Position numbers and translations under genes: made by a program. Source: Eledone cirrhosa (lineage: Eukaryota). Taken from it: 64,000 nt of DNA. The stretch spans positions 27,528,001-27,592,000 of the forward strand of contig OZ024743.1 in NCBI GenBank assembly GCA_964016885.1, written 5' to 3'. Numbering within the stretch: the first letter of the stretch is position 1; each line of letters opens with the position of its first letter. The notes below the pieces were generated by a model. It was not told the DNA's origin and made no database searches. It saw only the letters and a program-made list of their open reading frames with translations. Positions 1-64,000 of this stretch are shown piece by piece.

Positions 1-35
1 TATATATATATATATATGTATATATGTATATATAT

Positions 36-737
36 ATAACTTTGAATAACTTTGAAATGTTTTGGCCAGTATTGGCCCAGGCCATGTCTAACTTAATAGC
101 ACCACCTGGCGAAGTCTTTCAATTCAGGATGTGGGCACCATGGCCCATTCGAGAAGGGAATTACTGTTTGCGGAGACATATCCGGGTGTGGGTGGTTTGT
201 CCGGGATTACTTGGAGGAATTTGTCCAAAGACTTCTTGAATTTTGTGTGGTCAGTTTCTGTTTTGACGTGTCCTGGTGTGATGTTGAAGAGAGCAGGGCC
301 GATTGAGGTGAAATAATTGTGCCGTATTGTTGTTATGAGTTGCGATTTAGATTTTTGAATGGGACGGATAGCACGGAGCCCAAGCCTTGGGTGTATCTTG
401 AAGGCGATGCCAACATCATTTGGGCAGTGATGATGGAACATTTTCCACATCATGCAGATAATATAACGCTCACGGCGACGTTGGAGTGAGTAAAGTTTCA
501 GGTTTTCTAGTAGACCCCAGTAGTCAAGGTCTGACATGCCATCTATATTTTCGTGATTGCCCTTTGAGGAGCTTCAAGTTTCATGATACTTTGTTTCGTG
601 TGGGGAGACCACAATGGACAACAGTATTCAAGGTGTGGTCGGGCAAAAGTAGAGAAGAGAAGGATAATGGTGTGGGAATCTCTCGACTGGAAGGTTCTGA
701 GGATCCAGGAACACATTCTGCGGGCCACGTCAACTTT
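36..737 (-). mobile_element. CR1/L2-group LINE 3' fragment (RT C-terminal region, frameshifted)
   Basis: ORFs 543..728 and 124..537 contain [23 protein letters not shown] and [13 protein letters not shown], typical of the CR1-group ORF2 C-terminus. A short tandem tail (ttcaaagtta x2 on minus) abuts (TA)n. Confidence 0.85.
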
Positions 738-744
738 GCTGCTT

Positions 745-761
745 ATATATATGTATATATG

Positions 762-793
<32 letters not shown>

Positions 794-837
794 TGTTTAT
801 ATGTATATATATATATGTATATATGTATATATATATG

Positions 838-872
<35 letters not shown>

Positions 873-893
873 GTATATATATATGTATATATG

Positions 894-924
<31 letters not shown>

Positions 925-945
925 GTATATATATATATATGTATA

Positions 946-984
<39 letters not shown>

Positions 985-985
985 A
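745..985. repeat. (TA)n/(TATG)n microsatellite
   Basis: Seen directly; source of the IYIY ORFs. Confidence 0.98.
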
Positions 986-986
986 T

Positions 987-1316
987 CTAAGGCGGGTAAA
1001 ATTCCCGAGATCCATGGACGAGTTCTCTCCAGCGGCCTCTGTCCCTCATCATCGCTGCCATATCCTGCATCTCCAACAGACCAGTGTCTGTCCTTAGGGC
1101 ATCAACATATGTTAACCTTGGTCTTCCTCTTCTAGTGTGTCCATGTAGGGGCTCCCAAAGGAGCACTGAGTGCAATGTCAACTCTGGATGTCGGTGAGCA
1201 TGTCCAGCCAACCTCAGTCTTCTCTGTGTCACTTTTGAGCTGACTTTTGTGATACTCCCATACAGCTCTGAGTTTTTCATCCTCAGTGTATACTGATTAA
1301 TGTTCAGAGCCATCCA
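987..1316 (-). mobile_element. RTE-clade LINE 3' fragment
   Basis: RRLRLAGHAHR...[11 protein letters not shown]...DRGRWRELV is the RTE ORF C-terminal pattern. Confidence 0.8.
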
Positions 1317-1547
1317 TTAAAGTTGAAAATTGCAAACTTGACTGTCACCACACATTATTAACCTGAAGATTGCGAAAGCATGAAAGTACTTGTTCAATTA
1401 ATACTTAACATTTAATATTCTACCATACTATTTCATTCTAATACCATTATAAATGTTAAAGGATTTTAAATAAAACGAGTAAATCAGACAAAGTTGGAAT
1501 TCTTTTTATTAATATAATCTTCTATACACAATCATACACACCCGTGT

Positions 1548-1755
<208 letters not shown>

Positions 1756-4070
1756 GTGCTGGAACACTGGAAGGTAATATCCGTAGTGGTAGAGCACTCA
1801 GTCCATGGGACGAGTTAGGTAGAAGTGGTTACACAACAGTTAGTTCTCCATAACGAGAACAATTGTTTCACCTTAGCGGAATGGGCATGGTTATAGGAAC
1901 AGGAAGGACAACCGTATGAACGCGCATGCGCAGAAAACAGGTCACTTCACACAGGCAATACTAGAATGTGTCAGAGAGGTGTAAGCGAGATAACTGCAAA
2001 AGGCCGAATAGTTTTTAGTTGAAAAATAAAATTACAAAGAATCAGTCCGGAGCCTTGTAGTTATGCAATAGGTGTTTGGCGACGTGTGGACAACGTGCGA
2101 AAAATTCACTCCTCGTGTTTAGGCAATCACTATTGCGTAATCTCTTTAGAATAGTTATTCGTTCGTCAATACATAAGCCACACGTCGGATTTCCCCTTGC
2201 GTATGGCTTGGACTTAGTGATAGCTTTCCATTGAATGGAGTAGTCTATACTTGAGTCCTTGAGGGACCATACGTGGCTCGCGAGTTTTGTGGATGAACGT
2301 CTGTCCGGGTACCTGAAGGTAGACTGGTGGTTCAGAAAACGTTTCTTAAATCGGCCCTCCGCCATGCCCACATAGGATTTGACCTCCTGTGGTTCCTTTG
2401 GTCGGTTGGAAGTGACCACAGCTTCGTACATTGCAGCCGGTGTGTTGCATTGCTGTTGAAGGGGGAAAGCCTCAGGCTTACGGCAAGAGCACCCTGGAGA
2501 GGTATTGCTGCTAGGGCTGCTGGTGATGTGAGCCTTTATGTACTTAGCGCAGGAGTATCCTATATTAACTTTGTTTCGGTTAAAGATGGAGCGGTATTTA
2601 TGACCTATGGGAAAGTGTCTATCTAAGAGGGCTAGAAACTTTTTTCCTACATTAGTTTTAACGTTGAGTTAGAATGGAGGAGAGAACCAGATAGTTTATC
2701 TATTGTTGCGCTTACTTTTCCTAATGGTGTTGCTTTGTTGCTAGTGGGAGAGTAAGTGATAGGTTGTGAGAAGCCGCTGTTAGCCAACGCCGTGTTATAG
2801 TAGAGTGCCGCCCTGTCAAAGATAGCCTTATTATAGGAGAGGTTTGAGATTCTAGTACTGATATTCTTAACGAAGTTTCTAAAAACAGTGGGAGGGTGGC
2901 ATGAGTCCTTGTGAATGTAATTTAGTTTCTCGTTTAGCTTATGGAAGGGTCTGTGTGTGTGCGTGCGAAGGTCTAAATTAATGTCTAAGAAATATACGCT
3001 AGAGAGGTTGGTGGCTACTGTTATCCTAAGTCCTAACTCATTGAAGGGAGAAGCTAAGTCTTTTTTAAACCGATCGAGGTCGTGACCACTTTTATGGCTC
3101 TATAAAGTCAGTCCACCGTCGCGGTATATTCCCGTGTCGAAGTCCGGGAATCTAATACGTAATATGTCATAGATAAATAGGCCAACCAAGTCACATACGT
3201 CAGCACTGTCTAACAATCCCATGGAGACGTCGAATAGGTCTTAAGTTGTAGACTTCTTTGCCCAGGCTACTCCGTCGTTGAAGGGGAGGGTTTTCCGGCA
3301 GTGAGCGATGATTTCCCTGTCTAAACCATCGACGGTTGTATAAGTGGTAGCGAAGTCCAACGCTTTGTTTAACAGGGTCTCTGAGATCGACGGGTAAAGA
3401 TCGACAATGTCAACTGTGTGAACTTTGCTTTTTCGGATTTTAAGGAGTTAAACCACTTAATTACGGAGTCGCTGTTCCCCCACTGGGGCAGGTTGGACTT
3501 GGTCCTAATGGTCTTAACTATGTTTCTAAGTTATGGCCTTACTGACTCGTCCCATATCTGTGCGTGCCGGATTTATTAGTCTACATGTAGGGTTAGAAGT
3601 AAAGTCTACCTTGTGATCTTTCAGGGTGAGGGACGCCTCCCGCTTAGCTAGAGATTGTAGCTTCTTATCTACCTTAAGGTCGGCGGCAAGTTCCTTGGCT
3701 TCTGTATTAATGTCATGGTAGGCCATAGGGTTAGCTTTCTTATATTTAGAAGTAATGGCGTTATGGGCCAGGTGGCGGAAAGTGGTGTTGTCGACTTCGT
3801 AAATATTATTAGTTTTGTCGGAAAGGACGAAGGTGTTCTTAGAAGACTTAAATTTCTAAATATCATTTCTGAGTTTCGTTTGAAATGTGTTAGTGTGTTT
3901 GTAAAATGAAATGTTAACGATTAAGTCAAGAAGGTCCGTCTCGAAATGAGCAGGTTCAGTTACCTTAGGAGGGTAGGCTCTCGATTTCAGGTTGAATGTG
4001 TTGTTGGTGCCTGTAATTTTGCCGTCAAAAGCTAGGGCTCGCCATCTACATTTATATATGCACACATACC
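1756..4070 (-). mobile_element. Degraded Penelope-like element (YRDD-type RT + C-terminal GIY-YIG)
   Basis: Fragments RWRALAF, DKTNN and TLKDHK..NPTCRLINP; the catalytic motif reads IYRDGGL near 3110-3130; GIY-YIG ORF 2042..2431 (YVGMAEGRFKKRFLNH, CGLC). The 3' end abuts (TA)n. Same type as 47773-50900. Confidence 0.88.
2042..2431 (-). pseudogene. PLE GIY-YIG endonuclease domain
   Basis: YEAVV..SYVG..FKKRFLNH..LASHVW..CGLC..LNTRSE..CPH. Confidence 0.85.
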
Positions 4071-4588
4071 AGCTTGAGCCCTCGATGCATACTTGGGTCC
4101 GTTTTGTTATGTGGTATTTGACATTTGGATAACACGTAAAAGGAAAATAACAGAAAAGCTCAGTTATTTTTCAGGCAATTTTTGTAACAGACGATCGTAT
4201 ATTGGAAAGAGATGAATTAAAACTCCCACCCCAGTAGTGAATTAGATCTTATTTTACACGCCAAAACCTGTTGTTTATCAAATGATATGATAAAGCTTGT
4301 GTACTTTCATTACTTTGAGTTAACTGAACCTACATGAAACGTAAGTCTGAATAGTGAACTTATTTATCAAAATCAAAGGGCAACCAATGAAAAAAAGACC
4401 ACCAAAGCTGCCAGGATTCAATTGTTAGAGACAGACCAGACAGTGTAAGTTAAGATAAGCTATATCCCAAGTATATTTACATGGTTACAAGACCAACACG
4501 ATAAATCATTAAAACCTCCTCCAAATAACATGACTTCTATGAAAATGAGAAACTTGAATGTATAGTCAAAATTGTTGTATCCTTATAG

Positions 4589-4857
4589 CAGACCTGTCAA
4601 CTCTCCCGTCCGACGAGGAGAACTCTCACCCACTTTGGTGTAGATGAGAAATTATTTTCTTGTGGAAATGGGTATAGCTTTCATTGTGTAAAATCTCCCC
4701 GTTTTGGCGCACTGTTTTTCATGGTACTCCCTGTTTTGGGGCACTGTTTTTCATGGTACTCCCTGTTTTGGGGCACTGTTTTTCATGGTACTCCCTGTTT
4801 TGGGGCACTGTTTTTCATGGTACTCCCCGTTTGAGTTTTTAGAGGTTGGCAGGTCTG
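4589..4857. mobile_element. MITE with about 13-16 bp TIRs and an internal 32-bp tandem repeat (4 copies, 4695-4830)
   Basis: Left end cagacctgtcaact; right end aggttggcaggtctg (reverse complement cagacctgccaacct). Internal unit ctccctgttttggggcactgtttttcatggta starts at 4695, 4727, 4759 and 4791. Confidence 0.7.
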
Positions 4858-5274
4858 TTATAAGTTTAGAACATAAGTCTGCCCCTATAATGTCTTTTAA
4901 CTACGCCTCTCTCTTTACCAGACCAAAACAGAAGTCTAGACAACTGAAACAGGAACATATGATTTCAAAACATTTTTAACAACATCTATATCCAACTATC
5001 AATGTATCCACTCTTCCTGTTCGGTTAAATATCCTAATTGTGTCAACATTTTCACTACTACACAACTGCGTACGTTAAAAGCTATTACTTTTGATTTTTC
5101 CTTTAATATAAATGTATATTTGTGTAGCATATTATAATCTCTAAAAAACCTTCTTTATATATCAGAATCAGCAAATATGATTTGTGGATTAATGTTTATG
5201 ATATACAGTAGATAAAATAATATACTATAAGAAAGCTATTCACTGCACCCTCTCCTCATATTTATATAGTAAAA

Positions 5275-5676
5275 TTGAGAGCTTTGATATGTTTCAGCCA
5301 GTATTGGTTCCGGCAATGTCTTACTTAACATCACATAATTTGGATACGATGGCCCACTTAAGTAGAAAGTTACTGTATTCGGAGACAAATCCGGGTGTAG
5401 GGGATTTATCTGGAATTTCTTGGAGGGATATGCCTTTTTAAATTTGTTTCTATTTTTATGTGTTTTGATGTAATGTTAAAGAGAGCCGGACCAGTTGAGG
5501 TGAAATAATTGTGCTGTAATGTTGTTATGAGATGCAAGTTTGGGTTTTGTTGTGAGCCTATAGCACAAATATAAGTGTATTTTAAAGATGATGCCAACAT
5601 TATTGGCACAATGCAAGATAATGTACCGCTCACAGCGGAGTTGGAGACAGTAGAGTTTCAGATTCTCTAGTCGACC

Positions 5677-5680
<4 letters not shown>
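5275..5680 (-). mobile_element. Second, more decayed CR1-group LINE 3' fragment
   Basis: HNYFTSTGPALFNIT matches HNYFTSIGPALFNIT of ORF 124..537, with clear nucleotide similarity. Confidence 0.8.
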
Positions 5681-5728
<48 letters not shown>

Positions 5729-6665
5729 ATTACTCTGCGGAGTAATTTATTAATTACTCTCTCATTGAGTACTTTGTGACAGCCTTCAAAAATCGATTGT
5801 TGACCTGCTGCTCGCAGCTACAACTTCGGTTATACTCATTATATATATATATAAATATTAAAGAGAACTAGAGTTATTTATTTTTTAGATTTACACTCAG
5901 CATCGCTGTTAGGTTTTCCTTTTTTTTTTTACACATAAGCACACATACACATGCATGCATACATATATAGGTCTGTATTTAGGTGCGTATATTAGATAGA
6001 TGGGCATGTTAGTTTCTACGTGTATGTGAACTAGACTTCATAAATATATTTTTCCAATATTCACTTATCGTATATTTTAGAGTTAGAATTGACATTTCTC
6101 TGCTAATTCTGGTGAAAATACTGGGCTAAATAAAACAATTGACTTTTAAAACTATTCTCAAACAACAATTACATTTCATCTTTAGTTTTATTTACAATCA
6201 ATTTTGAAAATTATTGATATTTTCTCAACCTTATATGAATTTGATTGGTTTGTCTGTTGGCACATTCATTGCTGAAATGTAAATTTTACCTAAAAGAACT
6301 CAAAATATATCTGCGAGATAATTATCCATCTATCTTCGGCCAAACCTAACCACTTCATGCAAAGATTCAAATAAAAAATGTAAAGGTAATTCATCATAAT
6401 AATTCGCTTTGTAGATTGCATTCTCTTAGTAGATTACTTTGGTGATAAAATATTACAAGGAGGGTTGATTTGTTTGAACGTTTGAATTTCAACATAATGA
6501 TTTGATAGAGTTTTGGTTAATGTTTCACGTCCAATTCTTTCTGGTTACAAGTGAGGGAAACATCTAAGTGCTAAATGTCATGGTTACTCATTTATAGCAG
6601 AGTGAACTAGAGCATATTCATGCTAAATCTTATAGTTAACATTTCCTTTCTCTGTCAAATTAAGT

Positions 6666-6716
<51 letters not shown>

Positions 6717-6717
<1 letters not shown>

Positions 6718-6913
6718 CGAAGGAAATGTGGTAAGGAACCAGGTGGACCATAACGCACCAAAGTACTCAATACTTGAGGTAGTAGAGTGGGTAATAGGAA
6801 CCAGTAAGACCCCGACAGCTGAGCTCAAGCCGTTTCGACGGCTAATTCTGGACTCCGTCCAGAATTAGCCGTCGAAACGGCTTGAGCTCAGCTGTCGGGG
6901 TCTTACTGGTTCC

Positions 6914-6916
<3 letters not shown>
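6717..6916. mobile_element. Fold-back PLE pLTR remnant in (TA)n with a perfect 60-bp inverted repeat
   Basis: Arms 6794-6853 and 6857-6916, loop tcc. The arms carry an HHR 3' half (GAAAC-ggcttgagctcagct-GUC). Confidence 0.75.
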
Positions 6917-6940
<24 letters not shown>

Positions 6941-6944
<4 letters not shown>

Positions 6945-7696
6945 GGATATATGAGAGGGGTGAACCCAGATATAAGTATACATGTGTTCCAATTGCAAAT
7001 GACCAAGTTAGCTAGGCTGAAAAAATACTAATTAAAAAGAATATGGTTTGCCTGACTAGATTTAAAGTAATAAATCAATAAAAATAACAAACCTATATCG
7101 GGCAATAGCCTTTGATACCCGGACGGACTTAAATCTGTTTCGCAAGAATAATTAAGTGAAAGCCAGAATTCCTGTGTTCTTCTGAGGGTATCCAGGAAAA
7201 TTCATACCTTTCACTTCAAAGGATGTAAGAAGACTGAACGATATGCTGATATAAACGCACATGTTGCAGCGTCTAGCACGTCTCATACTCATGCCGCTAA
7301 AAATAGCAGCTGGGTTTATGGGACTAAAGTTAGCTCTACATAGGAGCCGAAAATATCATAGATTGAGATAGATACTCAAAATAGTCTTTTACAATTAGAA
7401 AGCTCAAAGAAGGGAATCTTTGCGAGCCGTGTAATAGAATTGAATATATGAGAGGGATAAACACAGATATAAGTATACATGTGTTCCAATTGAAAATTAC
7501 TAAGTAGCTAGGTTGAAAAAATACTAATTTGAAACAATGTGGTTTGCCTGACTCGATTTAAAGTAATAAATCAATAAAAATAACAAACCTATATCGGGCA
7601 ATATATCCAATTATATTACACGGCTCGGAAAGATTCCCTTCTTTGAGCTACTTAATTGTAAAAGACTATTTTGAGTTTCTAACTCAATCTATGATA
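6941..7696 (-). mobile_element. Decayed ~497-bp HHR repeat (about 1.3 units) plus inverted 96-bp segment, in (TA)n
   Basis: 6941-7105 recurs at about 7438-7601; 7601-7696 is the reverse complement of about 7353-7450. Confidence 0.75.
7114..7192 (-). ncRNA. Hammerhead-like motif with CAGAAGA core
   Basis: Minus strand: gataccct CAGAAGA [stem II caggaat..attcttg] GAAAC agatttaagtcc GUC cgggtatc. Confidence 0.55.
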
Positions 7697-7713
7697 TATA
7701 TATATATATATAC

Positions 7714-7995
7714 ATAATAACAAGGACGATATGTTGTGCCTTCATTACATTTATTGAGTAGTGACGCGCGTTTAGATATTGAACAACTCAAGGTTCGATC
7801 TGTATCGATCTAGCCTGACTCTGGAATCAAGTGCTCGTCGGACCTCTATTGACAGATTCTGTCAATAAAGGTAATAAAGACAAAACATATCGTCCTCTTT
7901 ATTATTATTACACTCTGCTTTATTCTACACCTCTATACTCTATGGAAACTACACACCAAGTGCTCCCTCTGGTGAACCTACAGTAACTGGACGTA
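7714..7995. mobile_element. Diverged fold-back element in (TA)n (probable PLE pLTR remnant)
   Basis: Imperfect inverted repeat at about 7714-7757 and 7862-7906; contains gacgcgcgttt, the reverse of a GAAACGCGCGUC-like HHR tail. Confidence 0.5.
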
Positions 7996-8110
7996 TATAT
8001 ATATATATATATATATAGTAATAATAATAAGTTAGAAGACTAAAATCCAAAGAGGGCTCGATAAGGAAAATATATATCAAATATATAAGAACCGTAGAGC
8101 AAATATTTAT

Positions 8111-8965
8111 TAAAATAACAGATTAAAGTTTAATCCTTAACGGGATCTTCTGAAACTAACAAAGTCAATCTGTAAACGCAGAACTGGATATTTCAAAAGA
8201 CGTTGCAACCGGAGGAAGACAGGAAGACGATACTTTGGTTCGTGGAAACGTTCCCTTGCAAAGAACGGGAAAAAACGAATATAATACGTCATTAATAGGA
8301 GCGGTGAAAAACAATTACGCGCAAAGACAAAACCACGTTTATGGTATAAAAGAGGTTGTAGACTAATGTTCTCTTAGGTGGTGCATAGAGACGTTCTCTG
8401 GCAATGAACGAAAAAAACGAAGATAATACGTCATATGTGGAACGTGGAGAACAATAGCACGCAAAGACCAAACCACGTAAATGGTATAGCAGAAGTCGTA
8501 GACTAAAATTCTAACTAGGAGACCGAATGAATCTCCGCTACAGAGTTAAGAACAAAGTAAATAAATACAATACAGAAGTAATAGAAATAAATAAATACAT
8601 ATACGCAAACAAATACGTACATACACAAGCATACGCAAAAAATTACCATAGGTATACAAAACCACGCACATATAAATATGTGTGTGTGAGTATGCGTGTA
8701 TACAAATAAGTAAATAATTATATAAACGTATATAAATAAATAAATACGTATATAACAAGCGCACACACATACCTACATGTAAATATACGAATGTTCGGAG
8801 ACGTAAGTCAACCAAAACATGAAGTACACATATACACACACCCACCATACGTACGAACCTACATGCTCACACAGACGCAAAACTCCCGTATACCCATAGT
8901 CAAACCATATGTACCAGAATATATAAAATTATACGCCATAACAATCAAATATACGTACGAGAAGG
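8111..8965 (-). mobile_element. 3' UTR/pLTR fragment of the PLE family at 47773-50900
   Basis: Collinear and highly similar to 47774-48660; its HHR has lost GAAA and stem III by a deletion of about 20 nt. Confidence 0.88.
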
Positions 8966-8990
8966 TATATATATATATATATATATATAT

Positions 8991-9061
8991 AACGAAGGAA
9001 ATGTGGTAAGGAACCAGGTGGACCATAACGCACCAAAGTACTCAATACTTGAGGTAGTAGA
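8991..9061 (-). mobile_element. About 70-bp pLTR tail identical to 6717-6787, within (TA)n
   Basis: aacgaaggaaatgtggtaagg...gaggtagtaga occurs at both sites. Confidence 0.8.
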
Positions 9062-9079
9062 TTAAATATATATATATAT

Positions 9080-9600
9080 AAATGTAATCTGAGTTTTTCG
9101 AATATTAATAATAATATTCGATTCGTTTGCAATTATGCAAACAGCCTCTCTTTTAAAGCCATCTCAGTAGAATGAGCTCCTCATTCTTGCTCTTGTGTTG
9201 GCATATAAACAGAAGTGCAGATACTAATAGTTCTGGGTATTACCCTTCAACAGTAGAGTTCACTGTTCACCTGTCAACTGTCAGAGCTAGTGAAAATATA
9301 GGATATTTTCTAAAATATACAGTGACTGATCGACCTGATTTGCATTTTAGCAGACTGGCTGATCAGTCAGATCTACATATTGGCAGATCCACTGATTTGC
9401 AATATTCAAATAAAAAAAATAAAAGATTTTCGCTCTACATGGCTGAATACAATAAATGTAATCTGAGTTTTTCGAATATTAATAATAATATTCGATTCGT
9501 TTACAATTATGCAAGCAGCCTCTTTTTTAAAGCCCTTTCAGTAGAATGAGCCCCTTATTCTTGCTCGTGTGTTGGCATGTTAATAGAACTGCAGACACTA
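9080..9600. repeat. Partial tandem duplication, period about 373 bp
   Basis: About 9080-9225 recurs at about 9453-9600, including the hairpin tcgaatatta..taatattcga. Confidence 0.8.
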
Positions 9601-9859
9601 CATTATCTCTCTTTCATCCGAAGAAACCGTATGTGTTTTGTTAGGCCAGGAGATGATTGAACTTTACCAGGTTTAAATGACCAATAGCCCCTGTAAGGTG
9701 GACATACGGTACAGATAAATGGTGTTAGTGTTGTGGATAAATGTATCCTCCATGATCAGAGAAATCTATCGACAAAGAATCAGTAAAGTAACAATTGGGA
9801 CTTGTGGCCCTCATACGTTTCTCAGAGTAATTATGAGTATGTATGTATGGTCGCTTAAC

Positions 9860-10180
9860 TCCTGATAGATTCATATGGGTGCCTTATTGACATTCGGCTT
9901 TTCTAGGGCATTTTAAGCCTGGCAGAGTCCATCCCTCTCCAGGCCTGAGTACAGCAGATTTCTTCCAGAGAAAGATAGAAAGTGAGAGAGAGAAGAAATA
10001 AGAAAGAGATATAGAAGAAGAATCGACCCCGGTACTAGGCTGGTACTTTTTTATTCGACCTCGAAACGATGAAAGGCAAAGTTGACCTCGGTGGTATTCG
10101 AACTCAGAGAGTAGAGAGCTGGAACAAATACCGCGAAGCATTCTATCCGACGTTCTAACGACTCGGCCAATTCGCCGCCA
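9860..10180 (-). mobile_element. tRNA-derived SINE (OK-like head and core, different 3' tail)
   Basis: Minus strand: ggcggcgaatTGGCCGAGTCGTtag (A-box-like), gagTTCGAATacc (B box), core gaggtcaactttgcctttcatc. Confidence 0.85.
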
Positions 10181-10364
10181 CTAATTATGTGTACAAATGT
10201 ACTACTAAAATCCATACCAAAGAGTCTAGTATATTTAACCTTGCATGATATGCTGTACACTTCCTTGAATGCGTGTTTATGTGCATATATGTATTGACGT
10301 GTGAATAGGGCACTGCAAAGACTATGAGAATACATTCAACCTAGAAGACAAAAATTATCCTATT

Positions 10365-10530
10365 GAAAGTGGTGATGATGGTGGTGGCGGTAGTGGTAAT
10401 AATGATTGTGGTGGCGGTAGTGGTAATAATGATTGTGGTAGTAATGCTGATGATTATCATGATAATGACGATAACTGCTATGATGACTACAATGTTGACG
10501 TTGGTATTAGTTATGATGGTAGTAACAGCT
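10365..10530. repeat. Degenerate (GTG/ATG/GTA)n trinucleotide repeat
   Basis: Seen directly. Confidence 0.85.
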
Positions 10531-11922
10531 ATAGCGTTTAGCATAATCAATGTTAAATATGCACTTTCGTATGTGTTTGGTTATATGGGAGTTTACGAAT
10601 ATATATATATATATATATTATTAGTTGTAAACTTAGCAAAGTGACTGCTAAAATTGGAAATAAATCATGAATGTACGACATATTTTCTGGATGGGAGCCA
10701 AGGATATTAGTTAAAGAAGATTTATCGCACAACATTATATAATGCACAATATACAACAATGGCATTCAATTATATTCGAACATCTTATATCCTGGTTTTC
10801 TTTAAGTCAGTTATCAGACACAGTGTTCTATCACATAGATTGATTTTTAAAGGTGTTTAACCCTTTCGTTAATATGCCTTTAATTTATAACAGTTTTCCA
10901 ACTCATATTTAAAGAAATCAACAATTTGCAGTGATTAACATGGAGCATAATTAAACCTTAAATTAACAAGTAATGATATGATGGAACGTTTTGATATGAA
11001 TGTAAGAATTGAAAATATGCATCTTTGTACTGTATTTCATGTATATGTATTTACAATGCTTTTATCAAATCTCATTACTTTTAATGAATCTGCATCATTC
11101 TCTAAGCAAATTTAGACCTTGTTTTGTTAATGCTTAGGAATATTTTCCCCCCAGAAAGTAATACTCTAAAAAGGAAGATTTTGACACAACGACCACCTGA
11201 AATATAAATACTGCCTTTTTCTATTGACATTTAACACCACTTTATTGAACAAATTGACTATTTCCATTGCATTAGAACTTTCCAAAACAAGGATGTTCTC
11301 TAAACTAATTAAATTTCAATTTGTATTCGCCTTGCACTTAATGCCTTCGAAAAATAGTGCAAAGAGTATTATATTGCAATGGAACCAAGTCTTAAACTAA
11401 ACTGATGACTTACGAATCGTTGAATTCACAATGTATGTTAAGAATTGACATTTTATTGGCAATATGGAAATGGTTGAGATGCCTTCATTACATAGGGATG
11501 TGAAGAATGTTGCGCATACGATCAAGTTTCGTATCACAAAATTCTTGATCAGACCGGATCAACAACACTGAGTTTGAGATGCTTTCATGCCACAAAGGAT
11601 TAGGAGGTAATGTTTAAAGAATGTCCTCACCGGCCAAAGATACTTATGCACAGATAAATACATGAAATAATGTGTGCAGTGGAAACCCCGAGGTGGCGGT
11701 ACACGAAACAAATAAAGCACACGTAGTAATTGTGGTTTCTGGAGGAACGTCTATTGTGGAGGAGAAATACCTATCTTCGACACGACTGCCCTGAAAGTAA
11801 CCACGAAAAGAGACCCGAGCATAGGCGGAGCGAGTGGAAAGAAGGACGCTAACAACAGAAACAATTAAATCCAACTCCATCCCGATTCCGATGTTGTTCG
11901 CGTTCTCTAAGTTCAAACATAA

Positions 11923-12152
11923 GTATATACAGCTATCTAGAAACACACGTGTATATACAGCTATCTAGAAACACACGTGTATATACAGCTATCTAGAAAC
12001 ACACGTGTATATACAGCTATCTAGAAACACATGTGTATATACAGCTATCTAGAAACACACGTGTATATACAGCTATCTAGAAACACACGTGTATATACAG
12101 CTATCTAGAAACACACGTGTATATACAGCTATCTAGAAACACACGTGTATAC
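11923..12152. repeat. 28-bp minisatellite, about 8 copies
   Basis: Unit gtatatacagctatctagaaacacacgt repeated head to tail with no spacers. Confidence 0.95.
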
Positions 12153-12216
12153 AACGTAATCAGGATCTCGGCACCAAGATATGACAATGATGATCATGAT
12201 TCCGTGGATTATGATG

Positions 12217-12600
12217 ATAATAATAATAATTGTTTCTACTTTTGGCACAAGGCCAGCAATTATCCCAGTGTATTACTGGTACTTTATTTTATCGTCCCCG
12301 TAAGGATGAAAGGCAAAGTTAACTTCGGTGGGATTTGAACTCAGAATGGCAAGGGCTGTAACTCTGTGCTGGAAAGGATAGTGTCCGACTCTCTATCCGA
12401 TACTGCCCGTCCCCCGCCCCTAAAATAATGTGTTAATGTGATTTAGTGGGAGGAGAAAGTCGATTAAATTGACACCAGTGCATTACTGGTACTTTATTTT
12501 ATTGTCCCCGTAAGGATGAGAGGCAATATTAACCTCTCGGAATTTGAACTCGGAACGTGAAGGGCCATGGCTCTATGCCGAGGCTCTACCGATACTGCTA
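12217..12600 (-). mobile_element. Two adjacent OK-like tRNA SINEs
   Basis: Plus strand shows ttgtttctacttttggcacaaggccagc...ccccgtaaggatgaaaggcaaagttaac...tttgaactcag; (ATT)n tail on minus. Confidence 0.85.
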
Positions 12601-12929
12601 ATGATAATGAATAGATGAATCGGTTTCCCTTATATTTCACTTAAAACTGATATTTCTACAACATCTAAATACGGCAAAGCTTAACTACAGCTGAACCCCA
12701 AGGATTATAACTGCAAATGGAAGAGCAGCCAAACTTCTTGTCTTTTTGCCGGTATATTACCATCGGTGACGGCGTAAATTGATCACATTTCAACCGGTAT
12801 TACTAGGCTGAAACGGATTTGTATGTTTGCGTTTTTTCAATCAATAGTTCGTATATCTAAACCTGCGTTCCATCCGATCCTTAATAAGGACATTTCCTTC
12901 GCTAAATACAGCCATTACTTTGATACATC

Positions 12930-13076
12930 ATTGATAAAATAAAGTACCAGTAATGCACTGGGTATTTGCTGTCCTTGTGCCTAAAGTAGAAACAATTATT
13001 ATTTTTAGAATAAAGTACCAGTAATACACTGGGTAATTGCTGGCCTTGTGCCAAAAGTAGAAACAATTATTATTTT
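12930..13076 (+). mobile_element. Two tandem SINE 3' fragments
   Basis: aaagtaccagtaat.cactggg...ccttgtgcc.aaagtagaaacaattattatt occurs twice. Confidence 0.8.
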
Positions 13077-13844
13077 TAGAAGAATATTAAAAACTCTGAA
13101 AATAGCCTTTTGACTCCACACTTTGTCATTGGTTCACACAAGATGTCTTAAAAGTGGGTCAATAGAAATACATTTGATTTAACATATTACGGATAATATT
13201 TAACATTGAATTCAGTATTATTCTGCAATATACTGAAATCACTTATGATATATAGGAGACAGACGGCACCATGTGGCTCAAACACTAAATAGATTGAATA
13301 CATAAATTTGCATATAAGAATAGGAGAATGATTAATATGAAGCATATAGATTTCATGAAGGATTTGGTGATGTCTGCTTACGAGAAGCATATGTTCCTTA
13401 TATGATTGTAAGCTATATTCTTCATTTGTCAGCAGTTTTGTGGCAGGTGCATTTTGCTATGCAAAAATACGAAATATAATGACTGAATAATCGTTGCCAA
13501 TTAAGGAATAAAACAGAAATCTATAATGTTCTATTTATTTAGGTAGAACAGTCAGCAATATATCAATGAAAAGACAACATTTTTCCGAAGAGGTGAACGG
13601 TTTTATACGAACATTTAATAAATCAATTTGTGGCACTTTTACATTAGCTATTGTAGAAAATGCTTTACCAAACATGGACAAATTCAATCAATGATCTAGT
13701 CACTTGAATAATAGGATAAATATCCCAGACAAAACGAGCTTTACTTCACCTCAAAACGAAAAAAAAGTTTATAATCAAGAGAAAAATAAAAAAATAAATA
13801 TAATGTAGTATAAAACAATAAGATATATTATATGAAATGATGAT

Positions 13845-14160
13845 GATAATAATAATAATAATTGTTTCTACTTTTGGCACAAGGCCAGCAATTACCCAGT
13901 AATTGGTACTTTATTTTATCGACCTCGTAAGGATGAAAGGCAAAGTTAACCTCGGCGGGATTTGAACTCAGATCGTAAACGGACGTAACTATACTGGAAA
14001 GCATGGCCGACCCTCTACCAATTCTGCCACTCCACCGCCTATTTGAACTCGTAAGGATGAAAGGAAAAGTTAACCTCGGCGGGATTTGAACTCAGAATGG
14101 AAAGGGTCGTAATTCTATGCGTCAAAGCATGACGTCCGACCCTCTACCGATACTGCCAAA
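13845..14160 (-). mobile_element. OK-like SINE plus a partial second copy
   Basis: Same core and B-box motifs as the other copies. Confidence 0.85.
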
Positions 14161-14175
14161 TAATATTAATACTAA

Positions 14176-15736
14176 TAATGCTGAAACAATCATAAAGGAA
14201 CTTGAGCAGGAACAAACCTATAAATACTTAGGGATTAATGATGGCTCTGGCATACAGTATGCAAGTATGAAAGAGAGGATACGGAAAGAATGTTTCAGGA
14301 GAGTACGTGCAGTTCTGAGATCAGAACTAAACCCTCGTAACAAGGTGCTAGCCATAAATTCCTTGGCAGTCCCAGTTGTCACTTATAGCTTCGGTGTGTT
14401 GAACTGGAATATGAGTTAAATCAAAAGAATCGACACCAAAGTCCGTAAGCTACTGACCTGTAATAGGATGCACCACCCAAAAGCAGATGTGGATCGTCTT
14501 TACCTTCCTAGAACTTAGGGAGGCCGTGGTCTGATACAATTTGAACTTGCTTACAAGACCGCCATCATTGGACTGGCCAAATACCTTGAAACAACTAACG
14601 ACTGTATGCTGAAACTTGTTAAAAAGCATCAGAGAAGTAAGAAGCTTCATTCTATCTTGAAGGAGAGCAAAAAATATGCTACTGATCTCATGCTTGATAC
14701 CCAGGCTGGATACTAAAGAAACTGATGCAACTGATGCTGCTAGGCACATAAAAATCACTGGCAAAAGCAAAAGGGCAAGGACAATTAGCATCAAATTGGG
14801 AGCAGAAACCTCTGCATGGCAAATATGTGGCCCGTAGCAAACAGGCTGATGTTGACCAAAAGCACACCCATCTGTGGCTACGTAGTTCAGAGCTAAAGGC
14901 GGAGAGTGAAGGCTTCATGTTAGCTGCCCAAGATCAAAGCTTATTGACTCGTAATTACCAGCCCAATGTGATGAGAAACGGAATAAACCCAAAGTGCCGA
15001 TTCTGCAATGCTGGGGTTGAAACAGTGGATCACTTAGTCTCTGGATGTAAAGTTTTAGCACCAGTAGAATACAAATATAGATATGATGACAGAGTTGGCC
15101 AATATCTACACTGGGTAATATGTCGGCATTACAAAATCAAAGCTAAAGACAAGTGGTACAATCATCACGCTGAGGCTGTAACTGAAGGAGAAGAAGTAAC
15201 AATTCTCTGGGACTTTCCTGTACATACTAACAGGACCATAAAAGTAAATAGACCTGACATCATTATAAAAGATCAACATAACAAGGTCTGTTTGTTGATA
15301 GATATGAGCATCCCATGTGATCACAAATAAGTTTGACAAGCTACGAAAATATAAAGATCTGCTTATTGAAATTGAGAAAATTTGGCACCTCAAGGCCGTT
15401 ACAATACCAGTGATTGTGGGAGGACTGGGTATAATCAAGAAAGGAACAGAACAATATTTGCGAATGATTCCTGGTTTTCCCTCTCTGCACGAGGTGCAAA
15501 AAATTGTTTTGACTGGTACTGCACACGTATTGAGAAGAGCACTATCTCTGTAAGATGGATACCCCTCCTTGTATTTACATATGTATATGCACATGAGTAT
15601 ATACGTATACTGATTTTTTTTGTTTCTTTTTCATAATCAATGTGCTGTATTAACTGGCTTACCAATGCACACTGTGAATGTATTTGCCCTAGGTGTCGGG
15701 AAGACACTCGGCATATATCTCAGAAACAATAATAAT
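14176..15736 (+). mobile_element. 5'-truncated, degraded R4/Dong-clade LINE
   Basis: YKYLG, MHHPKADVDRLY, CRFC..HLVSGC, RPDIII and KLRKY, with stops and frameshifts; ends in (TAA)n. Confidence 0.9.
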
Positions 15737-15924
15737 TGTTTCTACTTTTGGCACAAGGCCAGCAATTATCCCAGTGTATTACTGGTGCTTTATTTTATCG
15801 ACCCCGTAAGGATGAAAGGCAAAGTTTACCTCGACGTTATTTGAACTCAGACCGTAAAAGGACGTATCTCTTTGCTGCAAAGCATGGCGTCCGACCCTCT
15901 ACCAATACTTCCAATCCACCGCCC
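15737..15924 (-). mobile_element. OK-like SINE with a 19-bp target-site duplication
   Basis: tctcagaaacaataataat at 15718-15736 and 15925-15943. Confidence 0.88.
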
Positions 15925-15934
15925 TCTCAGAAAC

Positions 15935-15990
<56 letters not shown>

Positions 15991-16177
15991 GGACCTCCCG
16001 GGTGACCAAGCGAGCCGAAATTATCCATAACACGTCGTTGCTGGTACGAGCGGCGTTGTTTCTTTGTTTTTGTATCAAGTGGCGCTCTCTAAGGTCGGGG
16101 AGTCGCCCAACTGTTGGCCCGGCCATACCAGGTCCGCTCCCGCCCGAAATTCCGCTTATTGGGCTGGCGCGGGCCAC

Positions 16178-16180
16178 ATA

Positions 16181-16216
<36 letters not shown>

Positions 16217-16226
16217 TATACATATA

Positions 16227-16262
<36 letters not shown>

Positions 16263-16268
16263 TATACA

Positions 16269-16301
<33 letters not shown>
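16178..16301. repeat. (TATG)n/(TA)n microsatellite
   Basis: Seen directly. Confidence 0.97.
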
Positions 16302-17660
16302 AGGAAATTGACTCTGAGGAAGGATACAAGTATTTGGGCGTTCTGGAGGCTGATGGCATAAAGAACAAAAAAATGAAGGAATTGTTAAGAACTGAATACA
16401 TTCGGAGAGTAAGGAGCGTATTGAAGTCACATCTGAACAGCAGAAATGCCATAAGCGCAGTAAATTCCCGAGCTGTGTCTATTATTAGGTACAGTGCGGG
16501 AATTCTGAGATGGAATGTTGCTGAACAAAAAGAAATGGATAGGAAGACTAGGAAGCTATTGACTATCTACAACATGTTCCACAAGAGGAGTGATGTCGAT
16601 AGACTCTACCTAAGGAGATCTGAGGGTGGAAGAGGTCTTATCAGCATAGAGGACTGTGTTCAGATGGAGAAAAACAACCTATACAAATACGTGACCTATA
16701 GTAAGGAGCCAATGCTCAGAGCTGTACTGAAGGAGGGGACAGTAGGCCAGGGGATACCCAAGGAGGAAATAACATCAAGGAGGAAGAGCAGCCTTAAGGG
16801 AAAATCCCTTCATAGTACCTTCTTTGAGAAAACTGAATTTAGAGATCCACAGACATGGAACTGGTTGAGAAGAGGAGACCTCAAAAAGGCTACAGAAGGA
16901 ATGCTAATGGCTGCGCAGGAGCAGGCCCTCAAAACGAAGTGGTTGAAGCACCATATCTACAAGGAGGAGGCTAGCCCACTGTGCAGGATCTGTGGAGAGA
17001 GAGAGGAGACTGTGGCTCACATTGTGTCCGAGTGTAAACACCTAGCCCAGACCCACTATAAGGGCTGGAGACACGATGTGATGGGCAGGGTGATCCACTG
17101 GCACCTGTGCAAAGTAAACAATCTACCACATTCTGAGAAATGGTATGAGCATAGGCCAGAGGCGGTGATGGAGAACAATCAGGTGAAGGTGCTGTGGGAT
17201 TTTAGGATACAGACGGACAAAAAACTGGAACACAATAGACCTGACCTGGTGGTTGTGGACAAAGAAAAAAGATCGTGCCTGATTGTGGATGTGGCCTGCC
17301 CGTTCGACACGAGAGTGCAAGAGAAGGAGAGGGAGAAAATTAACCGATACCAGGACCTAAAGTGGGAGGTGAAAAGGATTTGGAACTGCCATGAAGTCAA
17401 AGTGATCCCGATTGTCATAGGCGCACTGGGGACTATCTCCAAAGGTTTCCAGGGATGGTTAAAGAAAATCGGCCCCTTCACGCTTTTTGGAACGCTTCAA
17501 AAGGCATGCTTGCTTGGAACGGCAAGAACCCTCCGATACGTCCTGAATATCTGAGGCTGCAGGTAGTGGCTTGATATTCAATCCAACGGACTTTCCAGTT
17601 AACCAACATCAATGACTGAGATTCAAGGAATAACAATAACAATAATAATAATAATAATAA
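16302..17660 (+). mobile_element. 5'-truncated R4/Dong-clade LINE (second family), uninterrupted ORF remnant 16334..17554
   Basis: GYKYLG, CRIC..HIVSEC, RHD, RPDLVV..D..KINRY (RLE endonuclease); (TAA)n tail. Confidence 0.92.
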
Positions 17661-17837
17661 TTGTTTCTACTTTAGGTACAAGGCCAGCAATTAACCAGTG
17701 CATTACTGGTACTTTTATTTTATCGACCCCGTAAGGATGAAAGGCAAAGTCAACCTCGGCGGGATTTGAACCCAGATCGTAACTATGCTGGAAAGCATGG
17801 CGTCCGACCCTCTACCGATACTGCCAATCCACTGCCC

Positions 17838-17840
<3 letters not shown>
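17661..17840 (-). mobile_element. OK-like SINE inside (TAA)n
   Basis: Same SINE core, with TAA repeats on both sides. Confidence 0.85.
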
Positions 17841-17889
<49 letters not shown>

Positions 17890-17890
<1 letters not shown>

Positions 17891-18690
17891 CCATTATGCC
17901 AACAAAAAATGACCAAGCCAACATAATAAAAAATGGATGCAACCCATTATGTCGTGTATGTAAAAAACAACAAGAGACCATTGATCATATAATTTCAATG
18001 TGCAGTCCTATAGCTCCAACCGAATACCTAAACAGGTATGACAGAGCTGCACAATACATACATTGGATAATGTGTAAGCATTTTGACCTGCCCCATCAAA
18101 GGAATTGGTGCGAGCATCAACCACCTCCCATACTTGAAAAAGATCACATGTCAATCTTGTGGAACTTTAGCATCTAAACAGACCGAAACATAGATGCAAA
18201 TAGACCTGATATAATACTGAAGGACTTAAAAAGATTGTATGCCTGCTAATTGATATGCCCGTTTCAATAGACAAGAATGTATCTATAAAAACATTTCAAA
18301 AATTGAGCAAGTATAAGGACCTGGAGATAAAAATTGGAAAAATGTGGAAATTGAGAACTAAAACAATACCAGTGGTTGTAGGCGCTCTGGGGAATGATAT
18401 CTAAGGGGTCTAATGATTACTTATCGCAGATCCCAGGAAACCCGCGTATAGAAGAAATACAAAAGATAGTACTAATGGGAACTGCCCATATACTAAGGAG
18501 GATTATGTCAATATAAGTACATCACAAGTCTAAACACCTAAAGATGTATGTGTGTGTATGTATGTTCTTTCTTGAACATGGCGGACCGTGTTGTCTCTTG
18601 AGGTCACTGGTTGTGATTTGGTGATAACTCGTATGAACATAAAGCAAGATAAATGCAACTGTAATAATAATAACGATGATAATAATAATA
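17890..18690 (+). mobile_element. 3' fragment of the same Dong family as 19580-23579
   Basis: Highly similar to about 22805-23579 including the 3' UTR, with stops and frameshifts. Confidence 0.92.
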
Positions 18691-19579
18691 GAAATTGCTC
18701 CCGTAAGTTTTTTGATTTTTAACATATTTAAATCAATTGTGAAAGAACAATTCTTAGCACAAATGTTGCATAAAGGCACCGAATGAGGTCCCATAAAGTT
18801 TCGGATCCATATTATATTGTTGTATCGCTCAAATATTCAATTTTGTATTATATATTTTGTATTCAAAAAAAGAAAATGGTTATAAATGGAACAAAACACC
18901 CTCTGTCTACACTATATAGAACAGCGGCAATTTCAATTTCACCAACACCAGAAACTTGATACACTACCTATCCCATCACACTAAATATAACGGCAACTTC
19001 ACCGGCATCATAATAATAATTACTATTATTATTGTCTCAAATTTAAAAAAATGTCTCAAATTTAAAAAAATGTTTAATTCAAATTTTACGGGAATATGCC
19101 AACACAAAATATAATGAAAATATATATTAAACATACGAACACAAACTCATAGATACTATATCAGTAACCACAACACCACCGCTGCCACCACCCCACCACA
19201 TCCATCATCGCCGCCACCACTCATTCAATGCTACTGACACTATTCCCCTGTTAACTTGAGAGAGAAAAGGGAAGGTGGTGGTAGCACTAGACAAGAGAGA
19301 GGCTAGCAAAAGATATAAATAGATTGACTTGGTGACCTTGCCACGGACAAACGTCTACATCAACAATTATGGGACTGCTGGCTCACCCCTTCCTCACCAA
19401 CAATATAAAAAGCCCCGGCACCACCACCGACATAGCCAGCAGCAATAACAGCCAACTACAACAAAAAGTATATTATATTATTGTAATGCACTGGGTGATT
19501 GCTGGCCTGGAGTGGAGACAATTATTAATAATTTCATTCTTAAGCCACGCAATGCTCACATTAAGGAACCACTCATGAT

Positions 19580-22500
19580 AATAACAATTTAAAAAAAACA
19601 ACAAAAAGAAAACCCCGTGACCAAGAAATACCGGGATGGCGGCCGGCGGGGAATAGCCATGTCTCTAGGGGAGAACGACCCCTCTAGTCTTGGTTGACAC
19701 TCGTTCTAGAAGTGGTAACACGAAAAGATTACCCCTTGGCGGATAAGGATAAAACGCGACAAAATAAAGTAGATGTCTAATGATGAAATCTCATACCGGA
19801 TCGGCCGTCACCCGGGTAAAAAAGGGCCGCGTCCCTCAGAGAGGAACCAGACTGGGGTCGAAAAATCAGCTAATGGTTCAAACCTTCCCATCACTTCGGA
19901 GCTGGAGACCTCCCATAACCGGAATACTCCTACTGTTGGCCCTCCATGCTCACCACCAAGAAATCCAAAGAAAAAGAGAGAAAAATGGTCAAGGGAAGAT
20001 AATAAAGAAGTCCTTGAGGCTTTCTACACTGCCATGTACTACCCATCAAATACATCGAATACAGAGCAAACATATATCAACTGGAAAAAGAAACATCCCG
20101 AAAACAGAGGCTATATTGACAGTAACAAACTAGCCAATATACGAAGAAATATTGTAAGAAAAAAGTTACTAACTGATATAGAAATTGATCAGATCAAGCT
20201 AGTAGCACAAAGTCAGCGAAGGGAAAATGAAGCATGTGTCAGTGAAAACGAGGTAAACTGTAACACTTCGAATCCCAGAGCTGGGGCGGAATCACTGGCA
20301 ACAGAACAAATTAAAGAAAGGAGCGAAAAAGTGGAGGGAGTGCATGCTCAAGATGAAACTCCAAATGAAAATAATGAGATCGTAAATGATAAAGAAATGA
20401 ATGAGAATGAACTTGCCAACTTGAAGGATGAAATTATGATCGAATGGATGAAAATGAAAGAATCTGACATGGGGAAACGAGACACCCTCCCTAAGATCCA
20501 GAACTCCAAACAGAACCAAAAGATAATACACAAGACTAACATAATTCTCAAAAACATTATCATCACAAACAAAATAAGCATTACTGACTTAAATCATCTC
20601 TATTATGCATCGGCTAAAGTCACCACTCACTTATGTGGAGTGAAGATGAAAAAACAAAGGAATTCCCACAAGAAATCTACTTGGCAAGATAACATCAATC
20701 GCCAAATAAACCTTCTCCGATCTGACATAGAAATTTTAACAAACTATAAAGTAGGTGAACATGTTAAACAAACTAAACTTAGAAAATTGAAAAAAAAGTA
20801 CAGTATAAGATCAACATGTGACATAGACATGCTGATAGAAACAATCAAGCAAAAAGTGTCGGCCAAAGCTGCTCGTATAAGGCGCTTTGAAAAACGATCT
20901 AGATTCTATAAGGACAATAATATGTTCAAAAACAACCAAAGAAACTTCTACAGAAAAATTGGTAAGTCAACAATAACTGCTAAATCAATACCACCCAAGG
21001 AGGAAGTGCAAGAATTCTGGGAAAAGATCTGGGCCGAAGAAAAAGTTCATAACATACATGCCCCATGGATAGACAGACAAATGAATGATACAGCTCACCT
21101 TGAGGAACAAATATGGGAAAATATAACAGTTGAACAGCTGCGCTTGGCTCTAAGAAAAACCAGCAAATGGAAATCCCCAGGAAAAGACAAAATACAAAAC
21201 TTTTGGATAAATGCCTTCACAGAGTCTCATGAGCTGTTAGCCCAACTTTACAATGAAATAGTTAAGGAGCCAGAAAAGATACCATCATGGCTAGTTAACA
21301 GCATTACATTCCTGCTACCGAAGAATGATGAGACAAACAATCCCAAAAATTACAGACCGATAACCTGCTTGACCACAATGTATAAAATTTTAACATCAGT
21401 CCTAACTGAATACACATATGACCACCTGATAACAAATGACCTATTTCCCATTGAGCAGAAAGGGTGTAAACGAGGCTCATATGGCTGTAAGGATCAGCTT
21501 CTGGTTAACAAAATGATACTGGAAGATTGTCATAATAGACACAAAAATCTATCGATTGCTTGGATAGATTATAAAAAAGCATTTGATAGTTTGCCACACA
21601 GTTGGATTGAAAAATGTTTAGAGATTTTCAAAATATCCCCCGTTATCAGGAGGTTTTTGTCATTCAGTATGAGGACATGGAGAACGACACTCCTTTTGAA
21701 TAGTGAAACAAAATCACTGGAAGCTGGAGAAGTTAACATTAATTGTGGAATTTTTCAGGGTGACTCTTTATCACCGCTTTTATTCTGCATCGCACTTATA
21801 CCATTAAGTAAAATGCTCAATGAAACAAAACATGGATATAGAGTCTATGACAAAACCATTAATCACCTGTTCTACATGGATGACCTGAAACTATTTGCAA
21901 AAAATGATGAACAATTGCAAGGGCTATTATCCACTGTGAAGCAGTTCAGTGATGACATTAAAATGGAGTTTGGACTGGATAAATGCGCCAAAGCAACGTT
22001 CACCAGAGGAAAGCTGCTGAAGAGTTCAGACATTAATCTTGATCGGGGGAACGTGATAAGAGAGCTTGATCAAGAACAAACTTACAAATATCTAGGTGTT
22101 TGTGAAGGAGACGGAATCAAGCACTCGACAATGAGGGAAAGGATAAGGAAGGAATGTTACCGCAGAGTCAGAGCAATCTTAAGAACGGAATTGAATGCAA
22201 GGAATAGGATCGATGCCATAAACACGCTTGCCATACCAGTAGTAACCTACAGTTACAATGTCATCAACTGGTCAAGCACAGAGATCCGTAGGCTCGATAC
22301 AAAAATCCGAAAATTCTTAACCATGCACAGAATGCATCACCCTAAGGCAGACATAGATAGAATATATCTCCCTAGGAAAGAAGGAGGACGTGGGTTAATC
22401 CAGTTAGACATTGCGTTGAAAACTGCAACAATTGGATTATCCACATATCTAAGGGAATCACATGATTGGATGATCAAACTCGTTTTGAAACACGAAAGCA

Positions 22501-23579
22501 CCAAAAGATCATATTCCATTACAAAAGATGCACAAAGATACAGTAATGGACTACAAATTTCAGAAGTCCCATTTACTGCTGAAATGGAAAACACAGAAAA
22601 AGCAAAGCAGGTAAAAGTAACTGCAAAGAAAGAACTGCTACAGAAACTGGCTAAGAAATGGCAAGAAAAGCCTCTGTATGGAAAATACCCAGAGCGAGCT
22701 AACAATCCTGATGTTGACAAAACTTTAACCCATCAGTGGTTGGCATCCTCTGGACTGAAATCGGAGACTGAAGGACTGATTATATCCGCACAAGATCAGT
22801 GTCTGCCAACAAAAAATTACCAAGCCAACATAATAAAAAATGGGTGCAGCCCATTATGCCGTGTATGCAAAAAACAACCAGAGACCATTGACCATATAAT
22901 TTTAATGTGCAGTCCTATAGCTCCAACCGAATACCTAAACAGGCATGACAGAGCTGCACAATACATACATTGGATAATGTGCAAGCATTTTGACCTGCCC
23001 CATCAAAAGAATTGGTGGGAGCATCAACCACCTCCCATACTTGAAAAAGATCACATCTCAATCTTGTGGAACTTTAGCATCCAAACAGACCGAAAAATAG
23101 ATGCAAATAGACCTGATATAATATTGAAGGACTTTCAAAGGAGGGTATGCCTGCTAATTGATATGTCTGTTCCAATAGACAAGAATGTATCTATAAAAAC
23201 ATTTGAAAAATTGAGCAAGTATAAGGACCTGGAGATAGAAATTGGAAAAATGTGGAAATTGAGAACTAAAACAATACCAGTGGTTGTAGGCGCTCTGGGA
23301 ATGATACCTAAGGGGTCTAACGACTACTTATCGCAAATCCCAGGAAACCCGCGTATAGGAGAAATACAAAAGATAGTACTAATGGGAACTGCCCATATAC
23401 TAAGGAAGATCCTGTCAATATAAGTACATCACAAGTCTAAACACTAAGGATGCATGTGTGAATATGTGTGTTCTTTCTTGAACATGGCGGACCTTGTTGT
23501 CTCTTGAGGTCACTGGTTGTGACTTGGTGATAACTCGTATAAACATAAAGCAAGATAAATGCAAATAATAATAATAATA
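19580..23579 (+). mobile_element. Apparently full-length R4/Dong-clade non-LTR retrotransposon
   Basis: Structured GC-rich 5' UTR, single long ORF, short 3' UTR ending in (TAA)n. Confidence 0.93.
19773..23423 (+). CDS. Reverse transcriptase + CCHC zinc knuckle + restriction-like (PD-D/ExK) endonuclease polyprotein, 1216 aa
   Basis: KSPGKD, NYRPITCL, IDYKKAFDS, GIFQGDSLSP, YMDD, YKYLG, CRVC..HIILMC, RHD, RPDII..D..KLSKY; no APE domain. Confidence 0.95.
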   Translation: MSNDEISYRIGRHPGKKGPRPSERNQTGVEKSANGSNLPITSELETSHNRNTPTVGPPCSPPRNPKKKREKWSREDNKEVLEAFYTAMYYPSNTSNTEQTYINWKKKHPENRGYIDSNKLANIRRNIVRKKLLTDIEIDQIKLVAQSQRRENEACVSENEVNCNTSNPRAGAESLATEQIKERSEKVEGVHAQDETPNENNEIVNDKEMNENELANLKDEIMIEWMKMKESDMGKRDTLPKIQNSKQNQKIIHKTNIILKNIIITNKISITDLNHLYYASAKVTTHLCGVKMKKQRNSHKKSTWQDNINRQINLLRSDIEILTNYKVGEHVKQTKLRKLKKKYSIRSTCDIDMLIETIKQKVSAKAARIRRFEKRSRFYKDNNMFKNNQRNFYRKIGKSTITAKSIPPKEEVQEFWEKIWAEEKVHNIHAPWIDRQMNDTAHLEEQIWENITVEQLRLALRKTSKWKSPGKDKIQNFWINAFTESHELLAQLYNEIVKEPEKIPSWLVNSITFLLPKNDETNNPKNYRPITCLTTMYKILTSVLTEYTYDHLITNDLFPIEQKGCKRGSYGCKDQLLVNKMILEDCHNRHKNLSIAWIDYKKAFDSLPHSWIEKCLEIFKISPVIRRFLSFSMRTWRTTLLLNSETKSLEAGEVNINCGIFQGDSLSPLLFCIALIPLSKMLNETKHGYRVYDKTINHLFYMDDLKLFAKNDEQLQGLLSTVKQFSDDIKMEFGLDKCAKATFTRGKLLKSSDINLDRGNVIRELDQEQTYKYLGVCEGDGIKHSTMRERIRKECYRRVRAILRTELNARNRIDAINTLAIPVVTYSYNVINWSSTEIRRLDTKIRKFLTMHRMHHPKADIDRIYLPRKEGGRGLIQLDIALKTATIGLSTYLRESHDWMIKLVLKHESTKRSYSITKDAQRYSNGLQISEVPFTAEMENTEKAKQVKVTAKKELLQKLAKKWQEKPLYGKYPERANNPDVDKTLTHQWLASSGLKSETEGLIISAQDQCLPTKNYQANIIKNGCSPLCRVCKKQPETIDHIILMCSPIAPTEYLNRHDRAAQYIHWIMCKHFDLPHQKNWWEHQPPPILEKDHISILWNFSIQTDRKIDANRPDIILKDFQRRVCLLIDMSVPIDKNVSIKTFEKLSKYKDLEIEIGKMWKLRTKTIPVVVGALGMIPKGSNDYLSQIPGNPRIGEIQKIVLMGTAHILRKILSI

Positions 23580-23581
23580 GT

Positions 23582-25556
<1,975 letters not shown>

Positions 25557-27150
25557 CCACGCCACGACTTTACCATTTAACAAACGCACGCAATTGCCGT
25601 CGCAGGTCGATGAACAAACAGAAGCACAATTTAGTATAGCTAGATCCGAACTTAGAAATATTATAGAACAGTATAGCAAGAAGCATAATAGAATGGAGGC
25701 CCAGCAACTGGGAGAAAAATCTGCAAATGGCTTGCGTAAGCTCATGCAGCGCTCGCGTAATGGAGAGATAGCATGCTTTCCAACAGACAAGTCTGGCTGA
25801 ATGTCGGTTGACAGCCTGCCAAACGACATCCAGGCAATGCAACCCCACATCACTAACACAAGAGAGGTAACACCACAGGAGCATGAGGATAGAGAAAAAG
25901 CCCTCAATGCCCATATGGTGATGTGGACGAATATAATGCAGCCCAACAAAAGGACTGCCAACAACTTCCAGGCCTGGAACAATGACGTGCCGGCGTTGTA
26001 TGGGCTTCGAAAAGACCATAAAACGGGCAGTGACCCTGTCACGGGACCACCAACACGGCCAGTCTGTGGAGCTAACATTGTTAGTAACTACAGACTGTCC
26101 TACTTCCCTGATCATACGCCCCATCATTGAAATGTCCCCAGATGTATGTGACAGCACGGAGGATCGGCAAATCGGCGAATCGGCGAAGGTAACCGATCTA
26201 GGGACCTAACAAACTGCATAATAGGTAGTATGGATGTTGTCTCCCTGTATCCATCTATTGACGTGGATTTTGCTGTGGAGAAATGCGTAGAAATGATAAT
26301 TGAGAGCAATGTTGAGTTCCGTGGGATTGATACCAGTGAACTGGGACTCCTACTTAAACTTACCTATAGTAATAATTACCTAGACACATATGGCCTTAGC
26401 AACCTGTGCCCTACAAGACCAGCAAGAGGCAGACCACCTACCATTATCTCAATGGCCAAGAAAACCCACACAGATAGATGGAACGGGTGGACCAGAGCCA
26501 TACGGACACCCGAAAACCACGATGAACTGAAGAAAATGATTTCACATGCGGTGGGGGCCAGCATAAAACTAACCCTTAAGGAACATATGTTCAAATTTAA
26601 TGGAAAAACATATGTTCAAATTTAATGGAAAAACATATGCCCAAGAGGAAGGAGCAGCCATTGGTGTTAGCATTGCAGGCGACATAGCTAGCTTATTCAT
26701 GGTATGGTGGGACAGTAGACTTAAACTTAAACTTAAAGAACACCCTGATAATGTACTCCCGCTACGTTGATGATATAAACATCGTAGTTAAGACACCCCC
26801 ACTAGAGAACAGTCAGGAACTAGAGAAAAACACAATGGAAAGCATCCAACAAATAGCTAACTCCATCCACCAGAGCATTAGTGTTACTATAGACTACCCA
26901 AGTAAACACCCCAACCATCGATTACCTGTACTAGACACAGAGCTCTGGTTAGATACCATTAATAACAAAAAACAAATCCTCCATTCCCATTATGTCAAAC
27001 CCATGACTTCCAAACATCTGATCCACCGAAACTCGGCTGTTTCGGACCATACCAAAATCAACATACTGATTGCGGATTTGGTACGGGTGATGAGAAACGT
27101 GTCCCGCATGTGCAACCCCGAAGAACTAGAGAGACACATACAACACTTCA
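25557..27150 (+). mobile_element. Degraded PLE RT region (Naiad-like, related to 38067-39795)
   Basis: PTDKSG, LYGLRKDHK..TRPVCGA, GSMDVVSLYPSI, GAAIGVSIAGD, YSRYVDD, LPVLD; multiple frameshifts, including a ~25-bp duplication at 26584-26638. Confidence 0.88.
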
Positions 27151-27156
27151 TCTATC

Positions 27157-28080
27157 TTGAGAAAAAGATACGTGGACGATATCCTCATCCTCACATCTTC
27201 CCAAGACACGGCGAACAGAATCTATGAGACGTTCAACAACACGGACGAGAACATTGACTTCAGTGTTGAACACCCCAACGAAGACGGGTCACTTGCCCTC
27301 CTCGACTTCCGAATCAACATCACGGAACAAGGAGGGATCCACTGCGACTTCTACAGAAAGGCAGCCTGCAGGGACCTATTCGTTCACTACAAGTCCGCCC
27401 TCCCTAACAGTGCCAAAAGAGGATACATCACGAACGAGATCGCGCGAATCAAAAACAGATGCAGCGATCCCGCGAGTGGTGTCACTCATACCAAGCGATT
27501 CCTCGAGGTGATGGAGACGAACGGGTACCCTACCTCGATCACAGACAGAATAGGAGACACCAGACGCAAGAGACAGAGAAGCACCCAAGGCAAGTGCTTC
27601 CTTAAAATGCCACACCTGGGCGAGAAAACCACCAACGCTATCCGCAAGGCTATACGGAGGGAGGGCCTTGACATCCACCTGGCCCACTCGGGTCCCTCCC
27701 TGCGAAGATGCCTCTCCAGGAAACCCGAAAAATCTACTGACGCATGCTCCCTCAGAGACTGCCCGATACGCCATGCTAACTGTTGCCTACGCACGTACGT
27801 CGTGTATAAGATAGAATGTGACAGGTGCAACCAATACTACATAGGTAGCACAATTCGACCTTTGCACATCCGGATCAAGGAACACACTAAAACCAGGGCC
27901 TCGTCTTTCCGGAAACACATAGACAAATGCGGAAACAAAGACGGAAGCCCCATTGTCACAATTCTAGCGACTGAAAGAAACGTCGGCACGTTACGTATCA
28001 AGGAAGAGCTTTTTATCAAACGACTGCAACCGCAAATAAACAACCGATCAGAGAGAAGCGAAATGAAATGGCTGGTTTAA
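27157..28080 (+). pseudogene. 5'-truncated PLE of a different family: RT C-terminal half + Cys linker + GIY-YIG
   Basis: RYVDD, LALLDF..FYRK, CSLRDCP..CC, VVYKIECDRCNQYYIGST.RPLHIRIKEH..E..QPQIN. Confidence 0.9.
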
Positions 28081-28196
28081 ATTAACAAGCGATGCAACAA
28101 CACACCTCACACGCACACACACACACACGCACACACACACAGTAGCATTCCACCATACGAACATACTACACTGCCAATACAGATGAACAAGGCAAC

Positions 28197-28239
<43 letters not shown>

Positions 28240-28720
28240 AAGCGAGACAACTACACACGCACACACACACACAGTAACATTTAACAAACAGGCAGAGAAT
28301 GGACTGACAGCTAGCGCCATCCCACTCCCTCATTCGGCCGCTGACCTCTGTACGACCGACCCCATTTCACGCGCACGCGCGCTCTGCCGAATACCTCAGA
28401 TATTCAAATCAACAAACAGCGAAAGACGCTTTCCGAGTTGTCCGACAGACAACCTTTTCCCCCACCCCGGAAAAAACCGCAGTTGATGGATGTGAATCCG
28501 AAATATATAGAGACTATTAAATCTCTCCCAGGGTAACTCTCTCTTGTGTTGTTATTTTTATTTTTATTTTTATCCTTTATACTCTTCCCTTCATTCTACA
28601 CATCTCACACATATTATACACACCACGCATCTCAACGTACACCCACTTACATCTCTCTCTCCACCACCGGACCTTGTTACCCGGAGATTTACCCATTTGC
28701 ATTGTCGAGGCTTCCAAACG
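28081..28720 (+). mobile_element. 3' UTR/pLTR of the 27157 PLE with a decayed HHR remnant at about 28481-28515
   Basis: (CA)-rich UTR; agt-tgat-ggat gtga atcc-GAAA-tatata-gagact, with the core partly deleted. Confidence 0.55.
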
Positions 28721-28775
28721 AATTAAAGATATTTACTTATTGTTCCACAATGCTTCAAGCAAACTTCAATACTCT

Positions 28776-28840
<65 letters not shown>

Positions 28841-29830
28841 GTGTGTGTGTGTGTATACATGTATATATATATATGTGTTTATGTATAATGTGTTGTAGTT
28901 TACTTGAAGCATTTTGAAATATGAGATACAAACACAGCTAAGAAATAAGTTTGGTTATTTGGAAGTCCAACAAGGCGCATTGGTTAAATAAAACTAAGGT
29001 AATAAGAAAGTAGAAGACCAAAAAGTCACAGTGAGGTGAAATAAACGAGTGAGAACGATAGACAGTTACCATAGCAAATTTTAATCATCCCAAATATTTT
29101 CGGATTTTCCATCTGTTTTAAATCATTTTGAAATTCTTACACATGATTCAAGAAAGTTATACATCGAATTATTGGTTGAATGTTAAGTGTAATTCGTATA
29201 ATCAACATTTATACATTCAAAATGATATACAGATTTAATTTCAATATCATTATATAAATCTCCATCTTCAGAAGAATTTAAAAAAAAAAGATATTCTATA
29301 ATCTAGATCTTTATTCTATGTAAAAATATATCATATAAATACAATTTAATAGAAAAAGAAACAAGAAAATAATTTAGATTGAGACAAAAAAATGGAATGT
29401 AAAATAAGAAAATAGAAAAAAAAAACCGGAAAAGAAAGGAAATGGCAAAGGCTCTCCTGTCACCGAAGAATGGGGAGGAAGGGAAGATGATTGATCTCTG
29501 GGCCTAGGGTGCGGTGGTAATGGGGCTGTGTTCCGCGGACAATGGTCAGCAACACACGCTGCAACAGCCACCCCACCTCGCGGGGTTCCTTCCTCATACA
29601 TCTCACGACTGCACACAGGCATAACGAATGACTGATATGAAAAATTACGGCTATTGCCAACTTTTTCCTTAAAGAAATGTATCTTTTCTTCACACGAATA
29701 ATATATAATGACATTAAACTAATTCTGAAACTATTTGGCAATTATGTACTATCATATATAATTCTCTACATACATTTGAGTTTTTGATGATGTATTTTTT
29801 CTTCCCTCTATCTCACTCCCTCTCTCTCTC

Positions 29831-29926
<96 letters not shown>

Positions 29927-30252
29927 TTGCAAGGTTTTTGATATGAAATATATATATATATATACAATACATAAACAGAGAAAGCCTTAAGCGATACTCC
30001 GACCAACTCCATCTCACTCAACAAACAGTAGGATATACTTAAGTATTATCCCAATTTAGTGTTTGCGGTGCTAACTAAACAGTATTTCGTGGTTATAAAA
30101 ATATATATATTATTTTACTTAATTATTTTATACACATATATATTTACACACACATATATATATATATATAAACATATGTACACACACAAACACATATACA
30201 CACACAAACACACATACGCACACACACACACACAAACATATATATATGTATG

Positions 30253-30298
<46 letters not shown>

Positions 30299-30308
30299 GA
30301 TATATATG

Positions 30309-30398
<90 letters not shown>

Positions 30399-30538
30399 CG
30401 TCAATACTCATCTTTTTCCATTTCTCTAAGGGTTCTAAATCCCACTATCAGGCTAAAATTTCTTTAGTAAAAAAATACAGTGAAAGCTTCTATTTTCTAA
30501 TTTCAAACTTGCTCGCTGTTTCAAAACATACTTACACT

Positions 30539-30578
<40 letters not shown>

Positions 30579-30650
30579 AATATGTATGTGTATAAAATAA
30601 TTAAGTCAAATATGTAAAATATGGCTTCGTTTATTATAAATTATAGATAT

Positions 30651-30705
30651 ACTGCTATATAGATTTCGGTGACAGCCATCATTGGCTGTGACTTCTTCAG
30701 GCAGT
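30651..30705 (-). ncRNA. Type I HHR (CUGAAGA core)
   Basis: actgc CUGAAGA ag.cacagcca..tggctgtcacc GAAA tctata UA gcagt. Confidence 0.7.
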
Positions 30706-30841
30706 CTGAATTGGTGTGGGAAAGACAGGTACACATGTTGTTGAAGTGTCTTTTACTCCCAGGAGCTGGACATATCGATGTATTGACGGAGTAAAACACA
30801 CTTCAACAACATGTGTACCTGTCTTTCCCACACCAATTCAG

Positions 30842-30896
30842 ACTGCCTGCAGAGGTCACAGCCATTGATGGCTGTCGCCGAAATCTATATAGCAGT
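30842..30896 (+). ncRNA. Type I HHR with mutated core (CUGCAGA)
   Basis: actgc CUGCAGA ggtcacagcca..tggctgtcgcc GAAA tctata UA gcagt. Confidence 0.6.
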
Positions 30897-31090
30897 ATAT
30901 CTATAATTTATAATAAACGAAGCCAAATTTTACATATTTGACTTAATTATTTTACATTACTCCGGAGTAAACAAACCAACCTGCGTACTTCGTCGAATGC
31001 TCCAATCTGCATACTGAGGTGTCGGTAAACAACCAACATATACTCAAAATATATGTATGTATATATATAAACTTATATTTATATATATGT

Positions 31091-31214
<124 letters not shown>

Positions 31215-32249
31215 GTGCGTCTATGTGTGTCCGTCGGTGTTTTTCTGTTAGTGTGTTGCATTCGAGTTTTAATATCTATATTAGAAACTGTTTGTGAGAA
31301 AAATATCAGACTGAATTTCATGATTTAATAATATGAACGACCCACAATTACGATTGAAATGAGAAATCCCATATATTGATAATTTATTTTCTTTCCTTTT
31401 CGCCTAATTGTTCAGAGTTTCTTTTGAACTCGTCATGCACTGAGGATTAAGATTAAATGATAAATGACTTATGCACTTCACATGCACATTTTTTAAACAA
31501 TTATATTTTAAAGTAAATAATTTAGAAAAAGTAAAATGTTGCTTACTATAGTTAATATAAATTAAATCAGCCCGCCAAACAACTCTTTTCCGATTGCTCT
31601 TTGAAGACTTACACGCGGATCATCTCTTGATAATGGGATTTTAAACCCGAAAATATTTGAGATAATTAAATTTGTTAACGTAAATTCTATTGTTCTCATT
31701 TTTTTCTCTATAACTCCTATTACATTTTTAATCTTTTACGCATTGTAGAGCTTTCAAATATTCAAACTTATTTAAATTTGTATTTCCTATTCCACAATGC
31801 TTCAAGTAACTATAACACTGTTATTAAACATGTTTGTGTGGAACATGTTTTAAGCTGTTTAGCAAGTTTTCACTGTTGGAATACATGATACCCGCATTCC
31901 TATTTTTAATGAATGAATTACATAGTTTTTCCTTATTGTGCATTTAAAGGAAAGTCAAAACATGGGATGAGAGAGACCCTCATATTCATCACTGGATATA
32001 GATGTCATTTTCTCGTCTAGTATTTTCAAATCAATGTCGTTGCCCTTTCCATGAAGAGGTTTCGATACTAATTATATTATCCTGTATTTGTTTATGGAAA
32101 TATGTAATTTCAATTTCTTTTCTAGGTTTGTTAAATATTAATCTAAAAACATTAATTCCCTTAATAACAGCTTTGCTCACTAATCAAACCATTTCAAAAT
32201 TACCATCTCTAGCTTTTCTTTTCCAAGTTATTATTTTTTAAATAAAATA

Positions 32250-33250
32250 TTTACAATTTTACACTATAGTCTTCTGTTCATGCTATAAAGATGCTGAAAT
32301 GGGCCTGCCAAATATTTCAGGCTAGAAATCCAAAGTTCACATTTAAGAACCCCACAAAACATATTTGATATTATTTTCCAAACTTCTAACCTCTTTTCAG
32401 TGTTGATATGCATGACAAAGCACATCTTGTCAACCCTCACACGTGTGTGTATAAATATATGTATCTGATCTGCGATCTCCTGTCAATACAAATTTTGTCA
32501 AACTTAGATAATCCAATATTAAAAACATTAATCATTTCGAGAACGTGATCTCAATCTATTTTCAATCCAACTTCTTTTGCTATTACTGTCAAGGCCTCCG
32601 TCTGTAGAAAGCAATAAGCTGGAATAAAATCTAGAATTTCCTTTTTTACAAGTGCTATAAGCCCTTTCAATCAGCCTACTTTAAAGCAAGACATTTCTGT
32701 AGAAATATCAATATTTGACACCTGTGGTAATTTACATTATTCAAACTAAATAATTGAAGAATGAAAAATGCCTGAAATTTCTTTGAAGAATGATTTGATT
32801 CATTATTTGATGTTCAATAATAAAAAAAATATATAAATGCCACTACCTGTGCTTTGTTGGTTTGACTCAACATTCAAAACATGAAATCTAGAATTTATCA
32901 AGTCATATGTTTTCCTGCTGTCAGCAGACATATTAAAACCGCACCTATCAATTAAATGTTTACTTATTTTATTTATTTTTTGTTCTATTTGATGACCGAA
33001 AGTTTCGGTCTGATTCAGCATCGTACAGCTATACACTACCTGCAGATCAAGTGTTTTATGTACAGGTTTACATATAAGAATGGAGTTTCGGACAGCTTTT
33101 GACAATAATAATTCGAATTATCTTCCCATCTTCTTCAGAGTCACTTGGAATTATTATTAGATGTCTGTTAGCGCATCTCGAACATAAATAGCAGTAGAAC
33201 AAAGAATTTAATGCGTATGGCATTCTTCTCATTAGATATATTTCACTAAG
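32250..33250 (-). pseudogene. hAT (Charlie/Buster-like) transposase fossil
   Basis: The minus frame near 32700-32560 reads G*LKGLIALVKKEILDFIPAYCFLQTEAL, resembling the GLVALVKK..HCFLHREAL motif; LYTHV*GLTR downstream resembles LHTEVRWLSR. Confidence 0.5.
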
Positions 33251-33297
33251 CTACTTTATTATAACTGCGAAAGTTATCATTGGTCAAATTCATAATG

Positions 33298-33328
<31 letters not shown>

Positions 33329-33566
33329 CAAATATAATTTCAGCGAGATCGTATTTCGGGTGTGGTCAAAACCAGGGGGAACGCAAATTTCGAGATATGC
33401 GGCAAGCGCTCAATGGACTAAAAGAAGACCAGAGCAATTAACATACGTTATAGAGGCCAGACAAAATGAAAACGGTGGACGTGAGCTACCAGCCACCTGA
33501 GCCCCCCAAAAAACCAAGCAAAACAGGTTAACAAAAGATATATACATATATATATGTATATGTATA

Positions 33567-33645
<79 letters not shown>

Positions 33646-33758
33646 TTTGAGTATATGTTGGTTGTATACCAACACCTCAGTATGCAGATTATTCCGGAGT
33701 AATGTAAAATAAACTAAAATAAATAAGTCCAAATATTTAAAATTTGGCTTCGTTTATT

Positions 33759-33813
33759 ACTGCTATATATATTTCGGTGACAGACATCTTTGGCTGTGGC
33801 CTCTTCAGACAGT
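33759..33813 (-). ncRNA. Type I HHR in the inverted pLTR
   Basis: actgt CUGAAGA ggccacagcca..tgtctgtcacc GAAA tatata UA gcagt. Confidence 0.7.
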
Positions 33814-36800
33814 CCGATTTAGTATGGTAGAGACGAGTACACATGTTGTTGAGGTGTTTCACTTTGTCAATGCTCTGATATGCCGAGTTCCTGGTTGGGT
33901 TGTTATTTCACTGAGGAACTGGAATCATATGAATTTAAACAAACGAATATCAGCGTCAAAGGACATATTCTCCTCCCATTGGTTAGTTGTGAGAACTTGT
34001 GTATGTTAACGCCAAGTCAAACCACCCTAGATCCATAACCAAGGCCGTGGTGAAGAGTGTCTTGGACAGGATCTCAAGCCTGTCCGCAAATAAGGAAATC
34101 TTCGATAGCAACGCGGAATATTACAACGCAGCTCTAAATAAGGCGGCACATGGCCAAAATATAACATATAGTCCGAGGCGCTGGGATGAGGTTGGCCCAA
34201 AGGACACCCACACTCGCGTTGTCCGGGAGGGGGCGAACCCTAACAATACAGGTAGAACAGAAACAAATAAGCACCATGAGCCCGACACTACCACACGGGC
34301 GATGGTGACGAGTACGCTTAACCATGAGAAGAAACCCAATATGAGTAGCAGTCTCAGGGGTTATGCTAACGACCCGGGCCCGACGACCCCAACCGCAGGA
34401 CACGCGTGTGTGTGTGTGTGTGTGGGGGGGGGGGGGGTACCCGCCACAGTGGATCTCCCAGCGCGGGCAACAACCACCCCACAGATTCGGGCCGTGAAGA
34501 TAGCAAAATGCATAGCGCCCAAAAGGGAAACAACAATGCGGGAACCACCAGCAATCCAACAACTCTCAAGCAACACACGACGCCCTCAACCCACCCATAT
34601 AGGAGTAGACGCAGAAAAATCACGTGGTACAACTCACTCTACTCAGCGGCCCTAAAGAACAGCTTGGCCCGATCATTCTTTGGAGCTCTTGATAAATGCT
34701 TCCCGAGGGACCATAGATACCACAAGATCTTCAACAGACACACTGTGAAGCTCTCGTATTCCACCACGAGAAATCTGGCCCAACACATAGCTAGCATCAA
34801 CAAGAGTAGGCTTAAAAACCACACACAACCAGAAGATGGCAATATAAGCAGCCAGCAGAACCATGTGGAAGGAGAGAAGGGGGGGAGACCCAGTGCCACG
34901 CAAGAAACTCAAACAGACCCCCCCCCACCGGGCCCGAGGGAAGACCATCATGTAACACGTAACGGGAACCCCAGGCTAGGCACGCGGAGGTCGACCACCC
35001 TCTGCAAATGCAGAAACCCGAATCATGCCCCTTAGTAATGAATGCCTAAGGATGAACCTAATATACGGATGTAGGGTTAAAACCCCCAACCCGAACACCT
35101 CTACATAGGAGCCACGTCAACGAGCTTTAAAGACCGTTGGTATAACCATCGCCATTCCGTCAATAAGGAGGCCAAAAGGAAAAGTACGGCTCTTTCCGAC
35201 CTGATCTGGAAGCTTAAGCTCGACAGGATCCCGTACTCTCTGGCCTGGTCCATAATCAGGAAAGTACCACCCGATAAAGGGGAATCTCGCATATGCAAAC
35301 TATGTCTGAACTAGACCCTCGAGATACTAAGAGGTGGAAGCCGCCTGATAAACCTCAGAACCGACTTCTTCGGGACATGCAGTCACCTCAGGGCCGAGAC
35401 CTTCCTCAAGCTATATGGACAGTAAGAACACACTGAGATGTGAACTCCCCTCAAGCTATAGGGACTTCTCCAGAACATGTGGACACCTCCTGGCCGGACC
35501 TCCCTCAAGCTATATGAGCAGTAACAACACCATAGGTTGAGAACTCCCCCTCAAGCCATAGGGACCCATCCAGACTGAGCAGATACCATGATAGCCTAGA
35601 GATTGATTCTGACACAGCCTTTCTAATTTGGCCAACATCTTTATAACACACACATTTTATTTTATTTAAATCTTCATTTTTCTATTTCTCATTTCTTTTC
35701 TGTTTTCTTCACTTTATTGCCTTCTATTTCTTTCCTATGCATGACACAACCCTCACCACCACCACTGCAAGAAATCGTGGCAGGATGGATGAAAAAACAC
35801 AGACAGATACTTCTTAATGTCAGCAGCAGCAAGACCTAGGCTGACCGCAGCACCAACACCACTACCAAAATAAGGGTAGAGGTCAGATGTACTTAACAAT
35901 AGCAAACACAAACACTACAGGTAGCCTCACCCCAGAAAGAATTTCTATAGACCTTTGACTGAGAAATGCTCTCACAACTGACCAATGGGAGGAGTGACCT
36001 TGCAAATCTTTCTAACGTTGAGATTGGTTATAACACACACACATTTTACCTGATTATCTTATTTTGTTTTATTCTTTTACCATCTTGTTCCTCCTACCAC
36101 TTTATCCAACATCTTTCTGACTTTGAGATTGGTTATAGCACACACACATTTTATTTTACTTGAATCTTCATTTTTATTTTTCATTTATTTTCTATTTATT
36201 ATTTATTTTCTGTTTTCTTCATGTTATTGCCTTCTATTTCTTCATATGCATGGCACAGCCCCCCCCCCATCACCACCACGAGAAATGGTGGCAGAATGGA
36301 TGAAGAAACACACACAGATACTTCTAAATGTCAGCAGCAGCAAGACCTAGGCTTACCGCAGCACCAACGCCACTACCAAAATAAGGGTAGAGGTCAGATG
36401 TACTTAATAGCAAAACAAACACTACAGGTAGCCTCACCCCAGAAATAATTTCTATAGACTTTTGACTGAGGAATGCTCTCACAACTGACCGATGTGAGGA
36501 GTGACCTTACAAATCTTTCTAACATTGAGATTGGGTATAAAACACACACATTTTATTTGATTATCTTATTTTATTTTGTTCTTTTACCATCTTATTCCTT
36601 CTACCACTTTATCATTTTTTTTATCTGACTCCAACACCAACACCACTAACAATATAAGAGTAGAGGTCAGATGTAGTTAACAATAACAAGAACAGCCACT
36701 ACAGATTGCCTCGCCTCAGAACGAATTTCTATAGACTTTTGACTGAGGAATGTTCTCACAACTGACCAATGGGAGGAGAAGATGTCCTTTGACGCTGAAA

Positions 36801-36934
36801 TTCGTTTGTTTAAATTCATATGTTTCCAGTTCCTCATTGAAATAACAACCCAACCAGGAACTGGGCATATCCGAGTATTGACAAAGTTAAACACCTCAAC
36901 AACATGTGTACTCGTCTCTACCAGACTAATTCGG

Positions 36935-36989
36935 ACTGCCTGAAGAGGTCACAGCCAAAGATGGCTGTCACCGAAATATATATAGCAGT
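36935..36989 (+). ncRNA. Type I HHR in the 3' pLTR
   Basis: actgc CUGAAGA ggtcacagccaaagatggctgtcacc GAAA tatata UA gcagt; stem I actgc/gcagt, palindromic stem III. Confidence 0.8.
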
Positions 36990-37041
36990 AATAAACGAAG
37001 CCACATTTTAAATATTTGACTTATTTATTTTAGTTTAATTT

Positions 37042-37131
<90 letters not shown>

Positions 37132-37192
37132 TATATATATATATATATATATTTAAAAGAATAGAGGTGTAACACACGAATTATGATATATT

Positions 37193-37460
37193 GGTAAACG
37201 GAAAAGAAAATGCTGACAAATTATTCCCAGTGAAAAATAGTTTAATTAGGAATAAGTAAAAATTAGTGATGTTTGCTCTAGAGCAAACATCACGGGCGCT
37301 CTATCTCAAAATTATTTTTGAAAAGCATTAGAAATGCGCAACCGGTAAAACTTACAACCAAAACTGAATACTAGCCAATACTATTACTAATATTTACTTA
37401 TTCCTAATTAAACTATTTTTCACTGGGAACAATTTGTCAGCATTTTCTTTTCCGTTTACC
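37193..37460. mobile_element. Fold-back/MITE-like element with about 78-bp inverted arms and an internal 28-bp palindrome
   Basis: ggtaaacggaaaagaaaatgctgacaaatt.. versus ..aatttgtcagcattttcttttccgtttacc; internal gtgatgtttgctctagagcaaacatcac. Confidence 0.75.
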
Positions 37461-37479
37461 CATATATATACACACACAC

Positions 37480-37519
<40 letters not shown>

Positions 37520-37781
37520 CGGCGATGAATTAGTTTTGCGAGGTTTTTTATATGAAATCGTGTGTCGAAACAAATATTGTTATACTTGGGGAGGGTCATA
37601 TTTGTGTAATATTGCCAGAATTAATAACAGAACACACTCACTGTTTGGTTGGTTTTCGTTCTCGCTTCTGTGTCTTTTATATCGGTAATCTAACTTACTC
37701 GGTCCTCAATGTTGCCATTGACTGACCGACGGTCAAAAATAATACAGATACAATATAGACACAAACACATATATATAGTTT

Positions 37782-37823
37782 ATCATAAATCTTTCGTTGC
37801 ACATCTGCAACATCGTCAGTGGT
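37782..37823 (-). ncRNA. HHR-like motif (CUGACGA plus extra U), partly decayed
   Basis: acca CUGACGA U gttgca gatg tgcaac GAAA gatt UA tgat. Confidence 0.6.
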
Positions 37824-38066
37824 GCTATCGTTTCCTCCTGTTGTATTGTATGTCTACGCCATTTTTATTCAGTCTGTCTATATATTTATTTATTTATTTG
37901 CTTGTTTGTTTATTTTATTTTGTCTTCTTTGCGCATGCGTTTGCGTGTGTGTATAGTGTTTTGTTTGCTGTGTGATGGGTGACTAGTGTGTGTTTATGTG
38001 CTTGTTGTTATTGTGCTTGTGTATGTATTTATTTATTTATTTATTTATTTAATTTTATTTACTTAT

Positions 38067-38537
38067 TTATACTTCTCTTAGGTCAGTGTTGTTTGTTTGG
38101 GTGTTGTTATTCCATTCATTCTTTCTGTTTAGTCTTGATCTTCTAATTTCTATTTCACTGGCCTCTCTGATTTGCCTATCTGCTGGGTCATTTCTATGTT
38201 TAGATATTATTCTAATTTCTATGTTGTCTATGTTACCGTCATGTTGTTGTCTAGCATGTTCGTAATGTACTGACCCGTTTTTTCGTCCTTTTAGTTCCCC
38301 CCAGTGTTGGTCTATCCTTTCACCTATGCTACGAGCTGTCTCACCTATGTATGTTGTTGTCATGTTTCTGCAAGTACCCTCTGTACATCTTATGCTATAG
38401 ACTACGTTTCTAGTTTTACAGTTTATCCGGGGGTTTACCTTACATATGATACATTTCCTATTGGTACAGTGGGTTTTCTTAAAAGGGTAGGTTTTGCTGA
38501 TCAGGGATTTTATGGTGGTTCCGGGCTTTTCTACCAC
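38067..38537 (-). pseudogene. PLE Cys linker + GIY-YIG endonuclease
   Basis: CTNRKCIIC..CKTRNVVYSIRC..C..YIGETARSIGERIDQH..RQIREA..LNRKNEW. Confidence 0.9.
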
Positions 38538-38538
38538 C

Positions 38539-39795
38539 TTAATTTGTAAGCGCCTTTCTACACTGGTTAGCTAATTTCCCTCCAGGGGTAGCGTCCACAA
38601 ACATTACACTCTGGTATCTCTGGTTGTCGTACCATGAAGTGGCTTTCCCTATCTTATGCCTAGCCCTATCTAAGCTATTCCATGATTTGCTCCTGTATAA
38701 TGGGCAAATTCCTTTCATGTCCGGTTCTATGAGGGTCTTATACTTCTCCATGGCTCCTTCGTATACTCTGACTCTGTCTCTTTGGTTGTAGCCAGAGAAC
38801 TGCATGCGGTTGATGAAGTGTTGGATGTGTCTTTCCATTTCTGTTGGGTCGCACATGCGGGACACATTCTTCATCACTCGTACCAAATCTGCGATCAGAA
38901 TATTAAATTTAGCACTACTGGACATTGCTGAGTTTTTGAGTATCAGGTATTTGGAGGCCATGGGTTTAGCATAGTGTAAGTGGAGAATTTGGGCTCTCTC
39001 GTCTATAGTGTTAATCCAGAGTTCTGTGTCTAATACAGGTAGTCTATTGTTAGGGTGTTTGGAAAGGAAGTCGATAGTTACAGTTATACTCTGGTGTATG
39101 GAATTAGCTATCTTCTGGATGCTTTCCATCGTGCTACGTTCTAAATCAAACTTGTTAGTGCTCTCTAGTGGGGATGTTCTTATAACTATATTGGTATCGT
39201 CTACATAACGAGAGTACATGATGAGGTCTATGGAGCTCTCATTAAGGAGATCTTTAAGTCTCCTTTCCCACCATACCATGAAAAGGTTGGCAACATCACC
39301 AGCTATGCTGACGCCAATGGCTGCTCCCCCATTTTGGGTGTAGATCTTCTCGTTGAACTTAAATATGTGGCGCTTTAGGGTAGTTTTGATACTAGCCCCT
39401 ATTGCATGTGCGACCATTTTTCTTACCTGATCCTTGTTTTGGGGGGTCCGTATAGCTTTGGTCCACCCAATGCCCCTTCCCATGGGAGTCTTTTTTGCCA
39501 TTGAGGTTATGGTGGGGTCTCTACCTCTTATAGGTCTACTAGGGCAGAAACGTCTAAGGTCATGGCTGTCTAGGTAGTCAGTGTCGTAGGTAAGTCTAAG
39601 TAGGAGGCCAAGTTCGTCTGTGTCGATGTCGCAGAACTCCACCTCACTCTCAATGATCATCTCCACACACCTTTTCACAGCAAAATCAATGTTAATGGAT
39701 GGATACAGTGACACCACATCCATGCTGCCTATTATGCAGTTGGATAGGCTCCTGTTTTTGTTGCACTCACTGATTCTGATTTTTGTTGCACTCAC
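38539..39795 (-). pseudogene. PLE reverse transcriptase (5'-truncated, frameshifted to the EN domain)
   Basis: GSMDVVSLYPSI, GAAIGVSIAGDVANLFM, YSRYVDD, LPVLD, HYAKPM. Confidence 0.92.
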
Positions 39796-39930
39796 TGATT
39801 CTCACTGTATCTGTATTATTTTTGACCGTCGGTCAGTCAATGGCAACATTGAGGACCGAGTAAGTTAGATTACCGATCTAAAAGACACAGAAGCTGGCAA
39901 TATTACACAAATATGACCCTCCCCAAGTAT

Positions 39931-39986
<56 letters not shown>

Positions 39987-39993
<7 letters not shown>

Positions 39994-42440
39994 CAAATAA
40001 CGAAACGAAATTAAATTTCGTTTCATTTGTAACTCACTTTTGTATGACTGATGCTTAAACAATTAAGTTAAAGATGTACATCCATATATGTATACTGAAA
40101 TACTAGTATGTATATGAATACACACACGTATACATATGTAGATGTACCAAGTTTTTTCACTGGTCACTTTACTGTGAGTGGCCAGCTATTCTGTATGTAA
40201 ACACACAGACAAACCGGTTTTTAGAGTCATACTGGTTTTTGAGGAAACACCTTTCCTCTATTCTCCAGAAAGCCAGACAAGGAATATTGAACTAGTTTCG
40301 TTGTTGTTACAACTCATCAGCAATATTTACCTATCTTCCGGCCTCTCTAGAGAATCGTAAAAGCACATATCGTTATATGCTTTTTCAATGAAAATTAGTA
40401 GTGGGCATACTAATTTGCATAGAGTGTGAGTAAGTACCGGTTCAACGGAGACGATAAAAACAAATAACGAAACGAAATTAAATTTCGTTTCATTTGTAAC
40501 TCACTTTTGTATGACTGATGCTTAAACAATTAAGTTAAAGATGTACATCCATATATGTATACTGAAATACTAGTATGTATATGAATACACACACGTATAC
40601 ATATGTAGATGTACCAAGTTTTTTCACTGGTCACTTTACTGTGAGTGGCCAGCTATTCTGTATGTAAACACACAGACAAACCGGTTTTTAGAGTCATACT
40701 GGTTTTTGAGGAAACACCTTTCCTCTATTCTCCAGAAAGCCAGACAAGGAATATTGAACTAGTTTCGTTGTTGTTACAACTCATCAGCAATATTTACCTA
40801 TCTTCCGGCCTCTCTAGAGAATCGTAAAAGCACATATCGTTATATGCTTTTTCAATGAAAATTAGTAGTGGGCATACTAATTTGCATAGAGTGTGAGTAA
40901 GTACCGGTTCAACGGAGACGATAAAAACAAATAACGAAACGAAATTAAATTTCGTTTCATTTGTAACTCACTTTTGTATGACTGATGCTTAAACAATTAA
41001 GTTAAAGATGTACATCCATATATGTATACTGAAATACTAGTATGTATATGAATACACACACGTATACATATGTAGATGTACCAAGTTTTTTCACTGGTCA
41101 CTTTACTGTGAGTGGCCAGCTATTCTGTATGTAAACACACAGACAAACCGGTTTTTAGAGTCATACTGGTTTTTGAGGAAACACCTTTCCTCTATTCTCC
41201 AGAAAGCCAGACAAGGAATATTGAACTAGTTTCGTTGTTGTTACAACTCATCAGCAATATTTACCTATCTTCCGGCCTCTCTAGAGAATCGTAAAAGCAC
41301 ATATCGTTATATGCTTTTTCAATGAAAATTAGTAGTGGGCATACTAATTTGCATAGAGTGTGAGTAAGTACCGGTTCAACGGAGACGATAAAAACAAATA
41401 ACGAAACGAAATTAAATTTCGTTTCATTTGTAACTCACTTTTGTATGACTGATGCTTAAACAATTAAGTTAAAGATGTACATCCATATATGTATACTGAA
41501 ATACTAGTATGTATATGAATACACACACGTATACATATGTAGATGTACCAAGTTTTTTCACTGGTCACTTTACTGTGAGTGGCCAGCTATTCTGTATGTA
41601 AACACACAGACAAACCGGTTTTTAGAGTCATACTGGTTTTTGAGGAAACACCTTTCCTCTATTCTCCAGAAAGCCAGACAAGGAATATTGAACTAGTTTC
41701 GTTGTTGTTACAACTCATCAGCAATATTTACCTATCTTCCGGCCTCTCTAGAGAATCGTAAAAGCACATATCGTTATATGCTTTTTCAATGAAAATTAGT
41801 AGTGGGCATACTAATTTGCATAGAGTGTGAGTAAGTACCGGTTCAACGGAGACGATAAAAACAAATAACGAAACGAAATTAAATTTCGTTTCATTTGTAA
41901 CTCACTTTTGTATGACTGATGCTTAAACAATTAAGTTAAAGATGTACATCCATATATGTATACTGAAATACTAGTATGTATATGAATACACACACGTATA
42001 CATATGTAGATGTACCAAGTTTTTTCACTGGTCACTTTACTGTGAGTGGCCAGCTATTCTGTATGTAAACACACAGACAAACCGGTTTTTAGAGTCATAC
42101 TGGTTTTTGAGGAAACACCTTTCCTCTATTCTCCAGAAAGCCAGACAAGGAATATTGAACTAGTTTCGTTGTTGTTACAACTCATCAGCAATATTTACCT
42201 ATCTTCCGGCCTCTCTAGAGAATCGTAAAAGCACATATCGTTATATGCTTTTTCAATGAAAATTAGTAGTGGGCATACTAATTTGCATAGAGTGTGAGTA
42301 AGTACCGGTTCAACGGAGACGATAAAAACAAATAACGAAACGAAATTAAATTTCGTTTCATTTGTAACTCACTTTTGTATGACTGATGCTTAAACAATTA
42401 AGTTAAAGATGTACATCCATATATGTATACTGAAATACTA
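39987..42440 (-). repeat. 467-bp HHR array, left block (about 5.3 units, ribozyme strand is minus)
   Basis: An identical 60-aa ORF recurs every 467 bp (40178...42046); HHRs start at 40283, 40750, 41217, 41684 and 42151. Confidence 0.97.
40283..40327 (-). ncRNA. Minimal type I hammerhead ribozyme (first of 5 minus copies)
   Basis: Reverse complement of the motif at 42805-42849. Confidence 0.88.
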
Positions 42441-45400
42441 CTAAAAACCGGTTTGTCTGTGTGTTTACATACAGAATAGCTGGCCACTCACAGTAAAGTG
42501 ACCAGTGAAAAAACTTGGTACATCTACATATGTATACGTGTGTGTATTCATATACATACTAGTATTTCAGTATACATATATGGATGTACATCTTTAACTT
42601 AATTGTTTAAGCATCAGTCATACAAAAGTGAGTTACAAATGAAACGAAATTTAATTTCGTTTCGTTATTTGTTTTTATCGTCTCCGTTGAACCGGTACTT
42701 ACTCACACTCTATGCAAATTAGTATGCCCACTACTAATTTTCATTGAAAAAGCATATAACGATATGTGCTTTTACGATTCTCTAGAGAGGCCGGAAGATA
42801 GGTAAATATTGCTGATGAGTTGTAACAACAACGAAACTAGTTCAATATTCCTTGTCTGGCTTTCTGGAGAATAGAGGAAAGGTGTTTCCTCAAAAACCAG
42901 TATGACTCTAAAAACCGGTTTGTCTGTGTGTTTACATACAGAATAGCTGGCCACTCACAGTAAAGTGACCAGTGAAAAAACTTGGTACATCTACATATGT
43001 ATACGTGTGTGTATTCATATACATACTAGTATTTCAGTATACATATATGGATGTACATCTTTAACTTAATTGTTTAAGCATCAGTCATACAAAAGTGAGT
43101 TACAAATGAAACGAAATTTAATTTCGTTTCGTTATTTGTTTTTATCGTCTCCGTTGAACCGGTACTTACTCACACTCTATGCAAATTAGTATGCCCACTA
43201 CTAATTTTCATTGAAAAAGCATATAACGATATGTGCTTTTACGATTCTCTAGAGAGGCCGGAAGATAGGTAAATATTGCTGATGAGTTGTAACAACAACG
43301 AAACTAGTTCAATATTCCTTGTCTGGCTTTCTGGAGAATAGAGGAAAGGTGTTTCCTCAAAAACCAGTATGACTCTAAAAACCGGTTTGTCTGTGTGTTT
43401 ACATACAGAATAGCTGGCCACTCACAGTAAAGTGACCAGTGAAAAAACTTGGTACATCTACATATGTATACGTGTGTGTATTCATATACATACTAGTATT
43501 TCAGTATACATATATGGATGTACATCTTTAACTTAATTGTTTAAGCATCAGTCATACAAAAGTGAGTTACAAATGAAACGAAATTTAATTTCGTTTCGTT
43601 ATTTGTTTTTATCGTCTCCGTTGAACCGGTACTTACTCACACTCTATGCAAATTAGTATGCCCACTACTAATTTTCATTGAAAAAGCATATAACGATATG
43701 TGCTTTTACGATTCTCTAGAGAGGCCGGAAGATAGGTAAATATTGCTGATGAGTTGTAACAACAACGAAACTAGTTCAATATTCCTTGTCTGGCTTTCTG
43801 GAGAATAGAGGAAAGGTGTTTCCTCAAAAACCAGTATGACTCTAAAAACCGGTTTGTCTGTGTGTTTACATACAGAATAGCTGGCCACTCACAGTAAAGT
43901 GACCAGTGAAAAAACTTGGTACATCTACATATGTATACGTGTGTGTATTCATATACATACTAGTATTTCAGTATACATATATGGATGTACATCTTTAACT
44001 TAATTGTTTAAGCATCAGTCATACAAAAGTGAGTTACAAATGAAACGAAATTTAATTTCGTTTCGTTATTTGTTTTTATCGTCTCCGTTGAACCGGTACT
44101 TACTCACACTCTATGCAAATTAGTATGCCCACTACTAATTTTCATTGAAAAAGCATATAACGATATGTGCTTTTACGATTCTCTAGAGAGGCCGGAAGAT
44201 AGGTAAATATTGCTGATGAGTTGTAACAACAACGAAACTAGTTCAATATTCCTTGTCTGGCTTTCTGGAGAATAGAGGAAAGGTGTTTCCTCAAAAACCA
44301 GTATGACTCTAAAAACCGGTTTGTCTGTGTGTTTACATACAGAATAGCTGGCCACTCACAGTAAAGTGACCAGTGAAAAAACTTGGTACATCTACATATG
44401 TATACGTGTGTGTATTCATATACATACTAGTATTTCAGTATACATATATGGATGTACATCTTTAACTTAATTGTTTAAGCATCAGTCATACAAAAGTGAG
44501 TTACAAATGAAACGAAATTTAATTTCGTTTCGTTATTTGTTTTTATCGTCTCCGTTGAACCGGTACTTACTCACACTCTATGCAAATTAGTATGCCCACT
44601 ACTAATTTTCATTGAAAAAGCATATAACGATATGTGCTTTTACGATTCTCTAGAGAGGCCGGAAGATAGGTAAATATTGCTGATGAGTTGTAACAACAAC
44701 GAAACTAGTTCAATATTCCTTGTCTGGCTTTCTGGAGAATAGAGGAAAGGTGTTTCCTCAAAAACCAGTATGACTCTAAAAACCGGTTTGTCTGTGTGTT
44801 TACATACAGAATAGCTGGCCACTCACAGTAAAGTGACCAGTGAAAAAACTTGGTACATCTACATATGTATACGTGTGTGTATTCATATACATACTAGTAT
44901 TTCAGTATACATATATGGATGTACATCTTTAACTTAATTGTTTAAGCATCAGTCATACAAAAGTGAGTTACAAATGAAACGAAATTTAATTTCGTTTCGT
45001 TATTTGTTTTTATCGTCTCCGTTGAACCGGTACTTACTCACACTCTATGCAAATTAGTATGCCCACTACTAATTTTCATTGAAAAAGCATATAACGATAT
45101 GTGCTTTTACGATTCTCTAGAGAGGCCGGAAGATAGGTAAATATTGCTGATGAGTTGTAACAACAACGAAACTAGTTCAATATTCCTTGTCTGGCTTTCT
45201 GGAGAATAGAGGAAAGGTGTTTCCTCAAAAACCAGTATGACTCTAAAAACCGGTTTGTCTGTGTGTTTACATACAGAATAGCTGGCCACTCACAGTAAAG
45301 TGACCAGTGAAAAAACTTGGTACATCTACATATGTATACGTGTGTGTATTCATATACATACTAGTATTTCAGTATACATATATGGATGTACATCTTTAAC

Positions 45401-47741
45401 TTAATTGTTTAAGCATCAGTCATACAAAAGTGAGTTACAAATGAAACGAAATTTAATTTCGTTTCGTTATTTGTTTTTATCGTCTCCGTTGAACCGGTAC
45501 TTACTCACACTCTATGCAAATTAGTATGCCCACTACTAATTTTCATTGAAAAAGCATATAACGATATGTGCTTTTACGATTCTCTAGAGAGGCCGGAAGA
45601 TAGGTAAATATTGCTGATGAGTTGTAACAACAACGAAACTAGTTCAATATTCCTTGTCTGGCTTTCTGGAGAATAGAGGAAAGGTGTTTCCTCAAAAACC
45701 AGTATGACTCTAAAAACCGGTTTGTCTGTGTGTTTACATACAGAATAGCTGGCCACTCACAGTAAAGTGACCAGTGAAAAAACTTGGTACATCTACATAT
45801 GTATACGTGTGTGTATTCATATACATACTAGTATTTCAGTATACATATATGGATGTACATCTTTAACTTAATTGTTTAAGCATCAGTCATACAAAAGTGA
45901 GTTACAAATGAAACGAAATTTAATTTCGTTTCGTTATTTGTTTTTATCGTCTCCGTTGAACCGGTACTTACTCACACTCTATGCAAATTAGTATGCCCAC
46001 TACTAATTTTCATTGAAAAAGCATATAACGATATGTGCTTTTACGATTCTCTAGAGAGGCCGGAAGATAGGTAAATATTGCTGATGAGTTGTAACAACAA
46101 CGAAACTAGTTCAATATTCCTTGTCTGGCTTTCTGGAGAATAGAGGAAAGGTGTTTCCTCAAAAACCAGTATGACTCTAAAAACCGGTTTGTCTGTGTGT
46201 TTACATACAGAATAGCTGGCCACTCACAGTAAAGTGACCAGTGAAAAAACTTGGTACATCTACATATGTATACGTGTGTGTATTCATATACATACTAGTA
46301 TTTCAGTATACATATATGGATGTACATCTTTAACTTAATTGTTTAAGCATCAGTCATACAAAAGTGAGTTACAAATGAAACGAAATTTAATTTCGTTTCG
46401 TTATTTGTTTTTATCGTCTCCGTTGAACCGGTACTTACTCACACTCTATGCAAATTAGTATGCCCACTACTAATTTTCATTGAAAAAGCATATAACGATA
46501 TGTGCTTTTACGATTCTCTAGAGAGGCCGGAAGATAGGTAAATATTGCTGATGAGTTGTAACAACAACGAAACTAGTTCAATATTCCTTGTCTGGCTTTC
46601 TGGAGAATAGAGGAAAGGTGTTTCCTCAAAAACCAGTATGACTCTAAAAACCGGTTTGTCTGTGTGTTTACATACAGAATAGCTGGCCACTCACAGTAAA
46701 GTGACCAGTGAAAAAACTTGGTACATCTACATATGTATACGTGTGTGTATTCATATACATACTAGTATTTCAGTATACATATATGGATGTACATCTTTAA
46801 CTTAATTGTTTAAGCATCAGTCATACAAAAGTGAGTTACAAATGAAACGAAATTTAATTTCGTTTCGTTATTTGTTTTTATCGTCTCCGTTGAACCGGTA
46901 CTTACTCACACTCTATGCAAATTAGTATGCCCACTACTAATTTTCATTGAAAAAGCATATAACGATATGTGCTTTTACGATTCTCTAGAGAGGCCGGAAG
47001 ATAGGTAAATATTGCTGATGAGTTGTAACAACAACGAAACTAGTTCAATATTCCTTGTCTGGCTTTCTGGAGAATAGAGGAAAGGTGTTTCCTCAAAAAC
47101 CAGTATGACTCTAAAAACCGGTTTGTCTGTGTGTTTACATACAGAATAGCTGGCCACTCACAGTAAAGTGACCAGTGAAAAAACTTGGTACATCTACATA
47201 TGTATACGTGTGTGTATTCATATACATACTAGTATTTCAGTATACATATATGGATGTACATCTTTAACTTAATTGTTTAAGCATCAGTCATACAAAAGTG
47301 AGTTACAAATGAAACGAAATTTAATTTCGTTTCGTTATTTGTTTTTATCGTCTCCGTTGAACCGGTACTTACTCACACTCTATGCAAATTAGTATGCCCA
47401 CTACTAATTTTCATTGAAAAAGCATATAACGATATGTGCTTTTACGATTCTCTAGAGAGGCCGGAAGATAGGTAAATATTGCTGATGAGTTGTAACAACA
47501 ACGAAACTAGTTCAATATTCCTTGTCTGGCTTTCTGGAGAATAGAGGAAAGGTGTTTCCTCAAAAACCAGTATGACTCTAAAAACCGGTTTGTCTGTGTG
47601 TTTACATACAGAATAGCTGGCCACTCACAGTAAAGTGACCAGTGAAAAAACTTGGTACATCTACATATGTATACGTGTGTGTATTCATATACATACTAGT
47701 ATTTCAGTATACATATATGGATGTACATCTTTAACTTAATT

Positions 47742-47745
<4 letters not shown>
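42441..47745 (+). repeat. 467-bp HHR array, right block (about 11.4 units, ribozyme strand is plus)
   Basis: The same unit inverted; ORF repeats 42772...47442 at 467-bp spacing; ends in (TA)n. Confidence 0.97.
42805..42849 (+). ncRNA. Minimal type I hammerhead ribozyme (first of 11 plus copies, every 467 bp to 47475-47519)
   Basis: aatattg CUGAUGA gttg taacaa caac GAAAC ta GUU caatatt: stem I aatattg/caatatt, stem II gttg/caac, palindromic stem III aactagtt. Confidence 0.9.
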
Positions 47746-47781
<36 letters not shown>

Positions 47782-47789
47782 CAGATTAA

Positions 47790-47840
47790 AGTTTAAGCAA
47801 AGAATCGCTGCTTTCACCCTTAACGGGATCTTCTGAAACT
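47790..47840 (-). ncRNA. HHR-like motif with CAGAAGA core
   Basis: agttt CAGAAGA tccc gttaa gggt GAAA gca gcgattctt tgc UU aaact. Confidence 0.6.
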
Positions 47841-48778
47841 AACAAAGTCAATCTGTAAACGCAGAAGTGGATATTTCAAAAAACGTTGCAACCGGAGGAA
47901 GATAGGAAGACGATACTTTGGTTCGTGGACACGTTCCCTTGCAAAGAACGGGAAAAAACGAATATAATACGTCCTTAATAGGAGCGGTGAAAAACAATTA
48001 CGCGCAAAGACAGAACCACGTTTATGGTATAAAAGAGGTCGTAGACTAATGTTCTCTTAGGTGGTTCATAGAGACGTTCTCTGGCAATGAACGAAAAAAA
48101 CGAAGATAATACGTTATATGTGGAGCGTGGAGAACAATTGCACGCAAAGACAAAACCACGTAAATGGTATAGCAGAAGTCGTAGACAAAATTCTAACTGG
48201 GAGACCGAATGAATCTCCGCTACAGAGTTAAGAATAAAGTAAATAAATACAATACAGAGGTAATAGAAATTAAATAAATACATACACGCATACAAATACG
48301 TACATACACAAGCATACGCGAAAACACTTACCATAGGTATACAAAACCACGCACATATAAATATGTGTGTGTGTGTAAGCGTGTATACAAATAAATAAAT
48401 AATTAAAAAAACGTATATAAATAAATAAATACGTATATAACAAGCGCACACACATACCTACATGTAAATACACAAATGTTCGGAGACGTAAGTCAACCAA
48501 AACATGAAGTACACATATACACACACCCTACATACGTACGAGCCTGCATACTCACACAGACGCAAAACTCCCGTATACACATAACCAAACCATATGTACC
48601 AGAATATATAAAATTATACGCCATAACATATTCAATCAAATATACGTACGAGAAAGTATACGTACCTTCACAAAACATACAGGTAATATATAGTTACCTA
48701 TGCAAATAAGTAATGGTATAAAGAAAACATATACTTAGCTACCACACCAAGACGTAAAACATCCACGTATAGATCGTA

Positions 48779-49240
48779 CTATCCGTTAGGGTATAACGTG
48801 GGGCTGTAATACAGGAAAGTTTTGTGCAATTTATGTTTACAAGCCGAAATTGCCTCAGATTTTTTGTTTAAGATGTGGTTTGTGGTGTAGAGTATTTCCA
48901 GGGCCTCAGCGGCGCAGGGGTCACAAGGTCTTTTATTTCCGTTATACGATCTAGTCCTAGCTAGGATCTCCCAGTGTAACTTATATTGGGTGTGGTTGTC
49001 TTTTAGACTCCAGATATAAGCTGAAAGTGACGTAATATTCCTTCTTAGAGGGTAATGAAAAGAATGGGTATGCATGTAAAGACGCTGCTTGAATCTATTG
49101 GCGGTTAACCCTATGTAGGCCCTACGGGACGTGGGTGTTTCAACCTTACATTTGTAGACAATGTTACTAGAGAGGCATTTCCCGGATAGGGGACAATCAA
49201 CCCGATTCCCACAATTACAGTTAATACTAACTACAGGGTT
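48779..49240 (-). pseudogene. PLE GIY-YIG endonuclease
   Basis: NIVYKCKV..AYIGLTANRFKQRLYMH..LSAYIW..CDPC..LNKKSE..CKH. Confidence 0.88.
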
Positions 49241-49269
49241 GCACGTGTTCCTACGGCTAGGTAGTTTAG

Positions 49270-50736
49270 CTAAATTTGAAGCTGTGATGTTATGTGCAAG
49301 GTTAGGTGTCGTAGAGTAAGAAATTTTAATAGTATTTCTATTAAAAATATTACTATGTTTATGTGTAGGGGAAAATGCTTCGTAATAAGGGAAAGAAAAA
49401 TCTTAGCTAATGGTGTGGCCACCTCCATATTATATGGTGGGTTATACCAACAAATGCGACGGGATCTATTTCTTCTAGGTCTATTTTCGTACTCTGTATA
49501 TGCTACTTTATCGACAAATCCACTCCGAGCAAGAGCTTCATTGTAATAAGTGGAATGGTCGTTGAAAATATGCTCGTTAATAGATAGACGGAAAAGTCTC
49601 AACGAAACGTTTCTTACCAGGTTCTTGGTTATGCTGGCAGGATGGTTGGAATGCTTACTTATGTAATTAAGCGTATCATTCGGCTTTCTATACGGGTAAT
49701 ACAACCCATTCGATAAATTGAGGGTAACGTCGAGGTAATTAACGACCGAGAGATTGGCCTCAACCTGTATAGAGAGGTTGAAGACTTTAAAGAAGGCTGT
49801 GAGTTCTTTTCTGAACCTGTCGCAAGCACGAGGTCCGCACTTAGTCATGGTCAAAAGACCATCATCACGGTACAAACCACCGCCCGCGTTAGGGAATTCG
49901 TCCTTGATAGAGAAAAGAAGGAAAAGGCCGATAAGATCAGTAACCTCCGCAGAATCGCTGGCGCCCATACTCACGTCGAATGGGGTACTATTGGATTTTT
50001 TAATCCAAATAGAGTCGTCGAAATTAATCACCGACTTACGGGCATTGAGGATGACATCAACTTCGAAATCCTTAACCACTGTGAGTGTTTTAGCGAAATT
50101 GATAGCTCTAAGGAAAAGTGGTAAAGTGATGGAGGAGTAGTAATTGTTGATGTCGAATTGGATAAAACGGCAATGTTCCTTGTTACATATGCCGTTAGAC
50201 CAATCAATCACCGCGAAAGAATTGTTCCACAGTGCAAGAGGGGCCAAACTTCTAATTTCAGGTATAATTCTATCAAGAATCGTTTTACTAAGTCTACCTA
50301 AATCGGACTTCGTAGGGTTAATAAGCCGAATAGATGGGTTGTTCGCAAAATTGGATTTGTGATCCTTCAGGGTAAAGTGGGGAGAAATAGGGTCCAGAGG
50401 TTCGGTCCGGTCCAGGATGTTGAGATCAGATGTGATTTTAAACCCATCATCGTTGATTTCATTGATGACGCACCGATTAGTTTTACGGTAATCCTTAGTT
50501 ACAGCATTATGTAGTAGTTGATGGTAAGTACTGCGCTCCACTTGATATAGGTTGCCAGTTTTGTCGGAATGGACGTGCACGGCATTAGAATCCTTAATAG
50601 AACGAATTCTATTCTTCAGGTCCTGCTGGAAGGAACTGCTCCTATTCCGAAATTTGATACTCCGTATGAGTTCCAAGACATCATTTTCGAAGGGTAGCAA
50701 TGCTGGGTTACACGGGGGGTTATCTATTCTGTGCAA
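49270..50736 (-). CDS. PLE reverse transcriptase (488-aa ORF, frameshifted at the 3' end)
   Basis: SDKTGN, TLKDHK..RLINP, QFDINNYYSSI, FDVSMGASDSAEV, GLYRDDGL, YLDV, SNHP, WYNPPY. Confidence 0.9.
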   Translation of the reverse strand: MHRIDNPPCNPALLPFENDVLELIRSIKFRNRSSSFQQDLKNRIRSIKDSNAVHVHSDKTGNLYQVERSTYHQLLHNAVTKDYRKTNRCVINEINDDGFKITSDLNILDRTEPLDPISPHFTLKDHKSNFANNPSIRLINPTKSDLGRLSKTILDRIIPEIRSLAPLALWNNSFAVIDWSNGICNKEHCRFIQFDINNYYSSITLPLFLRAINFAKTLTVVKDFEVDVILNARKSVINFDDSIWIKKSNSTPFDVSMGASDSAEVTDLIGLFLLFSIKDEFPNAGGGLYRDDGLLTMTKCGPRACDRFRKELTAFFKVFNLSIQVEANLSVVNYLDVTLNLSNGLYYPYRKPNDTLNYISKHSNHPASITKNLVRNVSLRLFRLSINEHIFNDHSTYYNEALARSGFVDKVAYTEYENRPRRNRSRRICWYNPPYNMEVATPLAKIFLSLITKHFPLHINIVIFLIEILLKFLTLRHLTLHITSQLQI

Positions 50737-52872
50737 ACAAAGTTCTCTTCATAATAATTAAATCGAACGAAGAATTCATGTACCTCGTGCTTTCAACGAA
50801 TAGAATACGAAAGCCTTTTCGGAGTGGAGTAATGAACACATCCTGTTGTTATGGTGGAATATATTTCGAATACTTAATTCAATTTATTTTAGTGCGGACA
50901 CATGCGTATAGACTGGAAATATTATGCTGTACGATATTCACGCATTTTCAGAACCATTGACAAATTAAGAAAGTTGAATGTGTTGTGGCAGTCGTATTCA
51001 GTTGGCAATCAAATCAGAGTCATAATGTTTGATAACTTGAATCTTATAATCCGTGTTTTCATTAAAGTTTTTCCCAGACTAAAATTCTAATTGTATAATT
51101 ATTACAGGTAAAAGTAGTATTGTTCTGGTAGATATCTCACCAAAGTACGTTTTCTCCAGAGGTTAGGTATACTCCATAGTATACCTAACGGTTTGTTAAA
51201 TACAAGATATTTAATCTCAGATTGTAAATTGAACAATAGTTGTGGTCGACACTGCGAAGAAGATAGTTGTAATGGTTTAACACATAAGGAAGAAATATAA
51301 CAAGACAAGCCATGTTCTAATGGTTACCATATGAAGTTATCTTTAGTATGTGCTTTACGAGTGGTTTGTGTGATAAAGGCAAGTGATCTAGTGCTTATAA
51401 TTTTCGGCTCACGATCGCAAATCGTGATTTCAAATCTCAGCAATTCACTATTATCTGTTGCTCCTCTCTACTCAGCTGGCAAAAATGAGTTGCAGCTTCC
51501 AAGTCAAAGGAACCGCCTTGTTACACATTGTTTCACACTTAATCTCCCTGACAGATCATTCAAAGTACACAGGTCACTGGAATGTTCAGCTACTCGCGCG
51601 CTGATTTCACGGACAGGCCGCCCGTTGACCAAACAACTAGAATACTTTTTGTCAGAATCAACTGAGTTCCCAAGAGTGGCCACTATTTTTACAAAGTATA
51701 TTTGAATGAAGAGAAGGAAATAGATGTAATATTATTATTGTTTTGAAGGCATTTTGCCTCTACAACGACGTGTAGGAGAAAATATCTATGTAATTTCTTA
51801 TAGTGTGACAAGTTCGATGCAATAAACACTCCTACGCATTTTATTGATCCTGAAGCATGGTTTCTAGAAACTGTTGTACATTGGAAATAACAGAATAACA
51901 GAAATATACTTCGTTAATATAGCCATCAGTTAAAGTTAAAATAAAAAACTATAAAATACCAACATAAATGAAAAATTAAAAGTTCAGACTAAATTCAATT
52001 TATTGTGCATTAATCTTATCTGTCATTCGTCGATATACATTTTTATATCGCAAAATGCATGATTGTTTCCTTTTATTTTTAAAATTTATCTGTCCGTTTG
52101 AGCGTCATTTCGATTATGAGCAGCAGCTAGTTAAACAAATTTAACACATTGCTATCACTAGAATCACTAAGTTGTCCCATATCTAGAGCTGCTTAACAGC
52201 TGTTACTTGACCAAAAAGTTTCATATTTCCTCTACTTATTTGCTATGAGCTATTTTTATATTGCAATGTAAAATCCAACAGTTGTTGCTAATACATCTAT
52301 TGTATTAACAATTTGTGCAGAACATGCAACTCGCTGAACTTTAGGGTAGCATTCAATGTAAAATAAGAAACGTAATGAATATAAAAGCTCATTTACCGTA
52401 AGTATGTTTGAGTGAACCAGAAATATTTATATATTTATAACGACACAAAGAAAACGTTTCAATATATTTGCCTGACTTGATTGAAAATAAAAGGTCAGTG
52501 GATTCAATAACACATAACTAAAAAATATTTCCATAAATGAATTATGTATTGTCAATAATTAATTTAATGCCCAATGACCTATCATAGCAAACAATTTTTG
52601 AATAGTGGGTATTCATAGAAACCGAAGACGGCGGTTTAGCATCTCATCCTGTTGTGAAGGTGGCGCACTGGGAGTAGACTGAGTTGAAATATGTATAACA
52701 ATCAGTAAAGGTAAGTCAATTTCCTCACTTCTAATACTTGTGAATAAATAAATTGGACACATATATATGTATTATCTCCATGTATCTATTTTATATATCT
52801 ACACACTCACATACGTAAATACATATACACATACACACATACATACTTATATACACACATACCCACCCCCAT

Positions 52873-52959
<87 letters not shown>

Positions 52960-53173
52960 CATACATATGTGATGTATGTATATATAAACTGCTTGACCTA
53001 GTGCTGTTTAAATCGTCAGTCGCCTATAAAAGATTATGCGGTACTATGCCAAACTGTTAATATATACATTTAACTTCTACTATATATATGTGGTATTTCC
53101 TTTGTTCTACAATGATACACACACAAACACATAAATACATAAATACATACGGAAATGGAGAGAGAGAGAGAGA

Positions 53174-53214
<41 letters not shown>

Positions 53215-53280
53215 AGTGAGAGAGAGAAAACGAGAAGCACATACACACATACACACATACACATACAGAAATATATATTA

Positions 53281-53873
53281 CTAGCAGTAAAGCCCGGCGT
53301 TGCTCGGGGTCGCTCAGTAGCTGTGTTAAAGTTACAATGTTAAGTTTCTTTTTTGGCTTAAAGTCTGTCTGCACGACTGTCTGTCTGCACGCCTAACGAA
53401 ATTTACAGATACATATATTTTAAATAAACTTATATAATTTTTGCTTTTTTTTACGAAATATTTGCTTGTTTTACGTAGTCTTTAAATAGACTTGTTTTCA
53501 AGTAAAAATATTGTTTTAAAAGGCTTTTAAATGGAAATGAAGCAAAACGGAAGCTTAGTGTTCGATCGTGTATTGTGTTAATGTCATTTTAAACGCTGAG
53601 AAAGCCAGCGTAATTTTTTTAATTTTTGCACGCAGACGCTCAATGTAAACAGAACAAAGGGAAATAACTGATCACTTACGCTCAAAAATCGATGCATTAT
53701 ATTCGATTTCGTCAGATAGGGCGGGTCAATTTGAAATATTTTTTTCCGATGTCTTCGCTAGGGCTCAATGTACAAGTATAGCAATTTCAGTGCAATTCCG
53801 TGAGAGATTCTAAGAGGAGATGTGTGCCAAAAATCGATAGACAGACAGACAACCTCAGTTTTATATATATAGA
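53281..53873 (-). mobile_element. Non-autonomous Helitron (593 bp)
   Basis: The minus strand begins a|TCtatatatataaaa, has (GTCT)n, and ends with the hairpin cccgagcaacgccggg then tttactgCTAG|t, so it is inserted between A and T. Confidence 0.82.
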
Positions 53874-54110
53874 TTGTTAGCTTCTTAAACATTAAATAGC
53901 CAATAACGGAGAACAGTATCCATACTCCTTTAATCTTTGCCAGACCAATATTATTGATCCACAATATTTGTAAAGGTATGCCCCCAAATGCAACTTTGCT
54001 CTTCATCACTCCGGGATCGATAAAATAAAAACCCGGTCAACTACTAGGGTTGCTTTAATCAATTAGAAATCCATATTTGTAAGTGTAAATTGTTTATAGT
54101 ATTAAGTGCT

Positions 54111-54215
54111 TCCCGCCGAGGTTAACTTTGCCTTTCATCCTTACGGGGTCGATAAAATAAAGTAACAGTAATACACTGGTTATTGCTGGCCTTGTGCCAA
54201 AAGTAGGAACAAGTA
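54111..54215 (+). mobile_element. 5'-truncated OK-like SINE
   Basis: cccgccgaggttaactttgcctttcatcc...gtgccaaaagtagg; flanked by agtattaagtgctt(c) direct repeats. Confidence 0.85.
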
Positions 54216-54459
54216 TTAAGTGCTTCTCAAATTATTCTATACCTCTATGTATGACTCGTTTATTATGGGATTTCAGGTGAAGCTGGTTGTAGATTGAACT
54301 CGGTCATAGTCTGTCAGAAGAATAGTGATTCATAAAACTTGAAACCATATGGTTCTATGTTTAAACTTATTGCATAACACATTCAAGAAGTGTCTTTTTC
54401 ATAGCCTTGGTGTAACCAATGCTTCATAAGTAGAATTTGATAGCCCGTCGTATAAATAA

Positions 54460-54485
54460 ATATATATATATATATATATATAGAC

Positions 54486-54573
<88 letters not shown>

Positions 54574-54721
54574 GTATGTTTATATATATAAATATATGTA
54601 TATATATGTGTGTGTATATATATACACACATATATATACATACAGATATATAAACATATACATATATATTATACATATATATATGTATGTATATATATGT
54701 ATACATATATATATATGTATA

Positions 54722-54801
<80 letters not shown>

Positions 54802-54810
54802 TGTGTGTAT
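54460..54810. repeat. (TA)n-rich microsatellite
   Basis: Seen directly. Confidence 0.97.
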
Positions 54811-55371
54811 CTCCACATCTATGTTTACCTATGGGTCTCTGTTTATGTTCCGTAACTTAAAAATCTGTAAAATATATAACAGACTTGAGAAAATAAGTAC
54901 TGTAATTTCTATGATCGCCTAAATCAAAGCGGTGCCTGAGCATGACTGCAGGGTAATGATTGAATCCAATAAAATAATTAAAGTATATTACCCTACGTTG
55001 CTACAAGAGTCCATATATTTTTGTGGAAGAAATGTCATTATTTGACATGTATATTGCAAGTAATTTTTGTATACCCTCGACAGATGATATCTCAAACTAG
55101 TCTCTATCGAGACTAGAAATCAACGGCTTTAAGCTGTCTTAGAAGAAGTGTTTAATTCTCAGTCGAAATACCTTATACTATTTATTCTGATTCCCTGCTT
55201 TCTCAGTTTAAATTCCATTGTCATTTATCATCCTCCTATGGATTGAGAAATAGACAACGCATTAGCCCAGGGCAGTGCGCATACACACACACATATATAT
55301 ATATATAGAATATATATGATGTTTGTGTATGTGTGTGTATCTTCCCCATTCTCATTTTCTCTCTTTGCCTG

Positions 55372-55532
<161 letters not shown>

Positions 55533-56229
55533 CAATATATGTGTGTTTTCTTTCAGCTTGAGTTATTGAAATGCAAGTAAAATCAAATTCTTTTATCTCA
55601 GCATTGCATGGAATAATAATTTCATATAGAATTATCATGATTTTCTTTTTACAAATTGGTCACTGATTTAGAGCTATATTTCCCAGGCATATATATTCTC
55701 TTGGCATAATTGGATTTAAGAAAATTAGAAAAGTGGCCGTCAAAGCGCAGAAGACTGATAATATGATAATAATCGATATAAAATAGGTGATATGAATGAT
55801 ATATGATAAAGGTGCAGACAGAAAAAGAGGCCAATGACTCCTCTTAGGAATCGTAAATCATATCTCTTGGGTACCGAGGGAATGTGTTAATGACCTGCTG
55901 ACCACCCATTGCCATTTTTTATAAGATTTCAATGTTTGAGCTACGAGAGTAAACATCCGCTCAACATTGGACAAAATTGAAATTCGTAATGCAGTCCTCC
56001 CAACGGAGAGGATTTTATTTTACCCATTGTGTTTTCAAATAATCTGTATACATTATTAACTATTAGTATAGTCAGCTGCGCTGCGACGACTACATTCACA
56101 ATTTCAAATTTTCCAATGCTTCTTCAGGCTACTGGGTATTTGTATTTCTAGCTGGAGCTGAAATACAGATATTCTGAAATACAGATAATACTGAAATTCG
56201 GATATTCTTGTGTTAAAAATATGAAATCC

Positions 56230-56900
56230 TACATTACCACTAACCCCAAGAGCTCACCTCCGCCTGGATGTTCTTGCAGAAGGCCAAAAGCATGCCCCCT
56301 TCAATAACAGTGTAACATACCCGCAGTAGTCTATGGGGCTGAAGTTACATCCACTCTGTCAAACAAACAGTAGGAGATCAAAACACATGTACGCATGGTG
56401 GAGGGTGGGTTTAAAGAACGCTCCCTTAACTATCCGACGACTTCTAGACACTCTGATAAGTTATCGTCCATGAAACTAGCAAGCCACATACGATCATTCA
56501 AAGATGCAGACTTGTATTACCCCATTCAATGGAAAGGTCTGACCAAATCGAGGCCATACGGACATGGGGATTTGTCCTGTAAGCTATGTAGTGGTGAAAG
56601 AGTGAATATCCTGCAGAGATTACGTGATAGTACTTGACTTAACACAAGATTCAACTTTTTAATCGCTGCCCCAACAATGTGAAGTACATGTTACGTAACT
56701 GCAAAAATCCAGGATAAATCTTTCCCAGAATGAACTAGCTCAAACAAAAATTGTCTCCACCGCATTAGTCTAACTTGAGTTGTCTTACCATCGTCCAATG
56801 CGCGGAATCCAGTCAGCTCATATACACTTCAGTTCTCAGCAGAATCACACTCGGATGGAAAATCTGCTAGGTGAAACGCGCGTCCTTGAGTATAGTTCGC
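56230..56900 (+). mobile_element. Decayed PLE 3' fragment (GIY-YIG), related to 2042-2431
   Basis: EGGFKERSLNY..SSMKLASHI..CKLC; HHR 3' half gaaacgcgcgtc at about 56873-56884. Confidence 0.75.
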
Positions 56901-57040
56901 TAATTTATTGTGGAACCCTCTCTCCCCCTCTCTCTTTCTCTCAGTTTCTGTGTCTATTATAATTGTGTATGCTGACTACAATATATGTTGTTCAATTATA
57001 TGCAATACTGAATTATTTATCACACTTCATCAGAAAGCCT

Positions 57041-57345
57041 ATAATAATTGTTTCTACTTTTGGCACAAGGCCCAGGTACTTTATTTTATCGATCCCGTAA
57101 GGATGAACGGCAACATTAACCTCGGTGGGATTTGAACGCAGAACATAAATCTATGCTGCAAACCATAGTGTCTGACGAGCTACCGCTCTATAATAATGGT
57201 TTCTCATATAGGCACAAGATCAGCAATTTTTCTTTTGGTGGGGGAAGTCGATTAAATCGACCCCAGTGCATTACTGGTGCTTTATTTTATCGACCCCGTA
57301 AGGATCAAAGGCAAAGTTAACCTCGGGGGGATTTGAACATAGATG
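57041..57345 (-). mobile_element. Two OK-like SINE copies (internally deleted or truncated)
   Basis: The SINE core cccgtaaggat.aa.ggcaa..ttaacctcgg occurs twice. Confidence 0.8.
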
Positions 57346-58328
57346 GAATCAACTATTCACTATGCGGTAGAATTCAGCAATGGGATTTTCGTTTAAGAAA
57401 ATGTAAATAAGTTAAAAATAGAATGAAATACAGTCAGTTAGTGTGATAGTAGAGAGGAAAGTGAGTGGGTTAAAGAGTTTCACATTATCAATCTGTGTGC
57501 TGTGATGTGGAACAATTATTTGTTGATAATTGGTATAGGTGAAGGTTTAATGTTTACCATATTTGGTCGAGAGGGTAGAGAAGTACGGAAAAGGAGAGGG
57601 TTGACATTAGGAGTAGGGTAGAGTGGTTAAGGAGGAAAGGAATTAAGAAAATGAGATTCTTTTGAATATTACTGAATTCTTTGGGTAGGTGTGAAAAGTT
57701 CAAATGCCACAGGAAATGTACTGAATAGGATGTAGTAAAACCTAGGTATTAGGGATCGAATCTTGTTCTATCCCAGTTCCTATTTAGCGAATGTTTTAGA
57801 AGCTTGTGTTTACAATTAAATATCCTATCGTGCCGGGAATTTAGAAGATCCTTTCCGGTCGCTATTACAATTATCTCTAGCAAATATAATTCACAGGGGC
57901 TAAACTGGGTTTTTTAACGTGTGAGTGTGCACATACCAACTTTGATTGAAAATATTTGAAGTGGAACCCACGTATTTATATATTCACAGTGCACATTTTA
58001 CCACACATTGGTAAATGATGTTTTTGTACAAACATTTACCAGATAACGGACAATTGCTGAGATTTCTGCAGTTGCTGTTTGTCCGTGCATAGTGTGTGGT
58101 TTCTTCTCTGGTTCCCGTGTTATATATATCCTTATTATATAGAAAAATGAGTTCTACTTGACTAGAAAAGTTTCATCAGTTTCATTAATGATTCCATACG
58201 AATGAAACAGTTGTAGATCAGTAGAATTCATTTGTATATATAATAAAGATGCATATACAGTACCAATATTTAAGTACCTCTTTTCTCTGTGGTCTCCCCA
58301 CTCCCAGCACAATCTGGGAATCTGCATA

Positions 58329-58365
<37 letters not shown>

Positions 58366-59187
58366 CTTTCAAACTGCTTTCTTTCACATCCTTATTTGTT
58401 TGCTCGTTTAGTCACTTAATCACTTAGTTCTATGTGAATTTGTAAAGAAAAGGGTTTAAGACAGGGTATCTGATATCTTACAAGCTTCAAAAAAGATCGC
58501 AATATATATATAAATTTGGTAACAAAAATAATGACGAAAAAAATAATCAAAACGGACGTTACTAGAACATATTGTGTGAATATTTTCCTAAGATCAAGTA
58601 ACATGATTTCCTGACATCTATGATACTTGACAGCTAAATCGAATATCTTCGAGCGTGTTATGAAAAATTTAATGTAAACTAACCTACTACAGTACACTCA
58701 GCTTATAATATTGATAGATACGAAGCCATCAATATATTGTATACCATCGTGATCGTAATAACATTCGTAATTATAGTGTGTCAAGTCTTATCTCATAAAA
58801 TCTCTTTTTTTAATGATATATTGCTATGTATAAGATCTTCAACACGAGTGCATGGGTACTTTCTCATTGCTTCTTTGAATAATATAATAACTCAATTCTT
58901 TATCCATCGTTTAACATAAGTACATAGGATTATCATAATTTACCTCATATTTATTGTACAGAAAAATATTGGCTATAATATTTCTAATGAGAGTGAATAT
59001 AACATTTAACATTTTTAGCGGACAATTCTAGACTTTATCAAAATTGATGTTTAAATTTGTCAAATCATTAAACTAAATTTAGTATGATATCTGTCATGAA
59101 ACGGTCTGTTAGGCTTTCGTGATATTCCACCTCTCTATATTGATAAACCATGTCCTAAATTATGTAAATATATACGTGTATAAATGA

Positions 59188-59224
<37 letters not shown>

Positions 59225-59248
59225 CATACACATACATACATACATACA

Positions 59249-59332
<84 letters not shown>

Positions 59333-60780
59333 GAGAGTCATTTATATAGACAGTGAAGTGAAAACGCTACAGATTGATTTAGATTCTATTCTGTCTCGCA
59401 ACCTGAAGAATGGCAGATGTAATAGCACCAAACACGCCATACAACGAGGTGACAAGCTCCGATTGAAAGGGTTTATCTGTGAACATAATTGACATGAACT
59501 CCCCCATAAAATCAATAGACAAGTATTATTTTTGCTGTTCTATGCCATGAGGGTTTGACGTATTAACATTTCCAGAAAAGACTATTGCGCTCTGTAGACG
59601 AGACTGAAAAATATTGTTGCCGCGTCCAATTGTACGCTCTCATATATCTGAAGTAACCATTTCCAAACACGTACAGTGCCCAATATTATAAGTTTGTGTT
59701 CGAAATCAATATCCGTACATATTTCATATCTTATTGAGCTTTATTTGATTGCTGAAAGAATTTTGAATAAACCATCGTACCAAATGTTGTTTAGCACCTT
59801 GTCACCTAATCTAGCAGACGTAGAATGACTGACGTGCCAGCCATAATGAACTCATCTCTTCATTCGGCCATAATGTCTTTTGGTTAATATTATACGATTA
59901 GACATTTTAATTTTAAGACGGTTAGGTTTAATTGTAGGGAAATTTGATTGCTATTCGTTTTTGTAATCCTTTTGATCCAGAAGGCCCTCCAATGCGATTT
60001 GGCTACCGTTTATGTAATTCTTGAACAAGACAGAACGACCACATTGCTCACTATTCTGAAAATGTTGAACGTAGAATGGTATACCTTAACATGAGTTTAA
60101 CTATCTTAATCTATCACGTAAAGAGCATTAATTTTCCAACACAGCATTTCGTATAAACTATTATTAAATTTATGTACGCACGACAGTTCAAAGAAAATCA
60201 ATTTATAATTGATATGAAATGTTAGGCGTTGTCATACCTATAAGCCACTAGACTAGAATATATTTTAGCAAGAAGCTTAGAATATCATTGGCATTATTTA
60301 CTATCATATCGTAATTTGATTTCATTCTTCCAGATTCCATAAGTCAGTACAATGACGCTACTGGCACAGTTAAACCATAGTATATTTTACAATGAGATTT
60401 GTTATAAGCGCGCAAAAGCTAAAATATTTGTCAATCATCAAAACAAATATTTCTTTTTAAAAATCAATATTAAATATTCAGTATTTTGTTTACAATAACG
60501 GTACATGCTAGACACATTAGATAATGCCCGACTAAATATTTAACTACAGATATTTACATTCTGTGCAAAGCATCATGAAGTGCATTTAACCCTCCATCAT
60601 CTAGGCTACGTAAAATAGTGCCAGTAATGTACAGTAATACGTTAGCAATACCTCTATACTATACATTAGAAGTTGTGCGTCTAGGAAAGAAGGCATTATA
60701 TTTAAGACGTATCGGTACAAACCACTTATTTACCGTATAGCTAGAGCTGGGTGGTTTATTTTTGAGCTATGTCATATACG

Positions 60781-61210
60781 TGTTGTTGTTGGTGTACTTG
60801 TTGTTGTCGTTGTTGTTGCTGTTGTTGTTGTTGTTGTTTTTTTGTTGTTGTTGTTCTTCTTCTTCTTTAACTAGGTCCTTGAGTTATTCGATTTGATGAA
60901 CCACCCCCATTGATTTGGCTGGAGCCCCAAGCGAGACTAGCCGAGCTCATGGATGTTATCCAACCATCTTACTCAGGGTCTCCCCCTTGGTCTTCCGCTG
61001 GTTGGTTTTGCCCGTAAAATTCGTCCAGCAATTCATTCTTGGGACATTCTAACCACATATTCATAGTATCAGAACTGTGATCTCTCAATTCGGAGAAGTA
61101 GCAGCTCTACTTGAAGTCACTCTCTGATATCCGATCTATACACTCTATCAATTAACGTTACTCTATAGATCCTTAGAAGGACCCCCATTTTGGCTGCTTG
61201 TATTCAGGAT
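60781..61210 (-). mobile_element. RTE-clade LINE 3' fragment with (AAG)(AAC)n tail
   Basis: Minus translation IQAAKMG..LLRIERSQ..VVRM..GRPRGRP..WLDNI. Confidence 0.75.
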
Positions 61211-61729
61211 CGTATTGGTTCGATCATTAAAGATAAAAGCTGAAGAAATAATATCAGTTTCCTTTTATGCATGGCTTAAATGTAATATTTGAAAATATGT
61301 ATTGTAGTCTCTATCCAAAGCTGTAAGAACTGGCGATGTACCTGCAACCTGTCCTGGGAGTCATGCGATGGATGCACAAAGGTTAAATATACACTTGATA
61401 CAAACAATTAACAGTTTCTATGGACAAAACCTTCTTGTCGTGGTTGGCAATAAGCACTAGACAAACTATATAAATGACATTTTAATTACTTCCATTCCTG
61501 AAATAGATGCACATAATCTATGATTCTGTGGTGTGTATAGAGATGTCAGCTGTTTGTTTGATGTCATATTTCGTCTACTGCACAGGGGACCCTGAATTTA
61601 AGGAAAAAAGTACAGGCCTCTGATGAATGATTCTACTACACAAATGTCTGTAAAACATTTTCTCAATTTCCTTTGGTTAACAAATATCTTCATATTTCAA
61701 GCATCTTTTTTATTATTATAGGGTGGCAA

Positions 61730-62122
61730 AAGGGCAGTAGATTGGCAGTATTGGTAGCGGGCCTTGCAGCATAGAGTTACTGCCCTTTATGATCTAAGTT
61801 CTAATCCCGCCAAAGTTAATTTTTCCTTTCATCCTTACGGGGTCGATAAAATAAAGTACATGTAATGTACTGGGGTAAATGCTGGCCTTTGCCAAAAGTA
61901 GAAACAATTGTTATAGGGCGACGGATTGGAGGTATTGGTCGAACGTCGGGCAACATGTTTTACGGCCCTTTACATACTGAGTTGAAATCCCGCCAAGGTT
62001 AGCTTTGCCTTTCATCCTTACAGGGTGATAAAATAAAGTACCAGTAATGCACTCTGTTAGATTTAATCAACTTTCCCCTTCCCCCAAATTGCTGGCCTTA
62101 TGCCTAAAGTAGACACAATTAT
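61730..62122 (+). mobile_element. Two tandem OK-like SINEs
   Basis: attgg.ag.attggt.g (A-box-like), B-box-like gttctaatccc and gttgaaatccc, core, and agaaacaatt/agacacaatt ends. Confidence 0.85.
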
Positions 62123-62169
62123 GATAAGAGAATCTTGGTGAACAATCCAATACATTACGTTCTAACTAT

Positions 62170-62358
62170 TAATAATTGTTTCTACTTTTGGCACAAGGCC
62201 AGCAATTATACCAGTGCATTACTGGTACTTTATTTTATCGACCCCGTAAGGATGAAAGGCAAAGTTAACCTCGGTGGAATTTGAACTCAGACCGTAAAGG
62301 GCCGTAACACTACACTGTATAGCATGGCGTCTGACTCTCTACCGATACTGCTAATCCA
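62170..62358 (-). mobile_element. OK-like SINE
   Basis: Same core on minus. Confidence 0.85.
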
Positions 62359-62974
62359 ATGTCAGATAGAACATCGCTTCACTATATATTCTCTAACTTT
62401 TGACACTTCTGTCTAAACTAAACCAAATACATCTTGTGGAAATATCCAGATAGATACTCGTTACATGTTCAGCGTTAAATTACGCAGAAATAAATCTGTG
62501 CTCCAACATGTCTCGTTATTTATGTACAAATTAGTAGTAAGCTATAAGATCAGTCAGATAAGTTTGTAAATAATGAGCAACATTCATGTCTTATCCGTGT
62601 AACAGTTGAAATTAATGATGGCTAGTCACTGGTGGCTTTCTAATTAGCAACTATTGATAAGTAACTCGTATTCTATGATATTTACACTTCTCACATCACT
62701 TTTAGGTCGTATTAAATAGCAATCACATATATTTCTTTCAATTTTCCTCATTCTAAATAATTTACACATTTAGAATTGGTTTCTGTCAGTCGTAAAAGAA
62801 TACAGGAGCACATAACTATATTATCATATCTATGTATAGAATAATAATATCAGATTTATAGGAAACGACAAACAGAAACTTGTGAGGTTGACACATTTTT
62901 AAAGAGTCACTATATACCTACCTGCATACATAAACATATACACAGATTCACAGATCTATCCATACACACATACG

Positions 62975-63500
<526 letters not shown>

Positions 63501-63652
63501 GAAAACATATATGTATAAACATATTATATATAATATATATAACCAAATATGTATAAACAATGAATTGATATATATATTGTGTTATATGGGCTATTCAATG
63601 GAACTTAACCAATCTGTCAAATACACCGTTTTACAGACAGTGTAGTGTGTCC

Positions 63653-63740
<88 letters not shown>

Positions 63741-63745
<5 letters not shown>

Positions 63746-64000
63746 GTGAGGTTTTTGATATGAAATCGTGTCTCGAAACAAATATTGTTATACTTGGGGT
63801 GGATCATATTGTAATAATATTGCCAGAATTAATAACAGAACACACTCACTGTTTGGTTGGTTTTCGCTTCTGTATCTTTTATATCAGTTAATTTATTCGG
63901 TCCTCAATGTTTACCATTGACTGACCAACGGTAAAAAATACAGATATGATATAGACACAAACACATATATATAGTCTAACAAAGTTCTTTCGTTGCAAAT
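63741..64000 (-). mobile_element. 3' pLTR of the Naiad-like PLE family seen at 37519-37800 (runs off the window)
   Basis: Collinear with 37533-37800. Confidence 0.88.

Follow-up and report, generated by a model that had tools for sequence, protein, structure and literature searches.

Introduction

Metazoan non-LTR retrozymes have been described by Cervera and de la Pena (2020, PMC7229834) and by Li, Clavereau and Pollet (2026, bioRxiv 10.64898/2026.07.22.740005). They share with the Eledone cirrhosa family analyzed here tandem units that are non-coding, a few hundred bases long and low in GC, a type I hammerhead ribozyme in each unit, copy numbers in the thousands, a circle predicted to be structured, duplications of the target of more than 4 bp and Penelope-like elements (PLEs) proposed as the mobilizing partner. 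At 467 nt the Eledone unit is slightly longer than the 150-450 bp given in PMC7229834 and falls within the range of 51-972 bp in Li et al. 2026. Cleavage or circularization was demonstrated for the published retrozymes; for the Eledone unit both are predicted. The making of tandems at insertion from circular RNA is a hypothesis (PMC7229834, PMC4209133), with reverse transcription on circles only hypothesized in PMC7229834, and Li et al. 2026 attribute tandems to local amplification.

Endonuclease-positive (EN+) PLEs (PMC3846280, PMC8557442, PMC11167929) resemble the Eledone insert in having an inverted, 5'-truncated copy placed head-to-head, a tail at one end only and AT-rich or (TA)n targets, with duplications of about 10 bp in PLEs and 12-14 bp in Eledone. 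The PLE enzyme cuts and extends both strands and has two internal reverse transcription (RT) start sites in vitro (PMC11167929, PMC3846280, PMC8557442); hammerhead cleavage was dispensable for in vitro insertion (PMC11167929). The inversion has been ascribed to self-priming on an antisense template (PMC3846280), and the origin of the inverted arm and tail is termed "undefined" in PMC8557442 and is left partly open in PMC11167929. The Eledone insert differs from these elements in carrying no RT or GIY-YIG gene, in arms that are multimers of the whole unit and in a tail of about 70 nt rather than 30-40.

In L1 twin priming the second target end primes on the same RNA, and an inverted 5' segment is joined by microhomology; the internal position of the second primer varies and there is no overlap between the two cDNAs. 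In the Eledone family, by contrast, the second site does not vary: it lies 70 nt away from the first, and the overlap of the arms extends over many units. Retrozymes as such are already known, but the present insertion footprint of two arms, fixed ends and a tail is apparently unreported. A word search of the accessible text of PMC7229834 and Li et al. 2026 returned no description of inverted arms, two fixed ends or a tail, and we found no paper describing this footprint in a literature search of the main texts of openly accessible papers.

Organization of the array

The stretch of DNA analyzed (64,000 nt, here called the window) contains an array of 467-nt units, 5.25 on the minus strand set head-to-head with 11.36 on the plus strand. 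Unit position 1 was defined as window position 42441, and the right arm ends at 47745 or 47746, a one-base ambiguity against the TA run.

39935..39989, (AT)n microsatellite in the sequence, left half of the target site
39987..42440, minus strand, left arm; 5.25 units, all identical, running from an inner (5') end at unit position 120 to an outer (3') end at position 238 (site A)
42440..42441, head-to-head inner junction with no inserted bases and microhomology 0
42441..47746, plus strand, right arm; 11.36 units, all identical, with site B (unit position 169) as the outer (3') end
42604..42678, plus strand, one internal copy of the tail, about 68-75 nt between putative priming sites B (unit 163-170) and A (238)
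47745..47774, (TA)n microsatellite in the sequence, right half of the target site

Periodicity at 467 nt was 100% in both arms, and the left block, once reverse-complemented, matched the right-block unit without any difference, which confirms the preliminary description of about 16.6 identical 467-bp units. The insert also contains no RT reading frame, as described; the longest stop-free frames in the unit are 57 and 62 aa, and the unit is non-coding with a GC content of 0.34-0.35. Two variants private to this locus are present in every unit of both arms. In the predicted fold of the unit, sites A and B both lie 3' of hairpins.

Predicted ribozyme and RNA fold

Each unit carries one hammerhead motif, represented by two copies:

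42805..42849, plus strand, type I hammerhead, first plus copy; helix I of 7 bp, helix II of 4-5 bp, helix III of 2 bp with palindromic ACUAGU
40283..40327, minus strand, the same hammerhead, outermost of the 5 copies on the minus arm

The predicted cut of the first plus copy falls after GUU, between 42842 and 42843. All five minus-strand and eleven plus-strand hammerheads first reported were recovered as CTGATGA cores at the expected spacing, those of the plus arm recurring every 467 nt, and 16 of 16 cores in the array were intact. The Rfam search proposed at the outset gave no match at gathering thresholds in the whole 64-kb window; below threshold, HH9 (Hammerhead_HH9, RF02275) matched with E 7.7e-8 and 37.7 bits against a gathering score of 52. 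The motif shares with HH9 the type I topology, the core, a similar loop 2 and an interrupted helix I, and differs in a helix III shrunk to a palindrome. The earlier reading as a minimal ribozyme had to be given up: min-HHRs (PMC4209133) are without helix III and have a long helix II with a 5' bulge, whereas the Eledone motif, with its 2-bp helix III, palindromic loop and 4-5-bp helix II, is a canonical metazoan type I ribozyme. Since helix III is only a palindrome, dimeric cleavage is implied (PMC4209133).

Across 694 ribozymes position 17 was U, C or A and never G. Changes in helix II were compensatory, and the core and helices were conserved across subfamilies. The fold of the unit had a z-score of -9.8, with none of 100 shuffles folding as well, and included all four hairpins named in the preliminary description. 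Among 11 related sequences 23 of 139 pairs had changed on both sides, a level reached by 0 of 500 shuffles. Deletions bounded by the predicted cut were considered as evidence of cleavage and set aside as too few (2 of 4 loci with core deletions; 20 matches in a control region). A viroid-like replicon would carry ribozymes in both polarities and have no DNA form; here the antisense unit had no CUGANGA core and DNA copies number thousands.

Family copies, fixed ends and target sites

The search for other arrays recommended earlier counted end-A junctions at no fewer than 1,980 loci, giving about two thousand copies or more. The array in the window is one copy of this young non-coding retrozyme family, which is judged very young as a whole, in keeping with the very recent insertion first suggested. 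Identification as a non-LTR retrozyme was upheld by the dispersed tandem unit with one type I hammerhead and covarying helices, the absence of coding capacity, a GC content below 50% and duplications of more than 4 bp.

Family-wide, end A lies at about 238 and end B at 163-170, and the flank is usually (TA)n. The original statement that both blocks end at unrelated phases thus holds for the inner junction and fails for the outer ends. Off the edges, 47 of 55 two-arm loci paired an A end with a B end (1 BB, 0 AA, 7 with an odd end; p 3e-13), as did 76 of 87 (1 AA, 1 BB, 9 odd) in a pooled set that includes a 469-nt subfamily and B-selected loci. Where loci were chosen on end B alone, an opposite A arm was present in 12 of 20 and no A arm in 8. 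Short-read contigs of one run, possibly from the assembly's own sample, also entered (TA)n at 169 and 238. Informative direct repeats of 12-14 nt flanked 12 of 76 AB loci (null mean 2.8, maximum 6 in 300 shuffles), while target duplications at most other AB loci lay in pure TA and were unreadable. Inner junctions showed 0-5 nt of microhomology or a short insert, and their phases were uniform across the family (Rayleigh p 0.89), with 3 of 114 near the cut against 2.7 expected.

Fixed outer ends, an inverted arm and a tail together constitute a PLE signature, and with flanks that are AT-rich or (TA)n, the target preference of PLEs, and duplications of 12-14 bp they bear out the PLE-type insertion machinery proposed at first. 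The strict pairing of A with B favours twin priming from both target ends over self-priming (PMC3846280). An assembly or library artefact, either a collapsed repeat or a fold-back read, might be suspected from 16.6 perfectly identical units plus an inversion. We consider it most improbable: dozens of unrelated loci have this architecture, complete with fixed ends and target duplications, the two inverted blocks are not mirror images of each other (their inner phases are 120 and 1), variants are private to each locus rather than family-majority, and both ends occur in the short-read contigs, with the above proviso on their origin.

The probable RNA template

The predicted cut site was crossed by 43 of 47 A arms and 39 of 47 B arms, and crossings showed 3 indels in 356 against 4.9 expected. 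Template jumping on a cut linear monomer was rejected as a general route, there being no pile-up of ends and no scars at the cut site.

Between the arms of 42 young loci, 52 sites were concordant and none discordant. Identical arms were found in 20 of 24 within-locus pairs compared to 4.7% of 1,992 between-locus pairs, and 32 young loci carried 19 distinct all-unit haplotypes. In the 469-nt subfamily the arms differed at 9 of 50 informative sites. On the ribozyme strand, 27 strictly private all-unit variants included 14 A>G changes and no T>C (10 loci versus 0). All 14 were present in both opposite-strand arms, 13 lay in predicted helices, none was preceded by G and some were clustered. Among 329 single-unit variants there were 33 A>G and 49 T>C (Fisher p 1.4e-5 against the all-unit set). 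A looser variant definition gave 13 A>G to 2 T>C, and the A>G sample is small.

Private variants shared by both arms and biased to A>G point to a single edited RNA monomer, copied repeatedly; a monomeric template is the best explanation, as had been proposed. We infer that the A>G pattern reflects A-to-I editing of the RNA template, and the presence of these variants in all units suggests that the RNA accumulates as a monomeric circle. Transcription-linked mutation at source loci may also account for the A>G pattern.

The same PLE twin priming could have used an uncut linear multimeric transcript, with no circle and with the hammerhead incidental to insertion. Scar-free passage of the cut site is equally expected of such a template, unprocessed RNA was the main substrate in PMC11167929, and giant heterogeneous arrays are possible sources of multimers. 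Locus L145 has a heterogeneous pattern in register from the outer ends, and at L169 and L172 periodic patterns occur in both arms; these few arrays may have been copied from multimeric templates, possibly linear read-through RNA. As a general account, however, we hold the linear multimer to be unlikely. Independent edits along it should give A>G-rich single-unit variants, yet the A>G excess is confined to all-unit variants, the number of distinct all-unit haplotypes requires a monomer bottleneck, and the compensated conservation of the ribozyme across subfamilies is at odds with an incidental role.

Growth of arrays in DNA

Perfectly uniform arrays made up 18 of 73, the longest having 19.5 units, in line with arrays that arise in a single burst. 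Older arrays showed several single-unit mutations for each shared one, and of 38 arrays of at least 5 units, 15 had variants common to a subset of the units, for the most part in a single arm. Later growth at the DNA level is clear for some arrays. Three giant arrays (>33, about 70 and >48 units) contain higher-order duplicated blocks, and a periodic variant can be restricted to one arm (A46G in L091+92).

The duplicated blocks and the one-arm periodic variants, together with a median arm of about 500 nt in the contig-1 sample, are what would be expected if PLE-type insertions were short, about 1-2 units per arm, and long arrays arose afterwards by unequal crossover or slippage; a later-growth model of this kind is put forward for vertebrate retrozymes in bioRxiv 10.64898/2026.07.22.740005. 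A short twin insert made from a linear dimer, with both arms expanded subsequently, could mimic uniformity. However, both arms would have had to expand free of mutation in four uniform arrays of 12.6-19.5 units, arm lengths within a locus are correlated (rho 0.45), and age brings no increase in array length (rho -0.18, p 0.13). We therefore judge later growth an improbable origin for the long arrays, rather more so than the linear multimer. Identity of the units, offered initially as a sign of rolling-circle copying, does fit it but is weaker evidence than claimed, because local DNA amplification is demonstrable in this family.

Neighbouring PLEs and search for a partner

Two PLE remnants lie outside the insert:

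37519..39938, minus strand, left neighbour, 5'-truncated PLE with an RT frame at 38539-39801 and an endonuclease-like frame at 38067-38570
47775..50748, minus strand, right neighbour, second PLE remnant with frames at 49270-50748 and 48779-49402

The left remnant, with RT and endonuclease 190 bp left of the array, has its own 3' repeat (about 37533-37900) and an inverted copy of it (39806-39938), the same two-arm, two-end build as the retrozyme insert. Its RT has its best named relative in Octopus vulgaris (68% identical). The 3' end of the right remnant abuts the right TA run. The array and the two PLEs are separate insertions at a common microsatellite.

No autonomous PLE with the unit as its terminal repeat, as had been envisaged, was found among 89 endonuclease-adjacent tails (about 1 Mb screened), and no adjoining PLE frame was seen upstream of ten lone sister ribozymes. 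By tblastn, the screened loci had no RT or GIY-YIG frame regularly attached, and the unit had none. Several candidates were discarded. The unit aligned neither with a 540-nt tandem in the window nor with the repeat of the left neighbour; two other PLE tails (z about 5) gave short AT-rich low-complexity matches away from the ribozyme; match pairs 11.7 kb apart proved to be a long array and a local duplication instead of a flanked PLE; and a sister unit behind a PLE endonuclease (L049) is not the terminal repeat of that PLE, given that 29 other examined copies continue differently. Lone arms adjoin, head-to-head, the 3' ends of several different PLE families, so no single partner is named, and such arms may represent deletions between neighbours.

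Discussion

We think it probable that a PLE enzyme acting in trans makes the arrays from a circular RNA through twin priming and rolling-circle reverse transcription. Judging by the motif and by relatives in PMC7229834, pairs of hammerheads would cleave tandem transcripts to monomers, and ligation would close these into circles. Changes in the RNA, many of them A-to-I-like, become fixed in all units of both arms, a pattern for which editing is the likely source. A trans-acting PLE RT-endonuclease, postulated from the duplications observed, would cut AT-rich DNA with a stagger of about 12 nt. The two free 3' ends would then prime internally, one at A and one at B; the fixed, paired ends are observed, and priming there is suggested by the parallel of two initiation sites in vitro (PMC11167929). 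The cDNAs would roll round the RNA several times, passing the predicted cut without a scar and stopping at random, as the arms record, and their ends would be joined head-to-head through the 0-5 nt of microhomology or the short insert seen at the junctions. Later, some arrays would lengthen by DNA duplication, and a minority may derive from multimeric RNA, in line with the patterns described.

Taken to its full extent, a reading that we favour only slightly, each insertion would be the fossil of twin rolling-circle reverse transcription, in which a dimeric PLE enzyme uses two dedicated sites, both on one A-to-I-edited circle, to prime the two ends of a chromosome break and continues for up to twenty rounds. 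There would then be genomic evidence that retrozyme arrays of animals are born whole from RNA circles, the inverted-repeat-plus-tail build of all PLEs would be accounted for and editing would be made heritable.

The family makes two questions testable, namely whether retrozyme tandems are born at insertion from circular RNA or by later satellite growth, and how PLEs form the inverted arm and tail. Its very young age, its roughly 2,000 or more loci, the mapping of two candidate priming sites and variants that can be read in every unit make it a ready substrate for both. If the A>G pattern is editing, changes made in RNA would have a route into heritable DNA, and this in a lineage in which heavy editing is known.

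The array and its hammerhead

The tandem array, bounded on both sides by TA runs, was resolved into two arms on opposite strands, with unit numbering starting at window 42441.

39987-42440, minus strand: left arm, 5.25 units, all identical, period 467 nt
42441-47746, plus strand: right arm, 11.36 units, all identical, period 467 nt
Unit position 372 onwards, plus strand: hammerhead core, predicted cut after 402

These counts, the complete identity and the period bear out the preliminary description of the array. Examination of the reading frames revealed no coding capacity in the unit, and its predicted fold was far stronger than that of shuffled sequences (z -9.8). The hammerhead motif scored 37.7 bits against Rfam HH9 (E 7.7e-8), under the gathering score, and the Rfam search at the gathering threshold gave zero matches. 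The minimal PLE (Penelope-like element) form was rejected, as by the definitions in the accessible text of PMC4209133 the window motif fits the canonical metazoan type I hammerhead, which has a palindromic helix III and is expected to act in pairs.

Among 694 family ribozymes from the fetched loci, position 17 was U in 483, C in 196, A in 15 and G in 0, and in helix II a U-A pair was replaced by A-U between subfamilies. Both-sided change was found at 23 of 139 predicted pairs across 11 diverged units, a level reached in 0 of 500 shuffles, which is not a probability because the 11 units are related sequences.

Near-identical copies (compared with window 42441-43400) were present in three sequencing runs labelled as three other organisms. 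Run X4 contained one 497-nt contig (467 + 30) that closed into a cycle in assembly, an outcome to be expected of a tandem array as much as of a circle; X5 contained short pieces with foreign flanks, and in X6 a near-single haplotype (depth 188) was accompanied by a foreign branch (depth 58). These copies may reflect related species, contamination or transfer.

Family size and insertion footprint

In the genome, one ribozyme variant occurred in 5,142 exact copies, and exact junctions with TA numbered 1,980 for end A and 697 for one end-B form, A and B being recurrent outer arm ends. Loci were sampled four ways (best matches; the first contig 1 matches to the ribozyme and to end A; two subfamily searches; 20 picked on end B), giving about 130 of thousands of loci, with long, young arrays over-represented. 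Two arms were present in 57 of 72 clusters from the best-match and contig 1 sets, and several of the remaining 15, judged by eye, had a very short second arm.

One end at A (mostly exactly unit position 238) and one at B (163-170) were found in 47 of 55 two-arm loci lying off the fetch edges; the rest comprised one BB, no AA and seven with an odd end. When the 469-nt subfamily and the loci selected on end B were added, the pairing held in 76 of 87. Among loci picked only on end B, 12 of 20 had A at the far end and 8 were lone or broken arms. The sole B+B locus of the first sets (L047:3969-5685) has mirror-identical flanks, which points to a secondary inverted duplication or to a slip in assembly. 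Inner arm ends were spread uniformly round the unit; at their junctions there was either microhomology (0-5 nt) or an insert of 1-31 bases. Direct repeats of 12-14 nt, visible where flanks are imperfect, occurred in 12 of the 76 loci, against a mean of 2.8 under the null. Both ends recur in an older sister family (about 430 nt).

The PLE signature, in the accessible text of PMC8557442 and PMC3846280, is a 5'-truncated inverted copy, a tail at one end and TA targets. In PMC11167929, a PLE enzyme assayed in vitro cut both strands, extended both, and initiated at two internal positions, which bound the tail. Judged on sequence, the footprint of two arms, A and B ends and TA targets is this signature, and twin-primed rolling-circle copying by PLE-type machinery is the best reading of the insertions, one we hold to be probable.

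The template

The predicted cut site was passed without a scar in 353 of 356 crossings, and most arms pass without stopping there; a cut linear monomer was therefore rejected as template. In L182 (2585-3798) and L194 (1420-1974), successive units have lost the ribozyme core through a deletion that reaches precisely to the predicted cut site; L194, a derivative of 328 nt, is also without site B, and no inverted arm was seen.

Both arms shared a common haplotype, with 52 sites concordant and none discordant in 42 young loci. Arms were identical within 20 of 24 loci, and in 4.7% of between-locus pairs; in the 469-nt subfamily, 41 arm-to-arm sites were concordant versus 9 discordant. Two variants private to the window locus were present in every unit. 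Locus-private all-unit variants (n = 27) were strand-biased, with 14 A>G and 0 T>C (13 versus 2 in a looser first count); all 14 lay in both arms and 13 in helices. Single-unit variants (n = 329) had no such bias (33 A>G, 49 T>C). Because the arms lie on opposite strands, sequencing error and replication bias were rejected as causes. Coleoids edit RNA heavily, and we infer that A-to-I editing would be the simplest cause.

Editing of a linear multimer would leave changes dispersed over the units, whereas editing of a repeatedly copied monomer would put them in all, so that A>G in every unit matches repeated copying of an edited monomer. Partly shared variants occurred in 15 of 38 arrays of at least 5 units, mostly within one arm; the few arrays with them in both arms suggest multimeric templates, circular or linear. 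Linear multimeric RNA as the template would fit those few arrays but is opposed by the A>G pattern, and we consider it unlikely.

Growth in DNA

Perfect uniformity was seen in 18 of 73 arrays (longest 19.5 units); arm lengths within a locus were correlated, and older arrays were not longer. Three giant arrays with higher-order repeats (L138-L140 with L198 and L199, about 70 units; L141-L143, >48; L134-L135, >33) contained duplicated blocks and mixed mutation types, and one derived from an ordinary A-ended two-arm insert. They appear to be satellite DNA forming from single insertions. As arrays grow in DNA, present unit counts need not equal those at insertion, and later expansion of a short twin insert can imitate a uniform array. 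Mainly local growth, to which these observations lend some weight, is nevertheless a still less probable account than a linear template, and an assembly artefact is very improbable.

Neighbouring elements and other families

On the left side, 190 bp from the array, lies the end of a truncated PLE that has RT and endonuclease-like frames and carries its own terminal repeat and an inverted copy; a second PLE ends at the right-hand TA run. Neither PLE has terminal repeats homologous to the 467-nt unit, and both are therefore neighbours using a common target. The closest named relative of the left RT, from Octopus vulgaris (68%), is consistent with an octopod host and does not identify it. No partner PLE was found among 89 endonuclease-adjacent tails in about 1 Mb, or at 10 lone sister ribozymes. 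At L190:2400-4024, L103:1053-4800, L183 and L180, a retrozyme arm is joined head-to-head to the 3' part of different PLEs, through either deletions between neighbours or mixed-template insertions.

At L118:1-970 (arms head-to-head), L036:3650-4170 and L068:5860-6310, other families resembling retrozymes were seen, with type I hammerheads, arms flanked by TA and a unit length of about 300-311 nt; by motif, the genome holds many distinct hammerhead families. On the minus strand at window 23719-25556, a tandem run of 3.4 non-coding 540-nt units, ending in (TA)n, meets a truncated PLE RT region head-to-head. This unit has no clear hammerhead and does not align to the 467-nt unit; its family is older (2,289 first-look candidates, 94-98%), and its matches have opposite-strand arms with repeated ends near unit 112-123 and 540. 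Window 19773-23423 (plus) holds a LINE-like frame of 1,216 aa that has RT motifs, runs without interruption and appears intact.

Relation to known retrozymes

With ribozyme and cleavage as predictions, the element shows all the testable features of a metazoan non-LTR retrozyme; it appears to work like a non-autonomous PLE, yet is not itself a PLE. In the accessible text of PMC7229834, copying of a circle into tandem cDNA by RT is a hypothesis only, and that of Li et al. 2026 puts forward local amplification. By word search, "inverted" is absent from the former and occurs once in the latter, within the title of a reference. In the literature, of which supplements were only partly visible, we found neither a footprint with two sites and two arms nor signs of editing in arrays of retrozymes. 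As an element it adds a member to a class already known; what is new is the insertion record.

Follow-up and report, generated by a model that had tools for sequence, protein, structure and literature searches.

In a window of 64,000 nucleotides of the Eledone cirrhosa genome (assembly GCA_964016885.1, contig OZ024743.1, positions 27,528,001 to 27,592,000 of the forward strand), a 467-bp tandem array that reverses its orientation midway (39987-47746) is probably a non-LTR retrozyme, a non-coding hammerhead repeat, that inserted recently into (TA)n; the likely agent is a Penelope-type reverse transcriptase (RT)-endonuclease acting through coupled priming of both DNA ends at two sites, A and B, on one RNA. 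The first-pass annotation of this window had proposed that cDNAs are primed at the two ends of a (TA)n break and joined at their truncated 5' ends, which our data retain, and that these cDNAs are independent, which they do not support. The end rule, the private variants shared by both arms, the non-nested arms and the junctions described below support double-ended priming as a single event that is coupled, asymmetric and confined to one template.

TRF resolved the element into two 467-bp arrays, 39987-42440 (5.3 copies) and 42441-47746 (11.4 copies), each with 100% match. The left arm (minus strand, 5.26 copies) has its 3' end at the long site B (phase 238) and its 5' end at phase 120, and the right arm (plus strand, 11.36 copies), whose sequence equals that of the left, has its 3' end at the short site A (phase 169); TRF placed the flanking targets at 39935-39989, (AT)27.5, and at 47745-47774, (TA)15. 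At the inversion junction (42440/42441), whose letters are as first annotated, phase 120 is joined to phase 1 with neither microhomology nor insertion. The 'tail' between site A (phase 163-170) and site B (phase 235-238) is terminal on the left arm only (39987-40060, minus strand) and contains a predicted hairpin of ~13 bp terminating 12 nt before B. The unlike stop points of the two outer ends had not been remarked in the first-pass annotation.

Rfam Hammerhead_HH9 matched the five left units on the minus strand and the 11 right units on the plus strand (37.7 bits, E 6e-6), all 16 matches scoring under the Rfam gathering score of 52, with the core motifs and stems I-III present. The innermost type I hammerhead motifs lie at 42135-42206 (minus strand, 37.7 bits) and 42794-42865 (plus strand, with a minimal palindromic stem III), and cleavage is predicted after phase 402 of the unit. 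HH9 strands and TRF flanks agree that both ribozyme-sense strands point outward into (TA)n, as had been noticed. The interval 39987-47746 consists of pure tandem units, without an LTR layout and with no ORF of at least 120 aa. Its hammerhead, non-coding tandem layout and dispersed copies are those expected of a metazoan non-LTR retrozyme. Exact end patterns of the 467 family were found genome-wide 1954 times for B and 316 times for A (reversed-pattern controls, 0); a window marker at phase 305 occurred 16 times here and five times at four other loci, none of which carried a second marker.

The two outer ends of inverted copies follow a nearly strict rule. Site B lies ~70 nt beyond site A, and among 75 inverted 467-family loci (a main set, in which 65/69 were A+B, and six added later) 70 combined one A with one B end, one was A+A, four paired A with another end and none was B+B, with arm borders placed by hand from BLAST output. 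One apparent B+B pair among the pattern matches on contig C1, with its ends 6.3 kb from each other, proved to comprise two separate insertions (L119). In anchored samples, all from contig C1, the partner of A was B at 27/29 loci (another end at two) and the partner of B was A at 15/15, and three ends predicted ahead of sequence retrieval were all as predicted. When loci were selected by identity and had both ends at A or B, 23/24 were A+B (p = 1.5e-6); since independent choice of start sites gives at most 50% A+B, this speaks against independent cDNAs. Both sites were also found alone, as fixed 3' ends. The proposal that one rule governs at least six families was borne out, five more families behaving like the 467 family: a short and a long end were paired in 16/16 resolved inversions of family V, 13/16 of W, 11/12 of N, 9/10 of P (up to three further cases unclear) and, with a biased query, at 28/30 loci of family M. 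No defensible shared structure was found in the folded 3' ends of eight families.

Divergent same-family inversions were present in 26/32 loci chosen by unit identity rather than by geometry, a direct tail-to-tail joint in none of the 467-family loci examined, and convergent pairs only where (TA)n separated two neighbours (39938/39989 in the window, and L050); the inversion is therefore not a product of chance. Both flanks were TA-rich at 57/69 loci, where (TA)n makes a target-site duplication unreadable, and both arms exceeded one unit at 35/69.

Seven of the eight sites named in the annotation as sharing this geometry are indeed same-family inversions, the exception being 23721-28777, which joins different families. 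Besides the focal array, head-to-head same-family inversions whose outer ends both run into TA-rich repeat lie at 6717-6916 (family M; long end left, short end right; junction inside a natural hairpin, and a hammerhead-like motif reduced to its 3' half), at 6941-7696, 7714-7994 and 30593-31050 (families W, with a 497-bp unit, Z and P, respectively, all with the short end left and the long end right), at 33643-37042 (family P; the long arm bears a broken RT/GIY-YIG-type ORF) and at 37519-39938 (family N, with a broken RT and a GIY-YIG-type ORF on the minus strand; long end left, short end right). The two family P sites share 74-79% identity, and at 33643-37042 the arms are not nested, the long end being on the short arm and the short end on the long arm. 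The chimeric divergent insertion (junction 25556/25557), whose arms are unrelated, joins a 540-bp hammerhead-motif array of family V (minus strand, short end) to two fused Penelope-type RT/GIY-YIG fragments (plus strand, long end). ORFs of RT and GIY-YIG type are found in families N and P; Pfam assigned families to only 4/14 ORFs, with GIY-YIG (PF01541, E 1e-4) at 27130-28077 and RVT_1 at 38542-39801 under the cut-off (E 7e-4). No hammerhead outside the focal family was among the Rfam matches listed, and the sense of the other families was taken from hammerhead core motifs identified by eye or from ORFs. Rfam miRNA matches were rejected as chance matches to TA/CA repeats and hairpins.

Junctions were distinct at 69/69 loci, with offsets spread over the whole circle. 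Microhomology of at least 2 nt was present in 22/41 junctions, against 18.3% expected (p = 4e-7), with 2-4 nt enriched; the junction microhomology suggested as a check on double-ended priming is therefore in excess, the focal junction itself having none. Only 6/138 5' ends fell in a 10-nt window at the predicted ribozyme cleavage site, with no significant enrichment (p = 0.08). Fixed 3' ends at both TA flanks, distinct junctions, non-nested arms and excess microhomology all agree with priming from both ends.

The alternative that fares best, although we consider it unlikely, starts from priming at a single end, after which the RT would turn back along its own cDNA or switch to an antisense template and extend the inverted arm outward, leaving the endonuclease to resolve the product at a second fixed site. 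Its component steps have already been proposed in print, as self-priming on an antisense template (Arkhipova 2013) and endonuclease-mediated resolution (Craig 2021); it yields one long and one short end unaided, and the ATT in site A is the motif best cleaved by the anole protein (PMC11167929). Moreover, arms were nested at 55/65 A+B loci, joins at nearly the same phase, that is near-palindromic junctions, were slightly over-represented (7/69, p = 0.035) and family M joins within a hairpin, so that fold-back may have acted there. Of 15 matches in a search for a non-inverted family M parent whose hammerhead is complete, 12 were retrieved, and every one was an inverted copy. At the other 10/65 loci (11.5 ± 2.9 with shuffled arm lengths) the arms are not contained in one another, which indicates that the two were templated separately and rules out simple fold-back at those loci, as it does for 33643-37042; in six of the ten, L068 (112-169 and 174-238) among them, each arm is shorter than one unit. 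The longer arm can be either one (29 versus 36), and B arms stopping at or before site A were no commoner than equally short A arms (7 versus 7 of 65), so there is no collision signature. Against fold-back also stand the junction offsets, which cover the whole circle, and the occurrence of A and B as lone 3' ends, which match the two-start-site pattern seen in vitro (PMC11167929). The antisense-template version passes the nesting test, yet it requires abundant antisense RNA of the same private haplotype.

The literal model of the first-pass annotation, in which each end of a break primes an independent cDNA on a separate RNA and chooses its start site freely, we regard as improbable: it is largely refuted for same-family loci and may apply to a minority of chimeric events. 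Nesting is as frequent as with shuffled arm lengths, as this model would have it, and cross-family divergent chimeras exist (23721-28777, L044, L086, L099, L122, L256) that do not hold to the A+B rule, a rule of that type being kept in only 2/4 scorable cases; deletion between neighbours in one (TA)n can, however, also make chimeras. The near-absence of pairings other than A+B in same-family loci is contrary to free choice, and so is the common haplotype of the arms. They were identical at 29/53 loci (2.3 expected), their mean distance was 0.34% within and 3.0% between loci, a similarity that arm-to-arm gene conversion or assembly polishing could have raised, and at 16/53 loci both arms carried variants absent from all other sampled loci, despite the many haplotypes of the family. 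Arm lengths were also correlated (rho 0.38, p = 0.002).

Marginally less probable still is an origin of the inversion at the DNA level, whether later (by recombination between neighbouring insertions, palindrome formation, or unequal crossover with gene conversion), by inheritance from an inverted master, or from a DNA rolling-circle element. Elements do pile up in the same (TA)n, and one preprint proposes that retrozyme arrays are amplified locally through unequal crossover (bioRxiv 10.64898/2026.07.22.740005). Under random recombination, however, the ends would not be fixed at one A and one B; elements with RT and GIY-YIG-type ORFs obey this rule too, and an inherited inverted master is ruled out because all 69 junctions differ. 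Variants inside multi-unit arrays were either array-wide or single, as expected if one unit was copied many times. Array-wide private variants were richer in A>G than single-unit variants (10/29 versus 10/119, Fisher p = 0.0009); these editing-like variants showed no significant strand asymmetry (A>G 10, T>C 5, p = 0.21), and the RNA-editing signature is a hint only. Terminal inverted repeats of a MITE or DNA transposon were ruled out by the unequal arms and variable junctions.

Among the unitig contigs and RAD reads listed for four runs, none crossed 42440/42441, and the window's private allele at 42613 was absent from the contigs of those runs; the sequenced sample may lack the focal insertion. 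Logan contigs from three runs of one sample contained opposite-orientation joints at other phases, with sides of only 20-28 nt and some at natural palindromes. An assembly or library artefact (fold-back reads, amplification chimeras or collapsed repeats) would suit the 100% identical units and the unspanned focal junction, and copy numbers may indeed be misassembled, but it is very improbable given two different fixed ends against (TA)n on both sides in 70 loci and six families, the many cases only 100-300 bp long, and the Logan joints.

Under coupled priming at two sites on one RNA, both strands of the self-complementary (TA)n would be nicked, as the anole Penelope protein does in vitro. One 3'-OH would start at B and the other at A, where the ends are found, each presumably pairing over 1-3 nt with U, UA or UAU in the RNA. 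Both RTs would then travel 5'-ward round a monomeric circle, to which the array-wide private variants point, with strand displacement, giving many identical units per arm; the mosaic arrays L035, L046 and L050, in which unit order differs between arms, go beyond what one monomeric circle gives. The two cDNA 3' ends would finally be joined at unrelated phases, often via 2-4 nt complementarity or short insertions, as the junction statistics suggest, with fill-in by host repair. A protein dimer of two unequal halves would be the likely cause of the one-A-one-B rule. To the broader claim, that endonuclease-bearing Penelope-like elements normally integrate by coupled two-site priming, we give even chances. 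In it, a dimeric, asymmetric RT-endonuclease would cut both strands of (TA)n and begin one cDNA at each of two programmed sites on one RNA, and with ribozyme circles as template the two RTs would roll together and produce mirror-image satellite arrays in one event; if true, one mechanism would cover inverted pLTRs, one-sided tails and retrozyme arrays.

Earlier work describes insertions of endonuclease-bearing Penelope-like elements in which a 5'-truncated pLTR is inverted and only one side has a tail (PMC3846280, PMC8557442, PMC2377424), so the head-to-head geometry with a tail at one end is not itself new. They resemble the insertions studied here in this layout (in the 467 family, a head-to-head inverted 5'-truncated copy at 26/32 loci and a tail at one end at 70/75), in (TA)n targeting, in a hammerhead near the 3' end and in the palindromic junctions of some families. 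They differ in tail length, 30-40 nt as published and ~42-120 nt here (~70 nt in the 467 family), and in that the long/short pairing has here been counted and is nearly strict; an RT with a C-terminal GIY-YIG inside the element, a Penelope-like feature, is absent from the non-coding 467 family. The explanations given in the available text of those sources are antisense self-priming or endonuclease resolution, not priming from both ends, and PMC8557442 treats as an open question how these elements build tandem and inverted structures. With metazoan non-LTR retrozymes (PMC7229834; bioRxiv 10.64898/2026.07.22.740005) the focal family shares tandem non-coding units, a type I hammerhead, low GC and co-occurring Penelope-like elements, its 467-bp unit comparing with a quoted 150-450 bp. 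For retrozymes, whose movement is still a proposal, the same two sources put forward circle-templated tandem cDNA and mobilisation by Penelope. A mid-array flip is absent from their available text ('inverted' occurs 0 times in the former and once, in a reference title, in the latter), and the preprint prefers local amplification after insertion, whereas the arrays here look inserted whole.

The anole Poseidon (PAc) protein cleaves and extends both strands of an AT-rich target in vitro; the protein, a predicted dimer, starts RT at two internal sites that bound the genomic tail (PMC11167929). The available text of that study reports no strand difference in start site, nor does it tie the two sites to inverted insertions. 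Our literature search found no paper joining inverted geometry, one-sided tail, (TA)n targeting, two-strand priming and two start sites. Young insertions with countable ends, haplotypes and junctions number in the order of a thousand in this genome, and the sharp rule drawn from such counts (one short end, one long end, same template) is directly testable in the existing in vitro system. If true, coupled two-site priming would mean that rolling-circle reverse transcription of ribozyme circles has left its evidence in a genome, and it would let multi-kilobase palindromic satellite arrays arise in one step.

It would also be a programmed form of twin priming, a model that for L1 reportedly dates from 2001. 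In L1 twin priming, both nicks prime on one RNA and the cDNA ends join by microcomplementarity (bioRxiv 10.1101/2024.08.27.596794). The insertions studied here share with it correlated arm lengths and junction microhomology, the latter lacking at the focal junction. In L1, however, chance decides at which internal site the second primer anneals, and most arms do not overlap (bioRxiv 10.1101/2024.08.27.596794), whereas here the second site is fixed for each family (phase 163-170 in the 467 family), each arm overlaps its partner and can run through many units, and roughly three in four loci are inverted.

The inverted array at 39987-47746, carried on contig C4 of a 3.0-Gb assembly (G000), is a real feature with a head-to-head geometry that was already known. 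Its arms, of 5.3 (left) and 11.4 (right) copies of the 467-bp hammerhead repeat, meet at 42440/42441, consist of units that are all identical across both arms and are bounded by (TA)n, at 39935-39988 on the left and at 47745-47774 on the right. Rfam HH9 matches (37.7 bits, below the gathering score of 52) lay on the minus strand in the left arm and on the plus strand in the right, so that both ribozyme strands are directed outward. For the other families, ribozyme sense was assigned by visual inspection of hammerhead core motifs or ORFs, since an Rfam rescan of two regions gave no hammerhead match. Among the other sites to which the first-pass annotation had extended this geometry, six are indeed same-family head-to-head inversions (30593 and 33643 belonging to one family), but 23721-28777, although divergent, joins unrelated sequences; at 27130-27140, two different Penelope-type ORF fragments, an N-like RT piece and a short RT-thumb/GIY-YIG piece, are fused in the same direction.

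A further small head-to-head element absent from that list, whose ends, one long and the other short, both lie in (TA)n, is found at 37152-37462; its end was a 93% match to the 3' terminus of an arm bearing a Penelope-type RT at a sampled locus elsewhere in the assembly (L122; L numbers denote such loci), and by this similarity it is probably the pLTR of an autonomous family. Directly adjoining the focal array, a minus-strand Penelope-type element (47775-50760) has its 3' end in (TA)n; no inverted partner of it was seen, and a 92% identical copy of its 3' fragment lies at 8103-8965. The window also holds an apparently intact non-LTR RT ORF of 1216 aa (19773-23423; RVT_1, E = 1e-29; zf-RVT), a related fragment (16304-17554) and many copies of a 200-bp SINE-like repeat (12207-17889 and 54103-62361, 80-90% identical).

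We sampled the 467-bp family in three ways, placing arm borders by hand from BLAST output: (a) all 32 loci among the matches listed (150 of 280) of an identity search, with 38 of 220 candidates scored; (b) the first 40 loci not already sampled among 316 short-end-plus-TA pattern matches; and (c) 20 regions (21 ends) among the first of the 1954 long-end-plus-TA matches, skipping four already in (b); samples (b) and (c) covered contig C1 only. A marker search added four loci. Same-family inversions made up 26/32 of sample (a), among the matches listed, 30/40 of (b), 16/21 of (c) and 3/4 of the marker loci; the remaining 22 loci were single arms or fused to other sequence, and no direct tail-to-tail joint was seen among the sampled loci.

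Two 3' end positions recurred in the unit, a short one, A (phase 163-170), and a long one, B (phase 235-238, once 231), and inverted loci nearly always combined one of each. The 69 loci first resolved comprised 65 A+B, one A+A, three A+other and no B+B; with three long arrays that at first had one unseen end and three further loci included, the final tally of 75 was 70, one, four and none, respectively. The focal array ends at B on the left and at A on the right. In sample (a), which was not end-selected, 24 loci among the matches listed had each end at one of these two sites, and 23 of them were A+B (p = 1.5e-6 against the 50% maximum under independent site choice); for the three long arrays, the class predicted in advance for the unseen end was matched each time. 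Lone fixed 3' ends also occur at A and at B. Some single arms (L059/L066/L310, L094/L312/L318 and L112/L313/L320) exceeded 25 near-identical units and 12 kb, which would require either processive copying over very long stretches or expansion afterwards.

The rule extended to other families. All 16 resolved same-family inversions of family V (540 bp, the unit of window 23721-25556; 23 loci) were short+long, as were 13 of the 16 inverted loci of family W (497 bp, 25 loci; other, 3). With queries anchored on the long end, the partner in family N (RT and GIY-YIG-type ORFs, 30 loci) was short in 11 and long-type in one, eight loci extending beyond the flank; in family P (30 loci) it was short in nine, long in one and unclear in three, with no partner within 1.5 kb in 17; and family M, whose query contained the centre, was inverted long+short in 28/30. 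Family Z was judged by eye only. Exact-motif matches in family V (L232-L259) revealed extra (CT)3-20 between the terminal TCTCT and (TA)n in 13/15 long ends, which resembles reiterative, telomerase-like copying at RT initiation, slippage after insertion being the alternative; some family P ends (L160, L170, L180) share this feature. A sister family, 65-75% similar (L041, L048, L062, L080), has the same hairpin just upstream of its long end and likewise occurs as inverted pairs.

Arm haplotypes were compared at 53 loci whose arms each reached 150 nt or more and had at least 100 positions in common: they were identical in 29 (random pairing expectation, 2.3), mean arm distance was 0.34% within loci vs 3.0% between loci, and in 16 the arms shared variants absent from every other sampled locus. 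Two private variants of the window array were present in every unit of both arms. One of these markers occurred 16 times in the window and five times at four other loci, all lacking the second marker; thus no donor array of the window haplotype was seen in the assembly, which is what repeated copying of one monomer would predict, with the caveats of arm-to-arm conversion, polishing or a donor missing from the assembly. A few arrays are mosaic (L035, L046, L050) and call for either multimeric templates or subsequent alteration, and variants alternating with period 2 along some arms (L035, L050, L051) suggest dimeric templates or local duplication. Cross-family chimeras, which kept the end rule in 2/4 scorable cases, may have arisen from two templates or by deletion between adjacent elements; at L044:4230-5484, L122 and L256, an arm that begins in one family runs on into a short stretch of a second family ahead of the junction, which suggests that a single reaction jumped from one RNA template to the other. 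Sense-strand A>G was enriched in array-wide private vs single-unit variants (10/29 vs 10/119; 73 young loci), which may reflect A-to-I editing of the template; the strand asymmetry was not significant.

All 69 inversion junctions were distinct. Among 61 young loci (eight older ones, <96.5% identity, excluded), 20 junctions carried insertions or mismatches, and the other 41 had microhomology of 0 (9), 1 (10), 2 (7), 3 (9), 4 (3) or at least 5 nt (3). Microhomology of at least 2 nt was found in 22/41 vs 18.3% simulated (p = 4e-7), and in 20/39 once two natural palindromes were set aside (p = 3e-6). At the focal junction, which is blunt, no spanning record was found among the listed contigs (from one or two samples) and RAD reads, so that reads neither confirm nor refute it. 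These contigs did not show the private allele of the window at 42613, and the sample concerned may therefore not carry the focal insertion; they do contain joints between the two orientations at other phases, whose short sides measure 20-28 nt.

Unequal ends at fixed positions, haplotypes shared between arms, arms that are not nested and variable junctions with microhomology were observed, and coupled two-site priming, circle copying and joining probably explain the inverted arrays. Both nicked (TA)n ends would be primed within one complex, one at A and the other at B; both RTs would travel round a ribozyme-made circle with strand displacement, and the cDNA ends would be joined afterwards. A Penelope-type protein is described as cutting and extending both strands of AT-rich DNA, with two internal start sites bounding the tail and a predicted dimer (PMC11167929).

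One-ended priming followed by a switch to the antisense strand and endonuclease resolution is, in our judgement, unlikely. Under fold-back, an arm copied from the other's cDNA would be contained within it; 10/65 A+B loci were non-nested (shuffled arm lengths, 11.5 +/- 2.9); six of these ten had less than one unit per arm, which rules out array expansion as their cause, and the L068 arms span phases 112-169 and 174-238 without overlap. The window inversion at 33643-37042 is likewise non-nested. The longer arm was A in 29 loci and B in 36, A and B arm lengths were weakly correlated (rho 0.38, p = 0.002), and junction phase offsets were distributed round the whole circle with a slight excess near zero (7/69 within 10 nt, p = 0.035). 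Family M, with its junction inside a natural hairpin and nested arms, still allows fold-back. Independent priming of both ends, as the first-pass annotation had proposed, would give at most half A+B, against the 23/24 found among the matches listed, and is improbable; a DNA-level origin of the inversion we hold to be slightly more so. The family-wide end rule makes an assembly or library artefact very improbable indeed.

What is new is the counted one-short-one-long, same-template rule, a testable constraint on an open mechanism. Head-to-head inversion has been described as the commonest layout and attributed to self-priming on an antisense template (PMC3846280), and Drosophila Penelope is described as having inverted terminal repeats that vary in size (PMC2377424). 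For retrozymes, circle-templated tandem cDNA and Penelope mobilisation have been proposed (PMC7229834), and local amplification is favoured for their arrays (bioRxiv 10.64898/2026.07.22.740005). We found no published proposal of coupled two-site priming for Penelope inversions in the literature searched; the working analogue of the two-ended priming considered here is L1 twin priming (10.1101/2024.08.27.596794).
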